Positions 1 to 64,000 of a stretch of DNA of 64,000 nt are shown here, piece by piece (position 1 is the stretch's first letter; every line of letters begins with the position of its first letter). Location: NCBI RefSeq assembly GCF_964204645.1, contig NC_134030.1:13448656-13512655 (forward strand), in the 5' to 3' direction. The notes under the pieces are model-generated. The model saw only the letters and a list, made by a program, of their open reading frames with translations. It ran no database searches and was not told the DNA's origin. The translations under genes were made by a program, and so were the position numbers. This DNA is from Tubulanus polymorphus (Eukaryota > Animalia > Nemertea).

Positions 1-377
1 ATGAGTCGTACGTACTGTGTTGCTATTTTGCTTACACACCGTCCAAATATAATGTTTCAACTTGAAAATTAGTTCTGAAACTTTCTAATGTAAACATTGA
101 CTTTGGTATCCTCGGAAAATATTCACTCTTGAATGCAACAAGACTTCAAACTAATTTTTCCCTGCTAATTTCTTCATTTTCTTAGTGTAAGCTTCGGAAA
201 GTTTTGCTCTTTATTCACTCTTGCCTGTAACTATAGTAACAAGCAGCTGGGGTGCAGCGAGTCAGCGATGCTCATGGTGAGTTTGACCACTTACAGCTGT
301 CAGTATCAATTAAATTGTTGTTGATACTGGCTCTTTGAGAGTGGAAATGCCGCGATCGTAACCACTGGGATAGACTT

Positions 378-660
378 TAGCAATTATCAACATGATGATA
401 GATTCCGTTAAGACACTACAATATTCAAATAACAACTATCCAAAAGCTTGCACTAACTTGGTCCACGTCTACAATAATACCATTCCGATATTCCCAGTCC
501 CCGTGTGTAACATTTCATGTACGATATACGACAACGCCGATCTCTTAGCTCTAAGTAATCAGTTCAAAGTTCGATTAATTCTACTACAGAAATACAAAAC
601 CACCAAGCAAGCTTTCAGTACAACCATGTCAGCAAGCCCATTTTTAGAATTTCTTGTTTT
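378..660 (+). repeat. Interspersed repeat fragment with a second copy at about 22406-22690
   Basis: Near-identical ATTATCAACATGATGATAGATTCCGTTAAGACACTAC...TTTAGAATTTCTT. Confidence 0.85.
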
Positions 661-3600
661 CATTCGTCCCCCAGGGGCTGCCCCTGGGGTGGAGTTTCTA
701 TTTCAGATGCTACTAGTCCTACAGTTTTAATCAGATCAATTCCAAATTTGGTATGAATGCTCTATGGAACAAGGCCTATAAAGTTAAAGAGCAATTTTTT
801 ATTCGTCCCCCAGTGGCTGCCCTGGGGGTGGAGTTTTAACTTCTTCAGATTGCTACTAGTCCTACAGTTTTTATCAAATCAATTCCAAATTTAGTGCAAA
901 TGTTCTATGGACCAAGGCCTATAAAGTTATAGAGCCATTTTTAGCGAACCTATGGTTTGCTTTTGCTATCACTAGCTGATGACGTCATGCTTCCAATGCA
1001 TTTGTCTATCGCGAAAAATTCCAGTAAACCGGGTGGCACACTTTTTATGTTGATGGTCCTGAGATCTGATTTTTTTTATCAGAGGTGTCATATAGTATCT
1101 ATTTTACAATCTGAAAATTTCATAGAATTCTGAACTCTTGTTTTTGTGAAATAATCGAAAATATACCAAAATCGAAGCAAATTGCTGTTCTTTTTGTATA
1201 CATGTGTTCCTGTGAAATCAAAATAGACCCGGACTGCTAGTACTATAAAGTTTTGGTTGTTGTTCAAACATTTTAACATAATTTTAGCTGGAAAAACGTC
1301 TAGATTTACTTCCAGGCCGGTCTAAACGCAGGGGTCTGACTCTCGCCTAACTCTCTAATAACGTGGCTCGACCAATGAACTATCGTTTCTTGGATAGATC
1401 CAAGAAATATGGTAGCCTATTAGGAACATTTTTAAAATTCAAGTGTGGACAGAATTCGCGGAATGGTGGATTTTTATTTTAAATTCGAATCGAGATCAAG
1501 GTTAAATTTTATTTCATAATATTTCAGTCGCAATGTTGACATTTTGTTTCAACAGATCAAAGTTTTGGTTTCCTTGATTATATTTGTGAATGACCCCGAT
1601 GCGTCTCCGTACACTAGACACCGCGCACTACCGCATTTCCTGGTTTATTCACACGTGTATTTACACGGTATTTCTGCTCATTGAAGGTAAGATATTCTAT
1701 GAATAATGATTGTCATTGGTCCTTAGTGCCCTGAAAATGTCTACTTCAGCAAGATGTTAGTACGGGACCGACGGACAGGATATCAATCCTCTTGTCTAGT
1801 ATGACACTGTGATTTCAATTCAATTCAATGCAATTTAATTTTCACTTTATTTTTATTGATCTTACGCATTGTTTTACAGATACCGGTACCCCAAGAATGA
1901 ATCACCACCTCGATTCATTGAAGCAGGAATTATAGATTTTTTTCAAAAAACACGTTTCAACCAATATTCTAAGACAAAACTTCTGATATGATTAGGCCTA
2001 GCTCCTATCCTATCTTTTGATATGAATATCATTATCTGAAAAGAAATATGGTTATTAAAACAAGAGTTGCCGTTTGATTTTGATCGCTTCTTTGAAGGTT
2101 TGAAAGGCAATGTGTATATCGATTTTCCTCTTCCCATCTTGCCACCGGCCCTTGCAATAAGACCAGCGTCTAATCCATTTTAGACATGGGATATAACAAG
2201 TCTTTAAACTGCCTATTAGTTAATGGTCAGGTGAGCTACAAGACCATTGGTTTTTTAGTTGATTCGTCCCCCAGGGGGCGCCCCTTGAGGTGGAGTTTCT
2301 ATTCATTCAAATCGCTTCTAGTCCTACAGTTTTAGTCGAAACAATTCCAAATTTGGTATGAATATTGTATGGACCTAGGCCTAGGAGTTTCTATTTCTTC
2401 AAATTGCTATTAGTCCTACAGTTTTAATCAGATCAAGTCCAAATTTCGTATGAATGTTTCATAGACCAATACCTACAAAGTGCAGAGCCCTTTTTGGATT
2501 TAGCCACAAGGGGCACCCCTAGGTATGCAGCTTCTATTTCTTCAAATCACACAGTGGAGCTATATAAGCCGATAGGCTCCTTGTGAATTCTTTTTGATCA
2601 GGTAAAATTGTTGTTTCAATGTTACTCCTTGAACCACTGAAAGTAAGTTAAAGGCGTCCTGAATTTGAAAATGATAAGGGTGGCAGCACTGTGCACCAAT
2701 TGGAAATCCAGGTACTCACTCATTGGCCACGTCTCGTTAATGCAACGATTTCGCTGGAAAGAATACAATAATAAACGGAAATGCGTTGTCCCGAGTTACC
2801 TCGGCGCGTAACGGTCAAAATGTATCCCCTTCGCATTTTTCTATTAAAAAAGGTCAAACGCCAAGAACTGTCATTCAAATTCTATTTTATCTACGGCGTT
2901 CAATGATTGGTTCTTGGTTAGAGTTTAACCCCGCCTACAAAGTTACGTTTTGATGACGCGATATTTTGATGACGTAGCTGTCAGATCGGCAGCAGACGCT
3001 ATAACGCGAATTCGGCCATCGATTCAGGGGTGGTTTCCCACCGTATTTTGGAAAGTAAGAAAGCTCTTTTTATCACACAACGTAACTTTTTAAAACTACT
3101 TATAAGGAGTATATAGAAGGTTCATTTATTAAAATTGATTAAGAATTGACCGAGATCTAGTTGTTTGAATGCGTGAAATTTGCCGGTTCCAGCGCGGGCC
3201 GCGCACCGAGGTCGTGCGTAGCTGGACGAGTCTATTCTATAATTTATGCAGGGGGTGTAAAGAGTAGCGGAATCTACTGTTAATTAACTAATCATTAAAA
3301 TCAACTTCCAATTATATGACATTTATATCGTAATAGCTCGAAAATGTGCATTTAACAAGCTTTTTCCGTGAAAACAGCGGCGAGAAAATTTCATTTGATT
3401 TCCGCAAACCAACCTTCCACCCCTCGAAACGAAATGGTGAAATAACGTAAAACAGCTGTCTTTTCTAGGGCACAACATTGGCTTTCATTCTGAATGTTTT
3501 CCATTAGGATTTAAGAGTATCGTGGCCTATGAATTGTCACCGAACACCTGAAACTCCGCAGTTATTCTTCTGTATAGGAAATCTAACGAAACAACGCCTT

Positions 3601-3674
3601 TTTCCGACCTTTTTCCTCAGCTCAATCTTATAATGTTTTCATGTTTTTTATTCAGAAGTCAAATAATAAACAAT

Positions 3675-6600
3675 ATGATAAGACTAAGAGTTTCAAGGAA
3701 AAGAAAAGAACAGGCCAGGGCTGCAGCAGCCACAAAAAAAGCCAAACATGGTAATATAAGATTAAAAAACAACATTATTTATTAACAAATCTTTATTCCA
3801 AAAATATATATGTATCTTGATATGCACATGAATTCTTTTTTTTTTGTAGAATCTAAACAATGTTTGAAAACTAAAATGGAAGAAACTAATCAATCAATCA
3901 CCAATCATGAAAAACAAATTAATTTAAGTAAGTTATTTTGCAGATCTAGGGAGGGGGGCCAGTAAGCCTGCCCCCCCCTCCTACATTACTGAAAAAAATC
4001 TTACATAATTTTACATAATACATACTTTCGTTTAAAATGAAATATTACATCTTTGTTTAACTGTATAAGAAGCAGGGAAAGGGAATTTCACATGCTTTAC
4101 TGAAATGCAGGAAATCACCCCAAATAAGAACCCAGACTCGCCAGTACCAGGCGCTGGAAAATCACCTTGCACCTTGCGCTTGGTGACATTGTCTTAATGA
4201 TATATATTTAGGCCCACCCCATCCTCGCTTGCCAGAGGTCCGGTATCACTCCCGAACTTGCTTCCACCAGACCCCTGGCCCCACAAAGCGTGATTCCATT
4301 ACTGGCACTGTTGCTCATGACGTCATACATCGATTTGCGAAATACTTCCTTGTTCGGTGAAACGTTCGCTGATTGGTCCATTTAACGGGAAATCCAATAG
4401 AAGCCTAATGTCGGTTGTTACAAGCGCTGTGATAGGTACGACCGGATTCTGGTCAGCTAGTAACGACTCCAACGACTCGTGAGGTCAAGGGGTTCGGGGA
4501 ACAGCTTTAGCGTAGTGGGTTCGAATCCCTTGACGAGTGAAGAAGGGCCCACCCTAACTGATCTGTTCTTATCTGGAGGGTTTAAATCTGGACTAATTTA
4601 ATCAAATAATTAGATCTTGCTAAATTTTTCTTTTCTTATTTCAGATTTATCCACTAATAACAACGAATCATCCAATCACCAATCAGTTAATTACGATAAA
4701 TCATCCAATCACCAATCAGCAAATTATAATTTCATCGAATCAACGAATCACCAATCAGCAAATTATAATTTCATCGGATCAACGAATCAACAATCAGCTA
4801 ATTTCATTGGATCAACGAATCACCAATCAGCAAATTGTAATTTCATCGGATCAACGAATCAACAATCAGCTAATTTCATCGAATCTGAGTATTATAATCC
4901 ATTACCCCATGTTTCATCCCTGCAAGTCCAGTTAATTGATCACCAAATTATTATACATAATCAATCAATCCAAATTCAAAGCCAGCAGGCAAAAATCAAG
5001 GCCCTAATTCAAGAAAAACAAACTTTGGAAAACCAATTGCGAAAAGACCTGCTGGAAGTGACTTGCAGGGATGAAACATGTATCTATGCAAGAAAACTAA
5101 ATTCAACAAAATCATTGTGTTATTTTCAGGTATCGGTTCCAAGCAAACCATCCTTGCATGCATCTAGAAGGTCTCTGGTCGAGAGAGCTAATCGATTGAG
5201 GACCTTTCTGGTTAGTACGTCCACACGTGTGGACTCTGGATTCTGCTCTGACGATTGTGTTGCAACTCTTGCGACTTTCGTCAAGCAGAATCCAGATCTA
5301 ACCAGAAAGGCCCTCGATTCGGCCAAAATTGGCCCAATGAGCAAGCTCTCTCCATCAGACGCCTTGCAGATGCATCTTCTTCTTCAAATTCCTGAAACCA
5401 GAATTGACAAAATGAAAAGTTTTTTGATATCACATGGCTTAGATATACTACCTAGCCAGATCTCAAATGCGAAAATATAAATCTGCCGTATTGAGCAGCC
5501 TAAATCTAGAGGTTGGTAGTATACCAATGCTGGTTTCAGCGAAATCGAAGAAGAAGACAGGGGTAGTTTACGCTCGTGTTCCCTGCTTACGATCTATAAT
5601 CGAAGCAGTCTGTACCAGACTTTATCAGACCGACCAACTGAAATTTCATCCAGAACACAATGATTCGATCTGGATAAAGTTTGGTGCAGACAAGGGGGGT
5701 ACGAGTACTAAACTGGCGTTTTCGGTCGTAACTCTAGTACACCCAATAGCATTGACCAAACGGTACTGCTCGCCTTCTTTGAAGCCTACGATTCCTCGGA
5801 AAACATTCGGACCATTTTCAGCCAATATTCTGAGCAATTTTTCGAACTAAATTCAATTCAAATTCAGGACAAAGAGGGCAAGCAGCATATTTTCAACATA
5901 AGTAAGTTCATAATCGGAGATTACTGCTGGTTATGCAATGCTATGGGCCATATTGGAGCTTCGGGCGCATTCCCTTGTTTGTGGTGTCTCGTTAAACTCG
6001 CAAATCTCAGGCGAAGGGATGGATCTCCCCATACACCAATGCTTGTTGGAGGTACTTTGGAAAACCCTGAGTGTCAATTCGAGCAAAGAACCGTTTCGAC
6101 CTATCAGGCAGACTTTGACAGCCACATTTCCGGAACTGACACCTCCTCCAACAAAGGAAAAAACAGTATATCCAATTCAATGCTCTTCCCCATCGACAAT
6201 CTCAACCAATTAGTACTGCCCCCCCTTCATTTATCTTAAGGCATTGGATTAACATTATTCCAGCTACTTGAAAATCTATGTGCTGAGCTCGATCAAAATT
6301 CATTATCTACTAGAGATCCCGAGCTGTTCGCTAAGTGGCAGACGCTCAGTGCACAAGTAGTTTCTTTAGATGATGAGGTGAAGAGCGAAATGTTTCAATT
6401 AGAATCACTTAGAAAACACCTGAAAATTTGCGAAACGAGACACCATAAACCCATCAATGACCCTTGCGATGCAGTGATTGCGTTCTCAACGCAGATAACC
6501 ATACAAGGGTGATTGATTGGATCGAATGCGACCGTTGTCACAAATGGCTACATTATCAATGTGCTGGTTACATTGAGAATGTACCGGATGTGACAGTCGA

Positions 6601-7360
6601 CTACGTCTGTCCGCAATGCATTGATGAGGGACTATCGCCGGAGATGATTTCCAACAATTCAACAAAGGTGGCGATGCAATTTGAGCGTGTGAGATCACTT
6701 CAAGCCCGTCTTTCTTCCTCTCGACAGGAACTCACCAGTGTTTTCACACAAGTGAAATCACTGATGGGCCCCTGCGAGACGGCACTTAACCGAGTGCTTG
6801 AAGATGATCTCCATGTTCAGAGACAGGCATACCATTCTATGTGTTTTGTTGGGAATCATATTCGACGGATGTTCCTCATCAATGACAAAGTGGACGCCCC
6901 TGCAAAGCTGCTGTCTGTGGTTAAAGATCAAACAAATGATTACGATCATTTGTATGATCTTTACGCCACATTCAGCAAGATCCATCACTTTTTAAATGCA
7001 GCTTAGATTTTTGTCACCTCTCGAAATAGAACACATGTGCAAGTTGTGTCATGAATTCGGTGAAAAGTTCCCGCACACTTTCCCAATCAAACCATCACTC
7101 CAAAAATCCACGTCCTTGTCTTCGAGGTTCCTCCATTCCTCCGAAGGTGGAAATCCATTGGTATCTTTTCTGAGCAGGGTCTCGAAGGCAAGCATAATTC
7201 CGTAAATGCAGATGTGATTTCCTTCTGCAGATTTCGAAACACAACGAAGCGAGCGGCACTTATATTCAATTCTCAACACCTTCGGAGTTTTTCTTTGCCA
7301 ATCAGCTCAAACGGGAAAGTTGCAGTAAATTCGATCCGAAACATGATGCATCTTATCTGA
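3675..7360 (+). pseudogene. Spliced Chapaev/RAG1-like DDE transposase with an internal PHD finger, disrupted
   Basis: Predicted exons 3675-3750, 3850-3927 and 4645-7360 with compatible GT-AG phases. Motifs: WIKFGADKGG (D 5689), GDYCWLCNAMGHIGASGAFPCLWC (D 5919), PPLHLS*G, RQAYHSMCFVGNH, TPKIHVL, SEQGLEGKH (E ~7172-7186). Frameshifts near 5467, 5730, 6475, 7003 and 7083; stop at 6237. Confidence 0.8.
4660..4885 (+). repeat. Coding minisatellite (30-36 bp units) inside the transposase exon
   Basis: Repeated ATCAACGAATCACCAATCAGC(A/T)AATT, translating to STNHQSANYNFIG-like units. Confidence 0.85.
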
Positions 7361-7964
7361 AATAAAAAATTAATGTGAATAAAACAACAAACAATCATGC
7401 ATACTGAAATTATTTTTCGATCAAAAGACAATCATGCAATTGTAATTATATCAATCAAATGAAAATCATGTGAATTCAAATTATTAATCATAGTAAATAT
7501 CAAAATGAAAAAAATGTGTATTTTGGTGACAAAATCTGCAGCATTTAAAGTGATGGTGATGGAAATACATTGCCAAGTGTTATCACTCAGTCCACAGCGT
7601 ATGACAATGAAATGATACATTAAGGTCTTTATCTAAAATCTAAACCCTATGAAACATAATTTAACTCATCATTAACTTATCCATCTCACAGAAACATGTG
7701 TCTTGAATGACCGTGTAAACAGCAATCAAATATCAAGACTATTAGTTAAAACGTTGATATTTACCTACAAACCTTTCTCCCTTGAAATGCTCAAAAATAC
7801 GAAAAAGTGCTGATTCAGCAACAGCAAACATTTCAAGTCCAGCCTTGCGTCTGCCAAACAAACTTTTCTTTTATTTCCATCACTCTTTCCATTTACCTAT
7901 AGATAACAAATGTTTGGCAATGTATTTTGCATGGAACCGATACCTTACTTTTGTAAATATTATA

Positions 7965-8266
7965 AATAGTCAACACAAGTGTAAATATTGTAAATAATTA
8001 CACAGGAATAAGACTCAAGTGTATAGTCAACACAAGTGTAAATATTGTAAATAATTACACAGGAATAAGACTGTGTATAGTCAACACAAGTGTAAATATT
8101 GTAAATAATTACACAGGAATAAGACTGTGTATAGTCAACACAATTGTAAATATTGTAAATTATTACACAGGAATAAGACTGTGTATAGTCAACATAATTG
8201 TAAATATTGTAAATTATCACACGGGAATAAGACTGTGTATAGTCAACACAAGTGTAAATATTGTAA
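7965..8266. repeat. 54-bp minisatellite, about 5.5 copies
   Basis: Unit GTATAGTCAACACAAGTGTAAATATTGTAAATAATTACACAGGAATAAGACTGT; copies start at 8021, 8075 and so on. Confidence 0.95.
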
Positions 8267-9749
8267 TTACTAAACTGTGATTGAATTATAAAAGAATATC
8301 TTAATATTGTTGATTTACATGAGAAAATGATTTATTTGTTATTGATAATAATATGTTGACTTCTTATTATTGACAAAATAAATGTTTATCCTATTTTATT
8401 TATCATACCAATTCAATCAATCTCATCGTTGTTAGTGTTACTCATCAACATCATCTTTCGAGGAATCTGTTACTTCTCCCTGAAAAATTTAAAGGATTCG
8501 CATCATAGCCCATCATGGGCTTATTTCATCAAGGATCAAAGCAATGATGGATTACAGCAAATAAACCGGTGCCATATTCTGAGGAATGATAGTTTCTATT
8601 CTTCTTAGGATGAAATACATTTCAACAGTGTAGTTATGCCAAAAAAGACTAGGCCTAACAGGACTGAATCAGGAAGCACCTCTATAGCCTAGGCCATATT
8701 TCAAGAACATGATCTAAACATGCAATAAATCACCAGAAAATAGCACGAGATAATAAAATGAAGCATTTAATGCCCTGTGAAAATGCGTATTTAGACGATG
8801 TTAATCGATTACGGTCATGAAAATTGAGATGGCCTAACTTGGGTGCATCTTTCAAATCCGCAAAAATTTTTTTTAATTTCCGGCATTTTTCGACGATTTA
8901 AACACAGACAGCTGATCTAAATATCTGAATTCGACGAGAAATTAGTATTACGTTTGCTAAATATCAATAATTACCTGCAGAAGCATCGATGATAACCAAA
9001 ATAGATGTTTTAATCGGGAAAAAACGGTCCTCGTTTCAAATTCGTGGCGGCGGCCATTTTGAATAATTAGCAAATGACGTCACACGCGATGACGTCACGG
9101 AATCGGGAATTTCTTCCACATTAACGAGACGTGTGGCAGGCATCTTGAATTTTTAATTTTCATTTTGTATAGGCCTACAAATCATGTGGTATTGATAACA
9201 ACCTGAGATGATGGAATGTCTATGGAAGGAAACAGATCAGTTATTTTGCACTCTATATGCCTACCATTCAGCTGCTGCGCAATTTTTGGCTTGCGTCAGC
9301 CAAGTGATCATGGCCGATCGATAATCATTTGTATTCTTAATACACTACGCTCGAAGCTATTTTAAGCACACTCAAACGCAATTTCAGTAGCCTGTAATTT
9401 CACTACTAATGGATGAATTGAACGGATTACGTCGAATAATAGTCGACCATTTCTCGGGTCGGCAATCGGCAATTCTTATTGCTGATTGTGGACTCGAGAA
9501 ATGGTCGACAATCAGGTTTCTGACGGCAATTTGAAACCTAACCACTCACCTCATAACCCTCCACGATGGAAGCTTAATTGTTAATGAAATACTGTAAGAT
9601 CCAAGGATTAAAAGAGCTTTAAATATACTCGCCTACAATACTGGTTCTCTTGCTGTATGTTGCCAACATTGAATGGATATTGTCTGAATGTCAAGCATTT
9701 CATCTAGTGGGGATGGTGTCCCTGGACTCCTAGTTTCATTTCTCATTAG

Positions 9750-9971
9750 GAAACAGAAGGAAGCAGTCGCTCACGTGAAGGTAAAGAGAAAAAAGACTTG
9801 AGTCGTGAGCGGGGCGAGAAGAAAGAACAAAGTCCAGGAAGAGATGATCGTAAAGACCGGCACAAACCGAGAGATGATGGTAAGTCGAGGAGAGAGCGCA
9901 GTCGAGATGGTCGGGATAAGGAAAATCGAGAACATAGTAAAGATAGAACAAAAGAGGAAGAAAAAAGACGG
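9750..9971 (+). CDS. TRAF3IP1: TRAF3IP1 exon (charged low-complexity region)
   Basis: cattag|GAA...CGG|gtaaga; 74 codons [21 protein letters not shown]...EEEKRR. Confidence 0.8.
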
Positions 9972-11436
9972 GTAAGAATCTGTTAATTTTCATTTAAATT
10001 TATCAACTCTCTTTGATTTTCAATAGGCATAGCCAAGTTATAGAAGGGCACTAAACTTACCCCTTACCTCTAGTTCAATGGTATCTTGGCTGAAGCAATA
10101 TAAGTTTAATTTGAAGCGAATTCGTTCATCTTTTCTTTTAGATATGTGTAAACATATCAGTTGAAAGATATCTCATGGAAATTTCATGTCTTAGGGGAAA
10201 CATCTGCCGGAATATGTTATTAAATGGTTCGGGTAGTGGTTGTTTAAGATCTGTACAATGACGTACAAGGGCTAAGTAGATATAACTTCTGCCCTTTTAG
10301 CATACTTTCAATGGATGTAGTTCCATTTCAAGTCTATTGTTTTTACTTTTCGGTGGTCTGTTCAATGCTTCAATGGATCGTCTCGATATTTGGTTTACAC
10401 CTACTCGATAACAGCCAAAATACTAGCGCCATCTTAATCCAGATGGCCAATTAGCAGCCGATATTTACTGAAATCAGCATTTAATCCATTATGAAATACG
10501 ATTCCCTAGATACAAGGCTGTACAATGACGTAAAAGGGCTAAGTAAATATAACTTCTGCCCTTTCAGTATACTTTCAATGGATGTAGTTCCAGCTCAAGT
10601 CTATTGCCTTTACTTTTCGGTGGTCTGTCTGATGCTTCAATGGATCATCTCGATATTTGGTTCACACATGTGTCTACCCGAGAACAGCCAAAATACTAGT
10701 GCCGTCTAAATCCAGATGGCCAACTAGTAGCTGATATTAACTGAAATCAGCATTTAATCCATCATGAAATACGATTCCCAGTGGGGTTATAGCAGGGGAA
10801 TTCATTGGCATTCTGTTCATGCTGGCCAGTTCACCAATTTTTAGGCCAGCCATAGACTGAGCCTATTATTATAAAAATTGAGTGAATTTAAAGGACATGG
10901 TTTCCAGGGGGAAAGCCTCTTGACTGTGCAACTGAGCATATAGTCATACCAATCATTCATTAAAGCATTATCCATTCTCCAAATTCTAGCGAGCTTTGAA
11001 AAATGGCCTGGTTGAAATTCACATGAGCTAAAGAATATTGGTTTTAAAAACAAGCCAATTATAAAGCAAAGACTCCTCTTTAACACGTTCGCTGCCAATG
11101 ACGAGATAAATCGTCATGGCGGGTGCACCGCAGCTTGCCATGACGAGTTATATCGTCATCGATTCAACGTCATTTCATAGCGTTATGAACGACCTGGCAG
11201 AGGCGAGAAACCAGCTAAATAATAGTCTGGCAGTATGGAGAGACAAATATAAAATTTATGGGGGTAACTCGAGTTTGAGTTTTTTTAAAATAAAATTCTC
11301 CAGGAAGCACGAATTTCAGATTCTTTTCCGGCCGATATTTAGAGATGTCACCCTGATATAATTTGCATATTTCATAATCATATAGATCTACAATGTCATA
11401 TCGAACAGTTCATAACATTTCATAGCTCTACTACAT

Positions 11437-11482
<46 letters not shown>

Positions 11483-14400
11483 TAATATAACTTATGACTA
11501 TAGTGTCAATATGTGCTTTAAGGTCGTAATCAACATGTGACATTACTCAATATGTTTTCACAATAATTAGCTCAGTCAGTGCTCATCGATAATTAATTAA
11601 TGTCTCTCAAACATGTCACTAGGTGTTTGTTTGTGAGTCCTGATGTCTACAACTTGTCTGACACCTAGTTCTCACATTATACTCATGATTCTGTATATAA
11701 AGACTATGTAAAGCTATGATAATTATTCTCATTCCGGGATGCAATAAAGATTGTACATATAAGGTTTAACTGCCTTGTTGTTCCTGATGGATGGAATCCT
11801 GTACCGCTAGTGTAAATGCTAGTTCCCCAGCCAGCCTGCCGATACAATGACCACCCGGTTACAGAGAGAATAAAACGACTAAGATCATTGTATGTTAGTT
11901 TTACAATAAAACTTTTATTCCTTTAATTAACCATTTGATCGTTCACAATTTTACCAGTTTACAGGTTATGGTACATCTGAAAACAGGGGTCAACGCACAA
12001 GGCTGGATTAGTGGGACATGCGTTACACATGTATCCTGTTTCTCGTCGAATGTTGTTATTATAGCAGACAAAGTTACCAAGAAGACTACATATGATAGCT
12101 TGACGAAATTTCAGCAATGTCATTCTGTCATCAGCTTGACAATAATCATGATACAAGATATAGGCATTCAGAAGGAAAATCTCAAGCATGTGTGTGCCAA
12201 TTTTTTATACCACCGTGCAGTTTTTCTGAGGGCTGTATAGTAGGAGAGCATCTGATCGGCTCTATCGATTCCAGACATTCCATTGTTGTAGTCGCGGACA
12301 ATGTTTGGCTTGTTTGCAATTTTGCCGTTTTGATTTGTAACTGGGACCATTTCTACACGGTGCATATTTGAAATAGTAAGGACGTCCCGTTTATCTTTCC
12401 ATTTAGAAACTACAACTGATTGCGATCTTAGCCAATGATGCTCGCCTTTCTTTAGCTTTTTCTTCACAACATCCTTGGGATTTTCCTTCCTATCAAAACG
12501 CAGTGTACCACATAAATAGGTTGATCTGTCAGTCATTTTTTTTGCCAAACTGACAGAGTTGTAAAAATTATCAGTAAAAACCACATGTCCGTGGTCAAGG
12601 AATCTTTCCATGAGGTCAAGAACTACAGCAGCAGCCTGTCCAAGACTGGCGGGATCTGGAACCTGGATGCCGCTGTATATACGAACTCTCGAAATGAGTC
12701 CACATGACTCACAAAGTTCATATAACTTGATGCCATATTTGTGGCGTTTGTTTTTTATATACTGGCGGAAAACCAGCCTACCGCGCCAAAGAACCATTGA
12801 TCCATCAATACTTAGTTCTTTTTTGGGGTAGTAAATATTGTCCATTATATTGGCAAAATGATCCAAAATTGGCCATATCTTATACAAGCGATCGTCTATT
12901 GCTGATTGTTATCTACAAAATGCCAGAATCGCAGAAGTAATTGAAAGCGATTACGAGGCATAACTTTGCCAAATATTGGAATATTGTAAAGCCCACTCTT
13001 ACTCCAATAATGTTCTAATGTGGGCATTGTAACGGGGCCCATATGCATGAGTAGACCGATAAATAGCTTCATCTCTTTGGCGTCGGTAGGCTTCCAAGCT
13101 TTCAGTCTTGATTCTCTCCTCATTGGCCGATTTACGTTGATAACACCTCTAGCGTATCTGTTTGTCTCTCTGACCATCAAATCTATCAGATCTTGGTTGA
13201 GGAACATCTCAAAGTAGTCATTTGGTTTTCCATCTAGTGGGGGATTTATGAGTCCTGGATTTTGATTGAAGGCAAAATTGGTAGCATCTTCCGGCACATT
13301 TGTCCACTGGTGGACTCTTGCTTGTGGTCCAGCTGGGCGACCAGGCTGAGCAGCACGTTGGGCGGCCGGATTCTGACGACCAACTCGACCCCGACAGATA
13401 TGTCCAGCTGTTACACCAGCTCGGGCGATTATGGCACCATCTCTCAGACACTTTCTGGGGCCTCTAGTTCCTGGGTTTTGGGGATACTGTCCCACCTCTC
13501 AGTCCTCTCACCGCACCTCTTACTCGACCTCTTGGGCACCCACGGGCTTGCGATGTTCCTCCTCTTGTACGGACTCCTCCACCTCTTGTAGGGACTCCTG
13601 TGCCGCGAACTCGGGGTCCTGGTACCAAATTATCTTCACTCATCGGGACCATCTGACTCATCAGAATCTGAACTTTCTCCTGAGTCTTCCAGGACTGATG
13701 ATCCCAGTTGGGATTCATTGCCAGTAGTGACATTACCAGTACCATTATCATCACCAGCATCCGAGCTTTCGGATCCAACATCGTCGTCGGAGTCTGTCGT
13801 ATGCTCCGATGCAGAATTCATCAGCATATCAGTCACTTGCGATGCCGTCAGCCACGCCATTTTGTAATGGGCATGTGTGTCTAGGATTTATATGGGTCTC
13901 ATTTACCTTAGAAACAATAGTAGGCTTTATATTTACTACATTGTTCGATCTCTGTTAAAAAAGCCATGACGAGATAACTCGTCACTGGCAACGGGGACAG
14001 GAAAAATAAGAGAATCTCTTCACTATTGCCAGTGACGAGTTATCTCGTCGGTTTTTTATACTAAAATACATCAGTGTAATGATTTATCAATGTACAAATA
14101 GCGCTGGCAGCATATAAACTGTATAATGTAAAAAATTAGCATTGGCAATGGCGACCGGACTCAACCGCTAGCGGTGGCAGCGAGCGTGTTAATTGGCTTA
14201 GCCGCAGAACTCAGCAAAATGTTCACGTGAATCCCCGGTATTGTCTACTGTTTTACTTTAAGATTTTAAATTGTATTTCAAGATCGATTCCTGTGAAATC
14301 TTTAGTTCATATGGTTTATGGGAGGAATATTTATATTTGCACTACAGAATACTCAAATTGAAAATTATGCAAAGTCCGGGGAAAATAGCTTTTTCTCAAA

Positions 14401-17400
14401 TCGGATGGATGACCTTGATATGCTAATTGAACTTGATTTGCTCAAACTTCAAATTCAATTAGATTTTAATATATTTCTTATTTTAATTGGGCCTTCATGT
14501 ATTTAATAAGTCTCATAAATTTCCAGCATCATCGAGATAAAGGAAATGATTCAGCTGTGGAAAATGAACCCAAAGTCAATGGAAAAGCAGCAAACATCGC
14601 ACCGGCATCTATAGTCATCGAAGAGGTACTTTGTATTGTTATTTGTTGGTATCAATTGAATTATCGTATTAGTATTTAGAATATAACCAACTGAAGTTAA
14701 CCACCCAAGTGGAAACTTGTTAAACCAGCGAGCGTTGTGAATCGCTATAACGGATGACCAGTGACGGCTATAGGCTGAGACAGACCTGGAGCCTGAGAAA
14801 GTAAAAGTAAAACGTTGGATTTTTTATACTAAGGCTAAAAAAAAACCAGGCAGGCAGGTGTCTTTTTTAATTAATTTAAAAAAACAGATTTGTGGAAGTC
14901 TGCATCAGGCAGGCAGGATTTTATTTTTATTAAATTCAAATTTGTGTAATTTTTTGAAATGAAAATAGATTGAAACTGCAAAATATGGAATTATAAGGGT
15001 GGGGAAATGTCATAAATGTCATGTTGTCGTCGCCGTCGATGTCATATGTGAATGTGGCGACGTATGTGAATATGGCAAAATCCATCACCGATTCATACAC
15101 TGCACTACGGTGTAGACGCACTGAAAGGGTTAATGTTTTTAAATGACATATCGCCACTGGTACCAACAAAAAAAAACGACAAGCGAATTTAGACACAGAG
15201 AAGGAGTGGGCCTTCCCGCTTGTTTAACTGTATTTCTATTATATGCAAATACATGTGCCAGGTAAAATTATTTGACTTGCTCAGTCTTTTATCTTTGATA
15301 TTAAATTTTTGAGAAGGTCTTCAGACCCAAAATAACAAAATAATGGCCAAAAGTTTAAATGGAGCAAATCTTTTTAATCGGGATTACAGTTCTGATATAT
15401 ATATAATGGATAATAGCTATTCGATTGACAGGATGATAGAAAATGGTCAGTTGGCATGAGTCCAACAGGCAATATTTTTTGCGGTTAGAAATATGCTGAT
15501 TTTTCGCTGGTAGCCAACAACACATTGTCCAGGTAGTTCAGGGTACTGATTGTTCAATCTTGAAAAGTGGGTGTGCGCTCTCAATACAAAATCGTTCAGC
15601 AGAGAGTTCAAATGAAATTCACATGAATTTAATACTCAGCATTAACGAAATGGTTACTTCAAGACAAATTGACGTTAAGTCGGCAGACCTGCCAATTGTC
15701 ATGATTGTACATTACGCAGATGTAAACACACTAAAATCCATACCACAGAATGATCTACCAATGCTTCAATGCTCATGGGCCTCTTGTCTCATCATTTAGG
15801 GAGCATCTGTTGCAGGTGTGGATGAACAACCAGCAAAAATACCTAGACCGACATCGGCTAAAGGTTCCAGACGTCGTACAAGAGAAGGTAATTAAGAAAT
15901 ACCTACAGAATCAAATTTGTTCCTGGTTTCGGTGAATTTTTCCTCCACAAGAAATCTGGATTTGCGTGATTAGTGAGAGTCCTTTGTATGGATGCCTCTC
16001 ATTCAATCTAATACATTTTCTTGTGTTTAACAATTTTTGAAGCCGAGCTTATTTCTTGGTACTCGCACAAAAGGCATTGTACATGTCATTTCCAGGAAAA
16101 TGGTTTTTGAGTTCTCGCAGATAATTTGAGTATTTGACAATGGAAAAAATTTTGTTCTATTCTAATGACTATTGAACACTTGCAATATCATAAGCCATTG
16201 AAAAACAAGATTTCTTTTTAAAAAGATGGGTTTTTTTCTTGGCTAAACTGAGAATATTGATAGCAAGGAATAAGGCTGGTAATTTTGCTGTGATGTTCGT
16301 GGTTTATTTGTGTTTGAAACCAAAAGAAGCATGCCTTTTTGTGTACCAATCTCAATCAAATGTCATCCACTAGGGGTAACACCATAAGGGGTGTGACTGC
16401 TCTTTAAGCTGTCTCAGCTTGACAGCCTTTAAGATGCAACGAGCTGCTAATTCTAGAGTGTTCCTCCATTACGGATATTTTTCCCACGCGTGGATCTTCC
16501 ATTCTTGAGCATTCTCCCTGGTAGGGAGTTTAACCTGTGGTATTGTGAGACTCTCCCATGGAACGAAACATTGCACGCATGCAAACACACGCCTTGGAAA
16601 TGGGTTTTGAACCTGGTGGCAATAGAGAGACCGTTTCAAATGTCAAGCTTCTGCCCTTGTAGGCACATCCACCCTCATAGAGATTTGATGGGGGTCTTCC
16701 CTACCGTTGAAATAATGAAACACTTCTCATTGGCTATTGTAATTTTGTACGAATATGCCTATGTACGTGAGGGACAGGTCTACTCAGTCAGGGTTTAAAT
16801 AATCCTATTACCATGAGGTTTCAATTCCTACGAGGGTTGATGCATCTTGAAATAGATACTCCACTAAGAGGCAGCAGAAAGGTGTTGATGAAGAGATATC
16901 CATATGAGCACTTTATTGTATATGGTTTGAACTGACTGCACTAACATATTTGCATGTGTTTTTTTCTGTATCGATGGTTATGTAGGTCGCACATTACATG
17001 ATACCAGTGCTGATGAAGGTAAGAGAACACTTGACCTAAATATCAAATTTAATCAATTCAAATACATATGGCAGGCTTATCTAACACATTCGAGAGTGAC
17101 CCTTTTTTCTGTGTCAAATATTGACGATTTTTAACATTTTTGGGGTATTTTCAAGTGAGCAAGAATCTATGTAATTGAAAAGTGTTGGTTTCTCTTGGTT
17201 TTTGTTGAATAAATGAAATGACCTTTTTTATCCTACTTGAAATGTCTTCTGGGATATTTAGTTTTCAAAGTTACAACAGCAACAATACTGCTGAAATTAT
17301 GAGGAATTTTGCTGTAAATGAAGTACAAATGGTGTACAAACTCCGAAGATAGCAACAAAAAATTAGCAAACTTTAAAGATATCAATACATCCACTTATTC

Positions 17401-20400
17401 TATTCTTTCAATGAAACGCAAATTTTCTTGTGCTTACTCACTTTCCTACAATTTTAAAGGCTGAAGTACAATGGCAATAGCCAATTTTCAATTTTTTTCA
17501 GGCTTCATACTAGTTTGGAGTCGGTTTGCTTGCAGAATTTACTGAACTCATGATGTTTTCTAAGTATTGAGTCTATGAAGAGTATTACAATGAACCAGGT
17601 TGATCAAATCACTTAAAAACAGCTGATATCTCCTTAGCAATGTAATTGAATTAGAATAACAAATGTGCCAGTAGTATATATACATGTTAGTAGCGAGTAC
17701 GGTCTGCGTATATTCGTTCCCGAAAATGAAATAAGTGTGATAAAATCTTGTGTAGATTATGAAGATATTTCACAAGAGAATTAAGAAGACATTGATATCA
17801 GTCGATAAAACTAGGTCTTCATGCCATCCAAGTTGGTGGACGGGTGGTTGTATTCAATTCCAAAAATATGTATTTTGGCCTGTAAATATGAAAATGGTTC
17901 AAGCAGAGCATTGATATTTCACAAGAGAATAGAAGATAACATTAAATAGCCTACAAGTAGATGAAACTAGGTCGTAATTTCTTCAAGTTGGCTGACTGGC
18001 AGCCATCTTTGATTCCAAAATCTACATGTTAGACTTTAACTGAATTTATTTCACATAGGGCAATGATATATGATAGATTAAATTTTTGGTAATGTCTGAT
18101 GAGATACGGAGTAACTTCATTATGAGTTTAAACAAAAAGCGATGTTGATGCCGGAACTATAGGGACTTTTGCATTTACTTTTCATCCATTGTCTGTCCAT
18201 AGACAATATATATTCCTCAATGGATTCAGATATTAGGATAGCTTCCCTCAAGTCGTTCCACTCTGTGGCACTTCTGACGAAGAAGGATCCTTGGTTTTGT
18301 AGGGTTGGATTCTGAGGAATTTGGAGTGCAGAGAGCGATCGATATGACTGCTGATGAAGTAGTCAGTTTTTTTTATCTAGTTTATGGTCAGACTAGTTGC
18401 CTTCCTGTTTAACTGGTGTCAGAAAAACAGATTTCCCCTCTTCTTAAGTCTATGTTAGTCCATTCTTGCCGTTTGAAGTCAATTGAATATCATCTTATTA
18501 CTTCTCTGACAATTAGCCTACAGTTGGTTGCCATTTTGCATTTTGTTTTACCATAAAACCTGTAGAAAATTTCAAATTCAAAGTCTACCGGAGCTCTACC
18601 TGGCTGATACTGCCACCAGGAAGTGTTTGAATGCAATGGGATTCGAGTCCAGACATAAAAATTTAATTTTAAGTGATCCCCTTTGGGGAAAGTGTGCGTA
18701 TATTCAGTATATGTTTTACTGACTTCATGGAAGGGGTGTGTACTGAAAGGGTTAAGTAGCATTTTGTTTCAAAATGAATTGATTGGGCCGATGTAAAACA
18801 ACTAATCCCATGGTTGGTAACTATATGACTGACTGCTGATTGCTCATTGTGGACTGATTTGGCAGGTGTGGGTTCTTATGTTAATGGAAGTAGTAAATGC
18901 ATAACAATGACTACTGAGATTTTTCTCTTTTATGTTTTCGTGTCATTGATTGAATTCAGTTATATGAACTTTTACATCATGGTAGATACCTGATTTTGGA
19001 GCTACATTGGTGTATTTGGCGCTTTTCAGTAGGCGAAGCTTGAATACCCTTTGTTCTGTAGTCTACCCTACGGATTTGGTACTTGAGTGATATTTGTTCA
19101 AATGGAGGAGCTCTATACACAGGCATCTAGTATATGGTGTCATGCAAAATTATCCGAATTCTTTGACAGCACTCCCGTGCATCGACCAATATCAGGGGCA
19201 TACCTTGACAGGAGCTCAAAAGAAAAGAAAAGGGCATAAGAAAGGGCAAGTATCCACAGAAAGGGAGCGTGGACCAAAAATAGAGGTCTGGAAAATTTAG
19301 GAATTTTAGTGCTTTTCAGGTTGGATTTCTTTGTTCCCAACTGATCTGGGTTAAGCTGAATTGACTGTACTATTTGATTCTTAAGGCTGTCAATAAAATT
19401 CCACTGCATTTTTGTAAAATATCCTTTTTTTTGCAGATGAAGATGAGAGATTTCGCTCAGAAGTTCAAGTGCCACCTCGAGACGATCCAGAAACTAATAG
19501 ACAAATCGGTGAAGAAGACTTACCACCACAAGTTGTTGCTTCGTAAGTGTTCCCTAACCCCTTTTACCCTTGTCTCATAAATCTACTCTCGGTTGTATGC
19601 CAATACATATTATACATGTACCGTATTTTCCGGTGTACAAGTCGACTTGGTGTATAAGTCGAGGTCAAATTTTCAGTTTAAAAAGTTGTACTAAGGCTAT
19701 AGTCGGTGTATAAGTCGAGTCCTGTCTTGTGTTTACATATGTCACTCCATTCTCATAGTAGTTGAGAGTCTTTACCACTGTTTGTAATTAAACATTGGGA
19801 TCTGTTGTTTCTGATAGTAAATTACCTGATGAGTGCTCATTGATTGTATCCACGTGTTGAATGTATTGTATATACATTGAATGCTGCGCGCCTGTAGTCT
19901 AGTATTAGACTGCTGTGTATTGATTATTGGCACGTGCTAAAGTGCTTTACAATTATACACACGCGCTTTTCTTTCTCATTTGATTTTTAATATCAGTTAA
20001 TTTTGAACCATTTCCAAACTATAAGAAACTATTTTACTTTTTTATTCTAAATTCTAATTGGTATGCGAGTGTAGCCTAACATAAATCTCCATTTCATCAT
20101 GGCATCCTTGAACTCTTAAACATCGGCAGTTTAAACGATATTGAAAGTGTATTCGGTGCATAAGTCGACCTACGTTTTTTGGACATGATTTTTGGTCTCA
20201 AAAACTCGACTTATACACCAGAAAATACGGTATACATTTTTGGCTAATGCCTAGCACTTAAGGAATATATCGATATCATAGAGAGAACTGCATTAAAATC
20301 TGTTATCATTGTTTTTCTCAAAATATTGATACTAATTGTTGAACAACAATGAAGAACAGAGTGAAACCTTTTTATGTACATCCAGAACGGATGTACGTAC

Positions 20401-23400
20401 ATAAAATGTTGATGTGAATGTTTGAAGATTCACTCTTTCCGCTAGTTAGTCGGACCAACTTTGCTATAGTCTTGATTAAAAATTCAAATCCAAACTCTTC
20501 TGAAACTTTCTTACTCATGTTTTATACAACGTTAGTCGTTATTTGGCAGGGTTCGTTTGCGGGCCTTGAAATCCTTGGATACTCTCGAATGATCAAAAGG
20601 AAAATCCTGGTGATAACAAAAAGAAAATGGCTGACATTTCACATTTCATGAACTAATTTCTAGGATTTCTTGACACAATATATTCCAATGCAAATAGGAA
20701 TGATTGAAAAATATCTTTGCAGTTCAGATCACAAGGTATAGATGCAGATAGATGTGTTGTCATAGGCTACAGTGGTGTTTTCATGCAAGCCCATAGTGCT
20801 GCCGACAATTCAATTCATTCTTTATTGACAATAAAAATTTCACAAAAAATTCTTTTAATTTTCTTTTACTTTCATTGGTTAGTGGCCATTTGAAAACACA
20901 CCTGCCAACCGTTACGTTTTTGCCGTATTCCGTTCGGGTGCTACCCGCGGTAATACGGCGTTACTGGCACAGGCAATGGAATACGCTTTTTTCCGATATC
21001 GTTCCGATGTTACGCGAATGAGCAAATAAATACGGCCTCAATAAAAATCTCCCTATATTATGTCAATAAAGGTAATTTTGCAGTACATAATCGGTATTTT
21101 AATGGTTTATTAACATTTATTACGGGGAAATTTGGTTTTTATTTGAGTAATTGTCACGAAGTTTCCATACAGCCGGGAACCAGTTTAGCAAATTTTCGGT
21201 TACAACGAGTAATACCGGGAACCAGTCTAGCGAATTTTCGGTTACAACGAGTAATTTTCATCGCTCAAATTGTCATGAATGTTGCAAATGGCGGATGAAG
21301 TTCACGACGTTTTGTCAAATCTGGAAAATTCGGAGGGTTCTCCGTCTTCTTCGGAGTCGGAATCTGAAACTGATACTGCGGTAACAGGCAGTAGAAAAGG
21401 TATGATTAAGAAATATCGGAAACAGAAGTATAAAAATCGTACAGCGCACATCAATATCCATGTTTCATAGCATCGAAATTAAGTAAATATCATGCAAGAT
21501 GTACGATATGTCAAATCGATATAGTGATCTCACATGGCGGATTAAATGATATTTCACGTCATTATGAAAGAAAAGGACATAAGGATAAAGCGAAACTCTC
21601 TGAAATTTCACATTTTTTTTAGAACTAATAACACAACAAACCCTGGCCTATCTGTTATAAAATCTGAAGTTCTGTTTGTTCACTTCCTGGTTGAGCATAA
21701 TCTATCATTCAGCACTGCTGATCATGCTGCTAAACTGTTCAAAAAAATGTTCTCATCAAAATCTGTGGTTGATGATTTTAAATGTGGGAGAACAAAGGCA
21801 ACCTATGGAAACTGCTGTTTCAAGTTTAATTTCATAATAAATGCATTTTTTAAAATTAATTTCTTTAGTAGTTTTAATATTCTATATTCTGATTTTAATC
21901 CGAAAATTCGTTACTGGCCATATTGAAAATGTTACTGGCAAAGGTCACATCAAGTCTAGTGGGTCAATGGCAAAATCTAAAAAATTCTGGCAAATTTGAA
22001 AAATGTTTCTATCTTGAAAAATTCAATGTTGGCAGGTCTGTGAAAAATCTCTGTATGAACATTTTTATTTTTCAGTTTTAATATCTAATAAAACTTAAAC
22101 CGCTTTTCTGTAAAATAAATTCTGAATTGAATTGAAGACTGGTTACCTGTCTCTTCAAAGAACCAGGGGGCGGTAGTCTATGGTGGCAATAAACTTAATC
22201 GGATGATCGTAGTGGATTGTCATTTGAAGGAAATGCAACTTATTCTTGCTTAATGTCTTTATTATTTTAAAAAGAAAAATCGTGGCTCCTATCTATTTTC
22301 GTGTTCGCTTCTCTTCACTTGAAGTCACTCAAGTTAGTCACGTTTTTTCTTTCAGCTGTAAATTTTTCTATGCAAAATCATTTCAACACAATCCCATAAG
22401 TAATCTAGCCATTATCAACATGATGATAGATTCCGTTAAGACACTACAATATACAAATAACAACTATCCAAAAGCTTGCACTAACTTGGTCCATGTCTAC
22501 AATAAAACCATTCCGATTCCCACATTGTGTTACATTTCATGCAACGATGTAAGACAACACCGATCTCTTAGCTCTTTATTAAGTAATCAGTTCAAAGTTC
22601 GATTAACTCTACTACAGAAATACAAAACCACCAAGCCAGCTTCCAGTACAACCATGTCAGCAAGCCCATCTTTAGAATTTCTTTCTTGTTAAATATCTTA
22701 TCTATTTCATCATACTGTATTATTGGTGTGGTGTCAAAATTTTTTTCACAGAACTCCGATAAGGTATTTTACGTGTTTGTATTCACAGCAATTGCGCTAA
22801 TGCATATTTTGTTCCAAGATTGGTTTTGTGTCCATATCTGTTGTATAGAAAAGCTTTAATCACGAAGCGTGTTGATTAAACCAGGTGAAAATAGCTGGAA
22901 CAAATCTATAATGACAAACGCGGCGGTCAGCATCAACATCTTGGACACACTGGTCAGCTGACTGAATCGCCGAAGGTAACCTTCAAGTGCCTACCCAGGC
23001 CCGGGCCGTGCTTAAACCCCTAAAATTATGCCCTTCAGAGTCAGTATGAAAAATTTTGGGTCAATTTTCATGTATGTATTTTTGGAAAATGAAAAGCAAT
23101 TCATTCTCAAGTGATTCATCCCGCCACTTAATATTTAGAATCTGTCCTTTATTCAATAGGAAATGTGCCCCTTTTTAACGTGATAAGGTGTTATTTTTCT
23201 TGAAATAGAACTTCCCCTCAAAACAGTTTGACCCAGAAACACTTGTCGATTTCACCAATGATTTCGCCTGGAATATTGTCCCCAGACACACGTGCAGCAG
23301 TCAATTCCAGGGGCACATGGCTCATGGGGTTTCAGTGATAAAATTCAGGATTTAAGGATCTACTTACGACCGCCGATTTTTTACGGTACTGGTATGTTAG

Positions 23401-26400
23401 CTTCTGCGGCCCTTCATTGGAAGAGGTTTTCAAGACTTTCAATTTTTAGCCATCCTTTGATCGGTAATATCATATGAATTTTATTTAAATATTCTTCATA
23501 TAGTAAAAAATATTTCTTCAAAATATGAAGCAGTTTCCCTATCTACCTGTACCCTAGGTATTTTTTGGATATTCACTGTAAACAAATGTATATTTTTTGC
23601 CTTTTTTTACTTGAGAAAGATAAAATACATTATAGAATAGAACTTTGAAGACACAAATCAAAAAGATTTTTCACTCTAAGCAACACCCTTGCTCCAAACA
23701 AGCTCCAGTTTTTAAGGTAAACCAGACCATGCCCACAGGCAATTTATTTTATCCTTTCTGTTGCAGGCGTAAAATGGCACGTCCACCAAGCGCCAGACCT
23801 GCACCTCCAAAACTAAAAAAGCAGAACGAACCGATCTCACAGGACCCAGATGTGAGGTAAGCAATATCAAACAGGTTTTGAAATTAATGTATGTAGATTA
23901 ATGAGACGAGAAGATACACAATATCCGTGTAAGATGATAACGAGAGAAATCCCACAATAAATTCAGCCAAAAACGAGAAACTTGAGTAGAAGAGAATATA
24001 TATTTCGGCAACGTTTTGGCTAAAGCCTATTAGCCATCATCAGGCGTACTGGTACACCTGGTACGCCTGATGATGGCTAATAGTCTTAAGCCGAAACGTT
24101 GCGCAAATATATATACTCTTCTACTCAAGTTTCTCGTTTTTGGCTGAATTATTGTGGGATTTCTCTCGTTATGTAGATTAAGTTATCTCGCAGTTACCAC
24201 TTCCTTAAATTTGGCCCTTTTGTGGGAGGAAAGGGAGTTGTAGGTTTTAAAATTGATATCCCAATACAGTGAAATTGGCTTGCAAAGTTTAAAGGATTGT
24301 TGGTCATGAGTAATTGTTTTTCTCAACAGCTTTAGCTGTTTGTAAACAAGAATAGTAACATAGTAGCGCCGCCCCCTATTAAAATGTTCAATCTACACTA
24401 AGAATTATGGAATCCTTTGAACTTTGCTCCTGATCATTCATTTGATTATCAGTATACATGTATAATATGATCAATGGTGACTCTCCTTTCGTGTGTATCA
24501 ATTGCTGAAAAAAATAAGAAATACTGATAAGATGTTGTACAATACAGAGAGCCATGATGTCATCAGCTGTATTTCTTTGACTGAGTTGATTTTGGAGTCG
24601 GCCGGCATCCACTATGCCTATTTGCAATATTAAAGGGCAAATGCTGTCAAAATTGAACTTTCTGCGATTTATATACCAGAGGAAACTTTAGTATATATAT
24701 AACGACCTGAGATCTGACTTATCGAAAAAAATATCTCTTATTAGCGGTCAATCAGTCATTTAGTTACCCTTCATTCCATGCGTATAGTTCACATACAACC
24801 CGCGGTTGCGCTATTTATGATGTTAACTATGACAATCATTACAAGCCCGTGTAGCTAGAATGCGTAGCCTATGTATAATCAATGAAATACACATCATTTG
24901 TTCATCGTATTCACAGACCTACAGCGCTACTCACTTATATACGATTATCACGTCATACAGAACGGTAGCAACACTAATGATAAAGAGTTTATTTATTCAA
25001 ATCACTCCTAAAACGATAAAATGTCGCATGAAATCTCTAGTGAAATGATTGGAAGCCGAGCATTTTGTCAGAGATGACGTCAGAAACACGCACCTGCTTA
25101 CATAAACAATAACAGTGAGCACGTGCTGAAATTGCCTATTTAAAAGTCATATTTCTCAGTGATGAGAACATCATGTATCAATTTTATAACATTATTGTTA
25201 AATCAGCTATTTGTTTCTTAAACATAAATGAAAATGAATGTATAGATAGTTAATTTTTAGGCCAGCCATAGGCTGAGCCTGTTACTATACAAATGGAACG
25301 AATTTAAATGACATGGTTTCCAAAGCAAAGGCTCTTTTACTGTGCAACTGAGCATATATTCATACAAATCATTCATTAAAGCATTATCCATTCTCTAAAC
25401 TCTACATAGTTGAATTTTGAAAGAGGGCCTCGTTGAAATTTATATGAGCTTTTTCGCGAATATCTGATCACAAAAATACTGGTTTTGAAAAGCAAATCAC
25501 CAAAGACTCCTCTATGATTAGCTTAGCTGCAGAAATCAGCAGGTGTTCACGTGAACCCGCGGTATTGTCTTCCGTTTTTACTTCCGGGTTTTATTTTAAG
25601 ATCTAAAATTGTATTTCAAGATTGATTTCTGTGAAAGCTTTAGTTGCTTTGGTTTTTGGGAGGAATATTTTTATTAGCACTACAGAAAATATCATTGACC
25701 ATTGTGCAAAGTCCGGGAAGAATAGCTTTTTCTCAAATCGGATAGATGACCTTGATATGCTAATTAGCCATGTGCTCAAACTACAAATTCAATCAAATTT
25801 TATTCCGCAAAAATATATCAAATCCAATTCAATTTTACTTTATTGAACAAATAAAAACATCAAATCCGATTCAATTCTGTTTTATTGAGCAAATTTCAGA
25901 AAGTTCAATTCTATTCCGCATTAAAATCAATAAGACCAAGGGAAAAGATTTATCTGAGGTATTTGTTCCTGCCAGATCCAGTCGCTGTCTGTGCTACTTT
26001 TGTATTCTACGATTGTATTGTGTAAATTATTAGGTATTGACTCTTTTACAAATTTAACCCACAGAATGCATCATCATTTGCACTTTTATGAAAAGCTGAC
26101 AGGCTGGCCAGAGTGCCACTTGGGGCTCTTGTTATTCTTATTTTATCTGAGATTGGATTTAAGAATTTTCATTTCAAATGGTTCATTTCTCATATCAGTA
26201 ATAAAACTATTTTTAGCTCTTCTAATAATTTCTTCTACTAATTCATCTACATTATATTAACCTGTCCTTAACCAGATCGGGTTCCAGAGCTCAAAATCTT
26301 TTCTATAAATCATGAATTGTCCATGATCAATAGTAATTCGATATACTCTGAAAAGTATAATATAAACTAATATTAACTTATTTAATATCAATACAATTAC

Positions 26401-29400
26401 TTAATTCTCTATTCTGTATTAATAAACTGTGTGATTTCTGATTTCTAAATTTTTGACTATCAATTTATATTATATATTCATGTAATTCATCCATTCATGA
26501 TGAATGAATATTTTCTATACATATATTTATATTTTCTATAATATTACATATTTTCTATTCTAAATCTATAAAATGATGATTTTGGCGAACTTTAGGTTTG
26601 CCTATGCAAACGGTCTGATGAAGCAGTTTTCATTGAAAATGAATAGAGTACCGGTGTGTCAACAAGGCACAAACATTGGCTATTGAACCAATAGCATTGA
26701 TTTTTGGTGTCATGGTTTGGCTTAATGAGTTCTTAAGCCCACAAAAATTTCATAGTGATCGAGTTATTTTTAGGGGACTTATTCTTGAAAAACACGCAAA
26801 AACCCAGATTTTTAGCACTAAGTCATGGCACGTTTTTACATATGACAATTTGCATGCCTGGAATTGAAATATATAAAAGTTCAATCCTTCCTGGAAGTGT
26901 CGCCGTTTTTAGTTCGACTGATCTCAATGTACTTTTCAACCTACAGGCCTTAAGTCCAGTGGGCTATTGCGTTCACTTTTCGTTGGTCGTCCGTCGTAGC
27001 GTCCGTCCGTCCGTCCGTCTGTAGATGGAATCCAGTTATTTTAGGAAGTTTTGAAGACGCTTCAAGGTAATGTCTTGATATTTGGTTCAAATATGTATCT
27101 ACCCTAGACACATCTTCAGCCCAAAAACTGGCCCTGTCAGATTCAAGATGGCTGACTGGCAGCCATTGTTGTTCGCCAAATTCAGCACTTTTTACACATT
27201 TTTTAACTTTTTGAGGGAAATTTTGATGACGCTTACGGTAAATCAATTAACTTGATCTTTCGTATGATTTTTGAATCCCCTAAGGGCCTATCACCTCAAG
27301 AAAAATTGGGTCGATCGGACTCAAGATGGCCGTCCTATGACCTTTTTAATACTCAAAAATGTAAATTATGGCCCGAATTCTGAGTCCTGTAGTTTCCTAC
27401 TGGTTGGCCATTTCTCATTGCAATTTGTGATGGGTATTCTTTGAAAATGGATCTTTTATACCTGAGACAGGTATTTTTGATCAGGCAATTATGACGTAAT
27501 TGGCGGCCATCTTGGTGTCATCAGCACTCATTCGTAGGTGGAAAAAGGTTTTCCCACATTATATTGATACTTAAGCATATTTTGTTACCACAATCAATGG
27601 GGTTCATTTCGATTTAACTAATTTTCCATCATCTGATTGCTCTAGAAATGGAAATTTCTCATCGGCATCGATTTTATCTGCATCTTGACCGTTGTAAGGA
27701 CATTTCACTTCGATTATCCTGGAAGCATCGTTAACTCCATCAGGTGTTGCACCTAGAATTGGAATGTCCGGTCTAATATAAATCCCACAGGATCGGACGT
27801 GAACATTGCAGCACTTCTCAAATTCTTTTATGGCTGTTGATTCAAATTGTTTGCCGTGAATAGTTGCCGCAGTTTCAAAACTCCAGGTTAAAGAAATCAA
27901 ACTTTTGCTAAGTTTTTGCTTATCATGCCTTTCCGTAATTTTGTAAATTTCCGAATCTTGATGCGGTAATACGCCATTGACGGAGTTCAAACCATGTCGA
28001 ACATTCACTCTGTTCCCTAGTGTCCATTTCCATAGCTACGGCTTGTTCGCTTGTAACCTAAGATTAGAAAATTAGATTTTGTCATACAAATATTTACTAC
28101 AATATACCTCATTAAAAAAGTATTTTTTCCTGGAACTTCTAAAAATATGTATATATTTTTAGATGTTCTTTTACCCATTACTCGGTGAAAGGTCTCTCTA
28201 AGTAATCGTGGTCATGTAGAGCAGCTCCCATGTCCGCTGAATCGAATAAATATATCATGGGGAGATCTTTCGATGTCTTATTACAGTAGTTCATTACCAA
28301 ACCACGTACATGATCTGGATATCCAGGTCTCTTTCTAAATTCTAGTGGTCGTGGGTCGTCTAAATTTGCTGCTCTGTTGCAGGGCAAGTCTTCTGCCTTT
28401 TTTGGAGTACCGCTACCTAAAATGATAAAAAGTTTTGTAAGATTGAAGGATAATATATCTAGCCTGTTCAGTCAACCATCGTTTACATTGGTGATTAAGG
28501 ATTATAGAGTATGACATGGCCATCTGACTCCTGAACTAATTCATAACAAAAATGTAAACAAAGGTTTAGTAATTACATACCTTCATGTTACTTTCTGGGA
28601 CAATGGAAAGACTGCAAAGTTTCTGTGCATGATTTTCCAACCTGAAGTTTTCCATCTTGGGAAAAAGTGGCAATCATCAACAGCACAGTCCTAATGTGTT
28701 TACATGTCAAATGCGGACCATTTCCTGCAGGGCATTCACAGTCACTGTTTAAAATCTCACCATTAGATCTCACTTTAAACTTGTAAGAATATGAAACCTA
28801 AAAAAAAATGGGAAAACATTTGCTTGATAAGTTTAATACATGGTCTTCATTTTTCATTCAATTTTTGTAGGCTTACAGCCTTTATTTTACACTGAATTAG
28901 AAATAATAACTTTTTTCTTCATTGCCGCTCTGACGATTCCAGTGAAAAAGCATATGTTCGCTGTTTTTAAAAAGCTGCAGCATCTATACGGTTTGAATCT
29001 AAAAGCTGTCTGGCTTTCTCCATTGCTTTGGAGTCCTTTGACATCTCTTTATCCGTGGCCATTCGAAATTTAAAGTACCCTCTGATGTGATCTTCTGTGA
29101 TGCTTGGGAGTATTGCCTCGATGTTGTGGGCATAGTTGTCCAAATCCTGTTACATCATCTGGCCATTCTGGTAAAAGTTCTCTGGTGATGCTGTCATTTT
29201 GAAAATAACTATTTCTGTCATAAGCCTCTAACCTGAAAAGAACATCAAATATCTTTAGTTTGTAAGCTTCATCTATTAGACTAGATAGTGCTGCCACCAC
29301 AAATATCAATGCTCCCTTCTAGGATTTACAGGAAATATGTTAATGAACGGTAGCCGGGATGTTTGAAGAAGTGAATAACATGTGTGTCTTAATTACCCGG

Positions 29401-32400
29401 TAGCCTAGTTGCATTAAAAGTCGAATATGCATCAAAAGCTAATTGAACGATTAAATAGATACGGTTACCTTTCTACTAGATCTGCTTTTCTGCCTGAAGT
29501 TTTGGCACCCCTCTTGGATAGTTCAATTTTTAATTCGTTAACTTTCAGGCAATCATACTTGAACGCCATTGTTTTTGCTAATGAATACCGGTTGATACTC
29601 GCGCGCCACCTGTCCTCCGACGCGGAGAGCCCCATCGCAAAGTAGCTCATGACATGTTCTATGATTGCGATGAGTTTAAAGCCTATCAGTTTTTGTATAT
29701 CGCCACCAGGGGGCGTTGAACAATACAATAACTTAGTATTTCTATATTATTTTCGTTTCTATGCATATTTTGCTACCACAATTAATTGGAAAGTTGTAGC
29801 CCATGACATGGTCTATGATTGTGGTAAGTTTCAAGGACATAGATTATTCTATATGGTCACTAGGGGGTGTTTGAATAGTAGAATAACTTAGTATTTCCTT
29901 ATTATATTGGTACCTAGGCATATTTTGTTACCATGATCAATTTCAAAGTTGTAGCTCATGACATGTTCTATGATGATGGTGAGTGTCAATGTCATTGGGC
30001 TTCGCATATGGTCACCAGGGGGTGTTGAATAGTAGAAAAACTTAGTATTTCCATATCATATTGGTACCTAGGCATATTTTGTTATCAGAATCAATTACAA
30101 ATTTGTAGCTGCTGACATGTGCTATGATTGTGGTGAGTTTCAAGGTCATTAGATTTTTTCAAGGTCATTGGATGGGGCATTGAATATTGAAATTGTTAGA
30201 TTGTTGAGCATCTGAAACCATTTCCCAAGTGGGCATGGTGTCCCTGGACCCCTAGTTTCATATTGTGAAAATATTTTTTTGAAAATATAAAATAGTTTCC
30301 CTGCCGCCCCTACCTGTACCCTACAAAATTTTGGATGTCGACCATAAACAAATGTTTATCTTTGGTCTTATTTGACTACAAAATAATTCTTTAAGAAAGA
30401 TGAAATACAATATAGATTTCTAGAACTTTGAAGTCACGAATTAAAAAGATTTTTCAAGCAATGCCCTTACTCCATACAACCTCTTGCTTTCAAGGTAAAC
30501 CACACTTTGCCCATGGACAATTTATTTTGACATTTTGTGGATGGATGTATTCTGACTAGTGACATTGCGGTCAATCTAATACTGCTTCGCTAGTACATTT
30601 GTATATACGCGCGTCAGCAGTCAGCCGCGTGTGTGAATATAGGTTACAGTATATGGCTGTGTGTGTTGGTAATCACCTGAGCAAGTGTATATAGCACAGT
30701 TACTCGGCAATGATAGTATACACATTACTCTCACACATCCGCAGGGGCATATTTTGTCAGCCTCATACATCTGCTTCCAAATTAATTTATATTTAGTATA
30801 ATATTTTTTACAATATATGCACTCAATGATTTAATGGTGAGCCACAGGGCCATTGGACCTTTATTTTCATCTTTTCCTTGATATCAAATGAAATTTATCT
30901 TAAAACCTGATCTTAAATCTTCAATATCTTCACTTAATATTCTATAAAATCTGTCTAGTATTAAAATGTTCTAAATTTATGTTTTACTTTGGCCTTGCTA
31001 AAAGCTTAAATTGTTTTTGTTTTGCAATTGTTTGTTGTTTCCATTCATTTACTTAACAAAATCTTTACTGAAATTGTACTAACAATTATTCAATTTAATC
31101 AACACACGTCATTTGCTGAAAATAAGTTTAATACGGGATATCGACAAATTCAAGTTCTGGAATTTCTCGTTTGATGGCGCTAGTCAGAACGGGAAATTGG
31201 AACCTAAATTCATTTGCAATAAAAATGAACTAACTTCAAGTTTTTAGTTAGCGATATTTTACTGACTATACATCGTCACGCATAATCCTTTAAGTATGAT
31301 ATCCTGACAATGTGTTGAATTTGATGAAAGCTCACTTATAATGCTGAATATCTCAAAAAATGTAAAAAAAATTACCAAAAAATCACAAATTTAGCGATGA
31401 CGCTAGAAGCAGCTAACGGAAGTAAAGACTGGTGCCGGGTGACATCATTCTGTCGTTAAGTTCAAGACTCTAAGGGAATTTGTTGCAGGCTACACTGATA
31501 AATGAGAAATAATATTATGAAATGAAATTAATTTTAGAAGGACTACACTCATAGATTCATAAAAAAAATATGAAAAGTACCAGGACTCGAACCAACAATC
31601 GAAATCGTGCCGTCAAGTGCTGCCTTCATGTGATACCTGGCAACCAGTCTGGCAAAATGTTTTTTGATAATTTTAGGACATTTATAGTGATTTTTAACCT
31701 TTTCAGTGAGGTTTCCTCGTATCCAACGTAGCGGTAGGATATCATATTTAAAGGATTACGCGTGATGATGTATATACTAAGTTAAATATCACTCATTGAA
31801 AACATGAAGCAATATTACATGTTATATTGACTGACATTACAGTAATCAAAATGTGTCATGACCAGGAAAATTGTTAGAAAAAGATCAAAGCATACTGAAA
31901 TTAAGAACCTACTGTTCTATCATGTGTGAATGGACAACTGTCTGAGACTTTTGACTAACTTAGACAAAAACTAAACCATTTTCTGATTTCATATTCATCC
32001 AATCATTGGACTTGGACTAAAATAAAATATCAATCAAGCGAGAGATTTTAATTGCAAATGAACTAGAACATAGCGGATTTAGGTTCCAATTTCCGGTTCT
32101 AACAAGCGCCATCAAACGAGTAATTCAAGAATTTGAATTTGTCGATATCCCGTATCACGCACATATAAACACTAATCGCCATACTTCGCAATTCATGATT
32201 AAATCAACACAAGCCTTTCACTTGAGAAATATATAGATACCTTTATTTACGCAATAGTGTGAATAAGTAACATCACCAATTTATAAAATAAAGGACACAG
32301 GGTATTAGTCACAGGGCACGACTGGATTTTGGCTTTCATACCCTACCATGCAGGGGCGGTTCTAGGATTTTTCAAAGGGGGGTGGCTGGCAAAACGTAAT

Positions 32401-35400
32401 ATAGAGACTGGGACTAGCGAGCCGTTCGGCGGCGAAGTCCGAGCAAGTAAAGGTCGCGAGACGGGGGGAGCTCGAGCCTTTAAGATTTTGAAAAATCCTT
32501 GGGAAAATGGTGCAATTTGACAGCATTTGCGCGATGGTTTCAGCGAAAAAATTATAACATCTTGCTGAGCCGTGGCCAGGATTAGGTGTTGATGATTTTA
32601 ATGAGATGATTGGGGGAAGCTTAGCAGGTCATTTTTAGCCCACTTGGGACTTGAGTACCAGCGGGCTATTGCGTTCACTTTTCGTCCGCCGTCCGTCCGT
32701 AGATGGAAGTTTTGAAGACTATTCCAGGTAATGTCTTGATATTTGGGTTACACATGTATCTACCCTAGACACATCTTCAGCCCAAAAACTGGCCCTGTCA
32801 GAATCAAGATGGCCGACTGGCAGCCATTGTTGTTCGCCAAAATCAGTACTTTTTGCTCATTTTTGAACTTTTTGAGGGAAATTTTGAAGACGCTTTGATC
32901 AATTACCTTGATCGTTCGCATATATTTTAATCCCCCAAAGGGCCATGAGCATAAGAAAAATTGGGTCGATCGGACTCAAGATGGCCGTCCTATGACCTTT
33001 TTAGTGCCCAAAAATGTCAACTTTGGCCCGAGTTCTGAGTCCTGGAGCTTCCTACTTGTTTGCCATTTCTCATTGCAATTTGTGATGGGTAGTCTTTGGA
33101 AAGGGATGTTTTATACCCATTTTTCAGGCCAATGGCGCAATTGGTGGCCATCTTGGTGTCATCACTACTCATCCTTAGGTGGGAAAAAGTTTTTCCATAT
33201 TGTATTGATACCTAAGCATAATTTGTTACCACAATCAATTAGAAAGTTGTAGCCCATAACGTGTTCTATGATTTTGGTGAGTTTGAAGGTCATTGGTTTT
33301 TGTATATGGCCAACAGGGGGCGTTGAATAATATAATAACATAGTATTTCTATATTATATTTGTACCTATGCATATTTTGTTACCACAATCAATTGCAAAG
33401 TTGTAGCTCGTGACATCGTCTATGATTGTGGTGAGTTTTAAGGACATTAGTTATTCTAATGGTCTCCAGAGGGCGTTGAATAGTAGAATAATTTAGTTTT
33501 TCCTTATTAGATTGGTACCTAGGCATATGTTGTTACCATGATCAGTTGCAAAGTTGTAGTTCATGACAGTTCTATGATTGTGGTGAGTTTCAAGGTCATG
33601 GGGTTTTGCATATGGTCACCAGGGGGCATTGAATAGTAGAATAACTTAGTATTTCCATATTAAATTGGTAAAGAGGCATATTTTGTTATCACAATTAACT
33701 AAAAAATCATAGCTGCTGACATGTTCTATGATTGTGGTCAGTTTCAAGGTCATTGGTTTTTGTATATGGTCATCATGGCATTGAATATTGAAATTGTTAG
33801 ATTGTTGAGCATTTGAAACCAGTGGGCATGGTGTCCTTGGACCCCTAGTTCAAACATTTGTCGTCATAATTTATAATTCGTCATGGTACTGGTTTTGGAA
33901 TTTGTTTGACACAGATTGGGAAAAAGTCAAATAGTTTTGATTGGGAAAATGACCATTTATCGGATACATACGGCCTAGCGGAATGGCTGGAGATACACTA
34001 CCTTATATCTACGAGCAATCATCTCGACGATTGCTCGTAGCATACGGCGTCAGACAACAGGGGTATAATACAAAGTCGCAACACTACTGTTAGTTCTGAT
34101 TCTGAGGCAGCTAACATTCTTATTTCATCTTCTTAGAGGTAGGCTTTTTACACGAAAAAAGGCAATTGAGGGGGTGGCTAGCTTTGAATCCCTGCTGAGG
34201 AAGAATGAGTCTGGATTTGAACTGTTTTGAATCCCTGTTGATGGAGTATACGTCTTGTGGGTATTAACCATGTTCCACTATAAACCAGTATTGATGTCTT
34301 TTTTATAGGATTAGTAGTGGTAAACGTGTGACTAATGTGATCGTTGATTCAACTCGGTCTGATGAAGAGGCGGATGATGACGATGATAATTTCATTGTTC
34401 AAGATGGTGGAACATCACTAGAACCCGAACCCGAACCACTTGTAAGTCACTTTTCTTACCTATGCCCCATAATAGAACATAACCATGCCATGTGCTCAAA
34501 CTGCAAATTCAATCAAATTCTATTGTGCAAAAAAAATCAAATCCAATTCAATTTTACTTTACTGAACAAGGTTAAACAGCAAATCCAATTCAATTTTGTT
34601 TTTTGGAGCAAATTTCAGAAAATTCGATTCAGCATTCAAATCTCGAGACCAAGGGAAAAGATTTATCTTAGGTATTTGTTCCTGCCAGCTCCAGTCGCTG
34701 TCTGTGCTACTTATGAAAGCAAGATTGAATTGTGTAAATTATTAGCCTGGGATTGACTAGTCTATCGAGTTTGGGGTGTATTTGGACAAATTTGACCCAC
34801 AGAATACATCATTTGCCATTTTATGAAAAGTTGACAGGCTGGCCATAGTGCCCCTTTGGGCTCTTGTTTAAATATTTCCCAAATTATTAGAAAATGTCGG
34901 TAGTTAGACCGTGAGAAAGTGTTATCGTTGAATGGGCGAATCACAGCCGCAGAGTGCATCTGTGATAAGGCGGAAATAGTTCCATGTGTGGGCAAAATTT
35001 TAAATGATTAGACAGTCGGAGGTGGTTCATCAACTATTTGGTTTACCTTTGTCAGCAGTATGAGATTGGCATTGAGCCAATTCATGTAAAATCGTCGTAC
35101 GCTGAGCATTTTTTCATTGGTTCTCAGGTTAAACGACATATCATCGATGCGATTGAAGACATGACGAACCTCCGTCGATGACATGGTCAACTTTGTTTAA
35201 ATTCGACGATAAACCGCTTTTGGCGGGAAAATTTTCGCTCTTATGTATAAAATTGCAATGACCTTGATTGGGGGGAGGGCGTCATCTCTATGAGCGAATG
35301 TGATTGGCTGTTTTTGGCGCTACTAAAATAATTATGGGAAAGCCATTATTGGCGAACGTTTCATTGGACTAAGCGCCGTATATGTGCGAATTTTAAATGC

Positions 35401-38400
35401 TCATTGCTGGTGAGAATATAATTATTTCACATATCGCCATAGGTATTGTTTCATTTTAATACCCGGTGATTGTGTTGATTGAGATTGAAGTGAAGCGAAC
35501 GTTCACTACACAAGGCCTCCACTTGCGCAAGAGTGCTAAACATTAGACTGTTGCACACACAAACCCACGCTCATACAGACTACTATATGGTGATGCTGTA
35601 ACGCTGCTTGGCGCGTGCACGTTTGGTATGATAACAGGCTGAATAATCGTTGTAGCCGAAGATGAGCGCTGTGTTTTCTGTTTGATCGAATTTGTAATAA
35701 ATTGTAATTTCTTGTGACCTGAAAAAACTAAGCAGCAAACTATAGTTATAGGTTGAGGTCTGAATATTGTAGTGGTAAATTCCAGGATTTAAAACGATCT
35801 AATACTATGTTCCGGTGTTTGAGCTTCCGCGGCCATACATTGGAAGAGGTTTCATTTCCAAGACTCAATATTCAGCCACCCTCTGTGACATCATATGAAT
35901 TTTATTTGAATATTTTTTCGTATTGTGAAAAATATATATTTGAAAATATAAAATAGTTTCCCTGCCGCGCCTGCCTGTACCCTACGAAATTTTGGACGAA
36001 GACCATGAACAAATGTTTATCTTTGGTCTCATTTGACTACAAAATAATACTGTAAGAAAGATAAAATACAATATAAACTTATAGAACTTTGAAGTCACGA
36101 AGTAATAAGATTTTTCAAGCAATGCCCTTACTCCAAACAACCTCTAGCTTTCAAGGTAAACCACACTTTGCCACTGGGCAATTTATTGAAAATAAGCTTG
36201 AAGATTGGGTCTGGCGAGATGCCCACCCCTATTGTAAAAAAAAGGTCATTAATGATGAAATATGGCTGCCATTGGGGTGGCCATCTTGAATTTCTTGTTT
36301 GCAGGACCAAGCCCGCAATTCTTATGGATTTCTGCAAAATTTGGTATGAGGATCAGGGTAGGTAAGCTGTCCATGCCTATTGTATAAGGAGGTCATCGGC
36401 TTTCAAATATGGCCACCAGGTCAGCCATCTTGAATTTTTAGGATTAAACGGTCTGCAATTATTGACGCATCTTCATGATACTAGGTGTAAGAATTTTGGT
36501 AGCTGAAGTGTATACCCCTTATTGAAAATTGAGTTCAAGTATGGCAACCAAGGTTGCCATCCATCTTGGAATTTTTTTTTTTCAGCACAATGCCTACACT
36601 AATTCTTAATGCATTTTTTCATGTAGTGTGATCTTTGGGGCAGCTAAAATCGGCTTGTCTTTACATGAAAGGATATATTAACAGAAAATGAACATTATCG
36701 CCACTTAGTCTATACCATCTGAACTATTTTAAAACTTGTTACATTGTTACAATGTAAATCTTTCTGTAAAACTTTGAATACTGGATCATTCTTCCTCTAC
36801 TGCGTCATGAAGGTATAAGGCCTGTGGGCCTCTTGTTCTTTGAGTAAACTTTGCCATGTGTGCTCTGCCTATGTCTGTATTTCTATATTTCTGAACATCA
36901 TGCAATCTAAGTCATACGGTGGAACCTTGTTCTAACGAACCGCTGGGGGAAAAATAAAAAGGTTGTTATATCCGATAGATCGTTAGATCCGATTCACATT
37001 GATGTATGAAAAGACAACACCCCTTGGTGCAATGAAACACAACCCAACTGGTTTCATTGGAGTAGGCCCACTATTTTAGTATACATACTGTCAGCTAAAA
37101 AATTGCTAATCGACAACTGAAAACTATGGAATAGAATATAAATTTAAACCAAATTCAGATTTGGTCTCTGTTAACTTTGAGTGGCAAATACATGTCTTGG
37201 ACACATGAGTCCCTCCCAGGGGATGCGATGGAACGAGATCAAGGAAATGAATGTAACACAGCTAGGCCTATGCCAGTTAAAACGTCAGAACAATTTTAGA
37301 ACTTCACAGCATTTAGTCCCTTTTTGGTTTACCTTTGTCAGCGATATGAAGTTGGCATTGAGCCAATTCATGTGAAATCACGGTACGTTTTTTTATGAAA
37401 GCATTTGTTTCATTGGTTCTTGGCTTAAACGACGTATAATCGATGCGATTGAAGACATGGCGAACCTCCGTCGATGACATGGTCAACATTGTTAAAATTC
37501 TACGAAAAACTGTTTTTGGCGGGAAAATTCTTAGCTCTCGCGTATAAAATTGCAATGACCTCGATTGGGAGGCGTTGTCTCTACGAGAGAATGTGATTGG
37601 CTGTTTTTGGGATATACGGGGAATCCCGGCACTACTAAAATAATTATAGGAAAGCCATAGAATGGCGAACGTTTCATTGGACTAGGTGCCGTATACATGC
37701 AAATTTCAAATGCTCATTGCTGGTGAGAATGTAATTATTATCCGCCATAATGTATTGTTTCATTTTAATACCCGGTGATTGTTTTGATTGACATTGAAGT
37801 GTAAGCAAACGTTCACTACACGAGGCCTCCACGTGCGCGCAGAGTGCTATAGACTGTTGCACACAAACACACGCTCGTACATTATACACTACTATAGTGA
37901 TACTGTAACGCTGCTTGCTGGCGCGTTTGACATTTCATCAACAGAAGAACGCTGTGTTTTCTGTTTGATAGAATTTGTAGTAACTTGTAATTTCTTGTGA
38001 CTTGAAAATATTAAGCAGCAAACTATAGGTATAGGTCGAGGTCTGAATATTGTAGTGGTAAATTCCAGGATTTAAAACGATCTAATACGCCGATTTCTTA
38101 CTGCACTGGTATTTTAGCTTCCGCGGCCATACATTCAGCCACCCTCTGATATGTGACATCATATGAATTTTATTTGAATATTTTTTATATTATGAAAAAT
38201 ATTTCTTTGAAAATATAATTTAGTTTCCATGCCGCGCCTACCTGTACCCTACGAAATTTTGGATGTGGACCTAAACAAATGTATATCTTTAGTCTTATTT
38301 GACTACAAAATAATCCTTTAAGAAAGACAAAATACAATATTTAAACTTGTAGAACTTTGAAGTCACGAATTAAAAAGATTTTTCAAGCAATGCCCTTACC

Positions 38401-41400
38401 CCAAACAACCTCTAGCTTTCGAGGTAAACCACACTTTTCCCATGGGCAATTTATTCAATTTCTCTGATGGTCTCAATCGTTGTGCGAAGTACGTTTTCAT
38501 TGCACGTGTGCATATCACTGTAAACAGGCTGAAACAAAGACCAACTACCGTACTACAAATTGTAGCTGCCAGCAACACATCGGTAATCTGTATCACTAAT
38601 CTCAGATAGATAAACCAACACAGTCTTTCAGTTTGAAACTGACAATAAATAAACAAGTGTGATTGATTGTGACTTAGCGATGGTTAGAACCAATGAAAAT
38701 ATGTAATAGGACTCCAAAACAATGGTCGTTATAACCGAAATTTCGTTAGAAAAGGGGTCGTTGTTTCTGATGAAATTTAACTGTAAATGAGAAGGATTTG
38801 GCCGGGGATTTTTTATTTCGTACATAACAGGTGATGGTCTGTTAGTTCTGAGGTCGTTAGTACGAGGTTGCACTGTATAAGGTCAAGAAATGATCTTCAC
38901 CTATTTTCATATCTAGCCATTCGAAGCTACTGCGTCAAGCTTCGTGGGTCTCATTTCAATCTACCGGTATGTTAAGTTCAAATGGAATGTCATTTCTACT
39001 TCAGGCGATGAGACAAGATGAAGATGAAGTGGACTCTGGTGAGCATGGAGGATTAGTAAAAAAGATTCTCGTCACAAAAAAAGAACTTGAAGAGGGTAGT
39101 CAGCAATCGGGAACAAAGAAAACTGGAGTGGTAAGTTTCAAAATATGTATATTGATATTAAGATGTTGCAGAAACAAATTGATCTCATTTTGGTAAGGTA
39201 TTTTGTGAAAATGTGAACATGTGAGTTAAGGCCATTTCTAATAGATCACGTTCATATCACAGGGTTCGTCGCGGGCAGTAAAAGCAGTAAAAAGCGGTAA
39301 AAATTGAAAAATAAAAATATGGCCATAAAAATCAGTTATTATAAACTTAAAGCAGTAAAAATGTATCAGGGGCAGTTTTTTTCTGAAAAGGCAACATTTT
39401 CTCGGAGTGTTGTTTTGATAATAGTGAAAACAACACAATTGACATGTTTGAATAAAATCAGCGACGTTCTTTTACCGATCCGACCGGCGTAGCGTTTCAT
39501 CTATCATTGTCACACTTGTTCCGCGACCCATAATGTGGTGCCGCTTACTTTCTCAGTTTTCATTTTACTGTTGGCGTTTCGGATCCGGGTTTTCGTTTTC
39601 ACTGTGTCTTCGTTGAAATTGCAAATGGCAGTGGTTTGCGAATTTCTTATAAAATGGGGAAATCATCATTCAAAGATAGCTGGCTTTATCACCCGGACTA
39701 CAGATTTTGGGTCGAGCAGGTGCCAAACAACGTATAAAAGTTTCGGTGTAAAATCAGAATGAAGAATTTGGAAATTACGGCGAATGGAGTAGGCGCAGTG
39801 AAAATCCACATGACTACGAAACAGCATCGATCAGTCTGGTTTTGCCATAGTCGTCGATAAATCCCTAAAACTCGATGATGCACTTCTCCGTCCCGGCGTT
39901 TCCCGTAATTCTACTCCTAGACCGAGGTACTTATCTATGGATTGCTTTCTACAAACTTGGGCACACAAACTTGTTGTAAGAATCATCTAGATAAAGATTT
40001 GGGCCTATTATGAAAAATTTAGCTAAATTGTTAATTTAATGACATCTTTTGAATAAATTCAATCCAAATTCAATCAAATTTTATTGAATCTAAAATCAAA
40101 TATATTTCATCGCTTTCTGAAAAGCAACCTTTTTCAATTGATTATTTTACTATTTAGTTAATTCTTGTTTGTTTTGTTTTTTTGTTTACCTTTGTCAGCA
40201 GTATGAGGTTGGCATTGAGACAATTCATGTAAAATCGTGGTACGTTTTTTTATGTGGGCATCTTTTTCATTGGTTCTCGGGTTAAACGACGTATAATCGA
40301 TGCGATTGAAGACATGACGAACCTCCGTTGATGACATGGTCAACTCTGTTTAAATTCAACGAAAAACAGTTTTTGGCGGGAAAATTCTTAGCTCTTGCGT
40401 ATAAAATTGCAATGACCTCGATTGGGGGCGTCGTCTCTACGAGCGGATGTGATTGGCTGTTTTTGGGATATACGGGGAATTCCCGCCCTACTAAAATAAT
40501 TATGGGGAAGCCATTTATGGCGAACTTTTCATTGGATTAAGTGCGAATTTTAAATGCTCATTGCTGGTGAGAATATGTTTATTTCACATATCGCTATAGG
40601 TATTGTTTCGTTTTAATACCCGATGATGTTGCACACACAAACACACGCTCATCCAGACTACTTTATGGAGATGCTGTAACGCTGCTTGGCGCGTGCACAT
40701 TTGGTATGATAACAGGCTGAATAATCGTCGTAGCAGAAGATGAGCGCTGTGTTTTCTGTTTGATAGAATTAGTAATAAATTGTAATTTCTTGTGACCTGA
40801 AAATACTAAGCACCAAACTATAGGTATAGGTCGAGGTCTGAATATTGTAGCGGTAAATTCCAGGAGTTAAAACGATCTAATACTACGCCCTGGTGTTTTA
40901 GCTTCCGCGGCCATACATTGGAAGAGGTTACGTTTCCAAGACTCAATATTCAGCCACCCTCTGATATGTGACATCATATGAATTTTATTTGAATAGTTTT
41001 TCATATTATGAAAAATATTTCTTTGAAAATATAAAATAGTTTCCATGCCGCACCTACCTGTACCCTACGAAATTTTTGATGTGGACCGTAAACAAATGTA
41101 TATCTTTGGTCTTATTTGACTACAAAATAATCCTTTAAGAAAGATAAAATACAATATTTAAACTTTTGGAACTTTGAAGTCACGAATTAAAATGATTTTT
41201 CAAGCAATGCCCTTACCCCAAACAACCTCTATAGCTTTCAAGGTAAACCACGCTTTGCCCATGGGCAATTTATTTTAGTGTCGCTGTCATTTCTGCTGGT
41301 GAAAGAACGAATGCTAGCTCAGTACTCGAACAATAAGTTACTTAAGAAATTGTACTCCAATCAGAAATTCTGTGTTTTATTTTTTTATAGTTTTGAATTT

Positions 41401-44400
41401 ACATTTAGTAATATACGTCCGATACTAATGTGGCAAATTTTGAGAATTTTGATAAAAAGTCCTTGTTATATTGAATTTAAGAGTTCTTCATTCTTGGTAA
41501 GTTCCTGGCTGAAGTGATAATGCATCCATCTGGCAGTAAATAGGGCCTTCAGACTAGCAGTAAATGGCAGTATTTTTGAGGCAGCAGTAACACAATGAAA
41601 CCTGATATCAATATGCTCAATTCAAATCCACATTTGGTACATAGTCTGAGTATTTTTAGGAACAACTGTGTTCAACCCTATAGAATGGTTCTGAGAGTAA
41701 CTTTCTGTTAGCTCTTAACCCTGACAATACCACTACCGTATGGCATACGGTACAAATTGACAAGCTAGCATACCCGTACCGTATGTGATTTGGTATCACT
41801 TAACCCTTCTTCTAGAAGGGTATATCTATCAGTATCAGCTGTGCTGCCATCTGCATGAAATCAAAGATGGCAACAGCCATGAAAAAAACAATTTGGCTGG
41901 ATGAAACGGTTCAGCAGCTCGTATATGATGCTGACAGTGATGCTGGTGACTTGGAATTAGGTTGTGAACAAATTGAGAGTGACAACGAATACGACAGCAG
42001 CAGTTCAGATGATGTGACTTAGTCAGAAAGAAGGTTTATAGTGCCAGCAATGATTTTGATGATGAAAATCAAATCAGTGAAAATTTTTTTAGACCCTGTT
42101 GCTACGGTTGTCATGGCAACGGACACCAATAACAATAATGAAGTACCAGAAACTTTCCATCTTCAAGGTCACATATATTCAAATAATTTGTCTTATTTGT
42201 AAGCCCAATGGTTATCAACACCATGGTATACAATGTATCAGTGTCAAATACCTAGGTAAAAATTTTCTGAGGCCTGAAATCATACCCCAATGAAACCCCT
42301 TACATCCGGCCTTCCGACATATCGGTGGAGAAGTTGGTAAATGAGTGGAAAAATAAATTTTTCTGGTTGTTCTATTGCTTTGAAATTTTTACTACATAAA
42401 GTAAGGATATATGGCATACAATTTCAGTTGGAATTGAATAGATCAGTGCATTTTTCTGGGAGACAGAGCAGTTTATCTGAAACTTTTTCGTGAATTTTTT
42501 TCATGGCGGCCATCTTGGAGTATGTGACCTTGACCTCAAGTTCACTTATATCCAAATTATTTATGTCTAAATTGTTGGCCCAAAAGTTATCAACAACATG
42601 CTATATACATTTTCTGTGTCAGATACCTTGGTAACTATCCTATGAAGTTTCAAATATAACCCTATAAACCCCTAAATTCCCTCCGGTACAGCAGTGGAGA
42701 CACTATGTGGTATTGAAAGGGTTAATGGCACAAATTGTAACCACTGAATTTACAAAGCTGATATTTTGTCATATTTTGGCATTTGTATATGTGTGCCTCA
42801 CGTGTGGCCTAGTGTAAGTTTTAAAAGAAACTGCAAATGATTTTAGCAACTGCATGCCGTTGTGGTAAATCTCTAAAATAGGGAGTACCTATAATGAAAT
42901 CTTTGTAATTATGAATGCTTGATACATTTAATTTTGATACTGGTTCGAACATACAGCATCATATAAATTTAGGAAGTCCATATAAAGCATTTCGTTTGTT
43001 GTGTTAAGCTACTCTGTTGGTGTTGTGTGTGAGAGTAAAAATGAATCCAAGGGTGGCTTGTATCACAAGCATTCAGCTTTTTGGTTCACATTAGCGAGCC
43101 TTTGTCAATGGTCTGGCCGATCGATAAACATTCGTATGCTTAATACACTACGCTCAAAGCTATTTTTAGCACACTCAAACTAAATTTCAGTAGACTGTAA
43201 TTTCACTACTAATGGGCGAATTGAACGGATTAAGCAAAAATATATTTTCTAATTGGTTTTTCTTTGTGGTGCGCAAAGTTGAAAGCCGTTGGTGTCATAT
43301 TTTTTGAGAAATTAACCACACCTCCCTGGTGACGATTGTGGCATGAGAGATTAACATCCTTTTGAAAATTTATGTTATGGGCCATCAAGTATGGCTACCA
43401 GGGCAGTCATCTTGAATTTTTAGTTTGCACAATACAGCCTATAATTCTTGCTTGATTTTCACAAAATTTAATGACTGAGTTGTGGCTGGTAAGATGTGCA
43501 ATCCTAATTTATATTGAGGTAATCGGCCTTCAAATATGGCTGCCAACGCAGATATCTCTAATTTTCTTGTTAACACAATACAGCCTACAATTCTTGAATG
43601 ATTTTTTATGAAACTCAGTGTGAGGATTGGGGCAGGTTAGATGTCCACCTACCAAAATAGAGGTTATTGGTCATCAAATATGGCCGCCAATGAAATATGA
43701 ATTTCTTGTTAGCGTGATACAGCCTATAATTCTTGATAGGTTTTCATGAAATTTAATGAGTTTGTTTAGGTCGTGAGATGTGTGCCCCTATTGAAAATAG
43801 AAGTCATTGCTTTAGATATGGCTGCCTGGGATTTTGAATTATCTTGTTAGCATGATAGAGCCTACAATTCTTGATGAATTTACATGAAACATGTTTTGAG
43901 GAATGGGCGGGTAAGATGTACACCACTATTGTAAATAGAGGTCATCAGAGGCCATCAAATATGGCCACCAGGGAAGCCATCTTGAAAATCGTGTTAGTAA
44001 GATACAGCCTTGAATAACTGATGGATATCCATAAAATTTGATGTAAAAGTTAAGACTCTTAAGGTTTATCTATGTTCGATTTCAACGAAGTGGAAGATAG
44101 TGTATTTTGAGGGGAAGGGGTATTTTAGTTGGCAAGGCGTAATTTGAGTTTAATTTTCTTATGCAAACTCTTGCACTAAAGTCACACCATACAAGGGCTT
44201 AGGTTGTGACAAATAACTTTCCATAGTAAGTTTCTATCTCTTATGGTATTCTCAAAATAATGATTTCATGCTTAATCATGGTGCTTCATTATTGCAGTGA
44301 AACAATAAATAGTTAAAACTATATAAGGGAATCAATACAATTTAGGCAAAAGCAGTTAACGGTTAACGTGGCGCCACGTTCAATCACGTTCTAGTATTGG

Positions 44401-46647
44401 TGGGTTTCAAGGCCTGATAGTGTATTTGTAAGCCAGGGGTCATTGAATATAGATTCCGTAGGACTAAAATTGCATTACAACTCATTTTTAGACCAATTGC
44501 CCAAAATATTGGGAACATTTATTTGTGAATATGTCGTATTGAATTCTAGGAGAAACCACTGGTATCGGATGCTGCCCGACGCAAAGAACGGGAGATGGTT
44601 CAACGTGAAATTGATAAACTGCGAGTAAGCATTCAAACACTGACACGTAGTGCAAACCCACTTGGTAAAATCATGGACTATGTTCAAGAGGACCTTGACT
44701 CAATGCAGAAAGAACTGCAGAAATGGAAAATGGAGAATAAAGACCATCTTTTAGCTTTAAAGCAAGAACAAAGGTATGTTTATCTGTACATCAGCAATGT
44801 GGGGCTGTAGATTTTGACCCATAAGATGTATAGGTCATCCAAGATGGCTACCACATTCATTTTGATGAGTAATATAGCCAATTTGAGCTTGTTCCCATTC
44901 TACGGTCTACAGTTTCAGACAAGTTTTCTTGTTACTTGATCTTTGGTTTTATGATGGAAGGAGGATGAGTGCTATTGGTTTTGAAATGTATAGTTCACCC
45001 CAGATGGCCACCACAGCGATTTAGCCCACTTGGGACTTCAGTCCCAAGGGGGCTATTGCGTTCAATTTTCGTCCGTCTTCGTCAGACAGGTATTTTTGAT
45101 CAGCCATTTATGGCGCAATTGGCGGCTATCTTGAATTTCCTTATTAGATTGGTACCTAGGCATATTTTGTTACCATGATCAATTGCAAAGTTGTAGCTCA
45201 TTACATGCTCTATGATTGTGGTGAGTTTCAATTTAATTGGGTTTTGCATATGGTTACCAGGGGGCGTTGAATAGTAGAATAACGTAGTATTTCCAGATTA
45301 GATTGGTAAAGAGGCATATTTTGTTATCACAATCAATTAAAAAATCATAGCTGCTGATATGTTCTATGATTGTGGTGAGTTTCAAGGTCATTGGTTTTTG
45401 TATATGGTCATCAGGGGGCGTTGAATATTGAAATTGTTAGATTGTTGAGCATTTGAAACCACTTCCCAAGTGGGCATGGTGTCCCTGGACCCCTAGTTTT
45501 GTCACTTGGTACAATGTGGATTGAAGGTGTAAGGAGGATTACCTCTACTGTTTTTGATGTTGGTAGGTCATCCAAGATAGCTGCAACAGTTATGTGGCTG
45601 TTTTGAATAGCCAATTTTGAGCTTGTTACTAAGGTGTAGAGTTTGGACTGATTTTCTTCACATTTGAACTGTGGATATATGATGGGAGGAGGATGGGCCC
45701 CATCATTTTTGACATAGGCCTATGTAGGTCATCTAAAGCAACCTAATTTCTTTATGTTTAATTTTGTTTCTCAATCCTGCTCTACAATCTATAGTTTTTT
45801 TTACTGATTTTCGTATGACTTGGTATGTGTATAAAAGGCAGGAAGAGGATAATTCCTATTATTTTTTATACACAGCTTTTTATGAATCAAGTTGCAAGGA
45901 GATTGTTATTGCCTGTGTCAATCTCTCCCCAATTATGTTCCCATTCTTCAGAATGCAGTCTGGGACTTTCGTTTAAGGAATGTCCTTATGTGATCCGTTT
46001 GTCGATTGATAACGCCACTTCAGATTTAGTGATAGACATTTAAGGTCGTTTGGAAGCCAATTAGTTAGAAATTTTTTGAAATTTCACATTAGAAAGGGTG
46101 TCTCTAAGTTGGGGATTAAATCTGGTCGAAATTTAAGCTTAGTTTTTGTTGTGCCTTATCAGAAAATGCTCTCCAAGCCATCACACTTCACATTTTGCCC
46201 ATGATATAGGTGATAGTGATTGACAGAAGTACCATTCTAAAAAAATATACTTTGTCCAAAGCAAACAGAAAATCATGGTTTTCCAATGAAGGGGTATGGA
46301 TTATTGAAATTGTTGGATCCTCAATTATTCCAGTACCACTTTACAAGTGGCATGGTCTCCCTGGACCCCTACTATTTGAGTGGATTTTGCTGCTTGTAGA
46401 AATTGCCTCATTTGTATGCTGAATACAATCCGCATCAAAATTCGTTGATCTTTAATCTGTTAATAGTTGATAAATTCTTTATTTTTACAGTATTACAGAT
46501 AATTCCGTTGAGCCATTGAAAGCGCAGTTGAAAGATTTGGACCAAACTATCAGTGATCAGTTCATCCAGATCGCAGCCGTCAAAGCTAAAATTCTAAGAA
46601 ACGATGAAAAAATCAACAAGATGTTGGGCAGCATAACAAAATCCTGA
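9750..46647 (+). CDS. TRAF3IP1: TRAF3IP1/IFT54 (MIP-T3), last ten coding exons: 9750-9971, 14527-14625, 15800-15887, 16986-17018, 19437-19542, 23767-23856, 34309-34441, 39005-39130, 44550-44773, 46491-46647. The 5' exons (CH domain) were not found in this window.
   Basis: Every exon has AG/GT boundaries with compatible phases; total 1278 nt = 425 aa plus TGA. Peptides match IFT54: a charged R/D/E/K tract, [51 protein letters not shown], and the C-terminal coiled coil [36 protein letters not shown]...[14 protein letters not shown]...[15 protein letters not shown]. Confidence 0.93.
10251..10779. repeat. Tandem duplication of about 267 bp
   Basis: CTGTACAATGACGTA.AAGGGCTAAGTA begins at 10251 and 10518; both copies end GAAATACGATTCCC. 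Confidence 0.9.
11438..11487. repeat. (TAA)n microsatellite
   Basis: About 16 TAA units. Confidence 0.95.
11959..13860 (-). pseudogene. piggyBac (PGBD4-like) transposase pseudogene
   Basis: Acidic N-terminus, [67 protein letters not shown], and a C-terminal Cys-rich [20 protein letters not shown]. Stop at 12896 and frameshifts. Confidence 0.92.
14527..14625 (+). CDS. TRAF3IP1: TRAF3IP1 exon
   Basis: ttccag|CAT...GAG|gtact; [19 protein letters not shown]...IEE, phase 0/0. Confidence 0.7.
15800..15887 (+). CDS. TRAF3IP1: TRAF3IP1 exon
   Basis: tttag|GGA...GAAG|gtaatt; contains [13 protein letters not shown]. Confidence 0.8.
16986..17018 (+). CDS. TRAF3IP1: TRAF3IP1 candidate 33-nt microexon
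   Basis: tgtag|GTCGC...GAAG|gtaag; symmetric phase 1/1, [11 protein letters not shown]; not required to keep the frame. Confidence 0.5.
19437..19542 (+). CDS. TRAF3IP1: TRAF3IP1 exon
   Basis: polypyrimidine-gcag|AT...TC|gtaagt; phase 1 to 2, which is needed to join the neighbouring exons. Confidence 0.8.
19621..20230. mobile_element. Tc1/mariner-pogo (Tc2-like) MITE
   Basis: TA|CCGTATTTTCCGGTGTACAAGTCGA ... TCGACTTATACACCAGAAAATACGG|TA; internal repeats of GGTGTATAAGTCGA. Confidence 0.85.
20897..22040 (+). mobile_element. Internally deleted hAT-like element with a 6-bp TSD
   Basis: TIRs CACACCTGCCAAC / GTTGGCAGGTCTG; TSD TGAAAA. Transposase remnants: BED-finger-like [23 protein letters not shown] and [20 protein letters not shown]...FKCGRTKAT. 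Confidence 0.8.
23767..23856 (+). CDS. TRAF3IP1: TRAF3IP1 exon
   Basis: ttgcag|G...AG|gtaagc; [19 protein letters not shown]. Confidence 0.9.
23902..24169. mobile_element. Penelope-like inverted pseudo-LTR insertion
   Basis: Inverted arms of about 115 bp (23937-24050 and 24061-24172), flanked by the direct repeat TATGTAGATTAA (23890-23901 and 24170-24181); each arm carries a CTGATGA..GAAAC-type motif. Confidence 0.75.
24062..24105 (+). ncRNA. Minimal type I hammerhead ribozyme motif (mirror copy on the - strand at about 24008-24049)
   Basis: CGC-CTGATGA-T-GGCT(loop)AGCC-GAAAC-GTT-GCG: conserved core, stem II GGCT/AGCC, palindromic AACGTT stem III and a short stem I. Confidence 0.65.
25256..26132 (+). 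mobile_element. Helentron/DINE-like non-autonomous family C (related copies ~10840-14460, ~34480-34870, ~48530-49960, ~50895-51400)
   Basis: 5' TAGGCCAGCC and 3' GGCTGGCC sub-TIR followed by the hairpin GTGCC(A/C)C..GGGGC(A/T)C and T-rich ends; no TSD. Confidence 0.6.
26946..30258 (+). mobile_element. Helentron/DINE-like family B copy interrupted by an ISL2EU-like insert
   Basis: Collinear with 32635-33850; (GTCC)n near the 5' end; ~150-bp internal tandem units; 3' AAGTGGGCATGGTGTCCCTGGACCCCTAGTT. Confidence 0.7.
27599..29633 (-). mobile_element. ISL2EU/Harbinger-like fragment carrying a spliced SAP-SWIM-YqaJ gene
   Basis: Ends AT|GGGGTTC ... GAGCCCC|AT; the host repeat resumes on both sides. 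SAP domain [27 protein letters not shown] (ATG 29569), [19 protein letters not shown], and lambda-exonuclease/YqaJ motifs HGKQFE...LGATPDG...IEVKCPY. Confidence 0.75.
31134..32152. mobile_element. Tc1/mariner-type MITE with long TIRs
   Basis: TA|CGGGATATCGACAAATTCAAGTTCTGGAATTTCTCGTTTGATGGCGCT ... AGCGCCATCAAACGAGTAATTCAAGAATTTGAATTTGTCGATATCCCG|TA. Confidence 0.85.
32635..33850 (+). mobile_element. Helentron/DINE-like family B (also ~45020-45500 and a diverged copy from ~51465)
   Basis: 5' TTAGCCCACTT sub-TIR, (GTCC)n microsatellite, tandem ~150-bp units, and 3' GTGGGCAT + GGTGTCC.TGGACCCC hairpin + TAGTT. Confidence 0.7.
34309..34441 (+). CDS. TRAF3IP1: TRAF3IP1 exon
   Basis: ttatag|G...CTT|gtaagt; [32 protein letters not shown]. 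Confidence 0.9.
35042..36187 (+). mobile_element. Helentron-like family A, copy 1
   Basis: 5' TTTACCTTTG / 3' CAAGGTAAA sub-TIR, then the palindrome TTGCC(C/A)..GGGCAA and TTTATT; three near-complete copies lie within 6 kb. Confidence 0.7.
36917..38875. mobile_element. pogo/Tigger-like MITE containing a nested family A copy
   Basis: TA|CGGTGGAACCTTGTTCTAACGA ... TCGTTAGTACGAGGTTGCACTG|TA. Confidence 0.7.
37328..38455 (+). mobile_element. Helentron-like family A, copy 2
   Basis: Collinear with 35042-36187. Confidence 0.75.
39005..39130 (+). CDS. TRAF3IP1: TRAF3IP1 exon
   Basis: ttcag|GCG...GTG|gtaagt; [18 protein letters not shown]. Confidence 0.92.
39260..41604 (+). mobile_element. Second hAT-like element with a 6-bp TSD, containing a nested family A copy
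   Basis: ATATCA|CAGGGTTCGT ... ATGAAACCTG|ATATCA; subterminal GCAGTAA repeats at both ends; BED-like remnant [14 protein letters not shown] at about 39785-39830. Confidence 0.7.
40185..41274 (+). mobile_element. Helentron-like family A, copy 3
   Basis: Collinear with copies 1 and 2; inserted in a T-rich tract; ends TTGCCCATGGGCAATTTATT. Confidence 0.75.
41719..42721 (+). mobile_element. Non-autonomous piggyBac
   Basis: TTAA|CCCTGACAATACCAC ... GTGGTATTGAAAGGG|TTAA; remnant of an acidic transposase N-terminus ([29 protein letters not shown]) at about 41870-42020. Confidence 0.85.
44550..44773 (+). CDS. TRAF3IP1: TRAF3IP1 exon (coiled coil)
   Basis: ttctag|GAG...AG|gtatgt; [30 protein letters not shown]. 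Confidence 0.95.
46491..46647 (+). CDS. TRAF3IP1: TRAF3IP1 terminal coding exon
   Basis: tttttacag|T...TCC TGA; [23 protein letters not shown]...KMLGSITKS*. Confidence 0.93.
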
Positions 46648-48582
46648 AATTATCTAAATTATCTCTGAGTTGGATAGAATCTCGACGGTGTTAAGATATA
46701 ATCTGATCAAGTCACTGAGCTTAGCAAAATTGAGTTCGTACAAAGAATAGTCCATTCTTAATGCAGCCGCCAATCAATTGGATGAAGCCTCATCAACTCA
46801 ATTATTGTGGGAGTCCCCAACGAATGGAAATTGAGCAAAAATGTGCATCCCATTTGTAGTATTCTCAATGGCTGTACATGTATTAGCAGGGTAGTCTGAT
46901 TTACTATGTTAGGCTATAGTGCCATGCTAAAACTTAAGTGCCCTGCAAAAATTTGTTGTCCTTTGCCATACGCATATGCGTTATACATCTGAAGAATTTA
47001 ACCATTTAATCATGAATATACTTAATTTTAATCAGTGTATACATGTTGTAAGTTGAGAAATTAATACTTCAATGGCAGTCGCTAACTGATTGGCTGCTGG
47101 TTGGAACATAGCCAGCAATCACCAAGTACCTGGTCCTGAGTATTTCTTAGTCGCCAGGTACCTTGTTTCCTGTCTTTAGAAGATACTTGTGCCACCCAAG
47201 TGCAAACTATTACTATAAATACTAATTTCACAAAATAAATGCATTGGTGAGTCAAGGTTGATTGCTCAACCTGCTCTCCTCTCAAAGCAAATATACATTG
47301 GATGTGGGTGAACTGGAGAGAAATAGTTAAGGACGGTGAAAAAGTGTTTGAAATCAAGAGTACCTAGCCCAAAAATTATTTGTAAAATCAAGTGGATGAG
47401 CAGGGAATTCATTCAATTGATTGATTGTTGGCTGCATAAGTATGAATCGGGTGGGATCTAAAAATATTTGTTATACCCCTTAATTCATTATATAGAATAT
47501 GACCCTCACTACTCATATAAAGAAGAAGAATAAAGAATATAGCTAAGCTATATTCAGAAGGTGGAGAAAGTCATGTGAGTTGGTGAGGATTAATAGTCTT
47601 GGGACTATAACTGTATAGACGGGTTTATTTGTTGTGGTAATCTCTGTGATAGACACCTACACTGATCATTTTGTTGGCATCTGCGGAGTAGGTACATACT
47701 AAAGAGGATCTAATTACAGATTGATACCTTGTTTCTTCACTATGCTGAGCTTTAGAAGTTCACCCAGCCAGCCGCCTATCTAACACGAAAAATACTTTTT
47801 TGTGGTCGGTTCACGTAGTTAACGACCACTTTGTTATCCTGTTCAAATGACGTCATGTTGTCCCCTAGCTCAGTCAAATTCTTACCGTTCAGTTTTCTCG
47901 GTAACAACATAATGTCTACACTTTTTGCAGTATACAACTTATTTGTACTATTGAATGTTAGCTCAAGTTTATTGCTCTGTCCAATATTTCCGTCATTTGA
48001 TGTGAAAAATTTACAGAATTCCTTGAAAGATTATAGCTACACTATGGCACTTATTGACGGCACGGCACTGCTATGTCGAGCGCGCTGACGTGATTATGGA
48101 AATCACACGCTCTGATTGGTTGCTTTGGGAATGGCAGCACTTTTGACATAATTATGGGAAACCACCCTATGATTGGTTGTCACTAGTCAAAGTGCTGAAG
48201 TGATCGGTTCTACAAGTTTAGTCACTTATATACACGGTAATCGCTTTCTAGAAGGCAGTTTTTTTATCCTGACATGGATTTCATTAAATTTCGCCCATTA
48301 GTTTGTCTGATGCGTAACAGGCTAACACGCGCCGCCGATGTATGAGGGTGCTGTTTTTACTATCATCACTGAATGTTGACTGCGTGCATACAAACGGCGT
48401 GCTATACATAGCAGACACGAGGTGCTATTGCGCTGACGCCGCGACTATACGAATTTATCATCTTGCCGCTGTGAGTTAATGAAATAGACAAAATAATGTA
48501 AGAATAACATCAGGAAGTGATTTTGATTTTTAGGCCATCAGTACATTGAGCCTATATATTACTACACTAATTGAGCGAATAC

Positions 48583-49330
48583 TATGGTGGCTGATTCGGG
48601 CCATGTAATAAAAAATCACAGACGTTACATTTTTTTGCAGCAATAAAATGAAAATTACCTGGTTAAAACAAGAAATAACTGCAATAAAACGGGATTTTTC
48701 GTTTTATTGCGCGATAAAACGAGAAAAAAGCGTTATATTGCGCGATAAAACGAAAATTACCACGGCAAACGAGAAATAGTTGTTTTATTGCGCGACAAAG
48801 TGAGAAAAAGTCGTTTTAACGCGAGATAAAATGAACTTTTTCGTTTTATTGCTGCGTTAAAACGGAAAATGGAGAAAACGGAATTTGTTCTTTCATTTAG
48901 TCACAATGTAAAATGAATAAAAAAATCATTTCAATGCGTAAATTTTTTGGTTTATCGCGCTATTTTTCGTTTTAATGTGGCAATAAAACGAAAAGTTTGT
49001 TTTAATGTGGCAATCAAACGAAAAAGTTTGTTTTATCGCCCAACAAAACGACTTTTTCTCCTTTTTAGCGTGGTAATTTTCGTTTTATCACGCTATTTTT
49101 CGTTTTAACGTGGCAATAAAACGAAAACATTTGTTTAAGTGCGCGATAAAACGATTTTTTGTGGTTTTATTGCGCAATAAAACGACTTTTTCTTGTTGTA
49201 AGGAGTAATTTCTCGTTTTAATGTGGTAATATTCGTTTTATTGCTTGATTAAACGACTATTAGTTGTCTGTAAAAAAAATTGCACCATTTGTGATTTTCT
49301 TTTTTTACATGGCCCAAATCAGCCACCATA
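48583..49330. mobile_element. IS3EU-like non-autonomous foldback element
   Basis: GAATAC|TATGGTGGCTGATTCGGGCCATGTAA ... TTACATGGCCCAAATCAGCCACCATA|GAATAC (6-bp TSD, TAYGG termini); the interior is made of inverted arrays of ATAAAACGA. Confidence 0.75.
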
Positions 49331-52300
49331 GAATACAGATGGTTTCCAGATTAAAGGTTTTTTTTTGCTGTGCAAGCTGGGCATATATTCATGATACAAA
49401 TCGTGCATTCTAGCGTGCCAAATTTTGAGAAAGGGCCTCATTAAAATTTACATCAGGTTTTTCTTGAAAATCTGAACGCAAAGCTGTCAGGTTTAGAAAG
49501 TCAATCAGAAAGCATCGTCTCCTCTATGATTGGCTTAGCCGCAGAAGTCATCAGGTGTTCACGTGATTCCGCGGTAACGACGACTGTTTAATTTTGGGGT
49601 TTAATTTTAAGATTCAAAATTGTATTTCAAGATCGATTCCTGTGATACACCATTAGTCAATTTGGTTTTGAGAGGAAATTAATTTGCACTTCTGAATCCT
49701 AGACAATTGTTCGGGAAAAATAGCTTTTTCTCAAATCGGATATACGACCTTGATATGCAAATTAGCCATGTGCACGAATTGCCTATTCACGAAAATTTTA
49801 TTCCGCAAAAATGTCAAATCCAAGTCAATTTTACTTTATTGAGCAAAAAATCCAAATTCATCAAATTCCAATTTATTTTATTCTACATTCAAATGTATTC
49901 ACTAGACGATCAGTAAAGATTGATCTGAGGTATTCGTTCATGCCAGCCCCAGTGTCACTGTTAGTATTGTTACCTATAAAACACAGCCAGTCTAATGAAA
50001 ACTTTGTCATTCAAATGTACTGGGGCAGGAGAACCGACCACGTTTGAAGTTTTCTAGTTTAATCGTGATCAATTGTACCATAATATAAGCTATAGAAATG
50101 AACTGATTACAAGTTCATTTTTTAAAAGCCTTAACAGTGTTATTAAAGGGAATAACATAAAACATAGGCTCTACTCAATATTTGGAGCCGCGAGGATGTG
50201 GATGCATGATCCGATACATCTTTTATATTGTATTTTTCCAAAACCGGAAGTAAGCAACACTCGCCTACCGTCTGATGTCAAGTTAATCAATTCAAATTCA
50301 AAATTATCCAGTGTGGGTGGTCGTTTACACTATAGACAAATAGTCGCGGAACTAAGTCTCCAAGACTATCGTTCTCACATTGACGAGGCTTCTGATGGCA
50401 AATCAACAAACTTATCAGGATTTTTTTTTCAATAAATTAAACTCTGTACAGAGTTCATTGAGGCTACAGTCAAGCGATACCTGGCTTTTTCAAAGTTGAA
50501 CACAAGGGCCCAGCTCAAATACGATGATTTTTATCTAATGGATGATTTAAAAGTGCATTTTGACTTTTTCTTGGTTTCGTTCATGGAAAGATTATTTTTA
50601 CATTCATCAATAGTAATTAGAAATTACAATAAATTTATATCTTCCAGCCCTCTTTGAACTTGACCTTATGGCTATGAGGCCAAATAGTCAATAGATTTCT
50701 GATGTTCCGAAATCTTAATTATAAGCTGTTTTGTGTTCACAATTATATGTCCCTTTACACTGCCATTATATTCCGTACAACCCCAAATATTTCATCCTTA
50801 GAGCATTCTCCAGAGTGTCATAGGCACATTTAAGTTATTCTGCTATGCAGAACTTTGTTTTGATATTCTTTGTCATTCTAGTTGATACAATCACCGTTGG
50901 CTGAGCCTATTAATATACAAATGGAGTTGATTTGGTCTTTGGGAAAAATTTTCATTTGCATTACCTAAAATTCATCCTGGACAATTGCGCATGGGTCGTG
51001 AAAACTCGGTTTTTCTCATATCCGATTGATAACCTTAATATGCTTATTAGCCATGTGCTTGAATTGTAAGATCAATCAAATTTTATTCTGCAAAAAATCA
51101 AATTCATTTTAGTTTTATTTCAAATCAAATTCAAATCAATAACAGGAAGGGAAAAGATTGATCTGAGGTTTTCTTTCCGATCTATGCTACTTAAAAAAAA
51201 GGTTTTGATAGTACTGTATGAATTATGTAGTCCTGTGCAGCGGCGGATACAGGGGGTGCACGTGCAAATCCTGAAAACCTAGATCTTCCCCTGCTGAGTT
51301 AATCATCTTGAGCGGGGAGTGTTTTGACAAATATTACCCGCACATTGCATCATTTATGAAAAAGCAAATAGGCTGGCCGTAGCGCCCATTGGGGCACTTG
51401 TATCAAAAAGATAAATACCACTGGGCAGGCGTTAAATTTAGTTAATTTATGTCGTTTTTATTAGCCCACTTAGGACTTACTTCCTAGCAGGCTGTTGTGT
51501 CTGCTTTTTGTCCATTTTGTCCGTCCGGAAATGGAATCCCGATATTCTGGGAAGTTTTGATGCTTCACTGGTTTGTCTTGATGTAGGATTAATGCATGTA
51601 TTTGCTCTGGACACATTTGCAGCCCAAATAACTGGCCCAATCAGATTCAATTTGGTGATCTGGCAGCCATTGCTGTTCGCCAAGATCAGCACTTTTGACA
51701 CCTTTTTAGGACTGAACCCATGATCCTTTATTGAAGTTTTTAAAGTAATTTTTTGTAGATGCTAATATCAAGACCCTTGGTGTACCGGGTATATGTATTC
51801 CATAGGGCTCAACATTATGAGAAAAATTTTAAGATGGCCGTCCCATGAACTCTTTCCTGCCAAAAAGAAAAAGATCATTTTCGGCCTGAATTCAGAGACC
51901 TTCAGTTTAGTGTACTCTATGGTTTGCCTTTTACTGTTGAGATTTGCTCTGGGTATAATTTTTCAAGGAATTTGACTTAATTTATCTAAAATTCAACACT
52001 TTAGTAGGTTTACACCTATCAAATTGTTCATTTGAATGCTGGTTACCCTGCAGGTGGCTCCTGTGCCACCATATTGTGCAGAAGTTGCCAAAATTTTCAT
52101 CCTGATGCTGAATTTATTGCATTCACCCTTGGTGGCTGGCTATTTTAGCAGGGGGGAGGGCTGATTGGATTACCCGTAAACTTTTTTTCTTTTTCTTTGA
52201 ATGTTTCTAACTTTCTTCATTGATAGATAACAGTTTAAAGTTAATCATTTTACAACTTAAAAGCTCAATGAAGCATGTATTCACGAGACTAAAGCAAAAT

Positions 52301-53570
52301 ATGCTATGAAATTCTCTAAAGTCAAAATTCTGGAAAATTTCATGATTTTCATTTCTTTCAAGAAATGACACCCAACGACCTTCAGATCAATGTTTTGGGT
52401 TATAAAGTCTATTGCGAATCTATTGTAGATGGCAGCACTGCACGGGTATAAATAGTATCGGTTTAACACCTCTAAAAGTAACTTAGAACACATTGCTAAG
52501 GGGTGCTAAGGGCTTTGAGATTGGAGGGGTCTTGTTTGACCCCCAAAAACATGCCTTTGCCGTTATCTGACCACTCCATAAATTTCGGAGGTCATTCTAC
52601 CCATCTATAGTGTTCAATAACAGTACTTTTTAAAAAACTGAGAAATTTAAGATTTTCCCCGAAATTCTTGTAATATACCAATACCTTAACCAACACCGAG
52701 AAACTGGCATTAGTATTTTAATATATATGGATAGCTATGCATATTTTGTAACCACATTTAAATGCAAACAAATTTAGATACCAGATCTATGTATCAATGA
52801 TTCTAGTTAATGTTTGGCGTATTCTTTGCGTTTTTCTGGTTTCCTTTCTGAGTGTACAAGGCTTTTTGTAGATATTGTACTTAAATGCATGTAAATTATT
52901 TGTATTGTAAATTTGTGGACAGTTGATAATATTAATTACAATTTCAATAAATCTATTCCGTCCTATTAAAATGTGCTCAATGTTTGAATGCATTTGTTCA
53001 TGCGAGATTCTCAATTCCTGGTATGGTAAACCTCGCCATACTCGGACACAGCCATCTCCGACTTTCGACTAGCTCTGACCAAACCGAACCATTTTCCTGA
53101 CTTCCTAATGTATTTTCCTATCATTCCATGGGAATTCAGTATTTATATATACTGATGTAAAAGAACAGTAGGGCAACCTGAAAAAAGCAAAGCTTGTAGT
53201 ATCAGGCACAGTAAAAGTCGGAAACCATTGAGATTGCTTACGGTCGTCTCTTTCTTTTTAAAATAACACCTCACTCGCTGGCGTGATGACGCATTGTACA
53301 TCTTTTACAATTCAATTCAATTAATGTTTATTGTCTTTTAAATCAATATTACATGACCATAAGTGACAAGAATATTAACAAGATGAGGAAGAAAATAGAA
53401 TATATATATATATACATAACTGTTATAACAAAACGTCTAATAGCACTTATATTTACAAATTCCACATGTATAAGAGGTAAAAGGTAATTAATACAATAGA
53501 TGATTGATGGAATTATAATGTCGTCTTGATGAAACCCGCATAGCAAAAACGACCTAGGTCTTTAGCTAAC

Positions 53571-55376
53571 TTAGTAAAATTTTTCTACAAGGGGGGCCCT
53601 TAGAGCTGAATACTTTGGGCACTCCATCACAAAATGTACCTCAGTTTCTACTGTATCACATAGGGAACACTTCCTGTCTACACGTGGGATGTTAAAATGT
53701 CTCCCCCTTTCTATCATTAGTGGGTGGGCACTTAGCCTGAGACGTGTAAGGGCCATTCTATAGTTCCTGTGCATGTCGAGTAGTAGGTATGGTTCCATTT
53801 GGAATCCTGTTTTTACCAATCTAAACAACTCTAATTTGTTTGAATTTCCTATCAGATGATTCCAGTATATTTTAAACCTCTCCTGCATTATGTGCCTTAA
53901 CCTTATTATTGTTGATTTAGAGATGTCAGAGTTTTCTATGTACAACGATTCATGGCTAATATATGAGAGTAGAATATATATAAAGTGATTCCATTCTACT
54001 TGTTTCCATGGCAGTTCCTTAACACTTTCGTAAATTGCATTTACTAAAGTACCATTTGAGCCCTTCATATGTTGCCAGAAATTGATAATTCTAATATAGG
54101 CTTCGATGTAAAGCGGGTACTTCCCCATTTCCCCTAAAACTGCCATATTAGTGGCTTTCCTATTTACCCCTAAAATGAATTTACAAAACTTGGTAAGCAA
54201 TTTGTGAATATGTGTTTCTTTCATGAGGGTTGATTCTAGGCAGAACTGGTTGTTTTTCGCTATTCTTTTGGCAAGTGTTGTAGAGGGCAGCCATATCTCG
54301 CAACCGTATAATAAGATTGGGCTGACAAGAGTGTCAAATAGGTATAATGCCGTGTTTGGCTTACAGTTTTGTACCCCGATCATTTTCTGGATTGACAACA
54401 TTGCCCTGTTGGCAGATGCAAAAAGGTTCTCTTTGGCTTTCTGGAATTTACCATTCAATGAAAATATAAGGCCAAGGTATTTGTATTCTTTGACCAACTC
54501 GAGGTATGAGTTTCCAAGTGAAAAGTTCAAATTGATAGGTATATTTCCTTTTTTACTGAACACTACTACTTTGCTCTTATCAGTATTGATTTCAAGTTTC
54601 CATTTTTTACAATATAGATCTAGCCTTTCAAGACATTTCTGGAGTCCTTCTGGGGAGTTGGACACTAGCACGAGGTCATCGGCGTATAAGAGACAGCTAA
54701 GTAAGTTGTCGCCGATTTCTACAGGATCACAGTTAACATCGAAACAATTAACAATATCATTAATATACAGGTTAAAAAGAAGCGGACTTAAAATGTTTCC
54801 CTGCTGTACACCTATTGAAGACTTATATACATCTGACATCTGATACTCATTCACCTTGAGACACCAAGTCATTCTATTGTACACGCTTTGTAAAATAGTC
54901 ATGATGTGTTTTCCAAGTTCATAATTCTTTAATTTATGTATAAGACCAGCATGCCACACTGAATCGAAGGCTTTACGAAGATCGATGAAGCAGGTGTATA
55001 AGTCTTTAAATGATGCCAGTTTTTTATCGATCATTTGCTTCAGTACGTACATGTGGTCAGTAGTTCTGGAGCCTGGCATGAAACCTATTTGGTTTTTTTC
55101 AATTAGATTATGTTTTTTGACAAAATTTTTCAATCTATTGTTTATGACTAGTGAGAACAAGTTGCCTAGGCAGTTATTCAGTGTTATCCCCCTGAAATTA
55201 TCGGGGTCATTTCTATCTCCCTTCTTGTGTATTGGTACGATAAGACCGTTCGCCCATTGTTTTGGAAAAACGCCGCTTGTGTACACTAAGTTGAAGAGCT
55301 TCGTAATGGGCCTTAATATTGTTTCTCTACCATATTTGAGTAGCTCGTTTGTTATTCCATCCAAACCAGGGGCCTT
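53571..55376 (-). pseudogene. LINE ORF2 reverse transcriptase and C-terminal Cys/His domain
   Basis: KAPGLDG, NFRGITL, FIDLRKAFDSV, GVQQGNILSPLLFNLYI, LLYADDL, YKYLG, CSLCDTVETEVHFVMEC. Confidence 0.95.
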
Positions 55377-56355
55377 AATTATCGAAATAGTCTAGCACCT
55401 TGACCTCACTTCTGAGATTTCTAAATTGTTTGTTGTTCAAAGTGTTTAGCTTGTGGTCAGAAGTAAGACCCCCATTAACAGCGTTACGTGTATCATCAGT
55501 TTCTATGCGTATGCCATATCCAATTGGGCAATGATCGGACAATTCTGAGAGGACGTTATGTACATGAAAATATTCAACCCGATTATTGAGTTCCTCATTT
55601 ACAATACTAAGGTCTACTACGCTGCTTCCGTTCCACTGGTGACAGGTGAACTCACCAAAATAATCACCACTTGTTCTACCATTAAGTATAACCATATTAT
55701 TTGATTTACATAAGTCAATAACCTGCCTCCCTGCTGTATTACAAACCATATCCTTGCTTTTTCTTTGGGGGATAGCTAACTCGTGTAGGGTGGGTACTCC
55801 CTCTCCAAGTTGTGGTATAAATGCAATATCATGAGGGTCAATCCCGGGAGAAACATCGAGTAATTTACTAGTTCGGGCATTTAGATCGCCCATAATGACT
55901 ATGTCCCCGAGTGACAGATATTTAGTACAACCATTTTCTAGTAATTGAAATGTTTCATCTGAGTTTTTTGAGCCAAATGATGAGTTTTTTGGGCTTAGAT
56001 AGCTTGCACCAAGAAAAATTGGCTTCTTGTTCGGTGAATTAGATGTGATTTTAAGCCAGATTAACTCGGATGTGGCAATTTCAATTACTTTGACATTACA
56101 TATGTTTGAGACGCTGGTCTTACACAGTATAACAATTCCCCCAAAATTTCGTTTAGCATTTTTGCTGATCGCTCTAGTAACATGAGTTGTGGAGTAACCA
56201 GGAACATGGATATTGTATTCATCAGATGTGTGAGTTTCGAGAAGACATACTATATCATAGCGATTTATGATAGAAACGAAGAGCTCGTCTTGTAACTTGT
56301 TGACGTGCTTCGAGAATAGACTGTTAATGTTCCAGCAGCATATGTTCAGAGTCAT
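55375..56355 (-). pseudogene. LINE ORF2 APE endonuclease part
   Basis: CWNINSL, CLLETH, MGDLNART, SVVDL, SDHCPI; out of frame with the RT part and the linker looks shortened. Confidence 0.9.
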
Positions 56356-56362
56356 TGCCAGT

Positions 56363-56992
56363 TTAGTATTTTCTATTTCTGGTGAAGAGGTTTAGCGCAC
56401 GGCGGACTGAGGTACACAGGTTTCTCGCAAATTGTCTTAAGCCACTTGAATAATCGATGTGGACGTGGTCCCTAAAAAATCTGCGGTTGTCGTGGCGACA
56501 GATTGTTACATTATTGTCCGATGCGGCAAGAGATTCTATGGTCGCGTTAAGGAGTCTGCTCTGCGCAGCCCAGATGCAATCGTCGAATCGCGGTGGTACC
56601 TGCGAGATGACCAGTTGCGCATTCGGATAAGTCGATTTGGCGGTATTCACTAATTCTATCATTCTGTTGACGCACATTTCCGCATTGCCTAAGTTCTTGA
56701 TATCGTTCGTTCCAACGTGAAGTATAACACACGAGGGTTGACGGTGATCATTATTTCTCACGCAATTTATAGCCTCGGTAATCGTAAAGGCCGTGATCTT
56801 TGACGCATAGCAAGAGTCAGCCACAAACTTATCGCAATCCAGCGCTCGGGTGTTCGAATCCCCGATGATCAGAACCTCTCCCGTCTTTTTTCGGTTGGAT
56901 ACGCCGGGATATGATCTGACACTGTTGCTTACATGGTAGTAATTAGAAAAGTAGGCTTTCAGATCAGAGGGCGAGAGGGCGAGACACCCCAC
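56363..56992 (-). CDS. LINE ORF1 C-terminal SGNH/GDSL esterase domain (partial)
   Basis: IIGDSN (block I), LHVGTNDI (block III), RDHVH (block V). Confidence 0.85.
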   Translation of the reverse strand: MGCLALSPSDLKAYFSNYYHVSNSVRSYPGVSNRKKTGEVLIIGDSNTRALDCDKFVADSCYASKITAFTITEAINCVRNNDHRQPSCVILHVGTNDIKNLGNAEMCVNRMIELVNTAKSTYPNAQLVISQVPPRFDDCIWAAQSRLLNATIESLAASDNNVTICRHDNRRFFRDHVHIDYSSGLRQFARNLCTSVRRALNLFTRNRKY

Positions 56993-57005
56993 TCGTCACC
57001 ACAAG

Positions 57006-57027
57006 AAATTTTTTTCCCTTATAAATG
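57006..57027 (+). promoter_or_regulatory. Candidate viral promoter/initiator motif ending in TAAATG
   Basis: AAATTTTTTTCCCTTATAAATG; near-identical AAATTTTTCCTTAATAAATG at 63321-63340 (-); related AATTTTTTTATGTTATAAATAATG at 63371-63394. Confidence 0.5.
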
Positions 57028-60000
57028 GGGGAGAATGAACACCAACCAGAAAACAATAATGTCATTAAAAATCAATATTATTGTCAATATTGTAAAAAAT
57101 ACATCGATACATCTCATAAAACACGACATGAAAAAACTGCAAATCATATAAAAAATGTAATAGATTTTGAAACTCCAGAAAATTCTAATGAAAGAAAAGA
57201 AAGATTAGAAAATATGAATGTGGATGAAATAAAATGCGAAGTTTGTAATGAATTTATAGTAAAAAGGAATTATAATAGACATCTCGAATCACAAAAACAC
57301 CACCAAAATTTGAGTAATAATGTTTTAGGAAAAGATTATTTTGACGATAAACCTCAAAAAGTAAAAAAACCAAATTCAAAAACTAAATCCATTTCAAATA
57401 AACCTTACATGGAAAATGTTAGAAATTATATTGATTCACTAGAAATAAAAGATACAATTGAAATTTTAGAAACATTACATAGTAAAATTGGTCCTGCAGC
57501 TATTATATTTAGATTTTTTAAAGGTACAACAATAGAAGATTATAGTAAATTTAATGAAATAATAGAAAAAATACTAGATTTGATAACAGATGTTGAATAT
57601 CCAAAAATTAGTATCTCTGGGAAAGTAAGTTTTATAAAGTCAGAAGAAAAAATGGATTATAATATTCAAACACTCTCTGAAGAAATAATTTCAAAAACAC
57701 AAATAAAAGAGAAGTTAGAAAAAATATTTAATGAATTTAAACGTCATATTGAAGAAAGATATTTTGAGGGTTCTGGCTTAACATTGAATGAAATAATATA
57801 TTTAGATTTAAATGTTTATAATACAAAAAGAAATAAAACATCAAAAAGTAATAAAATGTTTAAAAATGATTCAAACTTTACAACAGAAAAGGATATTAAA
57901 GCATCATCTTATATTAAATTACCATTTATAACAAAAGCAGTAATAAATATTCAAAATGAAGATAATAAATGTTTTCTATGGTCAATTATTTGTTGCTTAC
58001 ATCCAACACAGGAAAATGTTTGTAGAATAACAGATTATCGGAAATATGAAACATTATATAAAATTGATCAATATCCAGTAACTATAAAAATGATTCCTAA
58101 AATAGAAAAAGTTAATAATTTAAAAATAAATGTATTCGAATTAATGCAATTACCAAAGACAAAAGGTGAAAATATTAAAGATTATACATTGGAAGCTTTA
58201 TATTTAACAGAATATTATGATGATGAAAATGCTATAGATTTGTTATATTACAAAAAAGATGAAAATGAACATTATATGTGGTTAAAACAAATTGATTTAT
58301 TCTTTAGAACAGAAAGTGATCATCATAATAAAATTTATCTATGTAGAAAATGTTTATCTAAATTTATGACTGAGAATACATTATTAAAACATAAAGAATT
58401 ATGTGATAATAAAGATTTTTGTAAATTAATAATGCCAACAGAAAAAGATTATAAATTGAAATTTACTAATCATAAATTTAAAAATATTGTTCCATTTGTA
58501 ATTTATGGGGATTTTGAATCGTTGAATAAAGAATTAACTGATCAAGATAGAAAAGAAATATATAACAAAAAACAATTATTAAAATCAATGGATAAAGGAA
58601 ATGAATTAAATGAAGACACAATACAAGACCCACCAATTATAAATACAATTAAAAAAGTTCATCAAAGAGCTGCTGTTTATGGAATTTATATAAAATCAAA
58701 TTATCCCGAATTATATGAAAGTCAATATATTTCTTTTAGAGGTGAAAATGTAGTTAATGATTTTTGTGATAAAATGATTGAATTAGAAAGTGATTTTGCA
58801 AAATTATTAAACAAAAATAAAAGAATAGTTATGACAAAAGAAGATGAAATTGATTTTAATTATGCAACTCATTGTTGTTACTGTGAAAAACGTTTTTATT
58901 CATTTGATAAAAAAGTTAGAGATCATAATCATTTAAATTCAAAATATCGTGGAGCTGCTCATGAAGATTGTAATTTACAAGCTAAGAAAGTTAATTTCGT
59001 ACCAATATTATTTCATAATTTATCAGGATATGATACCCATCTATTTATAAAACAATTATCAAAGAAATTGGGTGCAATTAATCAAGAAATAGAAGAATAT
59101 AATGTTATAAATGGTATAAATGTAAGAAAATATGATTTTAAACTATTAGCTAAAACATCTGAAAATTATATTTCATTTCAATTTGGTTGCATTAGATTTT
59201 TAGATTCTTATAGATTTCTAGCAAGTTCATTAGATAATTTATCAAAAAGTTTAGTTGATAATGATTTTGTTATAACTCGATATTATTATCCAAATGAACA
59301 AGATTTTAAATTATTGAGATGTAAAGGCGCAATTCCTTATTCATTTTATAAAACACATGATGATTTTAATGTAACAGAATTATTAAAAGATCAATTTTAT
59401 GATCAATTAAAAAATGATTACGTGAAAGATGAAGTGTTTAATAGAACATTAAATATTTGGAACCATTTTAAGATGAAAAATCATGGCGAATTAGTTGATT
59501 TATATTTAAAATCAGATGTTTGATATTGGCTGACATATTTGAAAAATTTAGAGAAATTAATTTGAATCATTTTAATGTTGATCCTTGTTAATGCTACTCT
59601 AGTCCTGGTTTAACCTGGCAATGTGGTTTAAAATATACAAATGTAGAATTAGATTTATTAAAAGAACCAGATATGGTTTTATTATTTGAAAAATCAATTA
59701 GAGGTGGAATTAGTGGTGTTATGGGAGATAGGTATTTTAAAGCAAATGATGAATATAAATTATTATATATTGACGCCAATAATTTATATGGTTGGGCAAT
59801 GATGCAACCTCAACCACATAAAAATTTTATATTAACAGAAGTTGAAAATGGTGATAAAACTGATTGGGAAAACGCAATTGCGAGTTTAAAAGATGAAGCA
59901 CCAATTGGTTATTTCTTTGTAGTTGATTTAGAATATCCTGAAAATATAATGTTTAAAACAAGAAACTTACCTTATTGCCCAGAACATTTAACTGTAGATG

Positions 60001-62031
60001 ATAGTTATTTAAGTGAATACCAAAAGAAAATAAAACCGAAAGATCATGTTTTTACAGAAAAATTAATACTTACTCAAAATAATAAATACAATTATATTGT
60101 TCATTATAGAATGTTAAAATTTTATCTAAAACAAGGAATGAAATTAAAGAAAGTACATAGATATATTGAATTTAATCAATCGAAGTGGTTAGAAAAATAT
60201 ATAGATTTCAATACTCAACAGAGAACCATATCAAAAACAGATTTTGAAAAAGATTTTTTCAAATTGATGAACAATAGTTTTTATGGAAAAACATGTGAAA
60301 ATATTAGAAATAGAAATGATATTGAATTAGTAAATAATTCTGAAAGATTAAGACATTTACAATCAAGTCCTAGACATTTAGGAAATAAAAGGTTTGAAGA
60401 TTATTTAACCGCGGTAAAATTAAAAAGAACGTCCATGAAATTTAATAAACCAATATTTATAGGTTCAACTGTTTTAGAAATATCAAAATTATTAATGTAT
60501 GATTTTTATTATAATGTTTTGCAACCACTTTTTGGGGAAAAGCATATTGAAATATTATATTTTGATTCTGTAACAGCTGACACCCCAATATTATTAAAAT
60601 GTAATAATAAAATATTGGTAAGAAGAATTTCAGAAATAATTCCAAAACAAAATGAATGTTATATTTGATGGATGGAAAAAATTAAAGAATATTATTAGAC
60701 ATAAAACAAATAAGAAAATCTATAGAGTTAGAACTAAATTAGGATTTGTAGATGTTACAGAAGATCATAGTTTAATTAAACGAAATGGTGATGAAATAAA
60801 ACCAACTGATATAAAAATTGGAGATGAATTATTACATAAAAGATTTTTCCAAAGAATGAATCATATGTCATTTGATGAAATAATTGATAATATTTATAAT
60901 ATAGAACCCGAAACATTGGAAGAAAAAGAATATTTTATCAAAGGATTTTTCATGGGTGATGGTTCAGCAGGTGTGTATAATTATGTTTGGGGTAATAAAT
61001 ATTGTTGGTATTTATGCAATCAAGACTTAAAATTATTAGAAAGAATTAAGAAATTCTGTGAAGAAGTTTATTCATATAAAACATTTAGAATCATGGATCA
61101 TATGAAATCATCCGCGGTTTATAGAATATTTGTAAATAATCCTAAAGATTTTGCTACAAAATATAATGATGAATTCTATATTCATGCAATAGTGAAAAGT
61201 AATACTTCAACTAAAGACAAGATAGTTCCAGATTATGTATTGAATGCAAAAAATAATTTAAGAAAGTGGTTCTTCATTGGATTCTATGCCGCAGATCGTT
61301 CAAAAAGGTTCCAAAACCGCAAAACAATATCCTTTGCTCAAAAAGGAAAAGTTGCTATATCAGGATTGAATATATTATGCAGTTCATTAGGATTTAATAT
61401 GAATATAGAATTAATCAAATCTAAACCAAATTGTTTTAATTTAAGGCATGTAGAAAAAGAATTAACAGAAGAAGTTAAAGATTTATTTGAAATATATAAC
61501 CCAACTGACTATGTTTATGATTTATCAACAGATGACGGAACATTCAATTCTGGGTTCCCATTAATCCAAAAAAATACCGACAGTTACATACTAAAAATCA
61601 AGACAAATGATATAACAAAAGACTTAAAAACATTAAAACATTATTTTGATTTTAGCAATTATCCCAAAGATCATGAACTATTTAGCAATGATAATAAAAA
61701 GATTCCTGGTAAGTTTAAAGATGAATTAGGAGGTGATGAAATGATTGAATTTGTTGGGATAAGAAGTAAAATGTATAGTTACAGAACAAAAGATCATGAA
61801 GCTAAAAAGTTAAAAGGAATAACAAAACATGTGGTTGATAAACATATAGAATTTCAAGATTATATAAAGTGTTTATATAACTCAATTGTAATGAAACACA
61901 AAATGAATTGTTTAAGATCAGAAGATCACGAGATGTACATTGATGAAGTTGAAAAAACTAGTTTAAATCCATTTGATGATAAAAGGCATATTTCAGATGA
62001 TGGTATAAAAACATTACCTTATGGCTATTAA
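57025..62031 (+). pseudogene. polB: Protein-primed family B DNA polymerase (Polinton/adintovirus type) containing an intein; 3 lesions
   Basis: N-terminal C2H2 fingers; NEDNKCFLWSI; ExoI YGDFES; CCYC..VRDHNH..YRGAAHEDCN insert; ExoII FHNLSGYD; IRGGIS; motif A YIDANNLYGWAM; motif B KLMNNSFYGKT; motif C YFD/[intein]/TDS; RSKMYSY; DDKR..TLPYGY. Frameshift ~59521, stop 59589-59591, frameshift ~60655. Confidence 0.95.
60567..61575 (+). mobile_element. Intein with a LAGLIDADG homing endonuclease in PolB motif C
   Basis: Block A SVTADTPILL directly after YFD; block B VDVTEDHSL; LAGLIDADG motifs FIKGFFMGDGS and FFIGFYAADRS; blocks F/G YVYDLSTDDGTFNSGFPLIQKN followed by +1 Thr (TDS). Confidence 0.95.
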
Positions 62032-62801
62032 AACATAAAATCAATATCATCAAACTCGAAATCACTATTGTCTTCTTCATTTTCATATAATTGTTTAGGT
62101 TCTTCTTCTATTCCATTTTTTTCATTTAAATAAAGTTCTATCTTGTTCCACATTTCATCTCGCTCTCTTTGTTTCTTTTTGTTTGTTAATTCATCAAATA
62201 GAATTATAATATCAAGGTTTAAATAATTTACAATCTTATTTAAAAAGAATTCATAATTTATTGAATCTGTTATTCTATTTTCTAAATGATACATTAATAT
62301 TTGTTTGAATATTTTTTTTATATTTTCTATATCTTTTTCTGTTAATTTAGGTTTTTCATAATAATCGTTAAATAATAAATATAAATACATTTTCTTTTGT
62401 TTTGTGTTAAATGTTGATGGAATAATTGTTTTTATAATATCTTTTTTAGTTATTTCACCATTTTCATTTTCTATTATTTTCATTTCTTCAAGCCATTGCA
62501 TATATTCTGGTGTATGATCTTCTATAGAAAATGTTTTAAAAATTTCATCAAGATAATTTAATTTTGGATCTATGAGAAAATCTCTAGTTTTTTCTTCACC
62601 CCATAAATTCCTTTGCCATCCACAATCAACACAAAATAACACAGGACCTTCTTGTCTTAAGGTCGTATAATAACATTGTGGGCATTTTTGTTTATAAATT
62701 ATTGGTAATAGATCTTCATTAAGCTCTTGGTATTTTCTTACGTTTTCTTTATGTTTTATTGTTCTATTATGTAGATTTGAATTACTTGATGTAATAATCA
62801 A
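62028..62801 (-). CDS. Poxvirus VLTF3 (A2)-like late transcription factor
   Basis: Zn ribbon CPQC-x13-CVDCG; C-terminal SINYEFFLNKIVNYL...KQRERDEMWNKIELYL resembles the VLTF3 C-terminal signature. Start codon uncertain (TTG). Confidence 0.6.
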   Translation of the reverse strand: MIITSSNSNLHNRTIKHKENVRKYQELNEDLLPIIYKQKCPQCYYTTLRQEGPVLFCVDCGWQRNLWGEEKTRDFLIDPKLNYLDEIFKTFSIEDHTPEYMQWLEEMKIIENENGEITKKDIIKTIIPSTFNTKQKKMYLYLLFNDYYEKPKLTEKDIENIKKIFKQILMYHLENRITDSINYEFFLNKIVNYLNLDIIILFDELTNKKKQRERDEMWNKIELYLNEKNGIEEEPKQLYENEEDNSDFEFDDIDFMF

Positions 62802-62833
62802 TTTACAATATTTACAATAATATGTTTTTCTTG

Positions 62834-63323
62834 TTAATTCATTATATTGTTTTCTAACTTTTCAACTGTTTCTTCATTATCTGGTAACGTTTTTTCATAT
62901 TTTATTTTTTCTAATATATTATTTTTTCTTTCATTGAATTCAGTTTCAAATTTATTAGAAATTTTATCTATATGTACTTTACGAAATTGATGATTCTCCC
63001 AATCTTCTATATTTTCGGGGTTATATTTTATTTGACAAGGCTCACAGAAATGATCTTTTATTTTATCCTTATCATAGAATAAGAAAGGTCTTTTCCAAAT
63101 AATTTCAGGTTCAACTTCAACAGAATTATTATCAACATTAGCCATTGCACCATTAATTCTACACTTCTCTGAATGTTTTTTAACATAATTTCTTGAGAAT
63201 AATTTATTACAATTTGGGCAGTTTAGTTTAGGGGGTTTATAATTTTCTTCATGTTTTTTCATATGTCGAGCCATATTACTTTTACTTCGAAGTTCACCAC
63301 AAATTTCACATGCTATCTTCCAT
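62834..63323 (-). CDS. Small multi-zinc-finger (C2H2-like) viral protein, probable frameshift right after the ATG
   Basis: CEICGELRSKSNMARHMKKH, CPNCNKLFSRNYVKKHSEKC, CEPC..HQFRKVH; TAAATG at 63321-63326 (-). Confidence 0.65.
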
Positions 63324-63391
63324 TTATTAAGGAAAAATTTTATTAAAATTAATTTTTAGTGATGAGCGGTAATTTTTTTATGTTATAAATA

Positions 63392-64000
63392 ATGGTAGAA
63401 TTAAAAGAATACAGAATATTTGTTGATTCTAGAAAACTTACAAATTATAAATCACATTATTTACTAGTACAATTAGATAGAGAATTCAAGAATTGTGTAG
63501 ATTTAAAATTAGTTAATATAAGTTTATGTAATTCTTTTCATAATATATCGAATAAAAGTCTTGATCATTTAGCTTTTAAAATTCATGTTAGAAATTTGAA
63601 TAAATGGTTTCATCTTTATCTAAAACCAGGATTATATAATTTAGAAACATTAGCGCAAGAAATTAATAGAAGAGCTCGTTTAAAAATGGGTGCAGCTGCT
63701 AGATTTGAAATTAAATTTATCAAAAGTGATAGTTCGAATAAAATAAGAATAAAGTTAACTAATGAACAACATAGATTTCTAGTAAGAAAACCTTTAGCTA
63801 AACTGTTTGGAATTCTCCCGGATAGAGATTATTCAAGTATCGAAACTTATACAAATTTAATGACTTTTACACATTTTTATATTTATTGTAATTTAATCAA
63901 TCCTACAAAAACATTTGAAGCAACTAAAGATACAACATGTAATTCTAGTATAGTAAATATTTTACCATTAAAAAATGTTAAACAATTTGGAACGCAAATA
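63392..64000 (+). CDS. Penton/minor capsid protein-like (single jelly roll), partial; absent from the ORF track because it runs off the window
   Basis: 203 open codons: MVELKEYRIFVDSRK...LKLVNISLCNSFHNI...KPGLYNLETLAQEIN...LAKLFG...FYIYCNLI. The DS..., NSFxNI, GxY, LG and YIYC pattern matches Polinton-type pentons. Confidence 0.65.
   Translation, partial: MVELKEYRIFVDSRKLTNYKSHYLLVQLDREFKNCVDLKLVNISLCNSFHNISNKSLDHLAFKIHVRNLNKWFHLYLKPGLYNLETLAQEINRRARLKMGAAARFEIKFIKSDSSNKIRIKLTNEQHRFLVRKPLAKLFGILPDRDYSSIETYTNLMTFTHFYIYCNLINPTKTFEATKDTTCNSSIVNILPLKNVKQFGTQI

Follow-up and report, generated by a model that had tools for sequence, protein, structure and literature searches.

How could an insert of the kind carried by giant-virus DNA polymerases come to lie in the polymerase gene of a mobile element within an animal chromosome? 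We addressed this question in a 64,000-nucleotide stretch of Tubulanus polymorphus DNA (hereafter the window), where positions 60567-61575 of the + strand interrupt the catalytic motif C of a protein-primed B-family DNA polymerase (pPolB). Our reading is that this interval holds a LAGLIDADG intein situated in the Polinton pPolB of a ribbon worm, that it likely goes back to a single giant-virus PolB origin, and that it is predicted to home between copies of the element; to this reading as a whole we assign a probability of roughly 0.8. P-numbers (P0001 etc.) are labels for database relatives.

The insert (1009 nt) lies between the YFD codons (60558-60566) and TDS (from 61576). It opens with intein block A and Ser1 (SVTADTP..., 60567-60599), a start identical in pPolB and giant-virus homologs, and continues with the TEDH of block B (60757-60768), which falls in near-invariant columns of a 51-row alignment. 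Two LAGLIDADG-type helices follow: GFFMGDG at 60934-60963, ending at 60963 and recognized by Pfam and by the alignment, and GFYAAD at 61270-61299. Blocks F and G with Thr+1 occupy 61510-61578 according to sequence and homolog alignment, YVYDL beginning at 61510, the 3' end ...LIQKN reaching 61575, and KN plus Thr+1 covering 61570-61578. An earlier sequence-only reading of the window had described this YFD|TDS split, together with SVTADTP, TEDH, two LAGLIDADG motifs, YVYDL...KN and Thr+1, and its coordinates proved exact. Both LAGLIDADG motifs are indeed there, although the second is atypical: one conserved position, typical in 11 of 11 aligned homologs, is altered in it. Features of class 1 pol-c inteins, namely Ser1, Thr-x-x-His in block B and terminal Asn with Thr+1, are all present in the window insert. 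The penultimate residue is Lys and not the usual His, as is also the case in many giant-virus-type members, in P0004 and in P0005.

A sequence search with the window intein returned 164 homologs at E<=0.001. The 3' piece of the window copy matched Pfam Intein_splicing with E=1e-06 (29.1 bits, curated cut-off 35.8) and LAGLIDADG_3 with E=6e-04 (20.5 bits, curated cut-off 22.5); the unbroken relatives P0002 and P0003 exceed both of these cut-offs, and relatives exceed those of PF14528 or PF05204. Its best sequence match in the PDB was PI-PkoII (E=8e-04). As the single-sequence model of this piece was unusable (mean pLDDT 32), we modelled instead, with the 51-row alignment, the natural relative P0004, which is 49% identical over the intein and also ends in Lys-Asn. 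The pLDDT of this model was about 90 across the insert and low in the exteins. Residues 143-481, that is exactly the insert, aligned to residues 1-537 of PI-PkoII with Z 27.9 and rmsd 4.4 (304 aligned), and comparison with further endonuclease-bearing inteins gave Z 22-27, versus 15-19 for mini-inteins. In a viral structure library the first six matches of the model included five PolBs (phycodnavirus, pandoraviruses, Megavirus, marseillevirus). The insert of P0004 is accordingly modelled as an intein (Hint) fold delimited by the insert itself. With sequence, Pfam, NCBIfam, reads and tree taken together, 60567-61575 qualifies as a pol-c intein by all features examined, save the frame of this copy; its assignment to the pol-c site agrees with an insertion exactly at YxD|TDS and with close exteins that are empty there.

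The interrupted B-family polymerase gene extends over three open pieces from 57025 to 62031 on the + strand. The first (57025-59523, ending at a break) carries zinc fingers, exonuclease motifs, an HNH-like insert and putative vOTU-like Cys/His motifs at the N terminus, the last placed by eye; across about 830 aa this piece shares 58-61% identity with P0171-P0173, and its relatives match Endonuclease_7. The second piece, the N-extein (59592-60566, +), contains motif A (YIDANNLYG, 59766), motif B (KLMNNSFYGK, 60261) and the first half of motif C, and is 87% identical to the intein-free P0169, while the C-extein (TDS..., SKMY; 61576-62031, +) is 84% identical to the same protein. Of 7995 proteins scored in a search with the N-extein, 7777 reached E<=1e-20, and 120 were listed; the closest exteins among the matches listed (P0169 and P0171-P0173; 87, 73, 72 and 71% identity) all have an unbroken YFDTDS, and the start of the intein was present in 6 of the 120.

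The class of the polymerase was judged mainly from relatives. The PF03175 cut-off was exceeded by five of 11, namely P0001 (59% identical to the window N-extein), P0002, P0131, P0141 and P0188, and PF00136 was matched by none of the 11. Neither the pPolB pieces of the window nor P0169, P0171 and P0173 matched the PF03175 profile, which fits the divergent Beta class described in the main text of Starrett et al. 2021 (PMC8502044), where such pPolBs are said to match PF03175 weakly or not at all. PDB sequence searches with the exteins gave no link to any solved polymerase. When the three extein pieces were compared with five giant-virus-type PolBs, no significant match was obtained (best E=0.31); clustering of the extein with the RNA-primed PolBs of NCLDV, the outcome that had been named as speaking against the sequence-only reading, was not seen. 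Judged by sequence, the extein is a Polinton-type protein-primed polymerase, as had been proposed, with PF03175 membership reached through its relatives.

That the element resides in animal DNA can be followed from the left part of the window. It carries a host TRAF3IP1/IFT54 gene of at least eight exons (9735-46644, +; exon map), whose exon 44553-44774 is 100% identical to the NCBI-named TRAF3IP1 of Tubulanus polymorphus and 88% identical to that of Lineus longissimus; the host is therefore an animal, a nemertean. At about 57 kb the GC content drops from about 0.36-0.41 in host DNA to 0.22-0.25 in the element. The left end of the element, placed by read flanks, depth and GC at 56938-56990, starts with AGT and lies inside ORF1 of a LINE; read depth climbs there from about 7 to over 400. 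Polintons typically begin with AG.

Raw reads (X7) came from the same species in a different sample and study, and about 12% of the run was read. Small shares of a marine metagenome (X5) and of organism B (X6) gave short pieces only and were set aside. Read depth was 7-10 on the single-copy flank (55670-56671) versus 334-503 over 57340-60345, and 639 reads ran past 56938 into mutually unlike flanks (agreement 0.37), as expected of many insertion sites. By read depth, the element family has tens of copies, at many sites and with a fixed end. Two contigs span the junction in the window itself with 0 differences; since they cover no more than 30 and 28 letters of the element, and possibly belong to the source study, integration is well shown for the family and a little less so for this junction. 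Could the 57-64 kb block nevertheless be contamination or a chimeric join, from a protist or a free virus, so that no intein is present in the animal genome? Its sharp AT-richness would agree with that, as would the junction contigs, whose reach falls below a 31-letter threshold and which perhaps derive from the source study. These same contigs are, on the other hand, identical to the window, in an independent study of the same species the family reaches tens of times the depth of single-copy DNA, with 639 reads running from the same end into unlike flanks, and the LINE ORF1 interrupted by the element continues into host DNA that carries the nemertean gene. We regard contamination as very improbable, and the claim that an intein-bearing element is integrated in an animal genome is upheld by the nemertean exon, the depth and the unlike flanks.

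The copy in the window is broken. Its reading frame shifts near 60666, inside the intein, which is consequently not in frame with both exteins, and relative to the closest homolog the intein lacks about 18-20 codons (1009 nt compared with 354 aa). A frameshift at about 60655 had been suggested; a break is indeed present close by, but a plain one-base slip does not account for it, because of the missing codons. The polymerase gene is disrupted upstream as well, by a frame change and stops at about 59520-59590. Judged from its sequence, the window copy is a dead relic in which polymerase and intein are both disrupted. In database relatives such as P0001, P0002 and P0004, in contrast, the intein is in frame with both exteins, and both endonuclease helices are retained in eight of eight aligned pPolB homologs. 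At the lesions of the window copy most family reads have a different sequence, so the lesions are specific to this copy or to a few copies; the reads are short, and integrity of single copies is beyond what they can tell.

Alleles with and without the intein coexist, a point that the sequence-only reading had named as a check. X7 reads matched at 80% likeness cover the sequence beside the intein to a depth of 577-737 and the intein itself to 139-263, from which roughly 20-45% of family copies carry the intein; the true share would be higher if divergence has been greater in the inteins than in the exteins. Sixty reads (37 starts) skip exactly the 1009 nt, a further 23 omit the insert but differ in sequence where its two sides join, and loose-ended reads at the two intein borders number 83 and 90. 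Near-identical pairs were found in two other clusters. The cluster of P0002 has 136 members, of which 40 were read, with contigs of up to 1.0 Mb; among 15 listed members, seven are intein-plus, six are empty and two are fragments. Between P0138 (plus) and P0141 (empty) there are 0 differences in the 200 residues upstream and 150 downstream. P0002 and the empty P0131 differ at four of 10 residues just upstream of the site as compared with nine of 1031 elsewhere (p=3e-6, for a stretch picked post hoc), and also at +3, +4, +8 and +9. Such crowding of differences at the site is predicted both by co-conversion of the flanks and by escape of empty alleles. In the pPolB fragment P0287, TDA comes directly after the intein, hence TDA by itself does not exclude an intein.

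Where did the intein come from? The best homologs of the window intein are inteins in other pPolBs, which make up the top five and 10 of the 120 matches listed, with identities of 63-40% for full-length matches and of 64-43% for the nearest relatives, and the uncultured giant-virus-type members share 40-44%. In a search of 1.84 billion representatives we obtained 1598 matches; among the 150 listed, nearly all that could be classified were of RNA-primed PolB type, and P0287, 73% identical, was a further pPolB fragment. A FastTree analysis of 192 rows, from which three near-duplicates and inteins that were short or matched weakly had been left out, comprised 163 giant-virus-type pol-c rows and nine from pPolBs, and placed all nine of the latter in one clade (0.954). 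Its placement of the long-branch P0081 and P0086 as sister to that clade was lost in IQ-TREE, so we treat it as an artefact. For IQ-TREE, 49 rows were chosen (nine pPolB, 30 pol-c, four pol-b as outgroup, three topoisomerase, three other). The pPolB inteins again formed a clade (100/100), within a group (95/94) that holds 17 giant-virus-type inteins, two of which match loci of giant-virus MAGs at >99% (P0016-L002 at 99.8%, and P0026-L007); P0016 is a near neighbour of the pPolB clade. Under a mixture model both the clade (100/99) and its nesting were kept and the deep forks were unstarred; the trees did not agree on the sister group of the clade. In a 43-row tree the giant-virus pol-c inteins came together in 0 of 200 bootstrap trees, and the AU test fell just short of rejecting their monophyly (p=0.054).

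The exteins tell a different story. We built an extein tree of 50 chosen rows (18 plus, 32 empty), four rows having been dropped as short or lacking the site. Intein state switches 10 times on it, at least seven of these being forced by well-supported branches, a count that cannot separate gain from loss. The window extein is sister to the empty P0169, whereas the window intein is the sister of the P0001 intein, and the P0001 extein groups with other empties. P0005 belongs to a very different pPolB class; its extein has no significant similarity to that of the window, and its intein falls inside the pPolB clade. The tree favours a jump into the P0005 class, but the alternative survives the AU test (p=0.239). 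Two intein scans gave 37 and 80 loci; of these 117, 104 carried a giant-virus-type PolB and none a pPolB, and a scan of viral contigs with P0001 as query found no relative. The incongruence between intein and extein that had been put forward as a check was seen: the inteins nest among those of giant-virus PolBs, and the exteins have no significant giant-virus PolB match. For the proposed transfer from giant-virus PolB to pPolB, such an origin is favoured, but the jump did not take place in the window's own lineage, its nearest relatives being pPolB inteins. As the pPolB inteins form one old clade with nearest relatives in other pPolBs, sequence comparison suggests that there was probably a single entry into Polintons followed by spread among them.

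The direction from giant virus to Polinton is likewise favoured by the trees. The opposite or an indirect route, in which giant viruses obtained the pol-c intein from Polinton-like elements, or both obtained it from an unsampled donor, draws on the AU value of 0.054 for giant-virus monophyly and on the sister group of the pPolB clade, which FastTree gives differently. It has against it the far greater number and diversity of giant-virus-type pol-c inteins (163 rows to nine) and the 200 of 200 bootstrap trees in which they are paraphyletic with respect to the pPolB clade, and we consider it unlikely. Slightly less likely still, in our view, is that one ancestral pPolB acquired the intein, which then descended vertically and was precisely lost many times, with no recent homing. 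Such a history would suit the single clade with its deep split, the P0007/P0009 and P0002/P0003 groups, which agree on both trees, the change counts, which fit gain and loss equally, and the AU test, under which keeping the non-P0005 inteins together survives (p=0.239). However, it requires many exact losses, even between alleles that are otherwise 99-100% identical, and it sits poorly with the differences crowding at the site, with an intein inside the clade in so dissimilar an extein as that of P0005, and with endonuclease helices intact throughout the aligned pPolB homologs. A single entry with later spread by homing stays our preferred reading.

In class 1 splicing, Ser1 forms an ester aided by block B, Thr+1 attacks it, the terminal Asn cyclises and the intein is freed. 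In homing, the endonuclease cuts an empty site, and repair from an intein-bearing copy inserts the intein. With the catalytic motif divided by the insert, the polymerase can work only if the intein is spliced out or lost exactly. In copies that are unbroken, Ser1, TEDH, the last Asn and Thr+1 are predicted to excise the insert from the protein and restore YxDTDS, a motif that the polymerase needs. Intein-free pPolB genes are the predicted target of the freed endonuclease, which would cut at their motif C codons; repair templated by an intein-bearing copy would then convert the empty gene, bringing along some flanking codons. Motif C is the one short stretch still common to giant-virus PolB and pPolB, which would account for the possibility of a cross-class jump; we propose one such jump, followed by spread among Polintons and entry into the germline via integration. 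The Ser1, block B, terminal Asn and Thr+1 residues are given as essential for the mimivirus intein by Ogata et al. 2005 (PMC549080, available text).

Whether homing takes place on chromosomal copies or on free replicating genomes stands at about even odds. Co-infection, whether of the worm or, at an earlier time, of a protist, may be the only setting for homing, which would then act between free Polinton genomes as they replicate and leave the chromosomal copies as passive fossils. The several breaks of the window copy are in line with this, as is the circumstance that eukaryotic viruses commonly carry inteins, which have been counted absent from animal nuclear genes. Decay is, however, not general in the family, most family reads lacking the breaks of the window copy. 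We see this alternative as a serious one, only somewhat less probable than its negation; it is consistent with the data and would alter the place of homing, not the identity of the element. A bolder extension of our main reading is that the intein acts as a gene drive in the animal germline, converting chromosomal Polinton paralogs, crossing between distant pPolB classes and driving the catalytic motif of empty copies, which is normally fixed, to diverge into the escape variants DCDS, DTDA and DTDG. We put this forward tentatively, with the odds against it; if true, Polintons would be a path of giant-virus inteins into animal genomes, and the rule of no inteins in animals would break in several lineages.

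Compared with known systems, the window intein is closest in type to the PolB inteins of mimivirus and other Nucleocytoviricota, which share the pol-c site (position III), Ser1, terminal Asn, Thr+1, the Thr and His of block B and a LAGLIDADG domain (PMC549080, available text). The mimivirus intein has 351 aa in that source, and those of the pPolB clade 333-354 aa, a comparison by description and not by sequence. Unlike in Nucleocytoviricota, the host protein here is a pPolB in a multicopy, animal-integrated element. The archaeal PolB intein PI-PkoII (PDB 2cw7), the best match both in PDB sequence and to the modelled structure of the relative, differs by its identity of about 22%, its much greater length of 537 aa and its host, a cellular archaeon. 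The nuclear inteins of viral descent in Anaeramoeba (PMC10710043, available text) are similar in being common to Nucleocytoviricota and a eukaryote nucleus, DNA polymerases included, with allelic and possibly non-allelic homing; they differ in their single-celled host and in residing in cellular genes, and the words 'Polinton', 'animal' and 'metazoa' do not occur in the text available.

Polintons/Mavericks ('adintoviruses', Beta-type PolB) resemble the window element as animal-integrated, multicopy elements with an N-terminally extended pPolB, and in the main text of Starrett et al. (PMC8502044) 'intein', 'LAGLIDADG' and 'homing' have 0 occurrences. HNH and VSR domains inside Polinton pPolB were described by Jeong et al. 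2023 (PMC10748475), in whose available text 'intein' and 'Hint' do not occur. Citing that work, Krupovic et al. 2024 (PMC11161782) suggest, in one sentence of the text available, that the pPolB nuclease inserts stem from intein invasions, and our results bear on this suggestion. These domains are alike in being nucleases within pPolB, and the window's own pPolB lineage has an HNH-like insert too; unlike them, the window insert has a Hint splicing domain plus LAGLIDADG, divides the catalytic motif and has exact empty alleles. The available texts of PMC12220804, PMC3671162 and PMC13768754 mention inteins as general background only. Among the papers listed in our literature searches, none described a pPolB intein in its title or the opening of its abstract, and an earlier mention elsewhere is conceivable. 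The belief that no Polinton or adintovirus pPolB intein had been described thus agrees with the literature covered, which gave just a speculation on other nuclease domains. Inteins had also been held essentially unknown in animal nuclear genes, and a 2018 survey, which reports them absent from metazoan genomes, tabulates none; those of animal-infecting iridoviruses were already known (PMC549080, available text). What is new is pPolB as a class of host protein and the location in an animal genome, the pol-c intein family itself being known, and the gene that houses the intein is that of a viral element, not one of the host's own. The system opens to test, in one place, homing among multicopy elements in an animal germline, the jump of an intein between polymerase classes that have just a catalytic motif in common, and the meeting of Polintons and giant viruses in one cell, with the shared intein as its record.

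The remainder of the element is visible in part. The window contains only 7 kb of it, the right end, integrase, ATPase and major capsid lying beyond, so the element may be an integrase-bearing Maverick or an integrase-less Polinton-like virus. Next to the polymerase are two zinc-finger ORFs (277 and 173 aa; 62028-63355, -), across both of which the high read depth extends. A further ORF (63389-64000, +), which runs off the window, is a candidate for a minor capsid (penton-like) protein; its look-alikes in the ESM Atlas are viral clusters, one with Adeno_Penton_B in 18% of members, at a recognition value below threshold.

The flanks of the intein insertion site were compared between P0002 and P0246, two intein-bearing pPolBs. 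These proteins differ at 48 of the 200 residues upstream of the intein; at the 9 residues adjoining it there is no difference (0/9). Within this same stretch of 9 residues P0002 departs from its own siblings without the intein, which are 99% identical to it. Such a pattern looks like co-conversion of the flanks.

Related inteins were also found in more distant host proteins. P0005 is a very different pPolB (its match to PF03175 is strong, E=9e-32), for which sequence comparison with the extein of the window gave no significant similarity, and it carries an intein of the same clade as the one in the window. Six type II topoisomerases (P0008, P0063, P0068, P0072, P0075 and P0080) contain related Ser1 inteins at the site D-x-D|TDG, which is similar to polymerase motif C, and in the tree these are placed near the pol-c inteins.

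The pPolB matches of the search with the N-extein are unusually variable at motif C, as exemplified by P0185, P0187 and P0260. Among the 120 matches listed, 111 reach this motif, with DTDS in 39, DCDS in 36, DTDA in 15, DTDG in 6, the start of an intein in 6 and other residues in the remaining 9. Escape from the endonuclease of the intein is a possible explanation of this variability.

Same-species contigs revealed further internal deletions of the intein, at positions 60577-60941, 61091-61215 and 61217-61569, with loss of a portion of the endonuclease or of the splicing region, and these contigs may represent decaying copies. Close to the 5' end of pPolB, at 57106-57398, 47 raw reads skip 291 nt, and therefore the N-terminal zinc-finger region of pPolB has a length variant.

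The Polinton inserted into ORF1 of a LINE (53571-56937, minus strand), with ORF1 of the GDSL-esterase type and ORF2 of the endonuclease/RT type in two frames. Other traces of mobile elements were noticed by eye. ORFs at 12168-13887 (minus strand), which lie within the host gene, look like a piggyBac transposase, and ORF pieces at 27604-28471 (minus strand) resemble a YqaJ-like viral exonuclease, typical for some transposons. A frameshifted ORF series with a PHD-like finger, at 4614-7360 (plus strand), has the appearance of a decayed DNA transposase, possibly RAG/Transib-like.
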